Source: an uncultured Chloroflexia bacterium (GTDB lineage Bacteria; Chloroflexota; Limnocylindria; Limnocylindrales; CSP1-4). From it: a stretch of 64,000 nt of DNA. Shown here in pieces: positions 1 through 64,000 of the stretch. A model generated the notes under the pieces. That model was not told the DNA's origin. It did no database searches and saw only the letters and a list, made by a program, of their open reading frames with translations. The DNA is taken from assembly GCA_963734535.1 (NCBI GenBank), contig CAVTHS010000007.1:1-64000 (forward strand), read 5' to 3'. The translations under genes were made by a program, and so were the position numbers. Each line of letters opens with the position of its first letter. Positions within the stretch are counted from its first letter, which is position 1.

Positions 1-379
1 GCGGGCTACCAGGCACAAAAGCGGACGCCCAGGTCGGGGAGACCGGCAGAGGGTTCGAATTGCCCCGGCCGGACGCTGAACCAGGCAGCTCCCGAGCTCC
101 GTACCTCGAAGCAGCTGGCCTCGACCCCCGCGCGCTCTCGTTTGTCGCCGCGGGATGCGGCGGGTGCGTCCGTTCGACGTTCCCCACGATGCCCGGCAGT
201 TAGCCGTCCGGTCTTGTGCGCGGTGCGCCCCGGTGCGCGCAGGCCGCTCGGTCCCGCCGCGGCACCTGCGCCGTCGCACCCCGACGTCCTGGGCCTCTCC
301 GGACCAACGAGGTGGCGATGCGTGTCGGCTCAGCGCCGCCGGAGCCGCCGCGCCCGCCCGAGCCGCACTCGATCGCCCT

Positions 380-950
380 TCCCCGTCCGGGGCGCGCCGG
401 TCCGATGGGGTCGGGCACACCGAGCGGAGCCGGCACCGCCCGCACTCCGCGCCCGCACCACACCGACTCGTAGAGCGCGGTCACCCGGTCGATGAGCTCG
501 AAGTCCTCCGTGACGAAGCCGAGCTCGAAGTTCCGACCGTCGCGGGCCTTCGCGCCGAGCCCCGCCCGGTGAGGTTCGCGCTGCCCAGGTAGAGCCAGGC
601 GCCGTCGACCAGGACGGCCTTGAAGTGGACCCGGGGGCAGATCTTCAGCTCGAGCCCGCCGCGCACCAGCGTCGTCGACCGGTCGAACGCGGCGCGGAAC
701 GGCCGGCTCGGCAGCTCGGCGTGGAGCAGCCGGAGCTCCACCCCCCGCCGGGCGAGCGCGCGGAAGAGCCCGAGCACCGGACGAAACTTCCCACCTTGCT
801 CGATCATCATCGCCTTCACGTTCGCGGTGGCGATCCACACCGACTCGCGGGCGCCCGCCATCTTCTCCAGCACCACGGTGCGGTGCAGCTCCACCCCGGA
901 GAGCAGCTCTGCGGCGATGGCTCGGGTCGGCGACGTGCCGTCCTGGCTAG
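380..950 (-). CDS. Phospholipase D-like (single HKD) domain protein, frameshifted; ends approximate
   Basis: ORF 481..1029 has the HxKxxxxD motif (RVHFKAVLVDGAWLYLGSANLT). The C-terminal part (GLGAK..RNFELGFVTEDFELIDRVTALYESVW) lies in the 200..838 frame, implying indels near 570 and 455. Confidence 0.75.
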
Positions 951-1005
951 CACGGCCCCCTGATGCCCACGCGCGCGCGACCCGAAAGGCGTACGCTGCC
1001 TCGCC

Positions 1006-1646
1006 GTGGAGCTCGCCGTGGCACCTCATCCGCTGCTCTCATTGCGCGCCTTCGTAACGCAGTTTCCGGAGCCCCTGGGAAAGCTCCCCAGGGACGGCTA
1101 CCGCGACCTGCTCGCCCCCGGCGCTCGGGCACCGGTCCAGGGGGCGGAGGAGGGGCCGGGGGCCATCCGCGATCTCCTCCTCCGTCACGGCGGCTACAAG
1201 CCGACCGGCCGCGGGAAGCCAGCATCGGAGTACCTGGTCCGGGCCGCCGCCGAGGGAAAGCTCGGTCCCATCAACGCCGCCGTGGACGTGGGGAACGCGG
1301 TCTCGCTCCACTCCGGATTGCCCATCAGCGTGGTGGACGTGGACCGGTGGCGGGCGCCGGTGCGGGTGGACATCGCGCCGCCGGGCGCCCGTTACGTCTT
1401 CAACTCCGCGGGACAGGAGATCGATCTCCAGGGGCTGCTCTGCCTCTTCGATGCCGAGGGACCCTGCGCCAACGCGGTGAAGGACTCGGAGCGCACCAAG
1501 ACGTCCGATGCCACCACCACCACGCTCACCCTGATTCGGGCGCCGCGGCCACGGCGAACCGGGTGGACGAGGCGGTGGGCTGGGCCTGGGAGCTGCTCGG
1601 CCGCGTGGGCGCGACGGTGGACCGGGTGGAGCTGACCGCCGGCTAG
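1006..1646 (+). CDS. B3/4 domain (PheT beta-subunit editing-like) protein, frameshift near 1540
   Basis: RHGGYKPTGRGKPASEYL..INAAVDVGNAVSLHSGLPISVVD motif. The C-terminus (NRVDEAVGWAWELLGRVGATV) is in the 963..1646 frame. Confidence 0.75.
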
Positions 1647-2083
1647 GACATCTCGCTCAGCTCGACGACGCGGGTGCTTGAGCGTCGCTCCAGCGCCGTG
1701 AGCACCGCGCGGTCCCGCGCCGCCACCCGGAACAGCGTGGCATCGAGCAGCTCGATGCGCATCCGCAGCTCGCCCGGGGTGTCGCCGGTCCGTGGCAGGC
1801 GCGCCCAGCCGTCGAGCCGGACGTCCACCGGCGCGTGCAGTACCTTGGCCAGCCCGGTGAGCTGCTCCCAGCTGAGCGAGAGCCCGAACTTCCGCGACGA
1901 TGCCTGGGACTCCAGATTCTTCAGCCCCGCCGGCCAGGCCGCGGCCACGTCGTCACGCGTCTCGATGTAGCGGAGCGTCCACCGCAGCCGGGACGCCGGG
2001 GGGTCCGCGAGCTGGAGAATCTCGGCGAGGCTTCCGCCCAGCTTGCCGTGCTCATCCGTGTCGAAGATTTCCAGGGCGCGCAT
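1643..2083 (-). CDS. Hypothetical protein
   Basis: 146-aa ORF with globular, non-shadow composition and an ATG start. Confidence 0.55.
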   Translation of the reverse strand: MRALEIFDTDEHGKLGGSLAEILQLADPPASRLRWTLRYIETRDDVAAAWPAGLKNLESQASSRKFGLSLSWEQLTGLAKVLHAPVDVRLDGWARLPRTGDTPGELRMRIELLDATLFRVAARDRAVLTALERRSSTRVVELSEMS

Positions 2084-2189
2084 CGATTCAGCCTCGAACG
2101 ATACGCGGAAACGGCCGGGAACCCGTGCGGGCGGTGGTGCACTGAACGCATACCTGCGCGCACCCCCGAACGCGCGCCGGGACGCGATG

Positions 2190-3830
2190 TCAGAAGTTGA
2201 CCGATGCGCGGACGTACACGCTGCGTCCAGGGGCCCAGTGGCTCCCGTTGAAGCCGTTGTAGAGGCGGTAGGCGTACACCGCGTCGAACAGGTTCACGAC
2301 GTCGATCGCCAGGGTCGGCTTGAGCGGCAGGTTCAGAAGTCGTGAGCGAGTGTCAGGTCGACCCGGACCCAGCCGGGTACGTGACTCTCGTTGTCGGCGC
2401 CGGTCCGCAGCCCGCTCCCGTACCCGAGCAACGCCGAGACCAGCGTGGCTCCCTCGCGGTACGCGAGCCCCGCGTTCGCGGTCCAGGTCTGCGCGTGGTC
2501 CAGCGTCTGCCAGGCCTGGTTCGCCAGGTCGGCCGGGGTGAAGAGGTACTTGGCGCTGGAGATACCCCTGCCCTGCGCGGTCCCGAAGGTGACGTTCCCG
2601 AACGCGGTGAGCTTCTGGGTGATGACCGCGTCCACCGTGGCCTCGATGCCCGCCGCCCTGCCCTGGGAGAAGTTGTACGGCGTGGTGATGCCGGTGTTCT
2701 GGATCTCCGCCTCGTCGAGCTGGTCGTTGGAGACGCGTCCCCAGAAGTTGAGCCCGAGCGACAGCGCCGGGAGCACCCGGGCCTTGACGCCCACCTCGGC
2801 GTAGGCGTCCTTCTCCGGCTTCAGCGTGTAGGGGATGGGCTCGTTCGGCGGGACCGCGTTCGTGAGCCGCGCGCCAGCCGCGACGTCGAGCACCGACGGC
2901 GGGATCCAGAGGAGCCCGACGAAGGCGTGGGCCACCACGTCCGGGGTGAAGGCCCAGGCCGCCCCGAGCCGGGGCTGACTCCCACCTCGGTGGTGCTGGC
3001 GCCGCCCACCGAGACGGTCTGGAAGTCCACCCGGAGCCCGCCGGTCAGGGTCAGCTTTCCGAGCGCCCACCTGTCCTGGAGGTACGCGCCCCCGGTGGTG
3101 TTCTTCGGTGAGTCCGTGCCCTGGCCGGTGCTCGCGTAGTAGGGCGGCGGCGGGGGCGGTGGCGTGAGCTGCGAGTACGCCTGGTAGGTGCTGGTCCCCC
3201 AGAGCTGGTTCAGCGCAACGCCGAACTTGAGCGTGTGCCGGTCGCCGATCCGCTGCAGGTAGTCGGCGACCAGGCCGACGTCTGTGGCCCGGCGATCGAG
3301 GTTGCTGACGCCGCGACACTCGATGTCCGCGGTGCAGGGCTCCTGCGCAGGCCCGAGCACGACGGATGGGTCCCCGAAGAAGCTCGCCGTGGAGTAGCGG
3401 AAGAAGGCCGCGACCCGGAGCGACTTCGCGGTGTCGAAGTCGCCGGTAGGAGACGATGCCGAAGAGATCGTTCTCTCCTTCGGTCTGCTGGCTATTCGGA
3501 GGGAAGTACGGCGCCGGCGGGTTGCCGTACGCATCGGGCGCGGTGGCCCCGGGCTGCTGGGTGGGGTCGACCGGGATCTGGAACTGGTTGTGCGAATAGG
3601 CGATCAGCGCCGTCAGGTGGTCGCGGTCGTTGAAGTCCACGTCCACCTTGCCGAACACCCGCCCCTGTTGTGACTTGTCCCAGACGTACGTCGCCGGGTT
3701 CGGCGGATCGATCTCCCCGGTTGGTCCAGGTGAAGCTGCCTCCGGTCATGTACGAGACCGACCCGAGCTTCTGCCCCCAGAACGCGCTGGGGGTCCAGGT
3801 GTTGTAGCTGCCGTACAGCAGCTCGGCCTG
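2190..3830 (-). CDS. TonB-dependent outer-membrane receptor, C-terminal beta-barrel part (N-terminus missing, several frameshifts)
   Basis: Barrel strands across frames (GAYLQDRWALGKLTLTGGLRVD; AGIEATVDAVITQKLTAFGNVTF; VRVDLTL). Ends in AIDVVNLFD..PGRSVYVRASVNF* with a terminal Phe. Confidence 0.8.
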
Positions 3831-4270
3831 GCTTCTCGGCGCGGCGCTCATCCTCGTCGCGATCCTGCCCCGGATCGCCGTCGCGCTCCCCGCCCTGACG
3901 CTGGCGGGATTCGGCGCGATCGGCATGGCGGCGACCGGGAACACCACGATCCAGACGGTCGTCCCGGATGAGCTGCGCGGCCGCGTCATGAGCGTCTACA
4001 CCACGGTCTTCGCCGGGTCGACGCCGATCGGCGCGATCTTCGCCGGTGCGATCGCATCGGCCGCGGACCCCGTCGTGGCCACTGGCGGCCGGCGGCGTCG
4101 GCACGCTGGGCGTGGGCATCGTGGGGCTGCTCTGGCTGCGCCGGAACCGTGAGGTGGCGGATCTGACACCGCAAGAGGCGACGGCCGCGAGCAGCATCCG
4201 CGGCGCCGCTCACGTTCTCGAGGGCGCCGAGGGAGAGCCGCGCAGGCGCCCCGGAACGGCGACGCCCTAG
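3830..4270 (+). CDS. MFS transporter, C-terminal fragment (frameshifted)
   Basis: TTIQTVVPDELRGRVMSVYTTVFAGSTPIGAIFAG is a typical MFS helix 10-11 motif. No N-terminal half is present. Confidence 0.7.
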
Positions 4271-4639
4271 CTCGCCGACCTCGGCGGCGACGCCGCACCG
4301 GCCAACCCGAACCCGACCTTACCCGTCACACCCGCGCCGACCCTCGGCGGCGACACCGGACTCGGCGAACCGGAACCCGCCGCGACCCGCGCCGACCCCT
4401 CCGTGATCGGATGTCACGATCAGGATCGCCACCCTGAGCGTGGAAACGCAGCCTGAGTCAGGCTTGGCGCCGCTGCGGAGCACGCCGCGCCTCCGGATGA
4501 TCGGCTCGGCCGATCGCCGCGCACCCTGCAGGCTCCGCGGGACCGCCTGCCCTCCGAACCCCGCATCCTCGGCCCTTGGACGCTGCTGCCCGTGGTATCC
4601 GCAGCCCATTCGCTCACGCCGACCAGGGAGCGCAACCCC

Positions 4640-4668
4640 TTGACGCCGAGCGCCTGCGGGCGTAGCGT
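4640..4668 (+). promoter_or_regulatory. Putative sigma70 promoter of the BMC operon
   Basis: TTGACG (4640-4645), 17-bp spacer, TAGCGT (4663-4668). Confidence 0.55.
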
Positions 4669-4670
4669 GG

Positions 4671-4704
4671 ACAACACATGAGCACGGGATTGCACATTTG
4701 AGCA
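4671..4704 (+). promoter_or_regulatory. Tandem operator, putative SorC/DeoR-family binding sites
   Basis: ACAACACATGAGCA (4671-4684) and near-palindromic TGCACATTTGAGCA (4691-4704), 20-bp period, just downstream of the -10. Confidence 0.55.
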
Positions 4705-4708
4705 TGCT

Positions 4709-4759
4709 GGCGGGCGCGGCACGGCCGCGCATGCGGCGGGCGCGGCACGGCCGCGCATG
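4709..4759 (+). repeat. 26-bp tandem duplication ending at the regulator start codon
   Basis: GGCGGGCGCGGCACGGCCGCGCATG at 4709 and 4735. Confidence 0.85.
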
Positions 4760-5722
4760 GTCGAGCCGCTCTCGGGCGAGACGCGGCTGATGCTCCGCGC
4801 GGCCCAGCTCTACTACCGGCTGCACCTCACGCAGGACCAGGTCGGTGAGCGGCTGGGCGTCAGCCGGTTCAAGGTGGGTCGGCTCCTGGACCGCGCGCTG
4901 CGCGAATCGGCCGTCCGTATCGAGATCGTCCACCCCGCCGCGCGCCTGGTCGAGCTCGAGGACGCGCTGACCGACCGCTTCGGGCTCGGTGGCGCCGTCG
5001 TCGTGGATGATGCGTCGACGGGTTCCGAGCAGGACGATGAGGTGCTTGCGCGCGAACGTGTCGCGGGGGCGGCGGCGGTGCACCTTGCGTCGCTCCAGCC
5101 GACCGGGGCGATCGGCGTCTCGTGGGGCCGCACGATGCTCGAGGTGGCCGCACACCTTCGCCCGGGCTGGACCACGGCCACGGAGATCGTCCAGCTGAAC
5201 GGCGCGACCTCGCGATCCGCCCGCCCGACTCGCGCCCACGAGATCGTGGAGCGGTTCGGCGCCACCAGCGGCGCGGCCATCCGGCTGATGGCCGCCCCCG
5301 CGATCGTGGGCACGCCCGGGCTGCGCGACGCGCTCGAGCAGGATCCCTCCGTCGGCGAGACGCTGGCGGCGGCGCGCGCGGCGCAGACCGCGGTCTTCAG
5401 CATGGGCGTGCTCGGGCCCGAGAGCGTCCACGTCGCGTCCGGCTACCTTGGGGAGAATGACCTCGCCGCGCTCGGGGAGGCCGGGGGCGTGGGCGATATC
5501 CTGGGCCGCTTCGTGACGCGCGATGGTCACATCGCCCTGCCGTCGCTCGACCGGCGGACGATCGGGCTGCCCCTCGAGGAGCTCCGCGCCAAGGCCCTGA
5601 CCGTCGGGGTCGTCGCCGGCGCCGGGCGCGGCCCGATCGCCCTCGCGGCCTTGCGGCTGGGGTGCGTCCGCGTCCTCGTGACGGACGAGGCGACGGCCTC
5701 CTGGGTGCTCGACCATGCATGA
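4757..5722 (+). CDS. SorC/DeoR-type sugar-binding transcriptional regulator
   Basis: N-terminal HTH (AAQLYY..LTQDQVGERLGVSRFKVGRLLDRA) plus sugar-binding domain (IGVSWGRTM, GVGDILGRF, VLVTDEATA). Confidence 0.92.
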   Translation: MVEPLSGETRLMLRAAQLYYRLHLTQDQVGERLGVSRFKVGRLLDRALRESAVRIEIVHPAARLVELEDALTDRFGLGGAVVVDDASTGSEQDDEVLARERVAGAAAVHLASLQPTGAIGVSWGRTMLEVAAHLRPGWTTATEIVQLNGATSRSARPTRAHEIVERFGATSGAAIRLMAAPAIVGTPGLRDALEQDPSVGETLAAARAAQTAVFSMGVLGPESVHVASGYLGENDLAALGEAGGVGDILGRFVTRDGHIALPSLDRRTIGLPLEELRAKALTVGVVAGAGRGPIALAALRLGCVRVLVTDEATASWVLDHA

Positions 5723-6407
5723 GCGTCGCGGCCCCGGCGCCCCGTCCGACGACGAGGTCCGCGATCTCGTGCGCCGGATCGTCGACGCCACGCTGGCCGG
5801 CGATCCGGCGGCCGTGACGCGGGAGACGCCCGCCACACCCGCACCTGCCGGCGGTGCCGCGCCTGCCGGAGGCGCCGCGCCTGCTGCCGGCGCGCCCGCA
5901 CCCGCCGCCGGCGCCCCGCCGGCCCCGGAACGCGTCGCCATCGCGATCGGCGCCGACCACGGCGGCTCCGGGCTCAAGGACCGGATCGGCGAGATGCTGA
6001 CTGCGACCGGGTTCGCCGTCCACGACTGCGGCACCCACGGCAGCGACCCGGTGGACTACCCGGATGTCGCCCTCGCGGTGGCGCGCCTCGTCGCCGACGG
6101 GACGTGCCGCTGGGGCATCATCCTCGACGGGGCCGGGATCGGCTCGTGCATGGTCGCCAACAAGGTCCCGGGCATCCGGGCCGCCCTCTGCCACGATCTC
6201 TCGAGCGCTCGCAACAGCCGCGAGCACAACCACGCGAACGTCCTGACCCTCGGGGCGCGCTTCATCGGGGAGGGTCTCGCGATCGAGATCGTGCGGGCGT
6301 GGCTGGGGACGGAGTGGGGGCCGGGTCGCCACGCCGCGCGGGTCGACAAGATCAGCGAGATCGAACGCCGCTACATGAGACCACCGGGTGAGGATCGAGC
6401 ACGATGA
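5715..6407 (+). CDS. rpiB: Ribose-5-phosphate isomerase B with N-terminal encapsulation-peptide-like helix
   Basis: [54 protein letters not shown]. Confidence 0.92.
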
Positions 6408-7291
6408 CCGAGACCACGAACGCGCGCACCGACCTTGTCGAGTCGATCACCCGCGAGGTGCTCGCCGCGCTTGCCGCCGGAGGCGTCAACGCGAAGCCCG
6501 GCGATCCGTGCCTCACCTGCACCGGCGCCTGCGCGTCCCGCTGCGCGACCAAGGTCCGCGACGTGGTCGCCGGGGGCGCCTCGCGCGTCGCGTACCACGG
6601 CCAGGCGGACGACGTCCCGGGCGACCTCGCGCACTACATCGACCACACGCTCCTTCGGCCCGACGCCTCGGCGGCCGACATCGACACGCTGTGCGCCGAG
6701 GCGAAGGAGCATCGCTTCGCGGCCGTCTGCATCAACCCGACCTGGGTCCGCCGGGCCGCCGACAACCTGCGCGGCTCGGATGTCGCCGTCGCGTCGGTGA
6801 TCGGCTTCCCGTTCGGTGCCGCGACGAGCGAGGTCAAGGCCCTCGAGGCGCGGCGCGCCATCCGCGATGGCGCCCGCGAGATCGACATGGTCATCAACAT
6901 CGGAGCGCTCAAGAGCGGGATGCTCGACACGGTTCGCGCGGACATCGCCGGCGTCTCGGATGCCTGCCACGAGTCCGGAGCCGCGAACAAGGTGATCATC
7001 GAGACGGGGCTCCTCACCGACGCCGAGAAGGTCGTCGCCTGCCGCCTGGCGCAGCAGGCGAAGGCCGACTTCGTCAAGACCTCCACCGGCTACGCGAAGG
7101 GAGGGGCCACCGTCTTCGACGTCGCCCTCATGCGGGAGACGGTCGGGCCGAAGATGGGCGTCAAGGCGGCGGGCGGGATCCGCACCGCCGAGGACGTGCA
7201 GGACATGATCGCGGCCGGCGCGACCCGGATCGGGGCCTCGGCCGGCGTCAAGATCGTGATGGGAGAGAAGGTCGCGCATGGGCAGTATTGA
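6404..7291 (+). CDS. deoC: Deoxyribose-phosphate aldolase with N-terminal extension
   Basis: [57 protein letters not shown]. Confidence 0.95.
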
Positions 7292-7907
7292 CCTCCGGGC
7301 GTACGTCTTCCTGGACAGCCTCCAGGCGCAGTACGCGGCGTTCCTCGGGACCGTGGCCCAGGGTTTCCTCCCGCTGGCCGGCGACGCCTCGCTCTCGATC
7401 GAGGTCTCGCCCGGGATCGAGATCAACCGGCTCACCGACATCGCCCTCAAGTCGACGACGGTCAAGCCCGGGATGCAGATCATCGAGCGCTACTACGGGA
7501 TGCTCGAGATCCACTCGCCCTCGCAGGCGGAGGTCCGCGCCGCCGGCGCCGCGATCCTCGCCGAGATCGGCCTGGGGGAGACCGACCGGATCAAGCCGAG
7601 GATCCTCTCGAGCCAGATCATCCGCCGCATCGACGACCACCAGGCGCAGCTCATCAACCGGACCCGTCACGGCCAGATGCTGATCCCGGGCGAGACGCTC
7701 TACGTCCTGGAGCTCGAGCCGGCGGCCTATGCCGCGCTGGCCGCCAACGAGGCGGAGAAGGCGGCCCACATCAACATCCTCGAGGTTCGGGCCTTCGGCT
7801 CGATGGGTCGCATCTACCTCGGCGGCGAGGAGCGCGACATCGACGTCGGCTGGCGGGCTGCCGTCGCGGCGATCGAGGGGCTCGAGGGACGCGAAGCGAA
7901 GCCATAA
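7278..7907 (+). CDS. Bacterial microcompartment tandem-domain shell protein (BMC-T, permuted/stacking type)
   Basis: [71 protein letters not shown]. Confidence 0.88.
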
Positions 7908-7990
7908 GTGCCCGCGTCCGGCGCGCATCCGCACCAGCACGGCATCAGCGAACAGGTCGAGTACAAGAGATCGAGAAGGAGTACGGATCG

Positions 7991-8299
7991 ATGGCAGAAG
8001 CACTCGGGATGATCGAGGCCCGCGGGTTCGCAGCGGTGGTCGAGGCCGCCGACGCGATGGTGAAGGCAGCCAAGGTCGAGCTCGTCAGCTACGAGAAGAC
8101 CGGCGGCGGGTACGTCACGGCCGTGGTGCGCGGCGACGTCGCGGCCGTGAAGGCAGCGGTCGAGGCCGGCGTGCGGAACGCCGCCAAGGTCGGCGAGGTC
8201 GTCGCCAGCCACGTGATCGCCCGGCCGCACGTCAACGTCGACCTCGTGCTGCCGCTCGGGCGGCTCAAGGAGGCGAAGGCCGAGGGCAACCGGGACTAG
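7991..8299 (+). CDS. BMC hexamer shell protein (BMC-H, EutM/PduA-like)
   Basis: [48 protein letters not shown]; GAAGGAG RBS upstream. Confidence 0.95.
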
Positions 8300-8361
8300 G
8301 ACACGGGATCGGGCGCGCCGGCTCGACGCCGGCGCGCCGCTCCCCCAGCAGGCGGTGGAAG

Positions 8362-8649
8362 ATGCTCCTTGGACGAGTGACCGGGACCGTGGTCGCGAGC
8401 CAGAAAGAGCCCCTCATGGAGGGCTGGAAGCTCCTCGTGGTGCGCCAGCTCGACGCGCAGAACCACGAATCCGGCGGCTACGTGGTGGCCGCCGACGCGG
8501 TCGGGGCGGGCGTCGGCGAGGTCGTCCTCTACGCCACGGGCAGCTCCGCCCGGCAGACGGAGACCACGAAGGACCGGCCCTGCGACGCGGTGATCATGGC
8601 GATCGTCGACACGTGGGAGATCGGCGGGACCGAGGTCTACCGCAAGTAG
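8362..8649 (+). CDS. BMC pentamer vertex protein (EutN/CcmL family) #1
   Basis: [44 protein letters not shown]. Confidence 0.93.
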
Positions 8650-8662
8650 TGGGCAGAGAGCG

Positions 8663-10127
8663 ATGAGCGAGCTCAACGAGCGCGAGATCACCGAGATCAT
8701 CGAGCGCGTCCGGCGGCGGGTCGCGTCGGCGGGCGACGAGCGCCCGGGCGCCGGCCTGCGCGCCGATGCGGCGCTGGCGGCCGTGGACACGGCGGAGCTC
8801 GGCGACGGGATCCACGCCACGATCGACGAGGCCGTCGCGGCCGCCACGCAGGCGTTCCGCGTCGTTCGGTGCCCAGGGCCTCGCGGGCCGCAAGCTGATC
8901 ATCGACGCGGTCCGGCGGTCGATGCTCGATCACGCCGAGCAGCTCGCCCGGATGGCCCACCAGGAGACGCATCTCGGACGCGTCGAGGACAAGATCGTCA
9001 AGAACCGCCTCGTGGCGTCCAGGGCGCCGGGCCCGGAGGACCTCGAGGTCCAGGCGGTCACCGGCGACGCGGGCATGATGGTCACCGAGTTCGCCCCGTT
9101 CGGCGTGGTCGCCGCGATCACGCCGGTCACCAACCCGACCTCGACGATCATCAACAACACGATCAGCATCGTCTCGGCCGGCAACGCCGTCGTCTTCAAT
9201 GCGCATCCCAACGCGCGGCGCTGCTCCGCGGAGACGATCCGCCTCATCAACCGGGCGATCGTCGCGGCCGGCGGGCCGCCGAACCTGGTCTCGGCGGTGG
9301 CTTCGCCGACCATCGAGACGGCGCGCGCGCTGATGAGCCACCCCGGGGTCCGCGTCCTCCTCGTGACCGGCGGCCCGGCGGTCGTGCGCGAGGCGCTCAA
9401 GACCGACAAGCGCGCGATCACGGCCGGCCCGGGCAACCCGCCGGCAGTCGTCGACGGGACCGCCGACGTCGAGCGGGCCGCTCGCGACATCGTCCGGGGC
9501 GCGTCCTTCGACAACAACATCGTGTGCATCGACGAGAAGGTCGTGCTCGTCGTGGACTCGGTCGCCGACCGGCTCATCCGCGCGATGACCCAGAACGGGG
9601 CCTACCTGCTCAAGGAGCACGAGCTTCGGCGCCTGGAGCGGATCATCTTCACGGAGCTCGGCCAGCCCGGCAAGCCCGGCGTCATCAACCCGGCCTGGAT
9701 CGGCCGCGACGCGGCGAAGATCCTCGCCGAGATCGGAGTCCAGGCGGAACCGCCGCCCCGCCTCCTGGTCGCCGACGTCCCGCGGGACCACAGCCTGGCC
9801 TGGACCGAGCAGATGATGCCGGTCCTGCCGGTCGTCCGGGTCGGCACGGTGGACCAGGCGATCGAGCTCGCGGTGCGCATGGAGCACGGCTTCCGCCACA
9901 CGGCCTCGATCCACTCCACGAACGTGGAGACGATCACGAAGATGGCACGCGCCATGAACTGCAGCATCTTCGTGACGAACGGGCCCAACGTCGCGGGGCT
10001 CGGCGAAGGCGGCGAGGGCTTCACGTCGTTCTCGATCGCGAGCCCGTCCGGCGACGGACTGACGCGGCCGCGGACCTTCTCGCGCGAGCGGCGAATCACC
10101 GTCGTCGGCGCGTTGCGGATCGTCTGA
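8663..10127 (+). CDS. CoA-acylating aldehyde dehydrogenase (EutE/PduP-like) with N-terminal encapsulation peptide; frameshift near 8860
   Basis: PFGVVAAITPVTNPTST, LVTGGPAVV, AGPGNPPAVVD, catalytic FDNNIVCIDEK, EQMMPVLP, GEGFTSFSIA. Confidence 0.9.
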
Positions 10128-10129
10128 CG

Positions 10130-10823
10130 GTGGTTCTGCCCGCGGTCGAGCCGGCACTCGCGCTCCTCGAGCTCGACTCCATCGCGGCCGGCATCGAGGC
10201 CGGGGACGCGATGGCGAAGCGCGCCCCGATCGACGTCCTCCGGGCAGGCACGGTCCATCCCGGCAAGTACCTGGTCCTCATCGGCGGCGCGGTCGGCGAC
10301 GTCGAGGAGGCGCTCGAGGCGGGTCGCGAGGTCGGCGCCTCCTGCGTCCTCGACGTCGTGCTCCTGCCCAACGTCCACCCGGAGCTCGTGGCCGCCATCC
10401 GCGGGACGCGCCGCCCCCCTGCCGGGGAGGCGCTGGGCATCATCGAGACGGCGACGGTCGCCGCGATCATCGAGGCCGCCGACGCCGGGCTCAAGGGCGC
10501 CCACGTCCACCTCGCTCGACCTTCGCCTGGCCGACGACCTGGGTGGCAAGGGCTACCTGCTCTTCGACGGGACCATCGCCGACGTCGAGGCGGCGGTCGA
10601 GATCGGCGCCGGTCGGATCGCAGGTTCGCCCGGCCTCATCCTGCGCGTGATCCCGCGCCTGCACCCCGAGATGGCCGGAAACCTCGCCGCCGACGCGCGA
10701 TTCGCCGGCCGGGTCCGCGGAGCGGCCAGCGAAGGCGCGCCGGCTCGCCGCGACGGCGGCGCTGCTCCCCGGGAGGCGCCGGGCACGGCGACGTCCCCGG
10801 CATCTCGCGGCCGGCGGCGGTAG
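10130..10823 (+). CDS. PduT-like BMC-T shell protein; frameshift near 10515
   Basis: ALALLELDSIAAGIEAGDAMAKRA..TVHPGKYLVLIGG..ALGIIET..AADAGLKGA; after the shift, LRLADDLGGKGYLLFDG..IPRLHPE. Confidence 0.85.
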
Positions 10824-10828
10824 CCGGG

Positions 10829-11198
10829 ATGCAGCTTGCGCGCGTGATCGGGACCGTCGTGGCGACGGTCAAGTCGCCCGGGCTCGAGGGCGTGAAGCTC
10901 CTCGTGATCCAGCCCCTCGACCGTGCCCTGCGCCCGAACGGGGGCCAGCTCGTGGCGGCAGACGCGGTCCACATGGCCGGACCCGGCGAGCTCGTCTACT
11001 TCGTGGCGGCACGCGAGGCCGCCCAGGCCATGCCCGACCCGTTCGTGCCGGTCGACCACGCCATCGTCGGGATCGTGGACGCGATCGAAGCGCTGGCCGG
11101 GGGCGGCCTGCCGGCCGGCGCCGAACCCCGGGCCGGCGGTGCCACGCGAGCCGAACCGAGGGCGCGAGCCGCTCGGCCGGCGGAGGCAGGGATCGTGA
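10829..11198 (+). CDS. BMC pentamer protein (EutN/CcmL) #2
   Basis: MQLARVIGTVVATVK..GVKLLVIQP..VAADAV..PVDHAIVGIVD. Likely stop is the TGA at 11196-11198 after an indel. Confidence 0.85.
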
Positions 11199-11528
11199 AG
11201 CTCGGCCGCGTGGTGGGCACCGTCGTCTCCACGATCAACCACCCCAGCTTCGACGAACGCACGCTCCTCGTCTGCGACCTCCTCGATCCCGTCCGGCCGG
11301 CCGTCCGGCGGCTATCTCATCGCGGTCGATTCCGTGGGCGCCGGTGCCGGTGAGACCGTGCTGCTCCTCGACGAGGGCACGTCCGCCCGGCAGGTCCTGC
11401 GCGCGCCGGGCGCGCCGATCCGGACGGTCGTGGTGGGGATCGTGGACGCGGTCATGGAGAGGCCGGCCGTTGACGGCTCGGCGCCGCAGGGCCCGGCCGT
11501 CGAGGCGCGACCCAGGCGTCGTCGGTGA
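11195..11528 (+). CDS. BMC pentamer protein (EutN/CcmL) #3; frameshift near 11290
   Basis: VKLGRVVGTVVSTINHP.., then GYLIAVDSVGAGAGETVLLLDEGTSARQ..IRTVVVGIVD. Confidence 0.85.
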
Positions 11529-12274
11529 CGGCCCGCGGCAACGGCGACGCGGCGGAGCAGAGGGCACCCGGCATCTCCGGGGCTGCGGAACGCCGGACCT
11601 CCGGCGACGCCGACCCGGCCGCGCTGCGACGGATCCTGGAGGACGCGGCTGCGGGACGCTTCCCGCCCGCCGACGGCGTGACCGAGATCGTCCCCTCCCC
11701 GGACGGACCCGTCCACGCCGTGCTCGCCTTCACGGCACACCACCTCGTGGCGGCCGACATCGACCCGCCCGAGGTCGCGGCGCACCTGGACCCGGACGAC
11801 ATCGCGGCGCCCATGGGAGCCCACTTCCTCGCATGGCTCGGCGGGCGCCTGGGCGCCGTTCCCGGGACGCTCGACGTCGTGCTCGCAGCACGGGCCGGCG
11901 CAGGAGCGCCGCCCTTCCCCGACGGGATCCACGAGATCGTCCCCGACGCTCGACGCGGGAGGGTCGGCCGCGCGCTCCTGTACCGCTCCGACATCCGGGC
12001 GTGGGAATCGGCCGATGGGAATGGCCTCCTCGTCGTGGGGCGTGGCCTTGCCGGCCGGTGGGAGGCGTCGTTCGAGGTCTCACCGGGCGCGCGCGGCCGC
12101 GGCCTGGGCCGGACGCTGGCGGCGGTCTCCATGCTTGCCGTGCCGCCCGGCGAGCGGGTCTTCATGCAGGTTGCGCCCGGCAACACCGCATCACTCCGGG
12201 CCGTCCTCGCGGCCGGGTATCGCCCGATCGGGGCCGAGGTCCTGCTCCGCAAGGACGGCGGCGCTCCAGGCTGA
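11525..12274 (+). CDS. GNAT-family N-acetyltransferase
   Basis: EVSPGARGRGLGRTL acetyl-CoA motif; QVAPGNTASLRAVLAAGY. Confidence 0.8.
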   Translation: MTARGNGDAAEQRAPGISGAAERRTSGDADPAALRRILEDAAAGRFPPADGVTEIVPSPDGPVHAVLAFTAHHLVAADIDPPEVAAHLDPDDIAAPMGAHFLAWLGGRLGAVPGTLDVVLAARAGAGAPPFPDGIHEIVPDARRGRVGRALLYRSDIRAWESADGNGLLVVGRGLAGRWEASFEVSPGARGRGLGRTLAAVSMLAVPPGERVFMQVAPGNTASLRAVLAAGYRPIGAEVLLRKDGGAPG

Positions 12275-12373
12275 TCGGCGCTGCGGCGCGCGGACCGACT
12301 CCGGGCCCGCCGTCGGACACGGCGATCCGCGGGGCCATCGGAGACGCGACGGCCCGGACGGGCCCGGGCCGCG

Positions 12374-13747
12374 CTATCCCGTGATCCGCTCCAGGATCAC
12401 CGGCGGGGCGTCCGGCGCCTCGTCCCCGATCCTGATCGCGGCCCGGACCTCGGCAGCGGCGGCCTCCGCCTGGCCCGGCGTGCGCGCATGCACGAGGCAG
12501 AGCGGCCGGTCCGGCCCGACGGCGGCTCCGACCGGCGCGACCTGCGTGAAGCCGACCGCGTGGTCGATGGGCTGGTCCGCCCGCACGCGTCCTCCGCCCA
12601 TCCCGACGATCGCCACGCCGATGGCCCGTGCATCCTCGGCGACGACGAATCCGGCCCGCGACGGTTGGACGGCCAGCGTGACCTCGGGCAGCGGCAGGTA
12701 CGCGTCGGGCCGCTCCAGCAGGTCGAGCGGCCCCCCGAGCGCGGCGACCATGCGGGCGAAGCGCTCGGCCGCGTCGCCCGAGGCGAGCGCACGCTCGCAC
12801 GCGACCCGCGCTTCGGCAACCGTCGCGAACAACGCGCCGGTGACCAGCAGCTCGGCGGAGAGCGCCATCGTCAGCTCGTGCTGACGGGCTTCGCGCCCTC
12901 CCGGGCCAGGCGAATGCCCGACCGGCCCGCCCGCCGATCCATCCCGCGCGTCCTCGCCGGCCAGGTAGGCGATCGCCTCGCGCACCTCGACCGCGTTCCC
13001 CGCCGTCGTTCCCAGCACCTGGCTCATGTCGGTCAGCAGCGCGGTGGTCTGGCACCCGGCGCCGTTGGCGACCGCGACGATGCTCTCCGCGAGGGCGCGC
13101 CCATCCTCGGCCGTGCGCATGAACGCGCCGGTGCCGAACTTGACGTCCATGACGAGGCCGCGGAGGCCGGCAGCCAGCTTCTTCGACAGGATCGACGAGG
13201 TGATCAGGGGGATGCTCTCGACGGTGGCCGTGACGTCGCGGATGGCGTAGAGCCGCCGGTCGGCGGGCGCAAGGTCGGCCGTCTGGCCGATGATCGCGCA
13301 GCCGATCTCGCGGACGACTCGCCGGAAGGTCGCGTTGTCGGGGGCGGTCGTGTAACCCGCGATCGCGTCCATCTTGTCGAGGGTGCCGCCCGAGTGCCCG
13401 AGCCCGCGCCCGGAGATCATCGGGACGGCGCCGCCGCACGCGGCCACGATCGGCGCGAGCATCAGCGAGACCTTGTCGCCCACGCCACCCGTGGAGTGCT
13501 TGTCGAGCGGCGGCCCCGCCAGGTCCGCGCCCGACCAGTCGAGAACAATCCCCGAATCGCGCATGCCACGGGTCAACGCGATGACCTCCGGGCGGGTCAT
13601 CCCGCGGAAGAAGACCGCCATCGCGAACGCGGCCACCTGTCCCTCGGCGATCGAGCCGTCGGTGATCCCGGCCACGAAGTACGCGATCTCGGCGTCGGTC
13701 AGCGCCCTGCCGTCGCGCTTCGCCCGGATGACCTCCTGCGGCAGCAC
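12374..13747 (-). CDS. deoA: Thymidine phosphorylase
   Basis: [58 protein letters not shown]. Confidence 0.95.
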
Positions 13748-13751
13748 GCCC

Positions 13752-14621
13752 CTACGCGTCCGATCCCTGCCCGGCCGCGAACGATCCGACGAACGCACGG
13801 ACCAGCCGGGTGAGGTCAGCGGCGGCGATGGCGGCGCCGCGCAGGGTCTGCTCGTGGTCGATCGGCACGTCGCTCATGCCCACGGCCAGGTTGGTGATCG
13901 CGCTGATCGCGGCCACCCGAAGCCCGGCGTGACGCGCGACGATCACCTCCGGCACGGTCGACATGCCCACCGCGTCCGCCCCCATGGTCCTGTATGCGCG
14001 GATCTCGGCCGGCGTCTCGAACAGCGGCCCGAGGAGCCCGCAGTAGACGCCCTCGTGCAGGCGGATCCCCAGCCCGTCGGCGAGCGTGCGCAGGCGCGAT
14101 CGAAGGGCCGGATCGTAGGCATCCTCGAGACCCACGAATCGCTCGCCCCAGGCGTCGTCGTTCGGCCCGACCAGCGGATTCGTCCACATGAAGTTGAGGT
14201 GATCCGTGATGAGCATCAGGCTGCCGGGCCCCGCCTCGGCCCGCAGCGAGCCCGCCGCGTTGGTCAGCAGGAGCGCCTCGACGCCGAGCGCGGCAAAGGT
14301 CCGAATCGGCAGCCGGATCAGGGCAGGTGCATGACCCTCGTAGAGGTGGAAGCGCCCCTGCATGCAGGCGACGGTGACGCCGTCGAGCTCGCCGACCAGG
14401 AAGCGGCCGGCATGGCCGGGAACGGTTGACGTCGGGAAGCCCGGGATCTCGGCATATGGGATCGCGGCGGCGTTCTCGAGCAGGTCGGCGAGCCCGCCGA
14501 GGCCGGAGCCGAGCACGATCCCGAGGCGCGGCGTGCGTCCTCCGGCCCGCGTCCGGATCAGGGCCGCCGCGGCGCCGGGGTCCCCGAACGCGTCCATCGC
14601 ACCAGGGCCGACCGGGCTCAT
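13752..14621 (-). CDS. Purine nucleoside phosphorylase (trimeric PunA/XapA type)
   Basis: [55 protein letters not shown]. Confidence 0.93.
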
Positions 14622-15043
14622 CGGGCCGTCCTGCCGAGCAGGAACTCGGGCCCGAAGCTCAGCGGCAGCAGCTCGCCGAGCGTCACGGTCCGGATGACGC
14701 CGGCCGGGCCTGCAAGGTGGATCGATGCGTCGAGCGGCATGAACTCGCGCAGCCGCTGCCGGCAGCCGCCGCACGGGGAGGGGAGACCGGCGGCAGGGTC
14801 GGCAACCACGAGCGCCTCGGTGACCCGCCGCCCGCCCGCGGCGATCAGGACGCCGATCGCGGATGCCTCGGCGCACTGGCCCTGGGGGTAGGCCGCGTTC
14901 TCGACGTTCGGGGCCGCGTGGATCCGGCCGAGCTCGTCGCGCAGCGCCGCGCCAACGGCGTAGCCCGAGTACGGCGAATAGGTCCGCTCACGCGCGCCGA
15001 GGGCGGCGGCGAGGAGGTCGTCGGGCGAGCCGGCGGTTGGCAT
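14618..15043 (-). CDS. cdd: Cytidine deaminase (homotetrameric type)
   Basis: YSPYS..VGAAL..NVENAAYPQGQCAE..PCGGCRQ..LLPLSF. Confidence 0.93.
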   Translation of the reverse strand: MPTAGSPDDLLAAALGARERTYSPYSGYAVGAALRDELGRIHAAPNVENAAYPQGQCAEASAIGVLIAAGGRRVTEALVVADPAAGLPSPCGGCRQRLREFMPLDASIHLAGPAGVIRTVTLGELLPLSFGPEFLLGRTAR

Positions 15044-15108
15044 CGGGTCGGGCCTCCGTGGTCGTCAGAGAGGGCGCCTATGAAACGCCCGGGTGCGTGG
15101 ACAATGCT

Positions 15109-15137
15109 TTGACCATCCTGCCTCGACTGTGTATAGT
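15109..15137 (+). promoter_or_regulatory. sigma70 promoter for the tRNA
   Basis: TTGACC-N17-TATAGT ending 5 nt before the tRNA. Confidence 0.75.
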
Positions 15138-15142
15138 ACCGG

Positions 15143-15217
15143 GGCGGGGTGGAGCAGCGGCAGCTCGTCGGGCTCATAACCCGAAGGTCAAGGGTTCGAA
15201 TCCCTTCCCCGCAACCA
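15143..15217 (+). tRNA. Initiator tRNA-Met (CAT)
   Basis: Cloverleaf with anticodon stem TCGGG/CCCGA (three GC pairs), loop CTCATAA, T-loop TTCGAAT, encoded CCA, 1-72 mismatch. Confidence 0.95.
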
Positions 15218-15233
15218 AACCCGAATCCACCAG

Positions 15234-15261
15234 CGAACCCCGGCCCGCCCGCCGGGGTTCG
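15234..15261 (+). terminator. Hairpin downstream of the tRNA
   Basis: CGAACCCCGGC..GCCGGGGTTCG inverted repeat; no clear U-tract. Confidence 0.5.
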
Positions 15262-15474
15262 TGATTCCCGGCCGGATCACGCCGAGGGCGGCGTCGTCGG
15301 GCCGCTCGGGCCGCACGCGACGTTGATCGCGGCACGTGGCCGGTCCGGCCCGGCCCCGGTCGGGAGCTCGCCACCCGGGCCGCCACGAGGCCGTCCTGGT
15401 CGGGCGGGGTATTCTCTCGATCCGCAGCGCCGGGCCGGCCATCGCCCCGACGAGCACGACTGGGGGGTCACGAG

Positions 15475-17010
15475 ATGACGCAGGTCGCCGAGCCGACCGT
15501 CCACGCGGCGGCCGGGCTGGAGCGGGTCAACCACTGGATCGGCGGCCAGCGCGTCGCCGGCCGATCGGGACGATCCGGGCCGGTCTACGACCCGGCACGC
15601 GGCGTCGTCGCGCGGACCGTCGACTTCGCCTCGGTCGAGGAGGTCGATGCCGCAGTCGCTGCCGCGAAGGCAGCGTTCCCGGCGTGGCGGGCCACCTCGC
15701 TCTCGAAGCGGACGGACATCATGTTCCGGATCCGGAACCTCGTCGAGGCGAACCGGAAGGAGCTCGCGGGACACCTCACCGCGGAACACGGCAAGGTCAC
15801 CTCCGATGCGCTCGGCGAGATCGCGCGCGGCCTGGAGAACCTCGAGTTCGCCTGCGGGATCCCGAACCTGGTCAAGGGCGGCTTCACCGAGCAGGCCTCG
15901 ACGGGTGTCGACGTGTACCAGATCCGCCAGCCGCTCGGCGTGGTCGCCGGGATCACGCCCTTCAACTTCCCCGCCATGGTGCCGATGTGGATGTTCGCGA
16001 CCGCGATCGCCTGCGGCAACGCGTTCATCCTCAAGCCGTCGGAGAAGGACCCGTCCGCCTCGCTCTTCATGGCCGAGCTCCTTGCCGAGGCGGGCGTCCC
16101 GGCCGGCATCTTCAGCGTCGTCCAGGGCGACAAGGTGGCCGTCGGCCGGATCCTCGAGCACCCGGACATCGCGGCGGTCAGCTTCGTCGGGAGCACCCCG
16201 ATCGCGCGCTACATCTACGAGACCGCGACGAAGCAGGGCAAGCGGGTCCAGGCCCTGGGCGGCGCGAAGAATCACATGCTGGTCCTGCCCGACGCGGACA
16301 TCGAGATGGCGGCCGACGCGGCGGTCTCGGCGGGCTACGGCTCGGCGGGCGAGCGCTGCATGGCGATCGCCACGATCGTCGCAGTCGGCGACGTCGCGGA
16401 CCCGCTCATCGAGGCAATTCGGGCCAGGCTTCCGAAGGTCACCGTGGGTCCGGGCGCCGATCCCGCGTCGCAGATGGGCCCGCTCATCACCCGGCAGCAC
16501 CGCGACAAGGTGGCGTCATACCTCGACTCGGCCCCCGCCCAGGGCGCGACGGTGGTCGTGGACGGCCGGGAGCATCCGCTCCACGGCGAGAGCAAGGGCT
16601 TCTTCCTGGGGGCCAGCCTCATCGACAACGTCGGGGTGGGCATGGACTGCTACCGGGACGAGATCTTCGGCCCGGTCCTGACGGTGATGCGGGTCAAGAC
16701 CTACGAGGAAGCGGTCGGCCTCATCAACGCGAATCCATATGGGAACGGGACCGCGATCTTCACCCGGGACGGGGGCGCTGCGCGCCAGTTCCAGTTCGAG
16801 GTCAACGCGGGAATGGTCGGGATCAACGTGCCGATCCCGGTGCCGGTCGCCTACTACAGCTTCGGGGGCTGGAAGGCCTCGCTCTTCGGCGACCTTCACA
16901 TGTACGGTCCCGAGGGCATCCAGTTCTATACGCGGGCCAAGGTCGTCACGTCGCGCTGGCCTGACCCGGGCACGTCGAAGGTCGACCTGGGGTTCCCGAG
17001 GACGCGCTGA
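15475..17010 (+). CDS. mmsA: CoA-acylating methylmalonate-semialdehyde dehydrogenase
   Basis: GITPFNFPAMVP, LKPSEKDP, SFVGSTPIA, GGAKNH, SAGERCMA, GINVPIPVP, FGGWKASLFGD. Confidence 0.92.
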   Translation: MTQVAEPTVHAAAGLERVNHWIGGQRVAGRSGRSGPVYDPARGVVARTVDFASVEEVDAAVAAAKAAFPAWRATSLSKRTDIMFRIRNLVEANRKELAGHLTAEHGKVTSDALGEIARGLENLEFACGIPNLVKGGFTEQASTGVDVYQIRQPLGVVAGITPFNFPAMVPMWMFATAIACGNAFILKPSEKDPSASLFMAELLAEAGVPAGIFSVVQGDKVAVGRILEHPDIAAVSFVGSTPIARYIYETATKQGKRVQALGGAKNHMLVLPDADIEMAADAAVSAGYGSAGERCMAIATIVAVGDVADPLIEAIRARLPKVTVGPGADPASQMGPLITRQHRDKVASYLDSAPAQGATVVVDGREHPLHGESKGFFLGASLIDNVGVGMDCYRDEIFGPVLTVMRVKTYEEAVGLINANPYGNGTAIFTRDGGAARQFQFEVNAGMVGINVPIPVPVAYYSFGGWKASLFGDLHMYGPEGIQFYTRAKVVTSRWPDPGTSKVDLGFPRTR

Positions 17011-17055
17011 GGGTCACCGTTGGCCGGCGTCCCGAACGGCCCCGCGCCGCCGCCG

Positions 17056-17862
17056 CTACTCCCAGCGAAACGTCCGAGCCGTGAGGATTGACGTCCCGGT
17101 CGCCCACGCGGCGAGGAGCAGGAGCGGCCCGATCGTGTCGCCGGTGCTCGTCCCGAGGCCGATCCTGAGCGAGTCGGCCAGCGCGGCGGTGGGCAGGAGC
17201 GAGGCAAGGGCACCGAGCATGCCGGGCAGCTGGTGGGCGGGAACCAGGAGGCCCCCGAGCAGCAGGGCCAGCAGGAAAAGCGCATTCGTGAGCGCCATCG
17301 TCGCCTCCGCCCGGAGCGCGCCGGCGAGGAGCAACCCGAGCGCGCTGAAGGCGCCCGTCCCGAGGATGACCGCCACGAGGACGACGAGCGGGTCCCAGCC
17401 CGTCCCAGGCCGCCAGCCGAAGACCGCGACCGAGAGCCCGACCAGGAGGACCGCCTGGACCGCCTCGACGACCACGATCGTTCCGATCTTCGCGATCATC
17501 AGCTGGCCGCGCGTGAGCGGTGATCCGCCCAGCCGCTTGAGCACCCCGTAGGACCGTTCGAAGCCCGTGGAGATCCCGAGGTTCACCAGGCCGGCGGCGA
17601 CGATCGCCGTGGCGAGGATCGCGGGGAGGACCACGTCGATCGGGCGCCCCCCCGGCGTCGCGGTGGCCGCCGCCGGCAGGGCGGGCACGGATCCGAAGAA
17701 GACGAGCAGGACCGCCGGCAGCATGAGCGTCACGACGAGGTTCTCGAGCCGGCGGCTCGTGAGGCGCAGCTCCATCTCCAGGGCGGAGGCGATCCGCGCC
17801 AGCGGCGAGGAAGGCCGGCCGCCGCCGCCGCGGAGCACGTCGGGGATCACGCGGCTGCTCAT
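17056..17862 (-). CDS. ABC-2 type exporter permease
   Basis: About six TM segments; GFERSYGVLKRLGGSPL motif. Confidence 0.85.
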   Translation of the reverse strand: MSSRVIPDVLRGGGGRPSSPLARIASALEMELRLTSRRLENLVVTLMLPAVLLVFFGSVPALPAAATATPGGRPIDVVLPAILATAIVAAGLVNLGISTGFERSYGVLKRLGGSPLTRGQLMIAKIGTIVVVEAVQAVLLVGLSVAVFGWRPGTGWDPLVVLVAVILGTGAFSALGLLLAGALRAEATMALTNALFLLALLLGGLLVPAHQLPGMLGALASLLPTAALADSLRIGLGTSTGDTIGPLLLLAAWATGTSILTARTFRWE

Positions 17863-19001
17863 TCGCGGCCAGCCCCGGCGACGACCGGGACGACATCGCC
17901 ATCGTCGAGGGCCGGCGCCGGCGAGCTCACGTCGCCGGGGAACGACGCTGATGGTGCTGCGTCGTCGCGTGCCCCGGCGACCAGCTCGAGGAATCGCTCC
18001 TCCAGCGTGCCTCCCGACGTCTGCAGCTCCGCGAGGAGGAGGCCGCGCTGCTCGCACCAGTCGGCAAGGCAGGCGATCGACCGGGGGTCCGGACCCCGTC
18101 CCGTGAGGCGGTGACGTCCCGAACCGCCGTCCGGCACGAGTGGCCCGCCGAGAGCGGCACCCAGCCGATCGAGCTCGCCCGCGTCGAGCGTCACGCCGGA
18201 CCCATCGCGGCCTGCCAGCCGGAAGCGGAGGACCGGCCCGGACCCGGCGACGAGCTCGGCGGGCGTCCCGGCCGCGACGGCCCGTCCGTGGTCCATCACG
18301 ACCACCCGGTCGGCGAGCCGCTCGACGTCGGCGAGCTCGTGGGTGGTCAGCAGGATCGTCCGGCCCGTCGACCGGAGGTCGCCGATGAGCCCGCGCACCA
18401 CGGCTTTCGCCTCCGGGTCCATGCCGGCGGTCGGCTCGTCGAGGACCAGGAGCTCGGGCCGCCCGACGAGCGCGAGCGCGAGCGAGAACCGCTGCTTCTC
18501 GCCGCCCGAGAGGAGCTTGTAACGCCGGTCCCCGACCTGGTTCAGCCCCAGCAGGTCCAGCAGCTGGTCGGGGTCCACCGGGTCCGCGTAGAAGCGGGAG
18601 TGGAACCGGAGCAGCTCGCGGGGCCGGCCCTGCGGCGTGATGCCGCCGCTCTGGAGCATCAGGCCGACGCGGGCGTGGAGCGCGGCCCGATCGCGAACCG
18701 GGTCCATCCCGAGGACGCGCACGCTGCCGCCATCGGACCTGCGATAGCCCTCGAGGATCTCGACCGTCGTCGTCTTCCCGGCACCGTTCGGGCCGAGCAG
18801 CGCGACGAGCTCGCCCCGGGGAACCGCCAGGTCGAGGCGGTCGATGACCTGGAGCGTTCCATAGCGCTTCTGGAGCCCGTGGACCTCGACCGCGAGCGGC
18901 GCGCCGGCCGTGTCCAGATCTTCCGTGCCGCCGTGCGTCCGGCGCGGGTTCGCCTCGCCGTCGTCGGGACGGGCGACCATGGTGTGCGGAGGTGCCGTCA
19001 C
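17859..19001 (-). CDS. ABC exporter ATP-binding protein
   Basis: GPNGAGKTT, LSGGEKQR, LVLDEPTAGMD, H-loop LTTH. Confidence 0.92.
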   Translation of the reverse strand: MTAPPHTMVARPDDGEANPRRTHGGTEDLDTAGAPLAVEVHGLQKRYGTLQVIDRLDLAVPRGELVALLGPNGAGKTTTVEILEGYRRSDGGSVRVLGMDPVRDRAALHARVGLMLQSGGITPQGRPRELLRFHSRFYADPVDPDQLLDLLGLNQVGDRRYKLLSGGEKQRFSLALALVGRPELLVLDEPTAGMDPEAKAVVRGLIGDLRSTGRTILLTTHELADVERLADRVVVMDHGRAVAAGTPAELVAGSGPVLRFRLAGRDGSGVTLDAGELDRLGAALGGPLVPDGGSGRHRLTGRGPDPRSIACLADWCEQRGLLLAELQTSGGTLEERFLELVAGARDDAAPSASFPGDVSSPAPALDDGDVVPVVAGAGRE

Positions 19002-19579
19002 GCCAGGATCGCGGCGAGGATCGCGTCGAGCTCGGCGGCGTCGCGGACCTGCCCGATCTGGATGTCGCGGACGATCCCGGCGCGATCGATGAAGTAGCTC
19101 TGCGGCGGGGCGAGGACCGCCCACGGCTGCGCGATCGTGCGGGCCGGGTCCGCGATCGTCGGCCAGTCGGCCTTCTCGTCCGCCACGAAGGCCCGGGCCG
19201 GGGCGGCGTCGTCCTTGAAGAGGACGCCGACCACCTTGAGCCCTTGCGCGGCGTGGCGCTTCTCGGCGGCCGCCAGGAGCGGGAACTCGTCCCGGCACGG
19301 CCCGCACCACGATGCCCAGAAGTTGACGAGGACCGGCGATCCGCGCAGCGACGCCAGGTCGAACGGCGCCCCGTCGAGCGTGGTGCCGGCCAGCGCGGGC
19401 GCCGCCTTCCCGATGAGCGGCGAGCCGATCTGGATCACGGAGGCGCCCGGCGAGCCTGGCACGGACGGCGTGATCGCGACGCCGCCTGTCGCGCACCCGG
19501 CGAGCACGATCGAGGCAACCGCCACGACGGCGAGGCGCGCCGCGGCGCCCCGAAGCCGGCGCTCGATGCAGGGCTTCAT
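18998..19579 (-). CDS. TlpA/ResA-like thiol-disulfide oxidoreductase lipoprotein
   Basis: LAGC lipobox; VNFWASWCGPC. Confidence 0.88.
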   Translation of the reverse strand: MKPCIERRLRGAAARLAVVAVASIVLAGCATGGVAITPSVPGSPGASVIQIGSPLIGKAAPALAGTTLDGAPFDLASLRGSPVLVNFWASWCGPCRDEFPLLAAAEKRHAAQGLKVVGVLFKDDAAPARAFVADEKADWPTIADPARTIAQPWAVLAPPQSYFIDRAGIVRDIQIGQVRDAAELDAILAAILA

Positions 19580-19649
19580 GCGGCCGGTCCCGGGTGCCTC
19601 GACGGCACTGCCCCGGCCGGATGTCGGGCCGGGCCCATGGCACGGGCCA

Positions 19650-20859
19650 TCACTTGACCGTCAGGGTGCCGACCATGTTCGGGTGCACCGAGCAGACGAA
19701 GGCATAGGTACCGGCCGGCAGCGCCGGCACGTCGTAGGTCCGGGTGTCGGTGCCGCTGAAGATCTCGCCCTTGAAGACCTCGGTCCCGCTCGCCGAGCCG
19801 GCGTGGATCGCGACGTTGTGGGGGATCCCCGCGTCGTTGTTGGTGAAGACGATCTGGAACGGCGTGCCCGCCGGTGCGGAGAGGTCGGTCGCGTCGTAGG
19901 CCACGCCCGAGGCGGCCAGCTTGAGCGAGACCGATGCGCCCGGCGCACCGCTCGCGCCCGGCGCACCGCTCGCCGCGGGAGAGCCGGCCGGGCCTCCTGC
20001 CGACGGGGCCGCGGAGGCGGCCGGGGACGGCGCGGGCGGACGGCTTCCCGGACGCGGCCGCGATCGCGGCATTGTCCCGCGGCGGCACGATCCCGGCCGC
20101 GATCAGGATGCTCGCCGCGAAGATCACGCCGAACGCAAGGAGCGTCTTCGTGGGGAAGCCCGGGGCAGGGATGTTCTCCAGGTGCCCGGTCGTGTCGGCC
20201 CGGACGGTCTCGCGGTACTCGGCGCGAGCGTCCCGCAGCCAGCCCAGGAGGGAGATGATCAGCATCAGGAGGCCGCCCAGGAAGATCGTGACGTTCAGCA
20301 CGCCACCGAGCAACATCGCCGAGAAGGCGAGCGCGAGGAGGAGCGGCTGGAAGCTTGGGCCCGGGACGTGGACGCCCGGCGGCGGCGCCTCGCGGACCGC
20401 GGGCAGGGCAGCCGACCCGGCGAGGGCGTCGTAGTCGCGGCTCGCCTCGCGCCCCCAGTAGAGGAGGCCCGAGACCAGGGCCACGATCCCGATCGCGATC
20501 GCGAGGAGGCCGAACGGCGCGATCGTCCAGGCCGTCGAGTTCGCGATGGGCTGGTTGGTCGCCGGATCCATCTTCGGCCCGACATGGACGAAGAGGATGG
20601 CGAGGAAGAAGCAGGCGAACCCGGCGGCCGCCAGGAAGGGGGCCAGGCTCGGCCCCGGCAGATGAACGCCGGACGGCGTCGGCGCGGCCGGGAGCGGCCG
20701 GGTCCGCATCGGTGGCGCCGTCAGCGCACGCCGGGCGACCCAGCCCAGGTAGCCGACCACGAGCACCGCCAGCCCGAGCGGGATCAGGGCAACGAGCGCG
20801 CCCCAGTCCGGCGAGACGAGCTTGTTGAGGAACTCGAGGAGGGAATCCCAGGGCGACAT
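19650..20859 (-). CDS. Multi-TM membrane protein with C-terminal cupredoxin domain; frameshift near 20035
   Basis: Hydrophobic N-terminal part with two GVH(L/V)PGPS repeats. C-terminal PHNV..VCSVHPNM type-1 Cu motif lies in the 19650..20072 frame. Confidence 0.75.
19652..20038. repeat. Direct repeat copy 1 (~387 bp) of linker plus cupredoxin domain
   Basis: Appears identical to 23374..23760; the ORF translations over both copies are identical. Confidence 0.9.
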
Positions 20860-20883
20860 CAGCGGGCGATCGACTGTCCCGTG

Positions 20884-21066
20884 CTACTCGGTCTCGTCGC
20901 CGCGAGGCGAGGCCGCCATCAGCACGAAGCCCATCAGGCCCATCGCCACGCCGAGGGCGAGGAGCATCGTCAGGCCGCCCCAGTCGCGGCTCAGGAGCCC
21001 GTAGACGATGCCGATCCCGATGAAGACGAGGCCGATGAGCATCGCCCGGCGGGGTCGCATGATCAT
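20884..21066 (-). CDS. Small 2-TM protein, probable oxidase accessory subunit (subunit IV-like)
   Basis: 60 aa with two hydrophobic helices, directly after subunit III. Confidence 0.55.
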   Translation of the reverse strand: MIMRPRRAMLIGLVFIGIGIVYGLLSRDWGGLTMLLALGVAMGLMGFVLMAASPRGDETE

Positions 21067-21085
21067 GAACGCGATCCTCCGGCCA

Positions 21086-21721
21086 TCAGAGCAGGTAGAG
21101 CGTCGAGAAGAGCGCGATCCAGACGACGTCCACGAAATGCCAGTAGATGGAGGTCGCCTCGACCGCGTCGTGATGCCTGGCCGAGAACTGCCCGGCCATG
21201 CCGCGATAGAGCACGACGCTCAGCATGATCGCACCACCGAGCACGTGCGCGCCATGGAAGCCGGTCAGCGTGTAGAAGGTGCTGCCGAACGCGGTGTCGG
21301 TGATCCCGAACCCGAGCTGCGTGTAGTCGTAGACCTGCCCGGCGAGGAATGTCAACCCGAGCAGGAGCGTGATCCCCGTGTTCCGGAGGAAGCCGGTCCG
21401 GTCGCCCCTGCGGATCGCCGAGACGCCAAGCTGCATGGTGACCGACGAGAGGACGAGGATCGACGTCAGGATCGCGGGGAGCACGATCTCGTGGTGGATC
21501 TGGAACGGCGCGAATGCGGTCTCGTTGACGAAGGGCGGCCACTGGGTGGCGTTGAGGCGGACGTTGAAGTAGGCCGCGAAGAGGCCGGCAAAGAACATGA
21601 CCTCGGAGACGATGAACAGGATCATCCCCAGGATCGGGTTGCTGATCCCGCGCTGGCCATGGGCCCGGCTCTCGCCCACGACGGCGACGTGCGGGGCGAG
21701 GGCGCTGCTGTTCGCGGCCAT
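21086..21721 (-). CDS. ctaE: Heme-copper oxidase subunit III
   Basis: LFIVSEVMFF, TFYTLTGFHGAHV, YWHFVDVVW. Confidence 0.93.
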   Translation of the reverse strand: MAANSSALAPHVAVVGESRAHGQRGISNPILGMILFIVSEVMFFAGLFAAYFNVRLNATQWPPFVNETAFAPFQIHHEIVLPAILTSILVLSSVTMQLGVSAIRRGDRTGFLRNTGITLLLGLTFLAGQVYDYTQLGFGITDTAFGSTFYTLTGFHGAHVLGGAIMLSVVLYRGMAGQFSARHHDAVEATSIYWHFVDVVWIALFSTLYLL

Positions 21722-21723
21722 GC

Positions 21724-23361
21724 TCAGTGTCCTGCCGCGAGCGCCGGCGGGTCGGCAGCGTGGCGCTGGTCGAAGACCGGTCGCTCGGAGCGGATCGGCG
21801 GCAGGTGGTCGAAGTTGTAGGGCGGCGGCGGCGACGAGGTTGCCCACTCCAGCGTGTTCGCCTCCCACGGATCGTCGCCGGCCGGCTCGCCGCCGCGGAA
21901 CGTGATGAGGACGTTCCACAGGAACGGCAGCATCGCCACCGCGATCGTGAAGCCGCCGATCGTCGCGAGGAGGTTCAGGTCGTTCCAGCCGGCGGTCGCG
22001 CTGTAGTCGGCGATGCGCCGCGGCATCCCGGAGATGCCCATGAGGTGCATCGGGAAGAAGGTCAGGTTCATCCCGATGAAGATCCCGACGAAGTGAATCT
22101 TGCCCAGGCCTTCGTGGAGCTTCCGACCGAACATCTTCGGCCACCAGTAGTAGAGGCCGGCGAAGACGCCCATGATCGAGCCGCCGAAGAGGACGTAGTG
22201 GATGTGGGCCACGATGAAATAGGTCGCGTGGACGTGGTAGTCCACGGGCACCGCGGCCAGGAAGGCACCGTTGATCCCGCCGATCAGGAAGAGCGACAGG
22301 AACCCCAAGGCGAACAGCATCGCCGTCGTGAAGCGGAGCTTGCCGCGGAACAGGGTGGCGATCCAGTTGAACATCTTCACGCCGGTCGGGACGGCGATCA
22401 GGAACGTCATCAGGCTGAAGAACGGCAGATAGACCGAGCCCGTCGTGAACATGTGGTGAGCCCAGACCGAGAAGCCCAGGGCGCCGATTCCCGCGGTCGC
22501 GAAGACGAACGCCTTGTAGCCGAAGAGCGGCTTGCGGCTGAAGGTGGGCAGGACCTCGGACACGATCCCCATCGCCGGCAGGATCATGATGTAGACGGCC
22601 GGGTGGCTGTAGAACCAGAAGACGTTCTGCCAGAGGATGGCGTTGCCGCCGGCGAGCGCGGTGTTGAAGAAGCTCCCGCCGAAGTTGCGGTCGATGTAGA
22701 GCATGATCAGGGCGCTCGTCAGGACGGGCGTGCCCATCAGGACCAGGACGCTGGTGACCATCATCGTCCACACGAAGACTGGCATCCGGAAGAGGGTCAT
22801 CCCCGGCGCACGCATCTTGAAGATCGTGACCAGGAAGTTGACCGCGCCCAGGATGGAGCTGGTGCCGACCAGCGTCAGGGCGACGATCCAGAGGTCGGTC
22901 CCGGGGCCCTTCGAGAAGGCCGACTGCGCCAGCGGGCTGTAGCTGGTCCAGCCCGCCGCGGCCGCTCCGCCCAGCGGGAAGCCCATCATCGCGATCAGCG
23001 CCGAGAGCGGGAGCAGCCAGAACGAGAGCGCGTTGATGCGCGGAAATGCCATGTCCGGCGCGCCGATCATGAGCGGCACGAGGTAGTTGCCGAAGCCTGC
23101 CAGGAACGGGATGACGACCCAGAAGATCATCACCGAGGCGTGCATCGTGAACATCTGGTTGTACGTGGACTCGGTCATGAACTGGAGCCCCGGCTGGGCC
23201 AGCTCGGTCCGGACCGCGAGCGCAAACAGCCCGCCGATCAGGAAGAGGATCAGCGAGTTGAACGTGTAGAGGATCCCGATCTTCTTGTGATCGGTGGTCG
23301 TCAGCCATTCGTAGAGCCCGGTGCGGTAGGTCGCCGCGGGCCGGAGCACGGTGGTGGCCAT
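21724..23361 (-). CDS. ctaD: Heme-copper (cytochrome c) oxidase subunit I, A2 type
   Basis: TDHKKIG, FTMHA, WFYSHPAVY (YS motif of the A2 family), WAHHMF, AHIHY, GMPRR. Confidence 0.96.
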   Translation of the reverse strand: MATTVLRPAATYRTGLYEWLTTTDHKKIGILYTFNSLILFLIGGLFALAVRTELAQPGLQFMTESTYNQMFTMHASVMIFWVVIPFLAGFGNYLVPLMIGAPDMAFPRINALSFWLLPLSALIAMMGFPLGGAAAAGWTSYSPLAQSAFSKGPGTDLWIVALTLVGTSSILGAVNFLVTIFKMRAPGMTLFRMPVFVWTMMVTSVLVLMGTPVLTSALIMLYIDRNFGGSFFNTALAGGNAILWQNVFWFYSHPAVYIMILPAMGIVSEVLPTFSRKPLFGYKAFVFATAGIGALGFSVWAHHMFTTGSVYLPFFSLMTFLIAVPTGVKMFNWIATLFRGKLRFTTAMLFALGFLSLFLIGGINGAFLAAVPVDYHVHATYFIVAHIHYVLFGGSIMGVFAGLYYWWPKMFGRKLHEGLGKIHFVGIFIGMNLTFFPMHLMGISGMPRRIADYSATAGWNDLNLLATIGGFTIAVAMLPFLWNVLITFRGGEPAGDDPWEANTLEWATSSPPPPYNFDHLPPIRSERPVFDQRHAADPPALAAGH

Positions 23362-23371
23362 CGGGACTCTC

Positions 23372-24608
23372 CTACTTGACCGTCAGGGTGCCGACCATGT
23401 TCGGGTGCACCGAGCAGACGAAGGCATAGGTACCGGCCGGCAGCGCCGGCACGTCGTAGGTCCGGGTGTCGGTGCCGCTGAAGATCTCGCCCTTGAAGAC
23501 CTCGGTCCCGCTCGCCGAGCCGGCGTGGATCGCGACGTTGTGGGGGATCCCCGCGTCGTTGTTGGTGAAGACGATCTGGAACGGCGTGCCCGCCGGTGCG
23601 GAGAGGTCGGTCGCGTCGTAGGCCACGCCCGAGGCGGCCAGCTTGAGCGAGACCGATGCGCCCGGCGCACCGCTCGCGCCCGGCGCACCGCTCGCCGCGG
23701 GAGAGCCGGCCGGGCCTCCTGCCGACGGGGCCGCGGAGGCGGCCGGGGACGGCGCGGGCGGCGGGGTCAGCTCCTGCTGGAGCCAGGCCACGTAGTCGGC
23801 CTTCGACTCCACCTGCACCTGGAACTCCATGAACTGGTGGAAGAGGCCGCAGAACTGGGTGCACTGGCCGCGGAAGATCCCCGACCCGGTCCGCCGTGAA
23901 CTGGATGACCTGGTCCTTGCGGGGCGTGATGTCGCGCTGGTACAGGAATGCGGGGACGTAGAACGAGTGGATGACGTCGATCGAATGCAGCTGGAGCTCG
24001 ACCGTCTCGTTGACCGGGACATGCATCGTGGGCGGCGTCCAGTTCGTTCGATCGCCGCCGGCGGGCGGCGTCCCGATCACCGTCACGCACTTGCCCTTGT
24101 TCGCGGCCGCCCCGCAGTCCTCCCATGCCACGCCGTCGGGCGCGTAGACGAACTGCCACTGCCACTGGTAGGCCACCACGCCGATGCGGACGGCCGGCGT
24201 CGGCGTGCGGGCGTCGACCGTGTTGAGGGTCTGCCAGGACAGGACGAAGAGCGCCAGGACGAGCGCGATGGGGATCGCCGTCCAGATGATCTCGAGCCGG
24301 TTGTTGCCGTGGATCTGCGGCGGCAGCTCGTCGTCACCCTTCCGGCGCCGGTATCGCAGGACCGCGAAGAGGATCAGGCCCTCGACGACGAGAAAGATCG
24401 CCGCGCCGATGACGAACACGATGTCGTAGATGTCGCGGGTCGCCTGGCCCTGGGTCGACGCCGCGTCCGGGGGGACGGCGGTCCGCACGTTGAAGTCGGT
24501 GCACGCGGAGAGGAGGACGACCAGCGCCCCAAGGGCCGCGATCATCCCGGCGCGGCGAACCCATCTCTTCGCTGTCAGGCCCATGGGTGCGTTCGACCTC
24601 GTGCGCAT
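23372..24608 (-). CDS. ctaC: Oxidase subunit II (CuA) fused to a C-terminal cupredoxin; frameshift near 23880
   Basis: LSAC lipobox, IHGNNRLEIIWT, YQWQW, DVIHSF, CuA motif CTQFCGLFHQFM, then a P/A linker and cupredoxin. Confidence 0.9.
23374..23760. repeat. Direct repeat copy 2 of linker plus cupredoxin domain
   Basis: Appears identical to 19652..20038 (offset 3722). Confidence 0.9.
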
Positions 24609-24821
24609 GTGTCGGAAGTGCTCCGCCGGGACGCGTCCGGCGGCCTCTCCCTCGCCTCGCTCGGGCTCCGGGGACGGCGGGGACCCGAGGCGCGGGCATG
24701 ATACCCGAAGCGTCCGGAAAGATGCGCGAATGCGCACCTGTCGCCCACGCTGTTCCCGCCCCCGGGACGAGCGGCGACGGGCCCGTCGCGATCGGGACCG
24801 GTTCGCGCGACAATCGCTCCC

Positions 24822-25935
24822 GTGACCGACTCGCGATCGCCTCGCATGCAGATGGCCCGGCCCCGCCCCGCGCGCAAAGGTCGCGGGTGCCGTCCCGCGC
24901 GCCACGGTCCCAGCCGGGCGCGCCGGCGTCCGATCGCCCGCCGATGGCTGGCGGCCGCCCCGATGCTGCTGGCGCTGCTGGCCGCCGCTCCCGCGGCGGC
25001 GGCACACGGTGGCGCCGTGCCGGCCGCGCCGGACGCGGCCGCCTTCGTGCTCGGGTGGTCATTCGACCTGACGATCTGGCTGCCGCTCGCCCTGGCCGCC
25101 GCCGCCTACCTGTGGGCCGTCCGGCGGATCGACGCCGCGCACCCGGCGAGCCCCGTGCCCCGGGACCGGCCGGTCTTCTTCCTGCTGGGACTCGCGGCGA
25201 TCGCGGTCGCGCTCCAGTCGGGCATCGAGCGCTACGACACGACCCTGTTCTCGGTCCACATGGTCCAGCACGTGATCCTGATCTTCCTTGCGGCGCCAGC
25301 CATCGTTCTCGCCGCGCCGATCACCCTGGTGCTGCGCGTCGCGACGCCGGAGGTCCGGCGGGAACGGATCCTGCCCGTCCTCCACTCGCGCGTCGTGCGA
25401 TTCCTCGGCCATCCGCTCGTCGCCTGGCTCCTCTTCACGGGCGTCATGTGGGGGACCCACTTCTCGCCGCTCTTCGACGCCGCCCTCGAGAACGCCTGGC
25501 TGCACGACCTCGAGCACGGGCTCTACCTCGGCAGCGCCATGCTCTTCTGGTGGCCGATGGTGGGCCGCGACCCGAGCCCGTGGCGGATGGAGCCACCCGG
25601 CGCGGCTCCTGTTCATGTTCATGCAGATGCCCTTCAACTCGTTCCTGGGCGTGGCGATCCTCTTCTCCGGCACGGTCCTCTATCCGCACTACGCGACGAC
25701 CGGGCGGCTCTGGGGCCCAACGCCGCTCGAGGACCAGCAGGCCGCCGGGGCGCTGATGTGGGGCCTCGGCGATGCTGGGTTCCTGCTCGCCCTGCTCCTC
25801 GCGACGGCGGCGTGGATGCGCCACGACGAGGCAGCCGCGCGTCGCCGGGAGGCCGTGGAGGACGCTCGGGCCGCGACCAGCGTCGCCCCCGCGGCCGAGG
25901 CAGCGGCCGACACCGCGACCGCGTCGTCCGGCTGA
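24822..25935 (+). CDS. ctaG: Caa3-type CtaG cytochrome oxidase assembly protein; frameshift near 25590
   Basis: LFSVHMVQHVIL..APITL, HDLEHGLYL..LFWWP, LEDQQAAGALMW. Confidence 0.88.
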
Positions 25936-25939
25936 GCGA

Positions 25940-26932
25940 TCAGGCCGGGATCGGCGCCTCGAGGAGCGCGCGGTACTGCCCGGGGTCGACGTTGCCGCCC
26001 GACACGACGCCGACGGCGGTCCCGTGCAGGAGGGGCAGCCCGATCTCGTCGGCGTGGAAGCGCAGGGCCGCGATCACGAGGGCACCTGACGGCTCGACGA
26101 CCAGGCGGGCCTCTTCGGCAGCAAGGCGCACGCCGGCGGCGATCTCGGCCTCCGACACCGTGACGACGCCGTCCAGGTGGACGCGCAGGTGGGCGAACGT
26201 GCGAACCCCAAGGGCCTGCGTCCGTGTGCCGTCGGCGATGGTTCGTGACACGTCCGCGGCCGACCACTCCACGATCCTGCCCAGCGCCAGCGACTCGCGG
26301 GCGTCCGCGGCCAGCTCGGGCTCGACCCCGATGACGCGCGCAGCCGGCCGGAGCGCCTTCACCGCGGCCGCGACGCCGCTCGCGAGCCCACCGCCGCCGA
26401 TGGGGACGAGGACGAGGCCCAGGTCCTCGACGTCCTCCGCGATCTCGAGGCCGCAGGTGCCCTGGCCGGCGATGATCCGGTCGTCGTCGTAGGGAGGGAT
26501 GATGGCGAGCCCGCGCTCGGTGGCCAGGCGCTCGGCGACGGCCTGCCGCTCCGCGCTCGCGTCGCCCACGGTCACGACTTCAGCGCCATCGGCCAGGACC
26601 CGCCTGCGCTTGATCGCCGGCGCGTTCCCCGGCATGACGACGACCGCGTGGCAGCCGAGCAGCCGGGCAGCCCTTGCCACGCCCTGCGCATGGTTGCCCG
26701 AGGAGTACGTGATGACGCCGCGCTCCAGCTCGCCCGGGTCCAGCGATGCGATCGCCGTGTACGCCCCGCGCAGCTTGAAGGCCCCGATCGGCTGGAGCGA
26801 CTCCGCCTTGAGGAGCTGCCCGCGCGCGGGGTCGCCGAGGGCGACCAGGGGCGTCCGCACAGCCACGCCGCGCAGCAGGAGCGCAGCCGCGCGGATGCGC
26901 TCGAGGCCGACGAGCGGCGGGTCCGCTCTCAT
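25940..26932 (-). CDS. PLP-dependent threonine/serine dehydratase family protein
   Basis: KAESLQPIGAFKLRGA, SSGNHAQG, PIGGGGL, EPSGA, SGGNVD. Confidence 0.9.
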   Translation of the reverse strand: MRADPPLVGLERIRAAALLLRGVAVRTPLVALGDPARGQLLKAESLQPIGAFKLRGAYTAIASLDPGELERGVITYSSGNHAQGVARAARLLGCHAVVVMPGNAPAIKRRRVLADGAEVVTVGDASAERQAVAERLATERGLAIIPPYDDDRIIAGQGTCGLEIAEDVEDLGLVLVPIGGGGLASGVAAAVKALRPAARVIGVEPELAADARESLALGRIVEWSAADVSRTIADGTRTQALGVRTFAHLRVHLDGVVTVSEAEIAAGVRLAAEEARLVVEPSGALVIAALRFHADEIGLPLLHGTAVGVVSGGNVDPGQYRALLEAPIPA

Positions 26933-27018
26933 CGTCGCGCTCTCACCGGTCGGCGCCCGACGGGCCGCCCCGGGTCATGCCCGGCGGGACGTCCCCAGTC
27001 ACGCCCGCGCGCCGCTCG

Positions 27019-27357
27019 TCACCGGAGGTGGCTGCCGCAGGCGACGCACGTCGTCGCCCACGGCAGGAGCTCCTGGCGTTCGGCCGGGATCTCGCCGGAG
27101 CACGTCTCGCAGGTCGTGTACGTGCCCGCCGCCAGGCGTGCGAGCGCGTGGTCGACCGCGTGGTATCGACGTTCTGCCTGGTCGCGGAGCGCCAGGTCCC
27201 GCTGCTGGGCGAAGACGTGCGCGGCCGCCGCGGCCTGGGACCCGTAGGTCATCTGGCCGGGCGCCTCGATCTCCTCGCCGAGCTCTTCCCGCAGCGCCGC
27301 GCGCACCTCCTCGAGGCGGGCTCGGGCGGTCTCGGTGCGGTCGAGCGGCGTGGTCAC
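27019..27357 (-). CDS. TraR/DksA C4 zinc-finger protein
   Basis: ALARLAAGTYTTCETCSGEIPAERQELLPWATTCVAC. Confidence 0.85.
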   Translation of the reverse strand: MTTPLDRTETARARLEEVRAALREELGEEIEAPGQMTYGSQAAAAAHVFAQQRDLALRDQAERRYHAVDHALARLAAGTYTTCETCSGEIPAERQELLPWATTCVACGSHLR

Positions 27358-27456
27358 GCCCCGCATCGTACGCTCGCCCGGCGCGACGCGCAGCATCGCG
27401 CATATACTCCCCGGGAGTACCGGGTGCGTGCCCGGCGGAGCCCAGGAGGCGGCACC

Positions 27457-27630
27457 ATGGCGATCGCGATCGACCCGGTCTGCGGGATGGAGGTCGTCAT
27501 GGAGACGGCGACCCTCACGAGCGAGCATGACGGGACGACCTACTACTTCTGCGGGAAGGGCTGCAAGCTCGACTTCGACGAGGACCCGGACACGTATCTC
27601 GACCCGAGCTACACGCCGGAGGGCATGTAG
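27457..27630 (+). CDS. YHS domain protein
   Basis: DPVCGM..GTTYYFCGKGCKLDFDEDP; AGGAGG RBS. Confidence 0.88.
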   Translation: MAIAIDPVCGMEVVMETATLTSEHDGTTYYFCGKGCKLDFDEDPDTYLDPSYTPEGM

Positions 27631-28032
27631 CCGCCTCCGACCGCGGGTGAGCGGTGCGCACGCGACGGACCGGGCGGCCACTGGATAAGCCGGGGATAAG
27701 CGACGAGCGGCAGACTCCTCCGCGTGGGGCACGCCCACCGCCGGCTCGGCGGCTTTCGCGTGGAGGTGCGCCATGCGCGCTGCCCCGGGCGTCGTCGCCC
27801 TGCTCCGCTCCGCCCTGCTCGTTCTCATCCTCGTCGCGGCCGCCGGGCCACAGCAAGGCGAACGCCACGGGCCCGGCACGAGTCGGGCCGCCGGCGCGCA
27901 GCCTGCGTCCACCCACCTGGTGACGCCCCTCGTCGCCAAGCGCTGGTCCTGATCGCGGCAACCTGCGCCGGCCGCGCGGACGCCGGCCGACGCTCGGACG
28001 GCCGGCCGCGGCCTGGGCGCCGGGATGGCGCG

Positions 28033-28821
28033 TCAGGCGCTCCCGCCCGCCGTGCAGCCGTCGCGCGTGAGCCGCTGGGCGACGTACAGCGGCAGGAGCG
28101 AGAGCAGGACGAGGAAGACCGCCACGACGTTCACGATCGGACGCTGGTTCGGCAGCCGCAGGTTGTTCAGGATCCAGATCGGGACCGTCTCCTGCGTGCC
28201 GGCCGTGAAGGTCGTGACGATGACCTCGTCGAAGGAGAGGGCGAACGCCAGCAGGGCGCCGGCGACGAGGGCGGTCCGCACGACCGGGAGCGTCACGTAG
28301 CGGAACGTCTGCGCTGTTGTCGCGCCAGGTCCATCGAGGCCTCCTCGATCGAGCGCGACGACCGGCGCATCCGGGCGACGACGTTGTTGTAGACGGTGAC
28401 CACGCAGAACGTCGCGTGGCCGGCGACGATCGTCCACACGTTGAACGGCACGTGGAGCGTGTTGAACGTCGCGTTGAGGGCCATGCCGGTGACGATGCCC
28501 GGCAGCGCGATCGGCAGGACGAGGAGCAGCGAGACCGTCTCGCGGCCGAAGAAGCGGAACCGGTGCACGACGAGCGCCGCGAGCGTGCCGAGGACCAGGG
28601 CCACGATGGTCGCTCCGGCGGCAGCCTCCACCGACAGGACGAGCGCATCGCGGAGGTCCGGGTTGTCGAGCGCGACCCCGAACCACTTGGCGGTCCAGGA
28701 GGTGATCGGCCACGTCTGGCCGCGGTCGGCGTTGAAGGCGTAGAGCGACGATGATCCCGAGCGGGATGTAGAGAAAGAGGAGGACCGCGGCGGTCGCGAT
28801 CCGAAGGCCGTAGCGGCCCAT
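28033..28821 (-). CDS. Polyamine ABC transporter permease (PotC-like), frameshifted
   Basis: LFLYIPL, LPIALPGIVTG, IEEASMDL, FALSFDEVIVT spread over several frames. Confidence 0.82.
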   Translation of the reverse strand: MGRYGLRIATAAVLLFLYIPLGIIVALRLQRRPRPDVADHLLDRQVVRGRARQPGPPRCARPVGGGCRRSDHRGPGPRHARGARRAPVPLLRPRDGLAAPRPADRAAGHRHRHGPQRDVQHAPRAVQRVDDRRRPRDVLRGHRLQQRRRPDAPVVALDRGGLDGPGATTAQTFRYVTLPVVRTALVAGALLAFALSFDEVIVTTFTAGTQETVPIWILNNLRLPNQRPIVNVVAVFLVLLSLLPLYVAQRLTRDGCTAGGSA

Positions 28822-28831
28822 CAGGCTGTCC

Positions 28832-29740
28832 TCACAGCGCTTCGAAGGCGCCGAGCCGGCGCATCAGCAGGAGGAACACGCCCATCACGAGGACGGGCAC
28901 GGTTGCGAAGGCAGCAGCGAGCGGCACGTTGCCGACGACGCCCTGGCTCTCGTAGACGACGTTGCCGATGAACTGGCTGTTCGAGACGAGCTGCGGGGTG
29001 ATGTAGTCGCCGAGCGTCAGGGAGAACGTGAAGATCGATCCCGCGGCGACGGATGGCACGACGAGCGGCAGCACCACCCGTCGGAAGGTCATCCCGGATC
29101 GCGCGCCAGGTCCGCCGAGGCCTCCAGCAGCGAGCCCGGGATCCGCTCGAGACCCGCGAAGATCGGCAGGATCATGTACGGCAGCCACAGGTACGTGAAG
29201 ACGATCACCATCGAGATGTCCGAGTAGCCGAGCGAGACGTTCGGCAGCCCGACCAGCTGGAAGAACCAGTCCAGCGGGCCGCCCTTGCCAAGGATCACCC
29301 GCCAGGCGTAGACGCGGACCAGGTAGCTGGTCCAGAGCGGCAGCAGCACGAGCGCGAAGAGCGCGGCGCGCGCTCGTCCGCCCGCGACCCGGGCCATGAA
29401 GTAGGCGATCGGGAACGCCAGCGCGATGTCGAGCAGGGTGACGAGCCGCCGCGACGCCGATCGTGCGCAGGGCGACCGTCCGGTAGACCGGGCTGCCGAG
29501 GAGGAGCTGGAAGTTGGCGAGCGTGAACTCGTGCTTGATCGCCGACGTGAGCGGGTCGAGGTACCAGAACGCGGACACGAAGAGGATCGCGAGCGAGCCC
29601 AGGTAGATCACGCCGAACCAGCCCATCGGCGGCGCCAGCAGCAGCAGGATCTGGGCAGCCCGATGCGGGTAGAGCGCCGTCTGCAGGCGGCGGGCCAGGC
29701 CCGGGGCGTCCCTGGCGAGTGGAGGCGCGGCGGTCGTCAT
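28832..29740 (-). CDS. Polyamine ABC transporter permease (PotB-like), frameshifted
   Basis: PLWTSYLVRVYAW, LPYMILPIFAGLE..LEASADLG, FSLTLGDYI. Confidence 0.82.
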   Translation of the reverse strand: MTTAAPPLARDAPGLARRLQTALYPHRAAQILLLLAPPMGWFGVIYLGSLAILFVSAFWYLDPLTSAIKHEFTLANFQLLLGSPVYRTVALRTIGVAAARHPARHRAGVPDRLLHGPGRGRTSARRALRARAAAALDQLPGPRLRLAGDPWQGRPAGLVLPAGRAAERLARLLGHLDGDRLHVPVAAVHDPADLRGSRADPGLAAGGLGGPGARSGMTFRRVVLPLVVPSVAAGSIFTFSLTLGDYITPQLVSNSQFIGNVVYESQGVVGNVPLAAAFATVPVLVMGVFLLLMRRLGAFEAL

Positions 29741-29839
29741 CGTCTCGGCGGGCAGGTTGGGGCGATCGGTCCGGCCTCGGCGACGGGGCGGCGGATCCCC
29801 TGGCGAGGCTCCGCCGCCCGCCGCGTCAGGAACGGGTCA

Positions 29840-31189
29840 TCAGCCCTTGATCTCGGTCCATTTCAGGGACCAGACGGAGTAGTCGACGCACGTCTGGCCT
29901 CGGGCATCGCCGCAGTCGGCGAGGGGCGTCTTCCAGAAGGCGATCTGGTTGTAGAAGCTCGGGTCCTTGACGCGCGTAGACCGTGCAGAAGTCCTTCAGG
30001 CCGTACGGGCCCGTAGCACGGCGTCGAGGTACTTGCAGGCCTTCGGGTTGGCGGGGCCTCGCCGAAGTATCTCGGCGACCTGGGCCTGGACCTCGGGGGT
30101 GATCATCCAGGCCATCCACTTGAGCATGCAGTTCGGGTGCGGCGGCCTTCGCCGACATCATCCAGGTGTCGGCCCAGCCGGTCATGCCTTCGGTCGGCAC
30201 GACGGCCTGCGACCTTGGCCTTCTCGGCCTTGAGCGCGTTGACCTGGTACGGCCAGGTGGTGCCGACCACCGTCGCGCCGTTCTTGAAGTTGTCGATCTC
30301 GTCGGAGTAGACCGCCCAGTACTTGCCGACCCACGGGCGCTGCGCCTTGAGAAGCGCGACAGCGGCGTCGAACTGGGGCTGGGTCAGCTCGTACGGGTCG
30401 GTGATGCCGAGCTCGGGGTTGTGTGCCTTGAGGTAGAGCGGCCGCGTCGGCGATGTAGATCGGGCTGTCGTAGGCCGTGATCTTGCCCTGGTACGGCTTC
30501 GACGGCCGTCGCATCGAAGACGACGTTCCAGCTGGTCGGCGCCGGGGTCACGAGATCCGTGCGGTACATGAGGCTGTTGCCGCCCCAGCCGTGGGGCACG
30601 CCGTAGTGACTTGCCCGCCGACGACGTAGTGCGGCGCGTTCTGCAGGAACGGCGCGATGTCGCCGAAGCCGGGGATCTGGGCCGGGTCGATGGCGGCGAC
30701 GTCGCCGTTGGCGATGAGCCGGTTCGACGCGTCGCCGGAGGCGGAGACGCCGTCGTACACGCTGCCGCCGCCCTGGCGGAGCAGCGTCACCATCTCGTCC
30801 GACGTGTTGCCGATCTTGGATCCGACACTTGCAGCCGGTCTCCGCCTCGAAGGGCTTGACCCAGTCGTACTCCTTGCACGTCGAGCCGTTCTCCGCGTAG
30901 CCGGCCCAGATGATGATGTTGAGCGCGCCCTCGCCGGGCCCGCCGACCTTGGTCAGGTCAACCGCGGGCTTCAGCGGGGTCATCGTCCCGTAGGAGCCCG
31001 TCGAGTACGAGGGCGCCGCGGACGGGGCGCTGGACGGCGCCGCCGACGCGGCGACTGACGCGGCCGCCGAGGGCGCCGCGGACGCCGCGACCGACGGCGC
31101 GACCGACGGCGCGGGTGTCGATCCGCTGCCGCACGCCCCCGCGATGATGGCGACCGCGCCGAGCGCGGTCGCGAACCGGTGCTTCTCAC
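29840..31189 (-). CDS. Polyamine ABC substrate-binding lipoprotein (PotD-like), many frameshifts
   Basis: Fragments LNIIIWAGYAE, YDGVSASGDAS, YGVPHGWGGN, YDSPIYIADAA, PTEGMTGWADTWM lie in different frames. Confidence 0.75.
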
Positions 31190-32289
31190 CGTGCTCCTCC
31201 TCGGTCCTCTCCGCGGCCCTGGACGGCGAGACTGTGCTGGCGCTTCCAGACGAGTCGAACGCGGTCGCCCTGGCGCTCCAGCGCCTCGGTCGACGAGGTC
31301 ACGAGGTTCTGCTGGGTCACGACGAGCGATCCGCCCGCGTCGAGCTGGACGATGTAGCGGGTGTCCGAGCCGAGGTAGATGACCTCGGCGATGCTGCCGA
31401 GGGCCGAGGTCTCTTCGTCGCCGACCGGGTCATCGGGCCCTGCGAGGCGGATCTTCTCGGGGCGCACGGTGTAGGTTGCGTCCGTGCCGAACACCGCCCG
31501 CGCGGCCGCCCCGGAAGGAGGTTCGAGGTGCCGACGAAGCCCGCGACGAACGCGGTCGCGGGCCGCTCGTAGACGTCCGCCGGGGATCCCACCTGCTCGA
31601 TCCGGCCGCGGTTGAAGACGGCGATCCGGTCGCTCATCGTGAGCGCCTCTTCCTGGTCGTGCGTCACGTAGATGAACGTGATCGCGACCTCGCGCTGGAT
31701 CGTCTTGAGCTCGATCTGCATCTCCTCGCGGAGCTTCAGGTCGAGCGCGCCGAGCGGCTCGTCGAGCAGGAGGACCCGCGGGCGGTTGATGAGCGCGCGC
31801 GCGAGCGCGACCCGCTGGCGCTGGCCGCCCGAGAGCTGGGAAGGCCGGCGCCGCTCGTAGCCGCTGAGGCGGACCATGGCCAGCGACTCGGAGACGCGGC
31901 GGGATCGCTCCGGCTTCGGGACCTTGCGGACCAGGAGCCCGTAGCCGACGTTGTCGGCGACGCTCATGTGGGGGAACAGCGCGTAGTCCTGGAAGACGGT
32001 GTTCACGTTCCGCTCGAACGGCGGCAGGTTCGCGACCTCCTGGCCGTGCAGCTCGATGCGGCCGCCGGACGGCCGCTCGAACCCGGCGATCATGCGCAGC
32101 GTGGTGGTCTTCCCGGAGCCGGATGGGCCGAGCATCGAGAAGAACTCGCCCTCGGCCACGTCCAGATCGATCCCGGCCACGGCAACGACGTCGCCGAACC
32201 GCTTCTGGAGCCCGACGAGCCGGATTGCCGGGATCGAGTCCGGGAGTGGAGCGACGAGCCTCGGGGCGGGGCGCGATGCGGGTCGCCAA
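31186..32289 (-). CDS. Polyamine ABC transporter ATPase (PotA-like), compensating frameshifts
   Basis: [43 protein letters not shown] tail; TTG start with AGGAG. Confidence 0.88.
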
Positions 32290-32494
32290 GTATCTCCTCG
32301 AGCGAGCTGGCCGAACGCGACCGCCCCGCGTTGATCCCGGGCGGAGCGCCGTCCCGGCCGCGAATCTTCCGGCGATCCTCGTCGCGACCGCCCGATCGGG
32401 GCCGTACTGTGCGCTGGCCGTTCGCGGAGTGTCAACGATTCGGACCCCGTGCAGGCGGAGCGTCCCGGGCGCCGGCACGGGTAGACTCGCCGAC

Positions 32495-33139
32495 GTGCCG
32501 CAACCCGCCCATCGCCCAGCATCCGGGCTCGCCCCAGCGGGGATTCCCCGATCACCTCGGGCGATTCGCGCGTTGCCGACGGCGATTCGCGCCGTGCCCG
32601 CCGCGGCGCGCGGCCTGGCGCTGGGGCTCCTGCTCGTGCTCGCCGGATGCGACGCGGGCGCGGTCCCGGCCACGCCGCCGATCACGCCCGGGGTCCCGGG
32701 CGTGCCGCGCCAGGTGAACGTGATCCTCAAGGACTACCTCTTCGAGCCCGCGGTCGTGGATCTCGTGCCCGGCGAGACGATCCGCCTCAACGTCGTCAAC
32801 GGGGGTCTCGACACCCACGAGCTCATCATCGGGACACGCCAGGTCCAGGATGCGTGGGCGGCCGCGGAGCGGCCCGCGGCGAACCCGCCGCCGGGCGCCA
32901 CGCCGCTCGTTGCCGTGGCACCCGGCCTGGAAGGGACCCGGATCGTGGTCGGCTCCGGTCAGATCCGCTCGATCACCTGGACGGTGCCCGCAGACGCCGG
33001 CAGCCTCCTCCTCGGCTGCCACATCTCCGATCACTACGAGCGAGGGATGGCGGGCCTCGTCCGGGCGGTCGGCCCCGGCGGGATCCTGCTGGCGCCGGCG
33101 TCGGGTCCGTCCGGCCCGATCGCGTCCGCGGCGCCCTGA
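32495..33139 (+). CDS. Cupredoxin-like lipoprotein (CopI/azurin-like)
   Basis: LAGC lipobox; [19 protein letters not shown] type-1 Cu ligands. Confidence 0.72.
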
Positions 33140-33263
33140 CGCACCGGGCCGGGCGGTCGCATGGCAGTCCGAGGTGATACGCTCGCCATGCGCGAGTTCA
33201 CCGGCGCCGTGGCGCCGTCGGCCGGCATGAACGCAGACACGACAAGCGGAGGAGCAGCCTCAG

Positions 33264-33551
<288 letters not shown>

Positions 33552-33622
33552 CACTGCCGGCCGGCGCGTCCGCGACGAACCGGCGACTGACCGGCGGCGA
33601 GCGCGCCGCCCCTGCAGACTCG

Positions 33623-33654
33623 ACGACCGGCCCCCCGCCCGGGTGGCCGGTCGT
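33623..33654 (+). terminator. Hairpin after ferredoxin
   Basis: ACGACCGGCC..GGCCGGTCGT inverted repeat. Confidence 0.45.
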
Positions 33655-33671
33655 GTCGTTCCTGGAGCGCC

Positions 33672-34559
33672 ATGCGCATCGTCTCCCTCCTCCCTGCCGC
33701 AACGGAGATCGTCGTCGCGCTCGGGCTCGCCGACGAGCTCGTCGGCGTCACCGATGCGTGCGCCGGCGTGCCCGAGTCGTCCGCGGTTCGCGTGGTCGCC
33801 CGGCGCGTGGCGCGGGGTCCTGCGACCGGTCCTGCCGCGCCGCCGTTCGACGTGGACGACGCGGGGGTCGTGGATCTGCGTCCGGACCTCGTGCTCGCAC
33901 CGGGCTGGTGGCGACCCGAACGGGCCGGGATCGAACGTCCGGCCGAGGCGATGGATCGCCGTGGCGACGGGCCCACGGTCGTGATCCTGGCGCCGTCGAG
34001 CATCGAAGGCATCCTCCACGCCATCTCCACCGTCGGGGCGATGACCTCGTCGGAGGACGCGGCGCTGGACCTCGTCGAGGATCTTCGGGAGCGCCTGGCC
34101 GGCGTCGAGGAATCGGTCGAGCGGCGGCGCACGGCCGGCCACGCGCCGCCCCGGGTGATCGCGCTGGACTGGCTCGACCCGCTGCTCGCGGCCGGGCGCT
34201 GGGTCCCCGAGCAGATCCGCCGCGCCGGGGGGTGGGACCTGCTGGGCCGTGACGGCGAGGACCCGGCGCCCACGAGCTGGGAGGCCGTGGAGGACCTCGA
34301 TCCCGAGATGCTGCTCCTTATGCCGCGCGACGCCGACCTCGCGGGCACGCTCGCAGCCTGGGCGGGCGTGTCGCGTCCCGCGGGCTGGGGCGAGATCCAC
34401 GCGGTCCGCCGGGGCCAGGTCTTCGCGCTCGACGCGGCTGCCTGCTTCGGAAACCCCGGGCCCGGCGTGATCGACGGAATCGAGCTGCTCGCGGAGCTCT
34501 TCGACCCGGTCGGAATCGTCGACGTCGCGCCGCCATGCGGCTGGGTGCCGGTCGATTGA
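33672..34559 (+). CDS. BtuF/Fe-B12-type substrate-binding family protein (no signal peptide)
   Basis: MRIVSLLPAATEIVVALG..LDWLDP..GRWVPEQIRRAGG..PGPGVIDGIELLA. Confidence 0.8.
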   Translation: MRIVSLLPAATEIVVALGLADELVGVTDACAGVPESSAVRVVARRVARGPATGPAAPPFDVDDAGVVDLRPDLVLAPGWWRPERAGIERPAEAMDRRGDGPTVVILAPSSIEGILHAISTVGAMTSSEDAALDLVEDLRERLAGVEESVERRRTAGHAPPRVIALDWLDPLLAAGRWVPEQIRRAGGWDLLGRDGEDPAPTSWEAVEDLDPEMLLLMPRDADLAGTLAAWAGVSRPAGWGEIHAVRRGQVFALDAAACFGNPGPGVIDGIELLAELFDPVGIVDVAPPCGWVPVD

Positions 34560-35602
34560 GCGCGGGTGGGCCGACGGCACGGGACGGCACGCCCGCCGGG
34601 CTGCTGCCCTTCGACTGCCTCTGGTGCGGGCAGGCCTGGCGTCCGCGGGACGCGACCGACCTGGAGGCGCTCGCCCGCCTCTGTCCGGACTGCCTTGGAC
34701 GCGCGGGCTCGAACGAGTTCCTCCGGTTCCGGCTTCGCGCCGCGCTCGATGCCAGGGCCGGGGCGGTGGCGGCCGCGCCGGCCGAGGCCCCTGCGTCCCC
34801 TGTCGCGCCGACGGCGGCCTCTGCGCCACCCGACGAGCGTGCCGCGTACCTCGAATCCGTCCCGCCGGCCGACTCAGCCCTGCCGGCCGATCGCGTCGAC
34901 CATGCGGTGCCCGGCATGTCCACCCACGAGGACGAGCTGCTCCCGTATTACGAGGCGCGGGCAGCCGAATACGACGACTGGTACCTGCGTCGTGGCCGCT
35001 ATTCGCACGGCCTCGTCTCGGACATGGCGTGGGAGATGGAGCTGGGGGTGGCCTCGACCTGGCTGGACGGGCTCCCGCTCGGCGGAGAGATCGTGGAGCT
35101 CGCCGCCGGCACGGGCTGGTGGACCGCGCTCCTGGCCGCGAAGGGCGACCTCCACGCCTACGATGTGGCCGGCGCGCCGCTCGATCGGGCGCGTGCCCGA
35201 CTCGTTGCCCACGGGCTCCGGGCGCACCTCCACGTTCGGGATGCCTGGGCCGCGCCGGACCGGGCCGTGGACGCGCTCTTCAGCGGCTTCTGGCTCAGCC
35301 ACGTGCCGCGCCCGCGGCTCGCGGACTTCCTGGGGATCGCCCGCGCCTGGCTTCGGCCCGGGGGGATCTACGCGGCGATCGACTCGCAGCCGGACGCAGC
35401 GTCGGGGACAGTCGACCGGCTGCCGGCTCCCGCGCCGGACCTCGCGCGGCGCCGTCTCGCCGACGGCCGCGAGTTCACGATCCCGAAGGTGCACTACCGG
35501 GGCGATGAGCTGGCCGAGGCGCTGCGCTCTGCCGGGTTCGTCGACGTGGAGGTCGGTTCGAGCGGGCGCTTCTTCCTGCTCGTGCGCGCGATCGCCGCCT
35601 GA
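34556..35602 (+). CDS. Class I SAM methyltransferase with N-terminal CxxC..CxxC zinc ribbon
   Basis: YYEARAAEYD, VELAAGTGWWT, GFWLSHVP; N-terminal CLWC..CPDC. Confidence 0.8.
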   Translation: MSAGGPTARDGTPAGLLPFDCLWCGQAWRPRDATDLEALARLCPDCLGRAGSNEFLRFRLRAALDARAGAVAAAPAEAPASPVAPTAASAPPDERAAYLESVPPADSALPADRVDHAVPGMSTHEDELLPYYEARAAEYDDWYLRRGRYSHGLVSDMAWEMELGVASTWLDGLPLGGEIVELAAGTGWWTALLAAKGDLHAYDVAGAPLDRARARLVAHGLRAHLHVRDAWAAPDRAVDALFSGFWLSHVPRPRLADFLGIARAWLRPGGIYAAIDSQPDAASGTVDRLPAPAPDLARRRLADGREFTIPKVHYRGDELAEALRSAGFVDVEVGSSGRFFLLVRAIAA

Positions 35603-35628
35603 CCGGCGGGCCGGGTACACTCGCGCGG

Positions 35629-36492
35629 ATGTCGCCGCTCGAAGGACGCACGCTCGCCACCGTCGGCACCGGGGTGATGGCGGAATCCATGATCGCCGGG
35701 CTGATCCGCGGCCGGCTGGTGGAGCCCGCGAACCTGGTCGCGAGCCATCCCCGCGCCGATCGCCGCGATGAGCTCGCCGCTGCCCACGGCATTCGCGTGA
35801 CGGCGAGCAACGTGGATGCCGTCGATGGAGCGGACGTGATCGTGCTGGCCGTGAAGCCGCAGATGCTCGCCCGCGTTGGTCGCGAGATCGGACCGCATCT
35901 CCGCCCGGGCCAGCTGGTGCTGAGCATCATCGCGGGCGCAACCACCACGGCGCTTGCCGGTCTCCTGGGCCATCGCGAGCTTGTCCGGAGCATGCCCAAC
36001 ACCCCGGCTCAGCTGGGCCATGGGATGACCGTCTGGTACGCGACGCCGGAGACGACGCCCGAGCAGCGCGCCCAGGCGAAGGCGCTCCTCTCCGCGCTCG
36101 GCGTCGAGATCGAGGTCGACGACGAGAAGTTCGTGGCGATGGCCACGGCCGTCTCCGGCACCGGCCCGACGTACGTCTTCCTCGTCATGGAGGCGCTCGT
36201 GGACGCCGCCGTCCACCTGGGCTTCCCGCGCCACGTGGCCCACGACCTGGTGGTCGAGACGCTCGAGGGGAGCGCCCTCTTCGCCAAGGCGTCCGGGACC
36301 CATCCGGCCGTGCTTCGGAACATGGTCACCTCGCCGGGCGGGACGAGCGCCGCCGCCCTCCACGAGCTCGAGTCGGGCCGCCTCCGGACGGTCCTCTCCG
36401 AGGCCGTCTGGGCCGCCTACCGGCGCACCGTGGAGCTGGGGGAGCAGCTCGAGGCCTCGGTCGAGTCGGCGGACCGCCGGTCCACGCGATGA
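35629..36492 (+). CDS. proC: Pyrroline-5-carboxylate reductase
   Basis: GTGVMA, LAVKPQ, RSMPNTP, SGTGPTY, VTSPGGTS. Confidence 0.95.
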   Translation: MSPLEGRTLATVGTGVMAESMIAGLIRGRLVEPANLVASHPRADRRDELAAAHGIRVTASNVDAVDGADVIVLAVKPQMLARVGREIGPHLRPGQLVLSIIAGATTTALAGLLGHRELVRSMPNTPAQLGHGMTVWYATPETTPEQRAQAKALLSALGVEIEVDDEKFVAMATAVSGTGPTYVFLVMEALVDAAVHLGFPRHVAHDLVVETLEGSALFAKASGTHPAVLRNMVTSPGGTSAAALHELESGRLRTVLSEAVWAAYRRTVELGEQLEASVESADRRSTR

Positions 36493-36704
36493 CGGTCGGT
36501 CTTCGCACGGCCCCGGTGGCCGACGTGCGCGCCGTCGACCTGCGTGCCGCCGACCGCGACCTGTGGGCCGACGAAGCGGCGATCCGGGCACGCCTGCCGG
36601 TCGACCTCGACCGGATCCCGGCCCCGGCCTTCATGGTCCTCCACGGGCACGCGCTCGAGCTCCCGGACATCCTCGAGCGGGCCACGCGTTCCGCGACCGC
36701 GTGA
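36489..36704 (+). CDS. Small hypothetical protein, translationally coupled on both sides
   Basis: ATGA overlap with proC and GTGA overlap with the next gene. Confidence 0.45.
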   Translation: MTVGLRTAPVADVRAVDLRAADRDLWADEAAIRARLPVDLDRIPAPAFMVLHGHALELPDILERATRSATA

Positions 36705-37546
36705 GCGACGTGCACGTCCCGCCTCCGCGGGGCCTCCTCGCGATCTTCGCGCACCCGGACGACGAGTCGTTCGGCGTGGGCGGCGTGCTCGCGCTCGCGG
36801 CGGCCCGCGGCGTGCCGACGAACCTGGTCTGCGCGACCGACGGGGACCTGGGCGGGGAGGCGGGCGCGCGCGAGCTCGACCGTGAGCTGCGCCGCGCCGA
36901 GCTGCGAGAGGCGATGGCCGCCCTCGGCGTCCCCGAGCCGATCTTCCTCGGCTACCGCGACAGCGGGATGGAGAGCTGGCCGCGCCCGGCCGAGTGCTTC
37001 GCGAACGCGGACGCGGAGGAGGTCGTGGGCCGCCTCGAGGCGATCCTCGCCGATCTGCGCCCCGAGGTCGTCCTGACGTTCGATCCGGGCGGGATCTACG
37101 GCCATCCCGACCACGTGACGGCCTCCGCCCGGGCGACCGAGGCGTATCGGCGGGCGGCACGCCGGCCGGGCGGTCCTCGCGTGCTGTATCACCAGGCGAT
37201 CCCGCGCAGCGGTCTCGCGGAGATGGGGCGCATCCAGGAGGCGTTCGCTGCGATGCGCGGTGGTACGGCCGCCCCGCCCCCGAGCGAGGACGACCTCCTC
37301 CAGCAGCGGCGCTTCGCGGAGCTGGCCCGACCAGACGAGGAGATCACCACGATCGTCGACGTCCGCAGCGTGCTCGACCGAAAGCTCGCCGCGCTGTCTG
37401 CGCACGCGAGCCAGATGCGCGACGGGAGCTGGGCCGACGCGCCGCGCGAGATGGTCGAGCAGTTCCTGGGCTGGGAGACGTTCGTGCGGGTGGACCCACC
37501 GCCCATGCACGGAGAGCGGGAGACGGACCTCCGCGGCGTGGTATAA
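36701..37546 (+). CDS. PIG-L/LmbE-family deacetylase (MshB/BshB-like)
   Basis: AHPDDE, ATDGDLG, LGYRDSG, YGHPDH, HASQ. Confidence 0.9.
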   Translation: MSDVHVPPPRGLLAIFAHPDDESFGVGGVLALAAARGVPTNLVCATDGDLGGEAGARELDRELRRAELREAMAALGVPEPIFLGYRDSGMESWPRPAECFANADAEEVVGRLEAILADLRPEVVLTFDPGGIYGHPDHVTASARATEAYRRAARRPGGPRVLYHQAIPRSGLAEMGRIQEAFAAMRGGTAAPPPSEDDLLQQRRFAELARPDEEITTIVDVRSVLDRKLAALSAHASQMRDGSWADAPREMVEQFLGWETFVRVDPPPMHGERETDLRGVV

Positions 37547-37554
37547 CGCCGCCG

Positions 37555-39816
37555 ATGCCTCCCGGACGCGTGATCGAGCCCTCCGACGACGACCTCCTCC
37601 CGAACGCCGAGACCGCGCTCGAAGCAGTGAGCGCCGATGCACCGGTGCCGGTCCCGATCGTTGCCCCGCCCCGCCGCCGCGGGCGGCCACCCGGCTCGAA
37701 GAACCGTCCGAAGCCCGCGCCGGATCCCGCGCCTGCGAGCGAGCCGCTCTCCGAGTTCGATCCGTCGACGCCGCAGGAGGCGACGCCTGGGGCGACGCCT
37801 GCCGCCACGGGTGCCGGGACCCGCCGCCGTGCTTCCCGGCCGCCCGGCGCCGCGTCCGCCTCCATCCCCCTCCGCGACCGGTTGACGATCGAGCAGCTCG
37901 TCGCGTGCGACTCCCCGCGCGAGCCGCGCCTTTCGCCCGACGGGCGACGCGTCGCCTACACCGCCGAGGCCGGCGGGGCGCGCCAGGTCTTCATCTTCGA
38001 CCTGCGGAGCGGCGCGACACGCCAGCTCACCGCCTCCGAGAAGGCCGTCTCGGATCCGCAGTGGGCGCCCGACGGCGCGCACCTCGCGTACGTTCGCGAC
38101 GACGCGATCTGGGTGATCGGGACCAACGGCAGCCGGGCCACCATCGTCACCGACCACCCCGCGGGCAGCCGGGCGCCGCGCTGGGCGCCCGACGGTCGTC
38201 GGATCGCGTTCGTCTCTCGCCGCCGCGGCTGGAGCCAGGCCTGGGTCCAGGATGCGCCGCTGCCGCACCGCGGCCGTCCGGCCGCCCGCCCGGTCGCGCC
38301 CGAGCCGCGCGCGCTCACGCCGGCCGGGGTGGACGTCGACGGGCTGGCCTGGTCGCCGGACGGGACCCGCCTCGCCATCACGGCGCAGCGCCAGCCCGAC
38401 CTCCTCACCAACCAGGTCACGATCCTCGATCTCGCCTCGGGCGAGGAGCGCCTCGTCGCCGGCGCCGCGGAGTGGGCAACCGGGGCACGCTGGCTCCCCG
38501 ACGGGCGCGGCGTCATCTTCGTGGGTGATGCCGACGGCTGGTTCCAGGTCGTGCGCGTCGATGCCGACGGCACGGGACGGAGCGTTCTCACGTCGGGAGC
38601 CGTCGAGCATGGCGCACCGGGAGCCCTCTTCGGGGTTGCCCCCATCCCGTCGCCGGACGGGACCCGCTTCGTCCACGCGACCATCCGCGACGCGCTCCAG
38701 CAGCTCTACGTGGCCCCGATGGCGGCCGCGACCCCCGTGAAGCGCAGGCCCGGCCGGCCGCCGAAGCATCCCGCCGTCGAACCCCCGCCCGGTGCCGGCG
38801 CGCCGGTCCGGATCGACCCGTTCGACGGCGTCTGGCTGGCCGTCGACTGGCTGCCGGACGGCAGCGGGATTCTCGCGGTGGGGGAGTCGTGCCGCGAGCC
38901 GGAGGACCTCTGGATCCTGCCGGTTCCCGGCGTCGATGGGTCGCTCGGACGACGTCCCCGGCGTCTTACCCAGAGCCGCCCGGCCGCCCTCCCGATCGGC
39001 GGATTCGTGGACCCGGAGCATCGCCGGATCCGCGCTCGCGATGGGCTGCAGGTCCCTGTGACGCTGTGGCGGCCGGCGGCCGCCACGGGGCGACGGGGCG
39101 GGCTCACCGTCCCCACGATCGTCCACGTTCACGGTGGGCCCACCTGGCAGGCGTTCCGGGGGTGGGTCCCGCTCCGCGAGCTGCTGGTCCAGGAAGGCTT
39201 CGCCTACCTGTCGGTCGACTTCCGCGGCTCCACCGGGTACGGCCGCGACTTCCGGCACGCCAACCGGGGGGAATGGGGTCACGCCGACGTCCACGACGTC
39301 ATCGACGCGGCGCGCTGGGCCAGTGCCCAGCCCTGGTCGAACGGCAGGCTCGCGATGTACGGCGGGTCCTACGGCGGCTACCTGACGCTGTGCGCCCTGG
39401 TGGAGGAGCCGTCGATGTGGGCAGCCGGTGTCGACCTGTTCGGCGACTCGGAGATCGCGGAGAGCTATCGACACGGCGATCGCGTGGGCCGGATCGACCT
39501 GGAGCGGATGATGGGAAGCCCGGACGACCCTGCGGCGGTGGAGCACTACCGGCGCGGCTCGCCGCTCTATCGCGCGGAGCGGATCGAGGCGCCGCTCCTC
39601 CTGCTCCACGGGCGGAAGGACCGCCGCGTCGTGCCGCTGATGACCGAGAAGATGGTCGAGGCGCTCGAGATCGAGGGCAAGTACCACGAGGTGCACTGGT
39701 ACGCCGACGAGGGTCACGGCTGGGAACGGCGCGAGAACCGTCGCGACGCCTTCGGCCGCATCCTCGCCTGGCTGAAGCGGCACGTCGCCGGGGAGCTGCC
39801 GCCACCACCCGGCTGA
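37555..39816 (+). CDS. S9 family peptidase (PD40 propeller plus alpha/beta hydrolase)
   Basis: SPDG/WAPDG repeats; VHGGP, DFRGSTGYG, GGSYGG, LLHGRKD, DEGHG. Confidence 0.92.
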   Translation: MPPGRVIEPSDDDLLPNAETALEAVSADAPVPVPIVAPPRRRGRPPGSKNRPKPAPDPAPASEPLSEFDPSTPQEATPGATPAATGAGTRRRASRPPGAASASIPLRDRLTIEQLVACDSPREPRLSPDGRRVAYTAEAGGARQVFIFDLRSGATRQLTASEKAVSDPQWAPDGAHLAYVRDDAIWVIGTNGSRATIVTDHPAGSRAPRWAPDGRRIAFVSRRRGWSQAWVQDAPLPHRGRPAARPVAPEPRALTPAGVDVDGLAWSPDGTRLAITAQRQPDLLTNQVTILDLASGEERLVAGAAEWATGARWLPDGRGVIFVGDADGWFQVVRVDADGTGRSVLTSGAVEHGAPGALFGVAPIPSPDGTRFVHATIRDALQQLYVAPMAAATPVKRRPGRPPKHPAVEPPPGAGAPVRIDPFDGVWLAVDWLPDGSGILAVGESCREPEDLWILPVPGVDGSLGRRPRRLTQSRPAALPIGGFVDPEHRRIRARDGLQVPVTLWRPAAATGRRGGLTVPTIVHVHGGPTWQAFRGWVPLRELLVQEGFAYLSVDFRGSTGYGRDFRHANRGEWGHADVHDVIDAARWASAQPWSNGRLAMYGGSYGGYLTLCALVEEPSMWAAGVDLFGDSEIAESYRHGDRVGRIDLERMMGSPDDPAAVEHYRRGSPLYRAERIEAPLLLLHGRKDRRVVPLMTEKMVEALEIEGKYHEVHWYADEGHGWERRENRRDAFGRILAWLKRHVAGELPPPPG

Positions 39817-39821
39817 TCGGC

Positions 39822-40262
39822 ATGGAGACAGTCGCCCGCCTCGCGGTCCTGCTCTCCTGCGCGGCGGCCGCCGGGGGGCTTCTCGTGAGCCTGGCCCGAC
39901 CGCATCCTGCGGGCATCCGCGTCCGCCCGGAAGGGCCGGGCAGCCTCCCCGGCGTGGTGCCGGCCGCGCTGGCCGGGTACGTGCTGCTCGCCGGCGGGGC
40001 CGCTCTCACCGGGGCCGGGACGCTCGAGGCGGGCATGCTCGCCACGGGGCTTCGGGCCGGCGGCGTCGGGCTGCTGGTCGCCACGGGGCTCCTTGCCGGC
40101 CTGGCCGTCGCGCCGACCGGCCAGCGCGTCCCGATGACGCTGGGAGGGTTGCTCATCCTCCTGTGGGCGGGCGGGGCACTCGCGCTCGTCAGCTGGCTGC
40201 TGGCGATCGGCGCCGTGCTGGTCGCGCTCGCCGGCAGCGTGCGGATGGACCCGGATCGCTGA
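39822..40262 (+). CDS. Hypothetical membrane protein
   Basis: 146 aa with several hydrophobic helices; starts 5 nt after the S9 stop. Confidence 0.55.
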   Translation: METVARLAVLLSCAAAAGGLLVSLARPHPAGIRVRPEGPGSLPGVVPAALAGYVLLAGGAALTGAGTLEAGMLATGLRAGGVGLLVATGLLAGLAVAPTGQRVPMTLGGLLILLWAGGALALVSWLLAIGAVLVALAGSVRMDPDR

Positions 40263-40397
40263 GGCCCCCCGCGGTAGCCTTGCGTCGCGACGGCGGCGAT
40301 GCCGCCGGCCCAGGAGGCGCCCCCCGATGTCGCTGCCGATCCGGCCTGCTGCCGGCACCGTCCCCGAGCTCGACGTTCGGGCGCCCGGGGTGGCCGG

Positions 40398-41366
40398 ATG
40401 ACGGCGACCGGTGCTCTCCGCGACGCGCCCGAGCGGGCGCTGCGGTCGCTCTTCATGGGGCTCTCGCACCGCCGGTCGCTTGGCCGGCTCGCGACCCGTG
40501 TCCCGATCACGCGCCCGATGGTCGGCCGGTTCGTGGCGGGCGAGAGCCTGCCCGAGGTGCTCGACGCGCTCGGGCGGCTCCGCGAGGGCGGGTACGGGAC
40601 GACCGTCGACGTCCTCGGCGAGTCTGTCTCTTCGGCGGAGGCCTGTGCTGCCGCCGCCGGTCGCTACGAGGAGACGCTCGCGGCGCTCGCCGGGCGCGGG
40701 CTGGAGCGGAACGTGAGCCTCAAGCTCACCCAGATGGGTCTCGACATCTCCGAGGAGATCTGTCGCGAGACGGTCGCCCGGGTCATGCGGGCGGCCGTGG
40801 AGGTCGGGGCATTCGTCCGGATCGACATGGAGGACCACACGAAGACCGATCGAACGCTCCGTCTCTGGCGCGAGCTGCGGTCGGTCAACCCGGAGACCGG
40901 GGTGGTGATCCAGGCCGCGCTGCGCCGGAGCGCGGCCGACGTCGAGGGCCTGATCGCCGAGGGGGCGCGGGTTCGCCTCTGCAAGGGCGCCTACAACGAG
41001 CCGGCGTCGGTCGCGTTCCGCGAGCGCGATGCCGTCGACGAGGCATACGAATCGCTTGCCCGCAGCCTGATGCGCGAAGGAGTCAACCCGGCCCTCGCGA
41101 CCCACGACGGACGGCTGATCGGGCGCCTTCTCCGCTTCGCCAGCGCGGAGGGGATCGCGCCGGATCGCTACGAGTTCCAGATGCTCTACGGCGTCCGGCG
41201 GGATCTCCAGGCGGAGCTGATCCGGCGCGGCCAGCGTGTCCGCGTCTACGTGCCGTACGGGACGGAGTGGTACCCATACTTCATGCGGCGCCTTGCAGAG
41301 AAGCCCGCCAACGTGGCATTCCTTCTGCGAAGCCTGCTCAAGGAGGGTCGCCGCCCGGCGGCCTGA
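40398..41366 (+). CDS. Monofunctional proline dehydrogenase
   Basis: RFVAGE, SLKLTQMGL, RIDMED, RLCKGAY, ATHD, EFQMLYG, YVPYG..YFMRRLAE. Confidence 0.93.
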   Translation: MTATGALRDAPERALRSLFMGLSHRRSLGRLATRVPITRPMVGRFVAGESLPEVLDALGRLREGGYGTTVDVLGESVSSAEACAAAAGRYEETLAALAGRGLERNVSLKLTQMGLDISEEICRETVARVMRAAVEVGAFVRIDMEDHTKTDRTLRLWRELRSVNPETGVVIQAALRRSAADVEGLIAEGARVRLCKGAYNEPASVAFRERDAVDEAYESLARSLMREGVNPALATHDGRLIGRLLRFASAEGIAPDRYEFQMLYGVRRDLQAELIRRGQRVRVYVPYGTEWYPYFMRRLAEKPANVAFLLRSLLKEGRRPAA

Positions 41367-41406
41367 CACGCCCGATACCGGCCCGGCCGTGGCGCGGCGC
41401 CGCGCT

Positions 41407-42234
41407 TCAGCCCGGCAGGCGCTCCCGGAGCCAGCCGATCATCTCGTCGACGATCCGCGCCCCGGCGATCGGGTCGTGGTGCGGCTCGTGGCGTACCTCC
41501 GGGTAGACCCGGCGCTCGACCGACGGGTACGCGCCCGCGAACGCGCTCGACGCGGTCGGGACCAGCGGGTCCGCGCCGCCATGGACGAGCAGGACCGGGA
41601 GCGGGAAGCCGCCGTGCTCGGCCAGCCGGGCCCGCACGCGGTCCATCGCCCGGAAGATGCCGTTCCCCAGCCGAAACGTCGTTCGCGACTCGCACAGCGG
41701 GTCGACGGCGACCGCCTCACCGATCGCAGGGTCGCGCGAGAGCGCCGACCCCTTCCACGGGTTGTCGATCGCGGCACGCGGGATGACAACGGCCAGGACC
41801 GGAGCGGCGAGCCGAAGGGCCGGGTTGATCTTCGAGCCGAGCGCCGGCGCCGAGAGGATCGCGACGTCCGGGAGCGGGCGACCGTCGAGCAGGTAGTCGG
41901 CGAGGATCAGGCCGCCCAGCGAGTGACCGTAGATGGCGGCCGGAAGGCCCGGCCGCCGCGACGCGGCGAGCCGGTCCTCGATGTCGTCCAGGTAGCTGGC
42001 CCACCGCTCGGCATCGGCTCGTGGCCCGGCGGATGCCCCGAACCCGCGATGATCGTAGGACGCCGCCGCGATCCCGGCCGCGGCGAAACGTCCGGCAGTC
42101 GCCTCGTGGCGTCCCGAGTGCTCTCCGAGGCCGTGGACCACCAGGATCGTGGCCCACGGCTCGCCGGCGGGCGCCCACTGCCGGGTGAGGAGCGGCGTGC
42201 CGTCGCGCGCGGGAAGCGTCTCCAGCTCGGCCAT
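41407..42234 (-). CDS. Alpha/beta hydrolase (lysophospholipase/monoglyceride lipase-like)
   Basis: HGLGEHSGR, DHRGFG, GHSLGG, HGGADP, HE. Confidence 0.88.
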   Translation of the reverse strand: MAELETLPARDGTPLLTRQWAPAGEPWATILVVHGLGEHSGRHEATAGRFAAAGIAAASYDHRGFGASAGPRADAERWASYLDDIEDRLAASRRPGLPAAIYGHSLGGLILADYLLDGRPLPDVAILSAPALGSKINPALRLAAPVLAVVIPRAAIDNPWKGSALSRDPAIGEAVAVDPLCESRTTFRLGNGIFRAMDRVRARLAEHGGFPLPVLLVHGGADPLVPTASSAFAGAYPSVERRVYPEVRHEPHHDPIAGARIVDEMIGWLRERLPG

Positions 42235-42254
42235 GTGGCCAAGGGTACGCTCGC

Positions 42255-43217
42255 TCAGGCCTCCTCGACGACCGTCGACGGCGTGGTACCGGGTGTCGTC
42301 TGGGCCACGATGACGCCGAGGATCACGAGGAAGCCTCCGAGCAGCTGCACCGACGACAGGCGCTCGCCGAAGAGGAGCGTCGCAAGGGTGATCGTCCAGA
42401 CCGGCTCCACGGTCGAGACGAGCGCGGCCTGGGCGGCCCCGATCCGCGCCGTGCCCGCGTAGAACGCCGAGATCGCGACGGCTGTCGAGAAGACGGCGAT
42501 CCCCGCCAGCCCGAACCACGCGCCGCCGGGAACGAGCCACGGCACGGTTGGCTCGCCGGCCGCGGCGGCCATCAGCGCCACCACGGCGAACGTCGCGGTC
42601 AGCATCACGGCGGCTGCCACGGCCGGGCGCGTCTCCGCACCGTCGCCGCCGGTCCGGTCGTTGGCCGTCTCGCCGCGCCGCTCGCCGGCGAGGTGGGCCG
42701 CGAGGACGATGTAGACCGCGTAGATGCAGGGAGAGGCGATGATGAGGGCGAGCCCGACCGGATCGGCGCGCGTCTCGATCCCACCCAGCGTGAGGGCCAC
42801 CCCGAGGCTCACGATCCCGAGCGCGGCCCAGGGCCGGCGACCGTGCAGCCCGTGCCCGAACCGGATCGAGATCACCGCAACGAGGGCCGGGTAGATGTAC
42901 ACGATCAGCGACGCGAGCGACGCCGAGATGTACTGCAGCGCGGCGTAGTACGTGCCCGCGTTGGCCACGAAGAAGGCCCCGAGCCCGATGAGCGCGACGA
43001 CGCGGCGCCGTGGCAGCGCTCGCAGGCCGGCGCGGTTCGCGGGCACGAGGAGCGCCCACGCCCACACGAGCAGCCCGCCGAGGAGGAACCGCCAGTAGAG
43101 GAGGGCGAGCCAGTCGAGGCCGGCACCGTACACGCTCTTCGCGAAGAGGGGACCCGACCCATAGCCGCAGGCGGAGATGGCCGCCAGGGCAATCCCCAGC
43201 AGGCGGCGACGGTCCAT
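42255..43217 (-). CDS. DMT/EamA family transporter
   Basis: About ten TM helices; STVEPVWTITLATLLFGERL. Confidence 0.88.
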   Translation of the reverse strand: MDRRRLLGIALAAISACGYGSGPLFAKSVYGAGLDWLALLYWRFLLGGLLVWAWALLVPANRAGLRALPRRRVVALIGLGAFFVANAGTYYAALQYISASLASLIVYIYPALVAVISIRFGHGLHGRRPWAALGIVSLGVALTLGGIETRADPVGLALIIASPCIYAVYIVLAAHLAGERRGETANDRTGGDGAETRPAVAAAVMLTATFAVVALMAAAAGEPTVPWLVPGGAWFGLAGIAVFSTAVAISAFYAGTARIGAAQAALVSTVEPVWTITLATLLFGERLSSVQLLGGFLVILGVIVAQTTPGTTPSTVVEEA

Positions 43218-43363
43218 CTGTCCGAGCGTAGCAAAGCGCGCGACCGCTCGAGAGGTCCCGGGAGCGGGGATCGCCGGGCCGCCGATGACCGTCGGGTGGT
43301 CCTGGTGCCGGAGCCGGGCCGCCGGAACCGCGCCGGGGCGCTGGACCACCGGGGCCGAGAGGG

Positions 43364-46300
43364 TCAGGCTGCGGGCGAGCTCCCGGAGCCGGCTGCGCCG
43401 TCGGCCGACGCGATGAGCTCCGAGATGCGCGCGAGGAGGACGCGTGGCCCGACCGGCTTCGAGAGAAAGTCGTTGCAGCCGGCAGCCCTCACCCGCTTCG
43501 CATCCTCGGGCGTGGCGTCGGCGCTCAGGACCAGGATCGGCAGGTGCTGGCGTGTCGTGTCGGCGCGGATGTCCTCGGCGAGCTCGACGCCGTTTCCATC
43601 GCCCAGGCGCAGGTCCAGGAGGACGAGCGCCGGCGTTCCCTGGCTGAGCCGGTTCCGCGCCTCCGCGAGGGAGCGCGCCTTCCAGACCTCGTAGTCCGCC
43701 ATCTCGAGGATGTCGGTGGCAAGGCTGAGCGCGGTGAGGTCGTCCTCCACGACGAGAACCGGGCGACCGCCGCCCAGGCCAGCCATCGGGAGTCTCTCCG
43801 GCTCCTGGCTGGCATGGTCGACGCCCGCCTCCGCTTGCCGTGGAAGCGTCAGGGTGAACGAGCTGCCCAAGCCGAGCGTGCTCGAGACCACCAGCCTGCC
43901 GCCGTGCAGCTCGGCCAGGCTTCGGGCGATGGCCAGCCCGAGGCCGGCGCCGGGCGTGCTCGTGCGGGAGACCTGCTCGAACGGCAGGAACGCGCGGTCG
44001 ACATCCTCGGGGCCGATCCCGATCCCGGTGTCGCGGACGGTGACGGCGATCTCCGTGCGCCCTGAGCTGATCTCGACCCAGATATGCCCGCCCCGCTCGG
44101 TGAACTTGAGGGCGTTGCCGATCAGGTTGGTCAGGATCTGGCGCAGCCGGATGGTATCAGCCGTGACGAGGGGGCCCGATCCCGCGGGGATCTCGAGCGC
44201 AATACCGCGTTCCTCTGCCACCGCTGTCAGGTCGGGCGCGATCTCGGCGAGCAGGTCGCCCAGCCGGAACCGCGTCGGCCGGAGATCGAGCCTGCCGGCC
44301 TCGATCCTCGAAAGGTCGACCAGGTCGTCGATCAGGCGCACCATGAGGCGGCCGCTCGACTGGATCGTCGCTCCGAAGTCCCGGATCTTGGCGCCGGACA
44401 GCTTCCCGACGGGGGAGTCATGGACAAGCTCGCTCGAGATCAGGATCGCATGAAGGGGCGTGCGAAGCTCATGGGCGACGTTGGCCAGGAACTGCGTCTT
44501 CGCATCGTTCATCTTGACGAGCTCCGTGTTCGCCCTGTCAAGCTCGCCCACGAGCTCCCGTGCCTGGGCGTTGATCCGCGCGTTGTCCAGGCAGACCGCG
44601 GCGTGGTTGGCGAGGGCCACTGCGATGGCCTCGTCGCCCTCCGTGAACTCGCCGCCATCGAGCTTGTTGGCGACGTACAGGGTCGAGCGGGAGCCGGCCA
44701 CGTGGGGGATCGGGACGCCGAGGAACGATGTGATCGGTGGATGTCCCTCCGGGAGACCCTCGAACGCGGGGTGGGTCTGGACGTCGCGCAACCGGAGGGG
44801 ATGCCCGGACGTCGCTGAGACTGCGAGCACGCCGTGCCCGGTGGGCCAGCGGCCGATCCGCTCGAACGTCGCTCTCGCGTCCACCCCGTCGAACTCGGCC
44901 TCGACCAGCGTGCCGTCCGCGCCGTACGTGGCGATCGCCGCCGATTGGGCGCCCAACGTCTCGCGCGCCGAGCGGAGGACGGCCGGGATCACGGCAGCCG
45001 GGTCCTGGATCGCGCTGATCGCAAGCGTCGCATTGCGGAACCGCTCCTCCGTCATGCGCGCCCGCTCCTCGTTGTACCGGCGCTCCGTGATGTCCTCGAT
45101 CACGTACAGCGCCATCGGCTCGCGCGACGATGGCTCGTGGATCAACCTGGCCGTGACGGCCGTCCAGAGGATCGCGCCGTTCGCCGCGACGTAGCGTCGC
45201 TCGATGGCGCGGACCGCCCGCTCGCCGTCGAACAGGCGCTCTTCCAGCAGCCCGATCGTGGCCAGGTCGTCAGGGTGGATCATCTCGACGACCCGGCGGC
45301 CGAGCGTTTCGCTGGCCGGGAGCCCGAACATGGCGCAGAGCGCGGGGTTCGCCTGGGCCCAGCGGAGATCCTCCCCCGCGATCCCCATGCCGATGGGGCT
45401 CCCGTCGACCACCGCTCGGAGCTCGGCGGCGCTGGCCAGGGCGGCGGCCTCTGCGCGGGCGCGGTCGCTCTCGTCACGAACGATGGCGGAGACACCGGTT
45501 GTCTCTCCGGCGGCGCCGCGGACAGGTGAGACGGTGATCGAGACGGGAATCGTCACCGCGTCCCTCCGCCGCCACTCCCGTTGAAGGTTGTGGATGGTCG
45601 CGCCCGCGAGGACCGCCCCGAATCGCTCCCACAGCTGCGGCCCGTCTCCTTCCGGCAGCGCATCCGAGGCGTTCCGGCCGATCATCTCGGTCGCCTCGTA
45701 CCCGAACAGCCGCGTGGCGGCCGGGTTCCACGAGGTGATGGAGCCATCCGCGGCGACCGCGACGATGGCATCCTCGGAAGACTCGACGATCGCCGCAAGC
45801 TGGCTCACCTCCGCGAGCGACGCCGCCAGTCGCTCCACGAGCCCGGAGTTCTCGGCAACCAGGCTGAGCCTCGCTCCGAGGGTCTCGAGAGCCCGGACGT
45901 CCTCGCTGCCAAACGTGACGAGGTCATCGAGGCGTCCGGCGACCATCAGGAAGCCTTCGACCCCGCGCGGGCTCCGCAGCGGGACGATCATCCCACCGCC
46001 AGCGGTCCCGGAAGCTTGACCCCTGGAATCCAGGAGTCGGCTTCCGCCTCCCGGTGCGAGCAGCGCTCGGCGGGCAGCGACGAGGTCGGGGTCCGCGACC
46101 TCGATGTGGGGCGCGCCGCTCGACTCGAGCGTGACCCGGGTGGCGGGGCGGCTGACGGCCGGGTCGTCGAGGATCACCTCCACGGTTTCCCCGCGGAACA
46201 TCTCGCGCACGCGGACGAGCAGGCGGACGAGGACCGCCTCGTCCAGGAGCGGTCCCCGGAGGATCTCGGTGCAGTCGTACAGGAACTCCAGGCGAGCCTG

Positions 46301-47071
46301 CCGGACGCGCTGGGCGCTGAACGCGCGATAGCCGAGCAGCCCCACGCCGGCCGGCACGGTCAGGAGCCAGAGCCCGTTCGGCTCGGTGTTGATGAAGCTG
46401 ACGGCAAGCATCGCGATCGACGTGTTGACGAAGGCCGTCGCGAGCCCGAAGGCCAGCCCCTGTCGGAGGGCGGTCCACGCCATGCTTCGCACGCTCATCG
46501 AGATGACCAGGGAGATGGCCGGGGCGCTCACGGCAACGACGGTCGCCGCGCCCACGAACGAAGCACCCCACCAGAGGATCAGGTTCGTCGGGGCAGGCGG
46601 CACGATTGCCCGGAAGACCACCAACCCCAGCGAGGAACCCAGGCTGAAGATCCCGAGGTTGAATGCGAGCTTCAGGGGCGGCTGGCGCCGATGCACCACG
46701 AGCGCCGCAGCCGCACCCACGAACTGGGCGACGACCAGGTAGGCCGGGGCCACGAAGTAGAAGCCGACAACGAGCGGGATCTCGCTGAGCGAGACGGTGA
46801 CCGCCTGGTTCCGGAGCCTGAGATGGACCACGGCCACCTCCGCCAGGGCGAAACCCACGGCAAACGCCGGCCACGGGAGCGGGTCTTCCGGGTCATAGGC
46901 GGTGAGGGGCACGATGAGGATGAGGAACACGGCCACTGCAGCCGCCCAGACGACGCCCGTGAAGATCCAGGCGGCCCTCCGGCCCGTCAGCAGCGCCCGG
47001 GCCGAACCCGGCAGGCGACCGCGCGACGCACCTTCGACCCGCTTGTTCCCCGGCGCGACTGCGCTCGTCAC
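43364..47071 (-). CDS. Hybrid sensor histidine kinase (multi-TM, GAF, PAS-PAS, GAF, HisKA, HATPase, REC)
   Basis: AHELRTPL, NLIGNALKF, DTGIG, GLGLAI, C-terminal receiver VLLDL; about seven N-terminal TM helices. Confidence 0.92.
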   Translation of the reverse strand: MTSAVAPGNKRVEGASRGRLPGSARALLTGRRAAWIFTGVVWAAAVAVFLILIVPLTAYDPEDPLPWPAFAVGFALAEVAVVHLRLRNQAVTVSLSEIPLVVGFYFVAPAYLVVAQFVGAAAALVVHRRQPPLKLAFNLGIFSLGSSLGLVVFRAIVPPAPTNLILWWGASFVGAATVVAVSAPAISLVISMSVRSMAWTALRQGLAFGLATAFVNTSIAMLAVSFINTEPNGLWLLTVPAGVGLLGYRAFSAQRVRQARLEFLYDCTEILRGPLLDEAVLVRLLVRVREMFRGETVEVILDDPAVSRPATRVTLESSGAPHIEVADPDLVAARRALLAPGGGSRLLDSRGQASGTAGGGMIVPLRSPRGVEGFLMVAGRLDDLVTFGSEDVRALETLGARLSLVAENSGLVERLAASLAEVSQLAAIVESSEDAIVAVAADGSITSWNPAATRLFGYEATEMIGRNASDALPEGDGPQLWERFGAVLAGATIHNLQREWRRRDAVTIPVSITVSPVRGAAGETTGVSAIVRDESDRARAEAAALASAAELRAVVDGSPIGMGIAGEDLRWAQANPALCAMFGLPASETLGRRVVEMIHPDDLATIGLLEERLFDGERAVRAIERRYVAANGAILWTAVTARLIHEPSSREPMALYVIEDITERRYNEERARMTEERFRNATLAISAIQDPAAVIPAVLRSARETLGAQSAAIATYGADGTLVEAEFDGVDARATFERIGRWPTGHGVLAVSATSGHPLRLRDVQTHPAFEGLPEGHPPITSFLGVPIPHVAGSRSTLYVANKLDGGEFTEGDEAIAVALANHAAVCLDNARINAQARELVGELDRANTELVKMNDAKTQFLANVAHELRTPLHAILISSELVHDSPVGKLSGAKIRDFGATIQSSGRLMVRLIDDLVDLSRIEAGRLDLRPTRFRLGDLLAEIAPDLTAVAEERGIALEIPAGSGPLVTADTIRLRQILTNLIGNALKFTERGGHIWVEISSGRTEIAVTVRDTGIGIGPEDVDRAFLPFEQVSRTSTPGAGLGLAIARSLAELHGGRLVVSSTLGLGSSFTLTLPRQAEAGVDHASQEPERLPMAGLGGGRPVLVVEDDLTALSLATDILEMADYEVWKARSLAEARNRLSQGTPALVLLDLRLGDGNGVELAEDIRADTTRQHLPILVLSADATPEDAKRVRAAGCNDFLSKPVGPRVLLARISELIASADGAAGSGSSPAA

Positions 47072-47102
47072 GGCTGCCCCCGTCCCGGTGAGCGCCGTGC
47101 GC

Positions 47103-48962
47103 TCACTCGCTGCTCCATTTGACGGTCGACCATCCGAGGCCCGACCAGCTCAGGCCGGACCACGATAGTCCGGACCAGCCCAAGGCGGACCACGATAGAC
47201 CAGACCAGCTCAGGCCGGACCAGGACAGCCCGGACCAGCTCAGGCCGGACCAGGCCGGGCCACTCGATGAGGAGGCACACAGGCAGTCTCCCGTCCACGT
47301 GCGACCGTTCCACTTCCCGTGGTCCCAGCTGTGCCCCTCCGCCACCTCTTCGGCCCATTCTGCCGCGTTCCATGTCGTCCCGAAGATGTCGCGCTCACCC
47401 GCGAGCACTGACGTCCCCGCCTGGACGTGCGCGCCACCCCGTGCCGCCTCCAGCGACCCGGTCCCCGTCGCCCGGGGCCAGACCTGGACGGCGTCGGGGA
47501 CCGGAGCCCGCCCCGCACTCGCAACGTCGAGCAGACCAGCGCCCTGGGCGCCCGGGTCCCCCGACGTGATCGGGACCGCCGTGGACGTGAGGAGCGCCTT
47601 GACCTGGTCAGGCGTCAGTCCCGGTCGCTCGTCGAGCAGGAGTGCCACGGCCCCCGAAACAACGGCCGCCGCCTGGGATGTGCCGCTGCCCCGGAGCAGC
47701 CTGGAGCCGGTTGCGGAGGGAGCCGCGAGGTCCAGCGTCGAGCCCGGGTCGCGCAGCCCCGGGACGTCCACGCCCGGCGCCACGAGGTCCGGACGCCGGG
47801 CCGTGTCCCCGGGGCTGGACCACGAGGGGACGGTGTCGTCGGCCGGGTCGAGCGTGCCCTGGACGTCGGCGGCTCCCACGGCGATGACGTATGGGTCGGC
47901 CGCCGGGTTCGTAAGCGGGCGTCGGTACTCCCCGGCATTTCCGCCCGCTGTCACGACCACGATGCCCTTCCGCCACGCGGCTTCGACGGCGTAGGCCAAC
48001 GGGTCGACCGCATGGTCCTGCAATCCGTCCGTCCCGAATGAGAGATTGAGCAGGCGGATGTTCAGCCCGCCGCTGCGGCGGTGCTCGACCACCCAGTCGA
48101 TTGCCGCGATGACCTGGGACACGTCGGTGAGGCCATCCGCGCTCGCCACCTTCACGCTGACGATCCGCGCCCCGGGGGCGATCCCAGCAAACTCGCCGGC
48201 CTCCGGACGGTCGCCCGAGGCGAGCGCGTCGTCTCGGCCGGCGATGATGCTGGCAAGGTGCGTCCCGTGCCCGAACGTGTCCAGGTAGGGTGGCGCGCCT
48301 GCCTGCCGATCGAATGACAGGTCCGGTCCGTTTACCACCTTGCCGGTTGCCGTCAGGCCGTTGACCGGGACCACGCCAGAATCGATCAGGGCCACGTCCA
48401 CGCCAGCCCCCGTCACGTGGTCGTCCCAGAGCGTGGTGGCCCCGATCGCATCGGCGACGTCCGTGATCGAGCCTGTCGTCGATGCCCCGCCAAGATCGTT
48501 CAAGCTGCTCAGGCTGAGCGCCGCGTTCGGCGTCACCGACGAGACGCCTGGCGCACGCTGCAACGCTGACCTCGCCCAGGGCGAGACGCGGGCCTCGAAT
48601 CCATCGATCAGGGAGAGGCGCACCCCGGCTTCGCCGCCGACATCGCGGACAGCGCGAACCGCTTCGGCGTGGTGCCCGGGCACCTCCCGGACGATGACGC
48701 CGGCCAGGTTGACGGCACGCGCGGAAACACCAGCGCCTCCCGGTCCGGCCAGCAGGACCGCGGCGGCGGTGACGATTGGCACCACGAGGTGCACGCCTGC
48801 CCGGCCGCGAGGGTCCCGGCGGCGAGCGGGCCTGATGGCCTCGTAGCGGTGCGCCAATCCGGGCCTCCGTGGTCGTCGTGGTTGCTTCTGGCCGCGGGCG
48901 GCACCGGCGTGATCCGGCTCGCGTGCGTGTGAATCCGCACGCGTGTCAATCCGGCTGGACAC
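47103..48962 (-). CDS. S8 (subtilisin) serine protease with C-terminal Trp-pentapeptide repeats; start uncertain
   Basis: Catalytic VALIDSG, GHGTH, GTSQAA; tail (WSGLS)n. Confidence 0.9.
   Translation of the reverse strand: MSSRIDTRADSHAREPDHAGAARGQKQPRRPRRPGLAHRYEAIRPARRRDPRGRAGVHLVVPIVTAAAVLLAGPGGAGVSARAVNLAGVIVREVPGHHAEAVRAVRDVGGEAGVRLSLIDGFEARVSPWARSALQRAPGVSSVTPNAALSLSSLNDLGGASTTGSITDVADAIGATTLWDDHVTGAGVDVALIDSGVVPVNGLTATGKVVNGPDLSFDRQAGAPPYLDTFGHGTHLASIIAGRDDALASGDRPEAGEFAGIAPGARIVSVKVASADGLTDVSQVIAAIDWVVEHRRSGGLNIRLLNLSFGTDGLQDHAVDPLAYAVEAAWRKGIVVVTAGGNAGEYRRPLTNPAADPYVIAVGAADVQGTLDPADDTVPSWSSPGDTARRPDLVAPGVDVPGLRDPGSTLDLAAPSATGSRLLRGSGTSQAAAVVSGAVALLLDERPGLTPDQVKALLTSTAVPITSGDPGAQGAGLLDVASAGRAPVPDAVQVWPRATGTGSLEAARGGAHVQAGTSVLAGERDIFGTTWNAAEWAEEVAEGHSWDHGKWNGRTWTGDCLCASSSSGPAWSGLSWSGLSWSGLSWSGLSWSALGWSGLSWSGLSWSGLGWSTVKWSSE
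47106..47255 (-). repeat. 15-bp tandem repeat encoding about ten WSGLS-type units
   Basis: WSGLSWSGLSWSGLSWSGLSWSALGWSGLSWSGLSWSGLGWSTVKWSSE. Confidence 0.9.
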
Positions 48963-49197
48963 AGTAGGTGGACTCTATTCTCCCCACGATCGCGGTCGCG
49001 GTCCATCCCGCAGGTGAGGGGATCGCACCCTGCGCGACAGCCCGGGTCCTGTTGACCCCGGCGATTGGGCGGTACCATGCCCCAGGATGGGGGATAATCC
49101 TCCGAAGGTGGAGAGCCCGGCGGGGTGCTCCCGGGTTACCGGTTTCGGCTCTGGCGTGCGAGAAATCAGGCGCCTGGCAGGGGGAGAGGGTTCGGTT

Positions 49198-50007
49198 ATG
49201 AGCAAGGCCGCGGTGACGGGTCGGATCGCCTCGGCTCCTGATCGGCCGTCCGGCCGACCAGGAGCGCGTGACGGCCGATCCCGGGTCGCGGTCAAGCCGG
49301 GCGACCTGGTCCCCGTGTCTGCCATCCCCGGGGCGACTCGCGTCCTGATCGTCGACGATCACCGGGCGTTCTCCGAGGCGCTCGCCGCCGCGATCGATGG
49401 CAACCTGGACCTCGTCTGTGTCGGCACCCCGACCACGATCGACGAATGCCTTGCCATGGTGGAGACGACCGCGCCGGACGTGGTCCTGCTGGACATCTAC
49501 CTGCCCGACGGCGATGGCATCGAGGCGATCCCGGCGATACGGGCTCGCCATGGCGACGCTCGCATTCTCGTCATGACCGGGTACACCGACGTCGAGGTCA
49601 TGGCGCGGGCGGCCTCGGCGGGAGCGAGCGGCTTCCTGCCAAAGGAGAATTCGATCAGCGCGGTCCTGGCTGCCATTCGGGCGGTTGGGGACGGTCAGAT
49701 GCTCGTCGACGGATCGACCCTCGCTGCGATCCTGGGCCGGGTGGGCCGCGCCGCCCCGGGGACCCGCGCGCTCGACTCCGGCGCCGCCAACCTGACCAGG
49801 CGCGAGCGGGATGTCCTGGACCTCATGGGCCAGGGCCTCGATCCACACGCCGTTGCCGGGAAGCTCGAGATCAGCCTCCACACCTGTCGGGGCTACCAGA
49901 AGAGCATCCTGGCCAAGCTCGACGCGCACAGCCAGCTGGAGGCCGTCGTCGTCGCGGCCCGGCGCGGCCTCATCGCGCGGCTCGGACAAGGACGGGGCCG
50001 CGCCTGA
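49198..50007 (+). CDS. NarL/LuxR family response regulator
   Basis: VLIVDDH, VVLLDIYLPD, FLPK; HTH LTRRERDVL..ISLHTCRGY..KLDAHSQLEAV. Confidence 0.92.
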   Translation: MSKAAVTGRIASAPDRPSGRPGARDGRSRVAVKPGDLVPVSAIPGATRVLIVDDHRAFSEALAAAIDGNLDLVCVGTPTTIDECLAMVETTAPDVVLLDIYLPDGDGIEAIPAIRARHGDARILVMTGYTDVEVMARAASAGASGFLPKENSISAVLAAIRAVGDGQMLVDGSTLAAILGRVGRAAPGTRALDSGAANLTRRERDVLDLMGQGLDPHAVAGKLEISLHTCRGYQKSILAKLDAHSQLEAVVVAARRGLIARLGQGRGRA

Positions 50008-50910
50008 TCGCCCCCTGACCGGCCGCCCATCGGCCGCATCGGGCGCTGATCGGCCGATCAGACCCCTCATCTTCGGGAGGGAAGTCCACTCCATCTGAGG
50101 GCTGGCGGCCGGCAGGAATGGCGGCGCCTAATGCAGGACGCAAGGGCGCGCCCGCACCGCCGGGTTTTCGACGGTTCAGACGGCCCTGGCACGTTGACCC
50201 GCATCCTTGCTGCCCGAGCGCAAGCGGGCACGCAAGCCAGCGACCGACGGCCTCGGTGCCCGAGACGGGCCTCCTCCCCCTGACATCGCAAGGGTGCCGG
50301 GGCCGCCGGCTCAGCCTGGCCCGCGCGGGCGACCCGGCGGGCGGCCGTCTGCTGGACCCAGATCCATTCCGAACCTGCCGTCCCGCCAACGCGGGTCCCG
50401 GCTCCGGACGCGTCCCCGACCCCACCGGCTCTGACCGCAGCCGCCAGCCTCCCGCTGCGCCCGCGCGACCCGCTCACAGCCGGCCATGACCCTGGAGCGC
50501 TGCCGCCCGTCCTGACCAGTTGCCGTGGCTATAGCAGCCATCCATTGGCGTCCGGATGCGACCACGCGCGACCCCCCAACCTGCGGGGTCGGCAGCCTCC
50601 CACCTGCGGGCTAGGCCGCCCATGCGTCGGCGGTGCCCAATTACGGCGGCGACATGTGGCCTCTTGTGGGGATCAGATCGCACGCCTAATTGAGAGGGTG
50701 ACGTGGACACATTGATGCGGATCCCGTCCGCGACCGGGGTGCCTTGCGAGAGCGCCTCCCGTCCGTCGGCGGCTATCCCGAGTTCGTCGACGTCGGCGTC
50801 CGCGCCCACGTTCGGGGCTCTCGGCGTTGGGTGACGCCGTGGTCGCCCCAGCTGACGCCGCGGACGTCCGGTCGCCGGTCCGCCTGCGACGGCCGTCTGC
50901 CCCCGATCCC

Positions 50911-51456
50911 GTGCGCGTCGTGGCGTACAGCTGGCTGATGGCCCTCGCGGCCATCGGCCTGCTCAACCTGCTCCACGCGGACCTCCACGAGCATCACGAC
51001 CTCCCCCCGCTCGTTCACTGGCTGCGGGACGCGGCCCTCGCGGTACCCCTCGCCGCGATTGCCGTCCTGGGAGCGGCGTTCCTCGTCCGGGCGCGCACCT
51101 TTCGCCCGCGTGGCGGAGGCGTCTCGTCGATCCCCACGCGTCTCGCCTGGGCGGTCTTCGCCTCCACCTTCTTCGCGATCCTCAGCATCCCCGGGATCCA
51201 GCTCCATGGGCTGTTGTTCGGGGCCGAGGAGGAGTCCGTGGGCTGGCTCGCGGACGCGTTCAAGGACGGAGGCATCACGTTGGCGATCTCCCTCGTCGCG
51301 CTCGTGCCAGCCGCGTTGATCACGGGGCCGCCCTGGCGAGCTGTCCGTGCCGACTTTGGACCTGACCAGGCGCCCGGAGCGACGCTCGCAGCGTCGGCCG
51401 GGTCTTCCGCATTTCTCGCAACCGCGGGATCCACCTACGCCGGAGGCGATCGATGA
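50911..51456 (+). CDS. His-rich 4-TM membrane protein, first gene of the MCO operon (start uncertain)
   Basis: Four hydrophobic helices; LLHADLHEHHDLPPLVHWLRD and QLHGLLFG; stop overlaps the next ORF. Confidence 0.6.
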   Translation: MRVVAYSWLMALAAIGLLNLLHADLHEHHDLPPLVHWLRDAALAVPLAAIAVLGAAFLVRARTFRPRGGGVSSIPTRLAWAVFASTFFAILSIPGIQLHGLLFGAEEESVGWLADAFKDGGITLAISLVALVPAALITGPPWRAVRADFGPDQAPGATLAASAGSSAFLATAGSTYAGGDR

Positions 51457-51524
51457 GCACCCAGGACAACCGCGCCTCCGTGGCAGGCCAGCAACGTTCC
51501 ACCAGCAGTGAGGAGAGCCAGGTA

Positions 51525-54500
51525 ATGGGTCATTCGCGATTCGGCCGCCCGCGGAGGGCGCTCCGCAGGCTGGGATCCCTGCTCGCGGCCGGCATGCTGG
51601 TCGGCTCGCAGCTCCTGGTGCCGGTGGCCCAGGCCGCCCCGATCAATGTCGCTCCTGCAGCGGCCGCGGTCCCGGCCGCCCCGACCAGCACGATCACGCT
51701 CGCTGTCAAGAGCGCGCGCACCGAGCCCCGGGCGTTCGGCGGGGCCGGCGTGACGGTTGGCACGCCCGTCACCTCGTACAAGTGGATGATCAACGAGGAC
51801 AACACGGGCGACACGACCACGCGCAACGCGAACCCCGGGTCGGCCTGTTCCGCGTGGGTCGACGCGCCCGGCGGGACGCCCAACAGCGCCTACCCGGATT
51901 CCTGCCACTGGACCTCGATCTCCGGCCTGCGGAGCTCCGCCCCGGTCGCGGCCCAGGGCGATGAGACGACCCTCAGCGGCACGATCGGCATCTCCAACCT
52001 GGCGCCCGGCCGCTATCTCATCTCGGTCCTGGCCGATGGCTACAAGCTCGACGGGACCCCGTTCACCGTCCCGATGGAAGCGCCCGGCCTCGTCGAGGTG
52101 CCGCTTCAGCCCGTCCCCCTGCCGACCGCCACGATCAAGGCGCAGATCTTCGCCGACGTGACGTCGACCAACGGACAGTACGACCCGGGCGAGGACGGCC
52201 TGCCCGGGTTCGCCGGCTTCATCACCGACTACATCGGCCAGGTCACGACCGACGTCTTCGGCAACCCGCTGTGCACCAAGTACCAGTTCAACGACCTGAA
52301 CAGCAACGGGGTACAGGACCCGGGCGAGGAAATCACCCTCACCGGTGCCCCCGACTACTCCCCGATCGTCACCCACCTCGGCGGCAAGTGCCTGTCGGGT
52401 GACATCAACATGGACGGCGTCGTCAACGGGACGGACGTCGGGCTCTACAGCGATCCCCAGCTCGATCCCGGCGTGCTGACGATCCCGAACCTCGGGCCCA
52501 ACCGCTACGCACTCTCCGCCGTTCCCCCGACCGGCGCCAGCTGGATCCAGACGACCACGCTCGAGGGCAACCACGACTGGGACGCCTGGGTGATGGAGGG
52601 CTCGACCGGCCTCGACACGGAGTTCGTGGTCGCCGGCGAGCCGTTCCCGGCCGAGATCTTCGGCTACGTGCCGGGCCCCACGATGAACAGGTTCGCGCCC
52701 GGCGGGCAGGGCACCATCAAGGGCGTCGTCGACGCCATGAAGGTCTTCGTCCCGACCACGGGCGGCGCCTGCCTCCCCGGCACCATCTGGGGCGGCCTCT
52801 GCGGCGGGAAGGTCGACAAGCCGATCGACCAGCCGTGGATCGCCCTCAGCGACCTCAACAACGGCGACGCCGCGGTGTGGCTGGGTCGTGGCAACGCCGA
52901 CGGCACGTTCACCATCCCGAACGTCCCCAACGGCAGCTACACGATCACCTACTGGGACGACCCCCAGAACTACATCCTGGACCTGCTCAACGTCAGCATC
53001 GTCAACGGCGAGACCGTCGATATGGGCGTCCTGCCGCTGACGGGCTGGTTCACCAAGTACGACGGCTTTGTCTTCGACGACGCGAACCGCAACGGCGTCC
53101 GCGACGCCGGCGAGCATGGCGTCCCGAACTTCACCCTGACGCTGCGCAAGCGTGAGAACTCGCTGATGGACCGGGGCGCGACCCTGGTCACCACCAACGC
53201 CAACGGCTACTACGTCATGGAGAACGCCTACCCGCTCACGGAGTGGCTGGTCCTCGAGGCGTACGACGACCGCTACTACACGACCGGCGTCACCTACCAG
53301 GCCGACAATCAGCCGGCGCCGACCACGGTCCTTGGCGCGGGCGTCGACGTCAGCGTCCTGCCGATCATCGGCCTCTCCGGCACGCTCGACTGGGGCGTCC
53401 ACGCCTACGACGCGACCGGGACCAACGGCGTCGACCCGCAGAACGGCGGCATCGTCGGCTCCGTCAGCTACGACACCACCCGCAACGAGGTGAATCCGCA
53501 GTACGCGGCCGCGGAGGACTGGCAGCCGGGCGTCTCCGGCCTGACCGTGAACCTCTACGCGCCGGTTGACTGCCCGGTCGACCCGACGACGGGCACGACC
53601 ACCGTGCCGTGCGATGCCAACGGCGACTATGCGCTGGCGGCGGATGGTTCGTATGCCCAGGGCAAGCTCCTGAACACGTATGTCACCGAGACGTGGGACC
53701 GGCCGACCGACTGCATCGCCCGCGGCGTCGATGGCGCGCCCCTCCAGAACCCGGCGGACCAGCAGGTCCTCCCGGTGGGCTCAGGCAAGGGTTGCCTCGA
53801 GGGCCCGCTGATGGGCGTCCAGTTCGGGCCATATCCCACGGACCAGGGCACCCCGGACGCCAACTTCGGCGCCGCGGTCGACGGCAACTACGGCTTCGGC
53901 GACGGCTGCTTCGACGGCGTCCTCGATGCCACCGACCCGTCCGCCCCGACCTGCAAGGACGCGACCACGGGCACCGACGTCCCGTTCACCGCGCTCCCCG
54001 CGGCCGACTACCTCGTCCACGTCGATCTTCCGAGCGTGCACGACAACAACGGCACCCCCGTCTACAAGGTCACCCGGGAAGAGGACATCAACATCGCGAC
54101 CGGCGACAGCTATGTGCCGCAGGTCCCGCCGCCCGCCTGCGTCGGCGCGCTCCACCAGGTGGATGTCGCCGGGGCCGGCACCGACAACTACCCGGCCACG
54201 ACCATTGTCGATCCGTCCGGCCTCGGCGCCGCCACGGTCAGCGTTGCGGCTTCGACTCCCGACCGACAACCCGACCTTCGTCGACATCGGCGGCACGCCC
54301 TATGAGGGCCAGGCCAAGCCGCTGTGCGACACGAAGCTCGTGACGCTCCAGAACGGCAAGTCGGTCGTGCCGATGTTCAACGTCTTCACGGACGTGCCGC
54401 TCCCGAGCCGGTTCTTCGCCCTCAACAACGACGACCTCACCTTCTCCACCGATCCGAAGTCGCTGCTCTACGGCGAGAAGGCCGGCATCCCGTTCAGCCC

Positions 54501-57500
54501 GGTCGGCATCTACGACTTCGCCAACCGCCTGGTTACCACCTCCGAGACCGACTACAACGGCCTCTTCGACGTGCTCCTGCCGTCGACGGACCGGATCAGC
54601 TGCCCGACGCCGTCGGGCGTGTGCGGGAACATCTACCGCTTCGTCGGCAACGACCCGGGCGTCCCGGGCCGCCTGAACCTCAACTACAACCCGCAGTACC
54701 GCACGATCGCGGCCGAGTTCGAGGCCTGGCCGGGCATCATCATCCCGGCCGACACGGCGCCGACGCAGGTCGGCGTGAATGTCCAGGTCCCCGGCTCGCA
54801 GACGTTCACGGCGGTCTCCTGCCCGGTCAATGACCCGGCGTCCGCAGCCACGACACCCGAGCTGTACGCGGTTTCGAAGCCGTACGCCAGCGTGACCGAT
54901 GGCGTCGCCGCGCGATCGATCACGATCGACGGACAGGGCTTCGGCGCAAGCCCCGGCCAGGTCACCCTCGGCGGCGACTCCGCTGGCCACCACCTCGTGG
55001 AGCCCCACCCAGATCGCCCTGACAATTCCCGACCACCGCGACCGGCGGGCCGCAGCAGCTCAAGGTCACCGCGGCCAACGGCCGGAGCACCGTCAACGGG
55101 CTCACGTTCCACGTCATCAAGACCAGCGGACGCGGCGGGCCAGTACAACCCGGCCATCTTCGAGGTGGGCCCCGGCAAGACGTATGCGCCCGCCGAGACC
55201 CTCCCCGCGACGGCCGACCACGCCATCCAGCGTGCGCTTGATGCAGCGGCCCTCTTCATCGGCCAGTCCAACCCCAACGCCAACAGGGGCGCCCTGGTGG
55301 TGGTCTACCCGAACAACCCCAGCGCCAATCCGCGCCAGAACCCGCGCGGCGCGTACTACGAGAACCTGATCATTGCGGGCAAGGTCAAGCTGCAGGGCGT
55401 CGGCCCGGGCAGCCCCACCGGCTCCGTGCGCGGCGCGATCATCGACGGCGGCGCGTTCGCCGGCGACAGCCCGGTGGCGACCGACTGGTACACGAAGATC
55501 ACCACCCTGGCCTGGGCCGGGAACCAGACGATCTATGACGGCGCGGTGATCTCGCTCTTCCTGCCGAGCACCGGACGCAACGCCTTCCCGACGTCGTACA
55601 GCGCCACCACGGCGCCGTCGATCGACGGCTTCGACCTCCGCGGCGGCGATCAGCAGGGCTTCCCCGGCAACATCAACGCCATCGGCGGCGGACCAACGGG
55701 GCTGCCCGGCGGCCTCATCACCCAGGGCGGCGCGGTCTTCGCCAACGCCTACGCCCGCAACCTGCAGATCACCAACAACGTGGTCCAGAACAACGGCGGC
55801 GCCTACGGCACCATCCGCATCGGGACGCCGGACCTGCCGGCCCCCGACACCAACAATCACAACGAGGGCGTCCGGATCCTCAACAACCGGGTCATCGCCA
55901 ACGCCGGGACGAACCTGGCGGGCGGGATCGGCATCTTCGCCGGCGCCGACAACTACGAGGTCGCAGCCAACAATATCTGCGGCAACTTCTCGGCCGAGTA
56001 CGGCGGCGGCCTGTCCGTCTACGGCCTCCAGCGCAACACGGGCACGGCGGTCGTCGCCGGCCGCAACTCCATCCACGACAACCGGATCTACTACAACCAG
56101 TCGTACGACGAGGCGGGCGGAATCATGATCGCCGGCCAGCTGCCGGCCGATCCCTCGATCCTTTCGCCGGGATCCGGCCCAGTCGACATCTACGCCAACC
56201 TGATCCAGTCCAACATGGCCAACGACGACGGCGGCGGGATCCGGTTCCTGATGGCCGGCAACTTCCCGATGAACGTCTACAACAACATGATCGTGAACAA
56301 CGTGTCGACCCACGAAGGCGGCGGGATCGCCATCGACGACGCGCCGAACGTTCGGGTCTACGACAACACGTTCATGAAGAACGTCACGACCGCCACGGCC
56401 GTGACCAGCGACGGCCTGCCGGCTCCCGCCGGGCTGTCCACCGGGCAGAACAGCGCCCTGCTCCAGGCAACGCTGCCGGCCGGCTCCCCGACCTTCAGCA
56501 AGCCGCTCCTGTTCAACAACATCTTCTGGGACAACCGGGCGGGCACGCGTTCCGGCGCCACCGTGACCGGCATCGGGGCGGCTGGCGACGCCACGCCAAT
56601 CAACACCTGGGACATGGGTGTCCCCGGCACCAGCAGCCTGCTCTCGCCCACCTACTCGATCCTCCAGGCGACGACCGGGACCGACGTGACCGGGACGAAC
56701 CTCCCGGCCGGCACGTTCAACAAGGTCGGCGTCGATCCGATCGTCGTCTCCGCCGGGAATACGGCGCTGACGTTCGCCCCGTGGCGGACGAACCCCAACT
56801 TCGTCGGCGCGATCCTCGTCGCGGCCGACCTCCCGCCGAACCTGCAGGGTGACTACCACCTGGCGGCCGGCTCGCCGGCCATCAATGCCGGTGCAGCCTC
56901 CAAGGCCGTGCCCGCCCACCAGCAGCCGCCAGCGACGCTTGCTGCACCCTCGACCGACATCGACGGCCAGGCCCGCCCGTCCGGGGGTGGCTTCGACATC
57001 GGCGCCGACGAGCTCGCGGCGGTCGCCGCCGCCAATGCCAGCGTGGCACCGACGTCACTCGCGTTCGGCAGCGTCACCGTCGGCGCGACCAGCGCGGCCC
57101 AGGCCCTGACCCTGAGCAACACGGGCAGCGCGACGCTGTCCGGCATCACCGTGGCCGTCACGGCTCCCTACTCGCGGCCGGCCGGAGCTCCGGGGGGTAC
57201 CTGCGGTACGACCCTGGCCGCCGGAGGCACCTGCACCATCAACGTGGTGTTCAGCCCGACGACCGCGGTCTCGACCCCCGGGACTGCGACCATCACTGCC
57301 AGCGTGCCGGTCACCGGCTCACCGGTGGCGTTGACGGGTACCGGCGTGGCGGCCCCCTCGCTGCCATCGCTGGGCATCCTCGACAACTTCAACCGCGGGA
57401 ACGCCAACACGCTCGGAGGCAGCTGGTACCAGGGGACGCTTTTCGGTGCGGCCTCGATCCGGGTAAACGCCAACCAGGCGTTCGCCATCCTGCCCGGCCA

Positions 57501-57942
57501 GGCGAACCGAACCACCACGTATGGCGCCAAGCAGGGGGCGGCGTTCACGTTCGCCACCGCGCCCGCGACCGGGGCGAGCCTGTTCCTGAAGGTGGCCAAC
57601 GGGGCCGGGTCGAACGCCAACCCGGCCAGCTACATCCGGGTCCAGTACCAGACCACCGGCGGCGGCCAGGTCCTGGTCCAGACCACCACCAACGGCAACA
57701 ACCTTCTCCCCACGTTCACCACGATCGGAACGCTCTCGTCGGGAGCGTTCGCAACGGGCGACCGACTGACCGCAGTGGCCAACGCCGACGGGTCCGTCGA
57801 CGTCTGGAAGACGACCGCGGCGAACGTGACCACCTACGTCGGCCACACGTCGACGTCGACCTTCACGGGTACGGGCCGGATCGGCATCCAGCTCCCGATG
57901 AACGCCCGGATCGACGACTTCCGCGGAGCGACGGTGCCATGA
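51525..57942 (+). CDS. Giant (~2100 aa) secreted protein: SdrD-B-like Ig domains, IPT/TIG, right-handed beta-helix, ASH/choice-of-anchor-like domain; frameshifts near 54260 and 54980-55130
   Basis: Sec signal (..LVPVAQA); Ca-loop motifs DLNSNGVQDPGE, GDINMDGVVNGTD, DDANRNGVRDAGE; NN/GGGI repeats; DYHLAAGSPAINAG..DIDGQARP..DIGADE; SLAFGSV..LTLSNTG. ORFs 51453..54305 and 53926..57942 join across an indel. Confidence 0.8.
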
Positions 57943-57995
57943 GTCGCTGGCGTCACCAAACCACCCGCCCAATCCTCGCCCAGGGAGAGAACGTG

Positions 57996-59357
57996 ATGAG
58001 CGACCACAGTAGGTTGCTGCTCAGCCGGCGTCAGCTGCTGAAGTACGGCGGCGTCACCGCCGTCGCCGCCGGGGTCGCGGGCATCGGCCCGCGGCTGGTG
58101 GAAACCATCCTCAAGCCGGGCCGCGCCCTCGCGGCGGACCAGGAGCCCAACCTCAAGCTCGTCGGGACGGACGGCTGGATCTCCATGCCGCCCGGCCCCG
58201 ACATCAACTCCGCGGCGTACGGCAAGGTCCACCCGGACAGCTACGCACCCCCGAACCGCACCGACTACATATTCGGGTTCGCGAACGGGACCGGCATCTC
58301 CAACGCGGACCTGTACCAGCTCAAGAACAAGGCGCAGCATTCGGCCCCGCTCTTCTGGGCGAAGCAGGGCGACGACTTCCGCGTCCAGCTCACCAACGTC
58401 GGCCTGGCACAGCGCCCGGACCTCTTCGACGCCCACACGCTGCACTGGCACGGCTTCAAGAACGTCATCCCGTTCTTCGACGGCGAGCCAACCGGCTCGG
58501 TGTCGGTCCCGCAAGGCCAGACGTTCACGTACGTCTACAAGTCCCATGACCCCGGCACGTACATGTTCCACTGCCACGTGGAAGACGTGGAGCACGTGCA
58601 CATGGGGATGACAGGCCTCGTCTTCGTGCGGCCGGCCCTGGACGGCAACACGTCCTTCTACGCCAGCGGCAAGTACGCCTACAACGACGGCTCGACCGGC
58701 TTCGACCGCGAGTACGCCATGTTCCTCAGCGAGGTCTGGGCGGACGCCCACTGGGCGGATGCCCACATCCAGCTCCCCGAATGGAGCGACTATCACGCGG
58801 ACTTCAGCCTTCTCAACGGGCGGGCCTATCCGGACACCCTGGAGCCGAACGGCGCGATCTTCTCCGACTTGGGGCTGCCCAACGCGACCTATCCCTTCGA
58901 AGTCGCGCGAGATGCCAGCTACGACCTGACGCCTCCGAGCGGGCCGCGCGGCGCGGACCTGGGCAACCAGCCGATGTCGTCCCTGGTGACCTGCGTGGCG
59001 GGCGAGCGAGTCCTCCTGCGCTTCGCCAACCTCGGCTTCAAGGAAGCCGCGATGACGCTCACCGGCATCAAGCTGCACGTGGTGGGGCGCGACGCGACCC
59101 TCCTCCGCGGCTTCGATTCCACCGATTCGAGCTACGCGACGAACACCGTCGCCCTGGGCGCCGGCGAGAGCTTCGACGCGATCTTCACGGCGCCGGCTCA
59201 TTCCGGCGGATCCGGCCCCGACACGTACGTGCTCTACAACCGGACATACATCCGGGCCGACAACCTCGCCGGCGGCGGCGGCCAGCGCACCGAGGTGCGC
59301 GTCTATCCGTCGGGCGCCCTCCAGCCCCAGAAATACCCCAACGACTGGGGCATCTGA
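57996..59357 (+). CDS. Tat-exported two-domain multicopper oxidase-like protein A (T1 site plus domain-1 His pairs)
   Basis: SRRQLLK twin-arginine signal; HTLHWHG; GTYMFHCHVEDVEHVHMGMTG; domain 2 lacks His motifs. Confidence 0.88.
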   Translation: MSDHSRLLLSRRQLLKYGGVTAVAAGVAGIGPRLVETILKPGRALAADQEPNLKLVGTDGWISMPPGPDINSAAYGKVHPDSYAPPNRTDYIFGFANGTGISNADLYQLKNKAQHSAPLFWAKQGDDFRVQLTNVGLAQRPDLFDAHTLHWHGFKNVIPFFDGEPTGSVSVPQGQTFTYVYKSHDPGTYMFHCHVEDVEHVHMGMTGLVFVRPALDGNTSFYASGKYAYNDGSTGFDREYAMFLSEVWADAHWADAHIQLPEWSDYHADFSLLNGRAYPDTLEPNGAIFSDLGLPNATYPFEVARDASYDLTPPSGPRGADLGNQPMSSLVTCVAGERVLLRFANLGFKEAAMTLTGIKLHVVGRDATLLRGFDSTDSSYATNTVALGAGESFDAIFTAPAHSGGSGPDTYVLYNRTYIRADNLAGGGGQRTEVRVYPSGALQPQKYPNDWGI

Positions 59358-60796
59358 TGAGACCAGCAGTGATGAGTGGAGTGACCACGATGCTTCGAAT
59401 CAGGACCCCGCGCGCCCGCCTCTGGCCGGCGCTCGCGGTCTCGTCGGTGCTGGTCTCCAGCGTGTTGCTGTCGTCGGCCGCCGTGCGGCCGACCGCGGCG
59501 GCGACGCAGGACCCGACCAGGAGCGGCGTCGCCTGCACGACCGACACCGGCCCGAACCCGACGTTCAACCTGACAACCCGGGCCGGCTACATCAACCTGC
59601 CGGACGGGACCACTGCCTACATGTGGGGCTTCTCCGAGGGCAGCCGCCCGTTCCAGCACCCGGGGCCCGTGCTCTGCGTCAACGAGGGTGACACCGTCAC
59701 GATCATCCTGAACAACTCGTTCACGCCGACCTCGCCCAAGAGCGCACCGGCCGTCTCGATCGTGTTTCCCGGCCTGGTGGGCGTCACGGCCGACGGCGCG
59801 CCGTCTCAGCCCCAGTTCGACGGCACCGGGGCATTGACCTCCCTTGCGCAGGCGGCGCAGCCCGGTGGCGGCTCGGTCACGTATAGCTTCGTCGCCTCGA
59901 AGCCCGGCACGTTCCTGTACGAGAGCGGCGGCGGGCAGACGACCACCGGCACCCCGAGCTTCTTCTCCAGCCCGCAGGTCCAGGTCCGCATGGGGCTCTT
60001 CGGCGCCCTCGTCGTGCGACCCACCATGGGCGCCGGATACGCCTACGACCTTGCCGACACCCAGTTCAACCCGGCAACGGAGTTCCTGGCCCTGCTCTCC
60101 GAGGTCGACCCGTACCTGAACGCGGCGGTCCTGAAGGGCACCAGGGCCTTCAACATGAACAACTACCACCCGCGCTACTGGCTGATCAACGGCCGCGGGT
60201 TCCCCGACAGCATCGCCGACAACTTCGCGACCTGGCTGCCCAGCCAGCCCTACGGCTCGCTGGCCACGATCCATCCCAACGACAAGTACCTGGCGGACGG
60301 GGTCACCCTCAACCCGAGCCCGATCAACCCCCTGCCCAGCATCACCCGTTACCTGTCCGTGGGCACCGAGGACTACCCGTTCCATCCCCACGGCAACAAC
60401 GGGAAGGTGATCGGACGCGATGGCGCTCCGCTCGCGGGGCCCGCGGGACAGGACATGTCGTTCGACAAGTTCTCCGTGAACATCGGTCCCGGCCAGACCT
60501 GGGACGTGCTCTTCAGCTGGAGGGACAACGAGAACTACTCGCCGTCCAACCCGGTCCCGGCCAGCGAGCCGAACCTCCAGAACCTCACCGTTGGCATGTT
60601 CTACGGCGGCGGCCCCTACCTCGGCGTCCAGGAGCCGATGCCGCCCGGCATCTCCACGCTCAACGAGTGCGGCGAGTTCTACATCATCGCCCACAACCAC
60701 GCGCTCTACCAGATCACGTCATGGGGCGTGAACATGACCGGGCCGATCACCTACACGCGGGTCGATCCGCCCCTGCCGAACAGCTGCCCGTCGTGA
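59357..60796 (+). CDS. Two-domain multicopper oxidase-like protein B (domain-2 His pairs only); alternative start 59390
   Basis: PGPVLCVNEGDTVTI, YWLINGRGFPD; domain 1 SIVFPG/GTFLYES (no His); domain 2 YPFHPHG and IAHNH. Confidence 0.85.
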   Translation: MRPAVMSGVTTMLRIRTPRARLWPALAVSSVLVSSVLLSSAAVRPTAAATQDPTRSGVACTTDTGPNPTFNLTTRAGYINLPDGTTAYMWGFSEGSRPFQHPGPVLCVNEGDTVTIILNNSFTPTSPKSAPAVSIVFPGLVGVTADGAPSQPQFDGTGALTSLAQAAQPGGGSVTYSFVASKPGTFLYESGGGQTTTGTPSFFSSPQVQVRMGLFGALVVRPTMGAGYAYDLADTQFNPATEFLALLSEVDPYLNAAVLKGTRAFNMNNYHPRYWLINGRGFPDSIADNFATWLPSQPYGSLATIHPNDKYLADGVTLNPSPINPLPSITRYLSVGTEDYPFHPHGNNGKVIGRDGAPLAGPAGQDMSFDKFSVNIGPGQTWDVLFSWRDNENYSPSNPVPASEPNLQNLTVGMFYGGGPYLGVQEPMPPGISTLNECGEFYIIAHNHALYQITSWGVNMTGPITYTRVDPPLPNSCPS

Positions 60797-60807
60797 GAGG
60801 TAGGGGA

Positions 60808-63726
60808 ATGACCATGAGATCGGACCGAACCATGAAGCAAACCATTCTTTCCTCGCTGGTCCTGGGGCCGGCGCTGCTCCTCGCGGCGCTGCTGCTCCCC
60901 GGGGCGGCGGCGGCCGCCGGGCCGATCACCTCGACCGCATGCACGGCGGCCGGCACCGCCGTCACCTGCAACCTCTGGGCCGAGACTGGCAGCCTGCCGC
61001 TGCCGCTGCCGAGCACGTCCGTTACCGTCTGGGGCTTCGCCACTGCGTCGGGTGCGAGCCCGACGGTCCCGGGGCCAGTCCTCGTGGCAACCGCGGGTGA
61101 CACCGTCACGGTGAACCTCGTCAACCACCTGAGCCAGCCGACGTCCATCGTGTTCAACGGCCAGGCGATGGTCCCCGACCTGACCGGGGTCGTCTCGGGC
61201 GGATCCACGTCCTACACGTTCGTCGCCAGCGCCCCTGGGACCTACCTGTACGAGGCGGGTCTCATTCCCGGCTCGCAGTACCAGGTGGCGATGGGCATGT
61301 ACGGCGTGCTCGTCGTCCGCCCGGCTGGAGCCCCCTCACAGGCCTATCCGGACGCCTCCACCGCCTTCGACGGCGAGGCGCTCGTCGTCCTCGGCGAGGT
61401 CGACCCGGCCCTGAACAACAGCCCCACGCCGTGGACGGTCGACCTGCGGTACTTCGCCCCGAAGTACTCGCTGATCAACGGGGCCGCATACCCGGGCACG
61501 GCGTCGATCGACGCCTCGTCCGGCACCAGCCTCCTCCTGCGCTACGCCAACGCGGGCATCCAGCACCACTCGATCGGCGTGCTGGGGCTGCGGCAGTCCG
61601 CGCTTGCCGCGGACGGCAGCCCGACGACGTACCCGCGCGACATGGCCGCCGAGACGATTGCCCCAGGGCAGTCGGCCGACGTGCTGGTGACACTCCCCGC
61701 GACGACCGCCGCCTCCACCAAGTACGCGCTCTACGACGCGAGCTTCACCCTGAACAACAGCACCGCGTCCGGGATGGGCGGCATGCTCACATTCATCGAC
61801 GCGACGCCGAATGGAACGGCCACGGGTGACACCGTCGGCCCGATCACGACGGGCGTTGCAGTCAGCACCACGTCCGGCGCCCTGAGCGCCTCGGTCAGCG
61901 ACCTGACGACCGGCGGATCGAGCGTCGCAGGCGCCGAGTACTTCCTCGACGCGATCGGGCCGAGCGGCACCGGCACAGCGATGACGGGGACCTTCCCGTC
62001 CGATCCGGCAGCCGTCTCGGCGTCGCTCACGCTGCCGAGCGGAAGCCACACGATCTACGTCCATGGCCTCGACAACAGTGCCAATGCGAACTGGGGCGCC
62101 TTCAGCTCCACGACCTACACGATCGACAGCGTCGGGCCCACCACCAGCGCCCTGGTCCTGACTCCCAACCCCTCGAACGGAACCGTCGCTGTCGCCCTCA
62201 GCGGCACCGCCAGCGATGCGGCGACCGGCAACAGCAACGTCGTGGCCGCCGAGTACTTCATCGGGACGCCAGGCCCGGACGGTTCCGGCACGCCGATCAC
62301 CCCCAACACGACGGCGGTGATCGTGAGCCTGACAGCGACCATCTCGCCCCCGGTCTCGAGCGGAGTCGTCTCCGTCCACGCCAGGGACGCCGCCGGCTAC
62401 TGGGGCCCCTTCACGACGATCACCCTCACGGTGGAGGGCACCGGCCCGACGACCTCGGCTGTCGTGACCAACCCGCCCGCCGCCAACAATGGGCAGTACG
62501 GCCAGAGCATCGGCAACCCGTCGGTGCGAGTCAGCGCGACGTTCGTCGACGTCGATAGCACCGTTGCCGCGGGCGAGGGCTTCATCGACACCGTCGGCGC
62601 CAATGGAGCGGGCTTCCCGTTCGTCGCCACCGACGGCGTCTTCAATGCCGCGAGCGAGACCGGCTATGCCGACGTCCCGCTCACGACGATCAACCTGCTC
62701 TCCGCGGGCAACCACACGATCTATGTTCACGGCAAGGATGCGGTGGGTAACTGGGGCGCGACGGCCTCCGTCGTCCTCCTGATCGACAAGACCGCGCCCA
62801 CCTTCACGAGCATCACCCTGGCCGCGGTCAACCCGACGCTCGGGGGTGGCATCACCATGACGGTGAATGGCGCCGTCGATCCGTTGGTCTCGACCCTGGC
62901 CAGCGGCGTCGCCGGCGGCGAGTACTGGATCGACAGGGCCGCACCGACGCCGGGCGGCGGGACGCCCTTCACCGGGCTCACCCCCACCATCCCGGCGGGC
63001 TCGCTCACCACGGGCAGCCACACGGTGGGCGTCCGCGTCCGCGACGGCGCAGGCAACTGGAGCGCGGCCACCCACAGCGCCACCGTCTCCGTTGTCGCGG
63101 TATCCATCTTCTCGAACGGCTTCGACACCGGCTTCGGCCCGTGGGGCTGGACCAGCAGGTCCACCAACAGCACCGCGCGCCTCAATGCCACGACGACGGC
63201 CGCCCTGGTCGGCGCTCGCGGCCTGCAGGCCCAGGGCAACAACACCAACTACGTCCAGTACAACTTCGGGACCGCCGCCCAACCGGCGTGGCCGACCTAC
63301 GACGCACGGTTCTACTTCCGGCCGAACGGCAACACCTCGACCGGCAAGGACATCCTGTCCGCCGCCACGTCGAACTCCTTCGGCACGGTCGACTTCCGCG
63401 TCCGCTATCGGCTGAATGGCGCGACGCCGCAGGTGCAGATCCAGGTGGGGACAGCCAACACCAACGCGACCTGGACCAACATCCTCGGCGGCACATCCAG
63501 CAATGTCATCGAGGTGGTCTGGCAGGCCGCGGGCAGCGTCGGGCCGAACCCGGGCACCCTGACCCTCACGGTCAACGGTGTCCTGGCCCAGACGCTGACC
63601 ACCACGAGCACCAGCTCCGTCGGGGCCGTCCGCCTCGGCTCCGTGACCAATACCGGCAATGCCACCCTGATGTACTTCGATGCCTTCGCTTCCAAGCGTT
63701 CGGTGTCGCCGCTCTTCGGTCCGTAA
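60808..63726 (+). CDS. Two-domain multicopper oxidase-like protein C (no canonical Cu motifs) fused to Ig-like repeats and a C-terminal beta-sandwich
   Basis: VPGPVLVATAGDTVTVNL, TSIVFNG, GTYLYEA, INGAAYP; repeats with AEYF/GEYW and HTIYVHG..NWG; IFSNGFD-initiated last domain. Confidence 0.83.
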   Translation: MTMRSDRTMKQTILSSLVLGPALLLAALLLPGAAAAAGPITSTACTAAGTAVTCNLWAETGSLPLPLPSTSVTVWGFATASGASPTVPGPVLVATAGDTVTVNLVNHLSQPTSIVFNGQAMVPDLTGVVSGGSTSYTFVASAPGTYLYEAGLIPGSQYQVAMGMYGVLVVRPAGAPSQAYPDASTAFDGEALVVLGEVDPALNNSPTPWTVDLRYFAPKYSLINGAAYPGTASIDASSGTSLLLRYANAGIQHHSIGVLGLRQSALAADGSPTTYPRDMAAETIAPGQSADVLVTLPATTAASTKYALYDASFTLNNSTASGMGGMLTFIDATPNGTATGDTVGPITTGVAVSTTSGALSASVSDLTTGGSSVAGAEYFLDAIGPSGTGTAMTGTFPSDPAAVSASLTLPSGSHTIYVHGLDNSANANWGAFSSTTYTIDSVGPTTSALVLTPNPSNGTVAVALSGTASDAATGNSNVVAAEYFIGTPGPDGSGTPITPNTTAVIVSLTATISPPVSSGVVSVHARDAAGYWGPFTTITLTVEGTGPTTSAVVTNPPAANNGQYGQSIGNPSVRVSATFVDVDSTVAAGEGFIDTVGANGAGFPFVATDGVFNAASETGYADVPLTTINLLSAGNHTIYVHGKDAVGNWGATASVVLLIDKTAPTFTSITLAAVNPTLGGGITMTVNGAVDPLVSTLASGVAGGEYWIDRAAPTPGGGTPFTGLTPTIPAGSLTTGSHTVGVRVRDGAGNWSAATHSATVSVVAVSIFSNGFDTGFGPWGWTSRSTNSTARLNATTTAALVGARGLQAQGNNTNYVQYNFGTAAQPAWPTYDARFYFRPNGNTSTGKDILSAATSNSFGTVDFRVRYRLNGATPQVQIQVGTANTNATWTNILGGTSSNVIEVVWQAAGSVGPNPGTLTLTVNGVLAQTLTTTSTSSVGAVRLGSVTNTGNATLMYFDAFASKRSVSPLFGP

Positions 63727-63730
63727 CCCG

Positions 63731-64000
63731 ATGACCACCATCGGACGTTCCGATGGGGACCGCAGCCTCGCGGCTGCGGTCCCCGAAACCCCGGATCCCG
63801 TGCCGGCTCCGCTGGAGCCGGCCGGGCTCACGCCCGCCCGCCGCCTGCGGCGACGCACCTGGCTTGCGGCAGCCGCCGGCGTCGTCCTCCTCCCCCTGGC
63901 CGTGGCCGCGACCCTCACGTACGCGACCTCGGGCGCCGGCGTCCCGTCGAACGCCGACGTCGCGGCCGCCCGCGTCGTGTCTGCAGCCGAGATGGAGCAG
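63731..64000 (+). CDS. Single-TM hypothetical protein, truncated by the window end
   Basis: ATG 4 nt after the previous stop; RRRTW followed by a hydrophobic helix; frame stays open to the end. Confidence 0.55.
   Translation, partial: MTTIGRSDGDRSLAAAVPETPDPVPAPLEPAGLTPARRLRRRTWLAAAAGVVLLPLAVAATLTYATSGAGVPSNADVAAARVVSAAEMEQ

What the first reader, a model, noticed from the sequence alone, without database searches (positions are those of the whole stretch)
57996..63726. Three two-domain multicopper-oxidase paralogs with complementary Cu ligands: candidate obligate heterotrimeric oxidase with one active site
Seen: subunit A has, in domain 1 only, HTLHWHG (~58434) and HCHVEDVEHVHMGM (~58569), i.e. 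a full T1 H/C/H/M set plus two HxH pairs. Its domain 2 equivalents are KEAAMTLTG and YVLYNR (no His). Subunit B is the mirror image: domain 1 is SIVFPG and FLYESGG (no His/Cys), while domain 2 has FHPHG (~60383) and AHNH (~60692). Subunit C has no HxH or HCH motif (only QHHS). Established: two-domain MCOs (SLAC, type C blue copper oxidases) are homotrimers whose T2/T3 cluster sits between domain 1 of one chain and domain 2 of the next, each side giving four His. Inference: no subunit can build a cluster alone, but A-domain1 plus B-domain2 give exactly the eight His of one trinuclear cluster wired to the T1 of A via HCH, with C closing the ring. This would be a split-gene analogue of six-domain, single-cluster enzymes such as ceruloplasmin or MnxG, possibly oxidising extracellular metals or polymers. 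I cannot confirm novelty without a search.
Basis: partly seen in the sequence, partly recalled or inferred. Interest (0 to 1): 0.92.

Follow-up and report, generated by a model that had tools for sequence, protein, structure and literature searches.

The report
Split three-subunit multicopper oxidase operon
Three neighbouring genes encode related copper-oxidase proteins that each lack part of the metal-binding site, so that only two of them together can build one active centre, an arrangement not described before for this enzyme class.

Summary
Window 57996-63726 holds three co-oriented, tightly packed genes for secreted two-cupredoxin-domain proteins. A has a Tat signal, a complete type-1 copper set and four cluster histidines, all in domain 1. 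B has four cluster histidines, all in domain 2. C has no ligands and carries an Ig-like/lectin-like tail.

The split is conserved. A-B-C order holds in 77 of 80 related loci from at least five phyla; the other three contigs end too early. All twelve ligand residues are invariant or nearly so. In a 401-genome sample the three genes co-occur in all 12 carrier genomes.

A complex prediction puts A domain 1 against B domain 2 (ipSAE 0.86, best control 0.00). Solved homotrimers may bias that result.

Natural fusions tie in the neighbours. B-C fusions and fusions of A to the upstream giant beta-helix protein U exist in sister clades.

Best reading: an obligate heteromeric, most likely A1B1C1, two-domain multicopper oxidase with one T1 and one trinuclear cluster. 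It is part of a larger secreted machine (U-A-B-C-D1-subtilase). C's place in the ring, copper content, activity and substrate are untested.

No curated family, close solved structure or paper was found.

The parts
51453..57942 (+). U: giant secreted protein (SdrD-B/prealbumin-like domains, right-handed beta-helix core, Ig-like domain, lectin-like C-terminal domain). In this window it is broken by a frameshift near 54260-54280.
   Evidence: Pfam. U is conserved upstream of A in 66 (N-terminal part) and 74 (beta-helix part) of 80 loci. It is an intact single ORF of 1963-2217 aa in relatives. Beta-helix model pLDDT 86, with weak fold likeness to AlgE4, LnbX and GH28. It is fused to an A unit in 28 long proteins.
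57996..59357 (+). A: Tat-exported two-cupredoxin-domain subunit that carries the only T1 site and half of the trinuclear cluster, both in domain 1
   Evidence: (TAT_signal, TIGR01409)
58434..58454 (+). A residues 147-153, HTLHWHG: T1 His147 plus cluster His150 and His152
   Evidence: 81 of 81 invariant. Aligns to HTIHWHG of PDB 3g5w domain 1.
58569..58610 (+). A residues 192-205, HCHVEDVEHVHMGM: cluster His192 and His194, T1 Cys193, T1 His200, axial Met205
   Evidence: 81 of 81 invariant. Aligns to HCHVNVNEHVTMRGM of 3g5w.
59357..60796 (+). B: Sec-type-signal two-cupredoxin-domain subunit. Domain 1 has no ligands; domain 2 carries the other four cluster histidines.
60380..60394 (+). B residues 342-346, FHPHG: His343 and His345
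   Evidence: 72 and 73 of 73; in the predicted A-B interface
60692..60700 (+). B residues 446-448, HNH: His446 and His448
   Evidence: 73 of 73; residues 441-444 and 447-451 are in the predicted interface
60808..61947 (+). C, N-terminal part: ligand-free two-cupredoxin-domain unit, the proposed third member of the ring
   Evidence: fused behind a B unit in 7 proteins
61948..63726 (+). C tail: Ig-like repeats and a C-terminal domain homologous to the C-terminal domains of U and of the downstream subtilase
   Evidence: weak Big_13 / Y_Y_Y hits; tail hits inside U of L010 and in the subtilase gene
63680..64000 (+). D1: small membrane-anchored protein that runs off the window (to 64312 of the contig). 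Its conserved 105-aa C-terminal domain has an Ig-like sandwich fold.
   Evidence: found in 70 of 80 loci; model pLDDT 91; no specific fold match; no Pfam family

Best explanation
A, B and C are the subunits of one obligate heteromeric two-domain multicopper oxidase, most likely a pseudo-threefold A1B1C1 ring of six cupredoxin domains.

Shown: A domain 1 holds the only type-1 copper site (His147, Cys193, His200, Met205) and four cluster histidines (His150, His152, His192, His194). B domain 2 holds the other four (His343, His345, His446, His448).

Inferred: the two half-sites meet at the A-d1/B-d2 interface and build a single trinuclear copper cluster, wired to the T1 copper through the His-Cys-His triad. 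Electrons taken from a substrate at the T1 site reduce O2 to water at the cluster.

Inferred: C has lost every ligand. It fills the third position of the ring and tethers the enzyme through its Ig-like and lectin-like tail.

Inferred from signal peptides: A leaves the cell through Tat, and B and C through Sec. The cluster can therefore only be completed outside the cytoplasm.

Shown by synteny and fusions, with function inferred: the oxidase is one module of a conserved secreted machine, U (giant beta-helix protein)-A-B-C-D1-subtilase. It probably acts on an extracellular polymer or on the machine's own proteins. The substrate is unknown.
For: Fold: all three hit Cu-oxidase families. A's closest solved relative is the type C two-domain oxidase 3g5w (E 2.3e-15), with both domain 1 motifs aligned.

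Ligand split: searches show homologous columns. One search shows B domain 1 aligned to ascorbate oxidase and Nmar_1354 domain 1 with the His/Cys positions replaced.

Conservation: one search gives A ligands 81 of 81 and B ligands 72-73 of 73. The 64-row alignments agree. Among diverse B-type representatives, 74 of 79 keep both H343 and H345. 60 of the 61 aligned keep H446 and H448. 0 of 77 have His at the domain 1 HxH positions or Cys at the T1 position. The ~50% identical second cluster of the same genome keeps the same split. So do more distant metagenome clades, where 21 of 23 A-like ORFs have both motifs; the two exceptions are cross-hits on contigs without A.

Co-occurrence: B lies next to A in 79 of 80 loci and C follows in 77 of 80. 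The misses have 206, 791 and 1778 bp of room after A. In a 401-genome sample of the phylum, 9, 11 and 12 genomes matched A, B and C at strict E-values. The three genomes with B and/or C but no strict A match also have A adjacent at weaker E-values, so all 12 carriers have all three genes.

Coupling: the A stop and B start overlap (ATGA), and the B-C spacer is 11 nt.

Binding model: A(47-453)+B(50-479) scored ipSAE 0.86, 0.87 and 0.86, with 0.00 for the best of 3 controls. That mark was reached by 58 of 80 solved complexes and 2 of 110 mismatched pairs. The runs agree in at least 98% of contacts and the partner pLDDT is 91. The interface is A 146, 150, 152-172 and 196-202 against B 339-348 and 441-460.

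Fusions: 7 B-linker-C proteins exist, and 28 U-A proteins without an internal Tat motif.

Export: the consensus of A is SRRxFLK with R11 and R12 in at least 90% of rows, plus Tat family hits. The B and C N-termini look Sec-type.
Against: No copper, spectroscopy, activity or stoichiometry data exist.

The complex prediction covers only A+B. Homotrimeric two-domain oxidases are solved, so the high score may reflect likeness to them rather than A-B specificity. A3, B3, A2B and similar assemblies were not modelled.

I had no coordinates, so His-His distances were not measured. H192 and H194 of A and H446 of B are not in the named interface list.

C's membership of the ring is indirect. B and C are separate ORFs in 15 of 16 informative sister-clade loci, so fusion is the exception. 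I could not see the DNA behind the fused proteins.

Five of 79 diverse B-type representatives lack one or both of H343 and H345.

In this genome U carries a frameshift and the second cluster is heavily frameshifted. The system may be decaying here, or the assembly may be error-prone.
Confidence: 0.7

Rival explanations
1. A and B form the active heteromer, but C is not in the ring. C would be a separate ligand-free cupredoxin scaffold or adhesin. The third ring position would be empty (an AB dimer) or taken by a second A or B.
For: Only A-B was modelled. C is the least conserved of the three, with mean column identity 43% against 52-53%. C has a long anchoring tail of its own.
Against: C follows B in 77 of 80 loci and in all 12 carrier genomes. 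It keeps both cupredoxin domains. It is fused to B in 7 proteins. A second A or B in the ring would leave orphan half-sites, whereas C leaves none.
Confidence: 0.15
2. The heteromeric copper site is real, but the enzyme is not an O2-reducing oxidase of organic or metal substrates. It would carry out nitrogen-oxide or other small-molecule redox chemistry, as the nitrite reductase relatives and the archaeal Nmar_1354 do.
For: C and B score best against copper nitrite reductases in the PDB. Two-domain multicopper proteins with nitrogen chemistry exist (PMC11761707, passages read).
Against: The eight conserved histidines in four HxH-type motifs plus HCH are the trinuclear-cluster signature, not the three-His T2 site. 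NCBIfam nitrite reductase scores are 21-36 bits against a cut-off of 296. The operon has no nitrogen-cycle genes. It consists of a giant beta-helix surface protein and a subtilase.
Confidence: 0.08
3. The three proteins work separately. A would be a T1-only electron carrier or homotrimer. B and C would be non-catalytic cupredoxin-fold structural proteins of the surface machine. The His pairs of B would bind some other metal.
For: Ligand-free cupredoxin proteins with non-redox roles are known in this superfamily (recalled: FtsP/SufI). Each protein has its own signal peptide.
Against: There is no reason to keep A's four cluster histidines (81 of 81) and exactly the complementary four in B (72-73 of 73) unless they meet. 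The model places them face to face. The genes never occur apart.
Confidence: 0.05
4. The genes are decaying paralogues of an ordinary two-domain oxidase with no joint function.
For: U is frameshifted here and the second cluster is fragmented.
Against: A, B and C are intact ORFs. They show 55-88% identity across phyla and have dozens of invariant residues.
Confidence: 0.02

Closest known systems
Type C two-domain multicopper oxidase of Nitrosomonas europaea (PDB 3G5W), and homotrimeric 2dMCOs in general
   Same: Two cupredoxin domains per chain. T1 copper in the N-terminal domain with nearly the same motifs: HT(I/L)HWHG and HCHV..(V)EHV.M.GM. The trinuclear cluster is built between two protomers (PMC13151041, Introduction passage read).
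   Different: Known 2dMCOs are homotrimers in which every chain carries both half-sites, giving three clusters. Here the half-sites are divided between two different genes and a third gene has none, so at most one cluster and one T1 per assembly can form.
Six-domain multicopper oxidases (ceruloplasmin, hephaestin; recalled from general knowledge, not from a call)
   Same: A pseudo-threefold ring of six cupredoxin domains with a single trinuclear cluster at one interface and degenerate sites elsewhere.
   Different: Those are single polypeptides. Ceruloplasmin keeps three T1 sites. Here there are three separate genes and one T1. Partial fusions (B-C, U-A) occur in sister clades, but no A-B-C fusion was found.
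Mnx complex of Bacillus (MnxG with MnxE/MnxF; recalled)
   Same: A bacterial multicopper oxidase that works only as a multi-subunit complex encoded in one operon.
   Different: In Mnx all cluster ligands lie in one large chain, and the accessory subunits are small non-cupredoxin proteins. Here the cluster itself is split between two paralogous cupredoxin subunits.
Nmar_1354 of Nitrosopumilus maritimus (PDB 9CCK)
   Same: A two-domain multicopper protein described as an 'alpha-alpha-alpha-prime heterotrimer' (PMC11761707, passages read).
   Different: That heterotrimer consists of one gene product with or without a dangling cupredoxin domain. Every chain has full ligand sets.
Activated coagulation factor VIII (A1/A2/A3-C1-C2 heterotrimer; recalled)
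   Same: Three non-identical units of two cupredoxin domains each form a ring. One unit carries lectin-like anchoring domains at its C-terminus, as C does here.
   Different: It is a proteolytic product of a single chain, is not an oxidase, and is eukaryotic.

Membership tests
Multicopper oxidase superfamily | Cupredoxin domains matching the Cu-oxidase Pfam families | tested here: met
   A, B and C all score above the curated cut-off for PF07732; A also for PF07731 and PF00394
Multicopper oxidase superfamily | A type-1 site (His, Cys, His, usually Met) linked by His-Cys-His to the cluster | tested here: met
   Present in A domain 1 only, 81 of 81. B and C have no Cys at that column (0 of 77).
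Multicopper oxidase superfamily | Eight histidines in four HxH-type motifs for the trinuclear cluster | tested here: met
   Met only by A plus B together: four in A domain 1 and four in B domain 2. No single chain meets it.
Multicopper oxidase superfamily | Four copper ions bound and four-electron reduction of O2 | not testable with these tools
   needs protein chemistry
Two-domain multicopper oxidase, type C (homotrimeric) | Two cupredoxin domains with the T1 site in the N-terminal domain | tested here: met
   A. The definition is from PMC13151041.
Two-domain multicopper oxidase, type C (homotrimeric) | Each chain carries cluster ligands in both domains, so identical chains complete each other | tested here: not met
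   A domain 2 has Thr354/Thr356 and 'YNR' where His is needed. B domain 1 has 'IVF' and 'YESG'. C has none.
Two-domain multicopper oxidase, type C (homotrimeric) | Homotrimeric assembly | not tested
Six-domain multicopper oxidase | Six cupredoxin domains in one polypeptide | tested here: not met
   There are three genes with their own signal peptides. The searches for longer forms found B-C and U-A fusions but no A-B-C chain.
Copper nitrite reductase (NirK) | Match to the equivalog model; T1 plus a three-His T2 site | tested here: not met
   TIGR02376 scores are 29.3, 21.5 and 36.3 bits against a cut-off of 296.3. The ligand set is that of a trinuclear cluster.

The most novel reading that the evidence does not exclude
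The A-B-C ring is a living intermediate between homotrimeric two-domain oxidases and six-domain single-cluster oxidases. It is also the redox head of a large, horizontally mobile extracellular machine. The giant beta-helix protein U, covalently fused to A in sister clades, would hold an extracellular polymer (polysaccharide, phenolic material or a surface fibre). The single copper centre would oxidise or cross-link that polymer. The subtilase and the Ig-like membrane protein D1 would mature or anchor the assembly.
Probability: 0.3. Interest if true: 0.88.

Novelty: new variant of a known kind. Interest (0 to 1): 0.8.

Why it matters
Multicopper oxidases are textbook enzymes. Their evolution is explained by duplication and fusion of cupredoxin domains from a trimeric two-domain ancestor. 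All known members are either homo-oligomers or single chains that carry a complete site.

An obligate heteromer, in which the oxygen-reducing cluster is split between two paralogous genes and a third paralogue is a ligand-free spacer, would be a new quaternary solution. It would also be a natural experiment on how threefold symmetry is broken, since it has one active site instead of three.

The family is not rare. The B-type subunit has 182 clusters at 50% identity with E <= 1e-30. The cassette occurs in Chloroflexota, Actinomycetota, Myxococcota, Gamma- and Betaproteobacteria and Acidobacteriota, judging by record titles.

It also occurs in cultured, tractable strains such as Methylobacter tundripaludum SV96, Cryobacterium, Intrasporangium and Terrabacter. 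The prediction can therefore be tested directly.

The link to a 2,000-residue beta-helix protein points to an unknown extracellular oxidative process in soil and freshwater bacteria.

Tried and rejected
Fold of D1. The conserved C-terminal domain gave a confident model, but only generic Ig-like matches (best E 8.5e-3, TM 0.53; a PCuAC copper-chaperone domain only at rank 48, E 0.096). There was no Pfam family. I therefore do not call it a copper chaperone.

Fold of the U core. It is a right-handed beta-helix with weak, generic likeness to carbohydrate-active enzymes (best E 2.5e-4, TMq 0.36). A profile search of PDB sequences found nothing. I do not assign it an activity.

B domain 2 against solved structures by sequence. 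Neither phmmer nor a profile aligned domain 2. The domain 2 ligand assignment therefore rests on paralogue alignment, conservation and the interface model.

The 'fused' flag was wrong: the best C hit fell on the B paralogue where the contig lacked C. I discarded it and redid the test. B and C lie in different ORFs in 15 of 16 informative loci, and the 16th (L107) is a cross-hit.

Two long proteins, P0132 and P0133, and also P0131, look like read-through or frameshift merges. They have an internal Tat motif or an out-of-frame-looking stretch. I did not count them as fusions.

Literature. Seven searches found no heteromeric two-domain multicopper oxidase. The library lacks most subscription journals. 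No supplements were consulted; they are closed.

I considered mirror-tree or coupling analysis for C and rejected it. 63 paired rows inherited together in one operon cannot separate contact from shared history.

I did not lay reads to decide whether the frameshift in U is an assembly error.

Not done for lack of jobs: A3, B3, C3 and ABC models.

Full report
WHAT IS THERE

The window is high-GC DNA (about 0.69 in this region) from a 3.2-Mb, 14-contig genome bin that is 89.9% complete.

Positions 57996-63726 hold three + strand genes:
- A, 57996-59357, 453 aa.
- B, 59357-60796, 479 aa. Its ATG overlaps A's TGA.
- C, 60808-63726, 972 aa. It starts 11 nt after B's stop.

All three match Pfam multicopper-oxidase cupredoxin families. 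None reaches the cut-off of any curated NCBIfam family. A has a twin-arginine signal (PF10518 and TIGR01409). Its orthologues have the consensus SRRxFLK. B and C start with Sec-type hydrophobic signals.

THE LIGAND SPLIT

A domain 1 carries 147-HTLHWHG and 192-HCHVEDVEHVHMGM. These align with HTIHWHG and HCHVNVNEHVTMRGM of domain 1 of the Nitrosomonas europaea type C two-domain oxidase, PDB 3g5w. That is A's best solved relative (E 2.3e-15).

By the usual reading of these motifs (my knowledge of the family), they give the T1 ligands His147, Cys193, His200 and Met205, and the cluster ligands His150, His152, His192 and His194.

Profile-profile alignment of the three orthologue sets (probabilities 99.8 and 100) shows the following at the same columns:
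- B has VSIVFPG and YESG.
- C has TSIVFNG and YEAG.
- In domain 2, B has PFHPHG where A has AAMTLTG and C has QHHSIGVLG.
- B's second domain 2 pair is AHNH, where A reads YNR and C reads YDA.

So A has a T1 site plus half a cluster in domain 1, B has the other half in domain 2, and C has nothing. No chain can complete a cluster with copies of itself. That holds if the canonical geometry applies, in which the cluster lies between domain 1 of one protomer and domain 2 of the next (PMC13151041, Introduction passage).

IS IT CONSERVED?

A is highly conserved and widespread. 3497 proteins scored E <= 0.001 among the 8000 candidates scored, and the best 120 are 62-100% identical.

A scan of one genome per species returned 125 relatives, of which 80 loci were kept. 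By record titles they come from:
- Chloroflexota;
- Actinomycetota (Cryobacterium, Intrasporangium, Terrabacter, Phycicoccus and others);
- Myxococcota;
- Gammaproteobacteria (Methylobacter tundripaludum SV96 and others);
- Burkholderiales;
- one Acidobacteriota bin.

B lies directly after A in 79 of 80 loci and C after B in 77 of 80. The three incomplete loci end 206, 791 and 1778 bp after A.

In alignments of the orthologues all eight A ligands are 81 of 81. B His343 is 72 of 73 and His345, His446 and His448 are 73 of 73. C has no invariant His among 72 sequences.

The tool-made 64-row alignments give the same invariant lists.

An exhaustive search with B found 1608, 919 and 182 cluster representatives at E <= 1e-3, 1e-10 and 1e-30. 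Among the 79 listed representatives of 400 aa or more:
- 74 keep both His343 and His345;
- 60 of the 61 that align there keep His446 and His448;
- none of 77 has His at the domain 1 HxH columns or Cys at the T1 column;
- 14 of 77 have a single relic His at column 189, the column of A's His192.

A second cluster in the same contig (70087-83412, about 50% identical and broken by many frameshifts) keeps HTIHWHG, HCHNEDVEHVQMGM, PFHPHG and HSH. More distant clades in metagenome contigs do the same.

DO THE GENES EVER OCCUR APART?

In 401 genomes sampled across the phylum, A, B and C matched in 9, 11 and 12 genomes at strict thresholds. The three genomes with B and/or C but no strict A match (G194, G250, G285) turned out to have A next to B at weaker E-values. 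All 12 carriers therefore have the three genes together.

The cassette was not found in the two other genomes of the same genus. In the same family it was found in only 1 of 23 genomes. The distribution is patchy and suggests horizontal transfer. In Methylobacter the six-gene cassette sits between housekeeping genes (RNase PH, Ham1, YicC).

DO A AND B TOUCH AS PREDICTED?

- The score (ipSAE) was 0.86, 0.87 and 0.86 in three runs. The best of three controls scored 0.00.
- That mark was reached by 58 of 80 solved complexes and 2 of 110 mismatched pairs in the tool's calibration, which holds only roughly with my own alignments.
- The runs agree in at least 98% of contacts and the partner pLDDT is 91.
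- The confident interface is A 146, 150, 152-162, 164-172 and 196-202 (domain 1, around the cluster histidines), plus 260-266 and parts of domain 2.
- On the other side it is B 339-348, 361-375, 388-422 and 441-460. Apart from residues 234 and 271-273, these all lie in domain 2, around His343, His345, His446 and His448.

Caveats: solved homotrimeric two-domain oxidases may let the model place any two such chains this way. I had no coordinates to measure His geometry. A3, B3 and ABC were not modelled.

IS C PART OF IT?

The evidence is indirect:
- C's synteny is universal.
- It keeps the two-domain fold.
- A ring of three with B before A needs a third unit whose domain 1 meets A domain 2 and whose domain 2 meets B domain 1. 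Only C fills that place without leaving an orphan half-site.
- Seven natural proteins (P0124-P0130, 866-1177 aa, from three sources) consist of a B unit with HxHG and HSHA, a conserved Ig-like linker and a ligand-free C unit.

Against this, in the metagenome loci of that sister clade B and C are separate ORFs in 15 of 16 informative cases. I could not inspect the DNA of the fused forms.

THE LARGER UNIT

Upstream of A lies U (51453-57942). It has SdrD-B and prealbumin-like domains. Its core is 48-75% identical across the 74 loci where it matched and folds as a right-handed beta-helix (pLDDT 86). That core has only weak likeness to mannuronan epimerase, lacto-N-biosidase and GH28 enzymes.

U precedes A in 66-74 of 80 loci and is one ORF of 1963-2217 aa in relatives. 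Here it has a frameshift near 54260-54280. By eye there is also a probable compensated pair around 54950-55140.

Of 34 long relatives of A, 30 combine a U-like beta-helix with a C-terminal A unit. 28 of these lack an internal Tat motif and look like genuine U-A fusions of about 800-2250 aa, most of them 2000-2250 aa. All 34 keep both A motifs.

Downstream follow D1 (63680-64312) and a subtilase:
- D1 is a membrane-anchored protein with an Ig-like domain. It occurs in 70 of 80 loci and has no specific fold match.
- The subtilase carries Ig-like repeats and a tail homologous to C's tail.

The conserved operon is therefore U-A-B-C-D1-subtilase. Fusion evidence links U to A and B to C, and the model links A to B.

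MECHANISM

Shown: the ligand complementarity, its conservation, the co-inheritance, the export signals, and the fusions.

Inferred:
- one T1 and one trinuclear cluster per assembly;
- electron flow from a substrate at the T1 of A through Cys193 and His192/His194 to the cluster shared with B, where O2 is reduced;
- assembly and copper loading outside the cytoplasm, because A is a Tat substrate while B and C are Sec substrates with conserved cysteine pairs (B Cys60, Cys107, Cys438 and Cys477);
- C as spacer and tether.

Unknown: the substrate. The beta-helix partner and the lectin-like tails suggest an extracellular polymer.

COMPARISON AND NOVELTY

The nearest known family is the homotrimeric type C two-domain oxidase. 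These proteins share its fold, T1 position and motifs, but fail its defining property that each chain carries both half-sites.

Functionally the assembly would resemble six-domain, single-cluster oxidases (recalled). It is encoded by three genes, however, and no A-B-C fusion was found.

The only 'heterotrimer' of a two-domain multicopper protein that the searches turned up is Nmar_1354. That is one gene product with or without an extra domain.

No curated family, close solved structure or paper describes a split-cluster heteromer. The paper library is incomplete.

I rate this a new variant of a known kind, of high interest, with 0.7 confidence in the heteromer reading.

Noticed in passing
window 51453-57942: The giant gene U is interrupted by a frameshift near 54260-54280, relative to intact 1968-2217-aa orthologues. 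A P/R/S-rich stretch around 54950-55140 replaces a TIG-like domain seen in a close relative (P0132) and looks like a compensated double frameshift. This could be an assembly error or real decay.
   Followed up: partly
L089 (G000:C7:70087-83412, outside the window): There is a second, about 50% identical U'-A'-B'-C'-D1' cluster 6 kb downstream, cut into many frames. It keeps the same A/B ligand split.
   Followed up: partly
window 58749-58766 and 58992-58994 (A His252, His257, Cys333): Two further histidines in the linker motif AHWADAH and one extra cysteine of A are invariant in 81 of 81 orthologues. They are not canonical copper ligands. Neighbouring residues 260-266 lie in the predicted A-B interface. 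They could form an extra metal or substrate site.
   Followed up: no
window 59534-60787 (B Cys60, Cys107, Cys438, Cys477): Four cysteines of B are invariant or nearly so, probably forming two disulfides. This fits Sec export and folding outside the cell, whereas A uses Tat. The partners of one metal site would then travel by different export routes.
   Followed up: partly
window 63680-64000, continuing to contig position 64312: D1 is a small membrane-anchored protein with a conserved Ig-like C-terminal domain and a variable Met/His-containing loop. It occurs in 70 of 80 loci and has no family or specific fold match.
   Followed up: yes
window 62900-63726; 57100-57942; L089 2062-3645: The C-terminal domain of C is homologous to the C-terminal domains of U and of the downstream subtilase (about 51-58% identity in some pairs). 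Three proteins of the operon thus share one targeting or binding module.
   Followed up: partly
window 43364-50007 and L089 668-4390: Regulatory and processing genes flank the cluster. They are a hybrid PAS/GAF histidine kinase (43364-47149, - strand), an S8 subtilase (47103-48974, - strand), a LuxR-type response regulator (49018-50007, + strand), a second subtilase with Ig-like repeats (from contig position 64668) and a second LuxR regulator (67779-68390, - strand). LuxR-type and subtilase genes recur in 33-39 of the 80 loci.
   Followed up: partly
proteins P0135-P0164 and P0124-P0130 (other organisms): Sister clades hold natural fusions of U to A (28 proteins) and of B to C (7 proteins). One U-A fusion, P0147, is labelled by NCBI as coming from a Bathyarchaeia bin.
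   Followed up: yes
B-type representatives, column of B residue 189: 14 of 77 diverse B-type proteins have a His where A has cluster ligand His192 (YHSG instead of YESG). This looks like a relic of a once complete domain 1 site.
   Followed up: no
L020, L022 and about eight other loci: About 1 kb of extra coding sequence lies between B and the cupredoxin part of C. It appears to be an N-terminal Ig-like extension of C or an extra gene.
   Followed up: no
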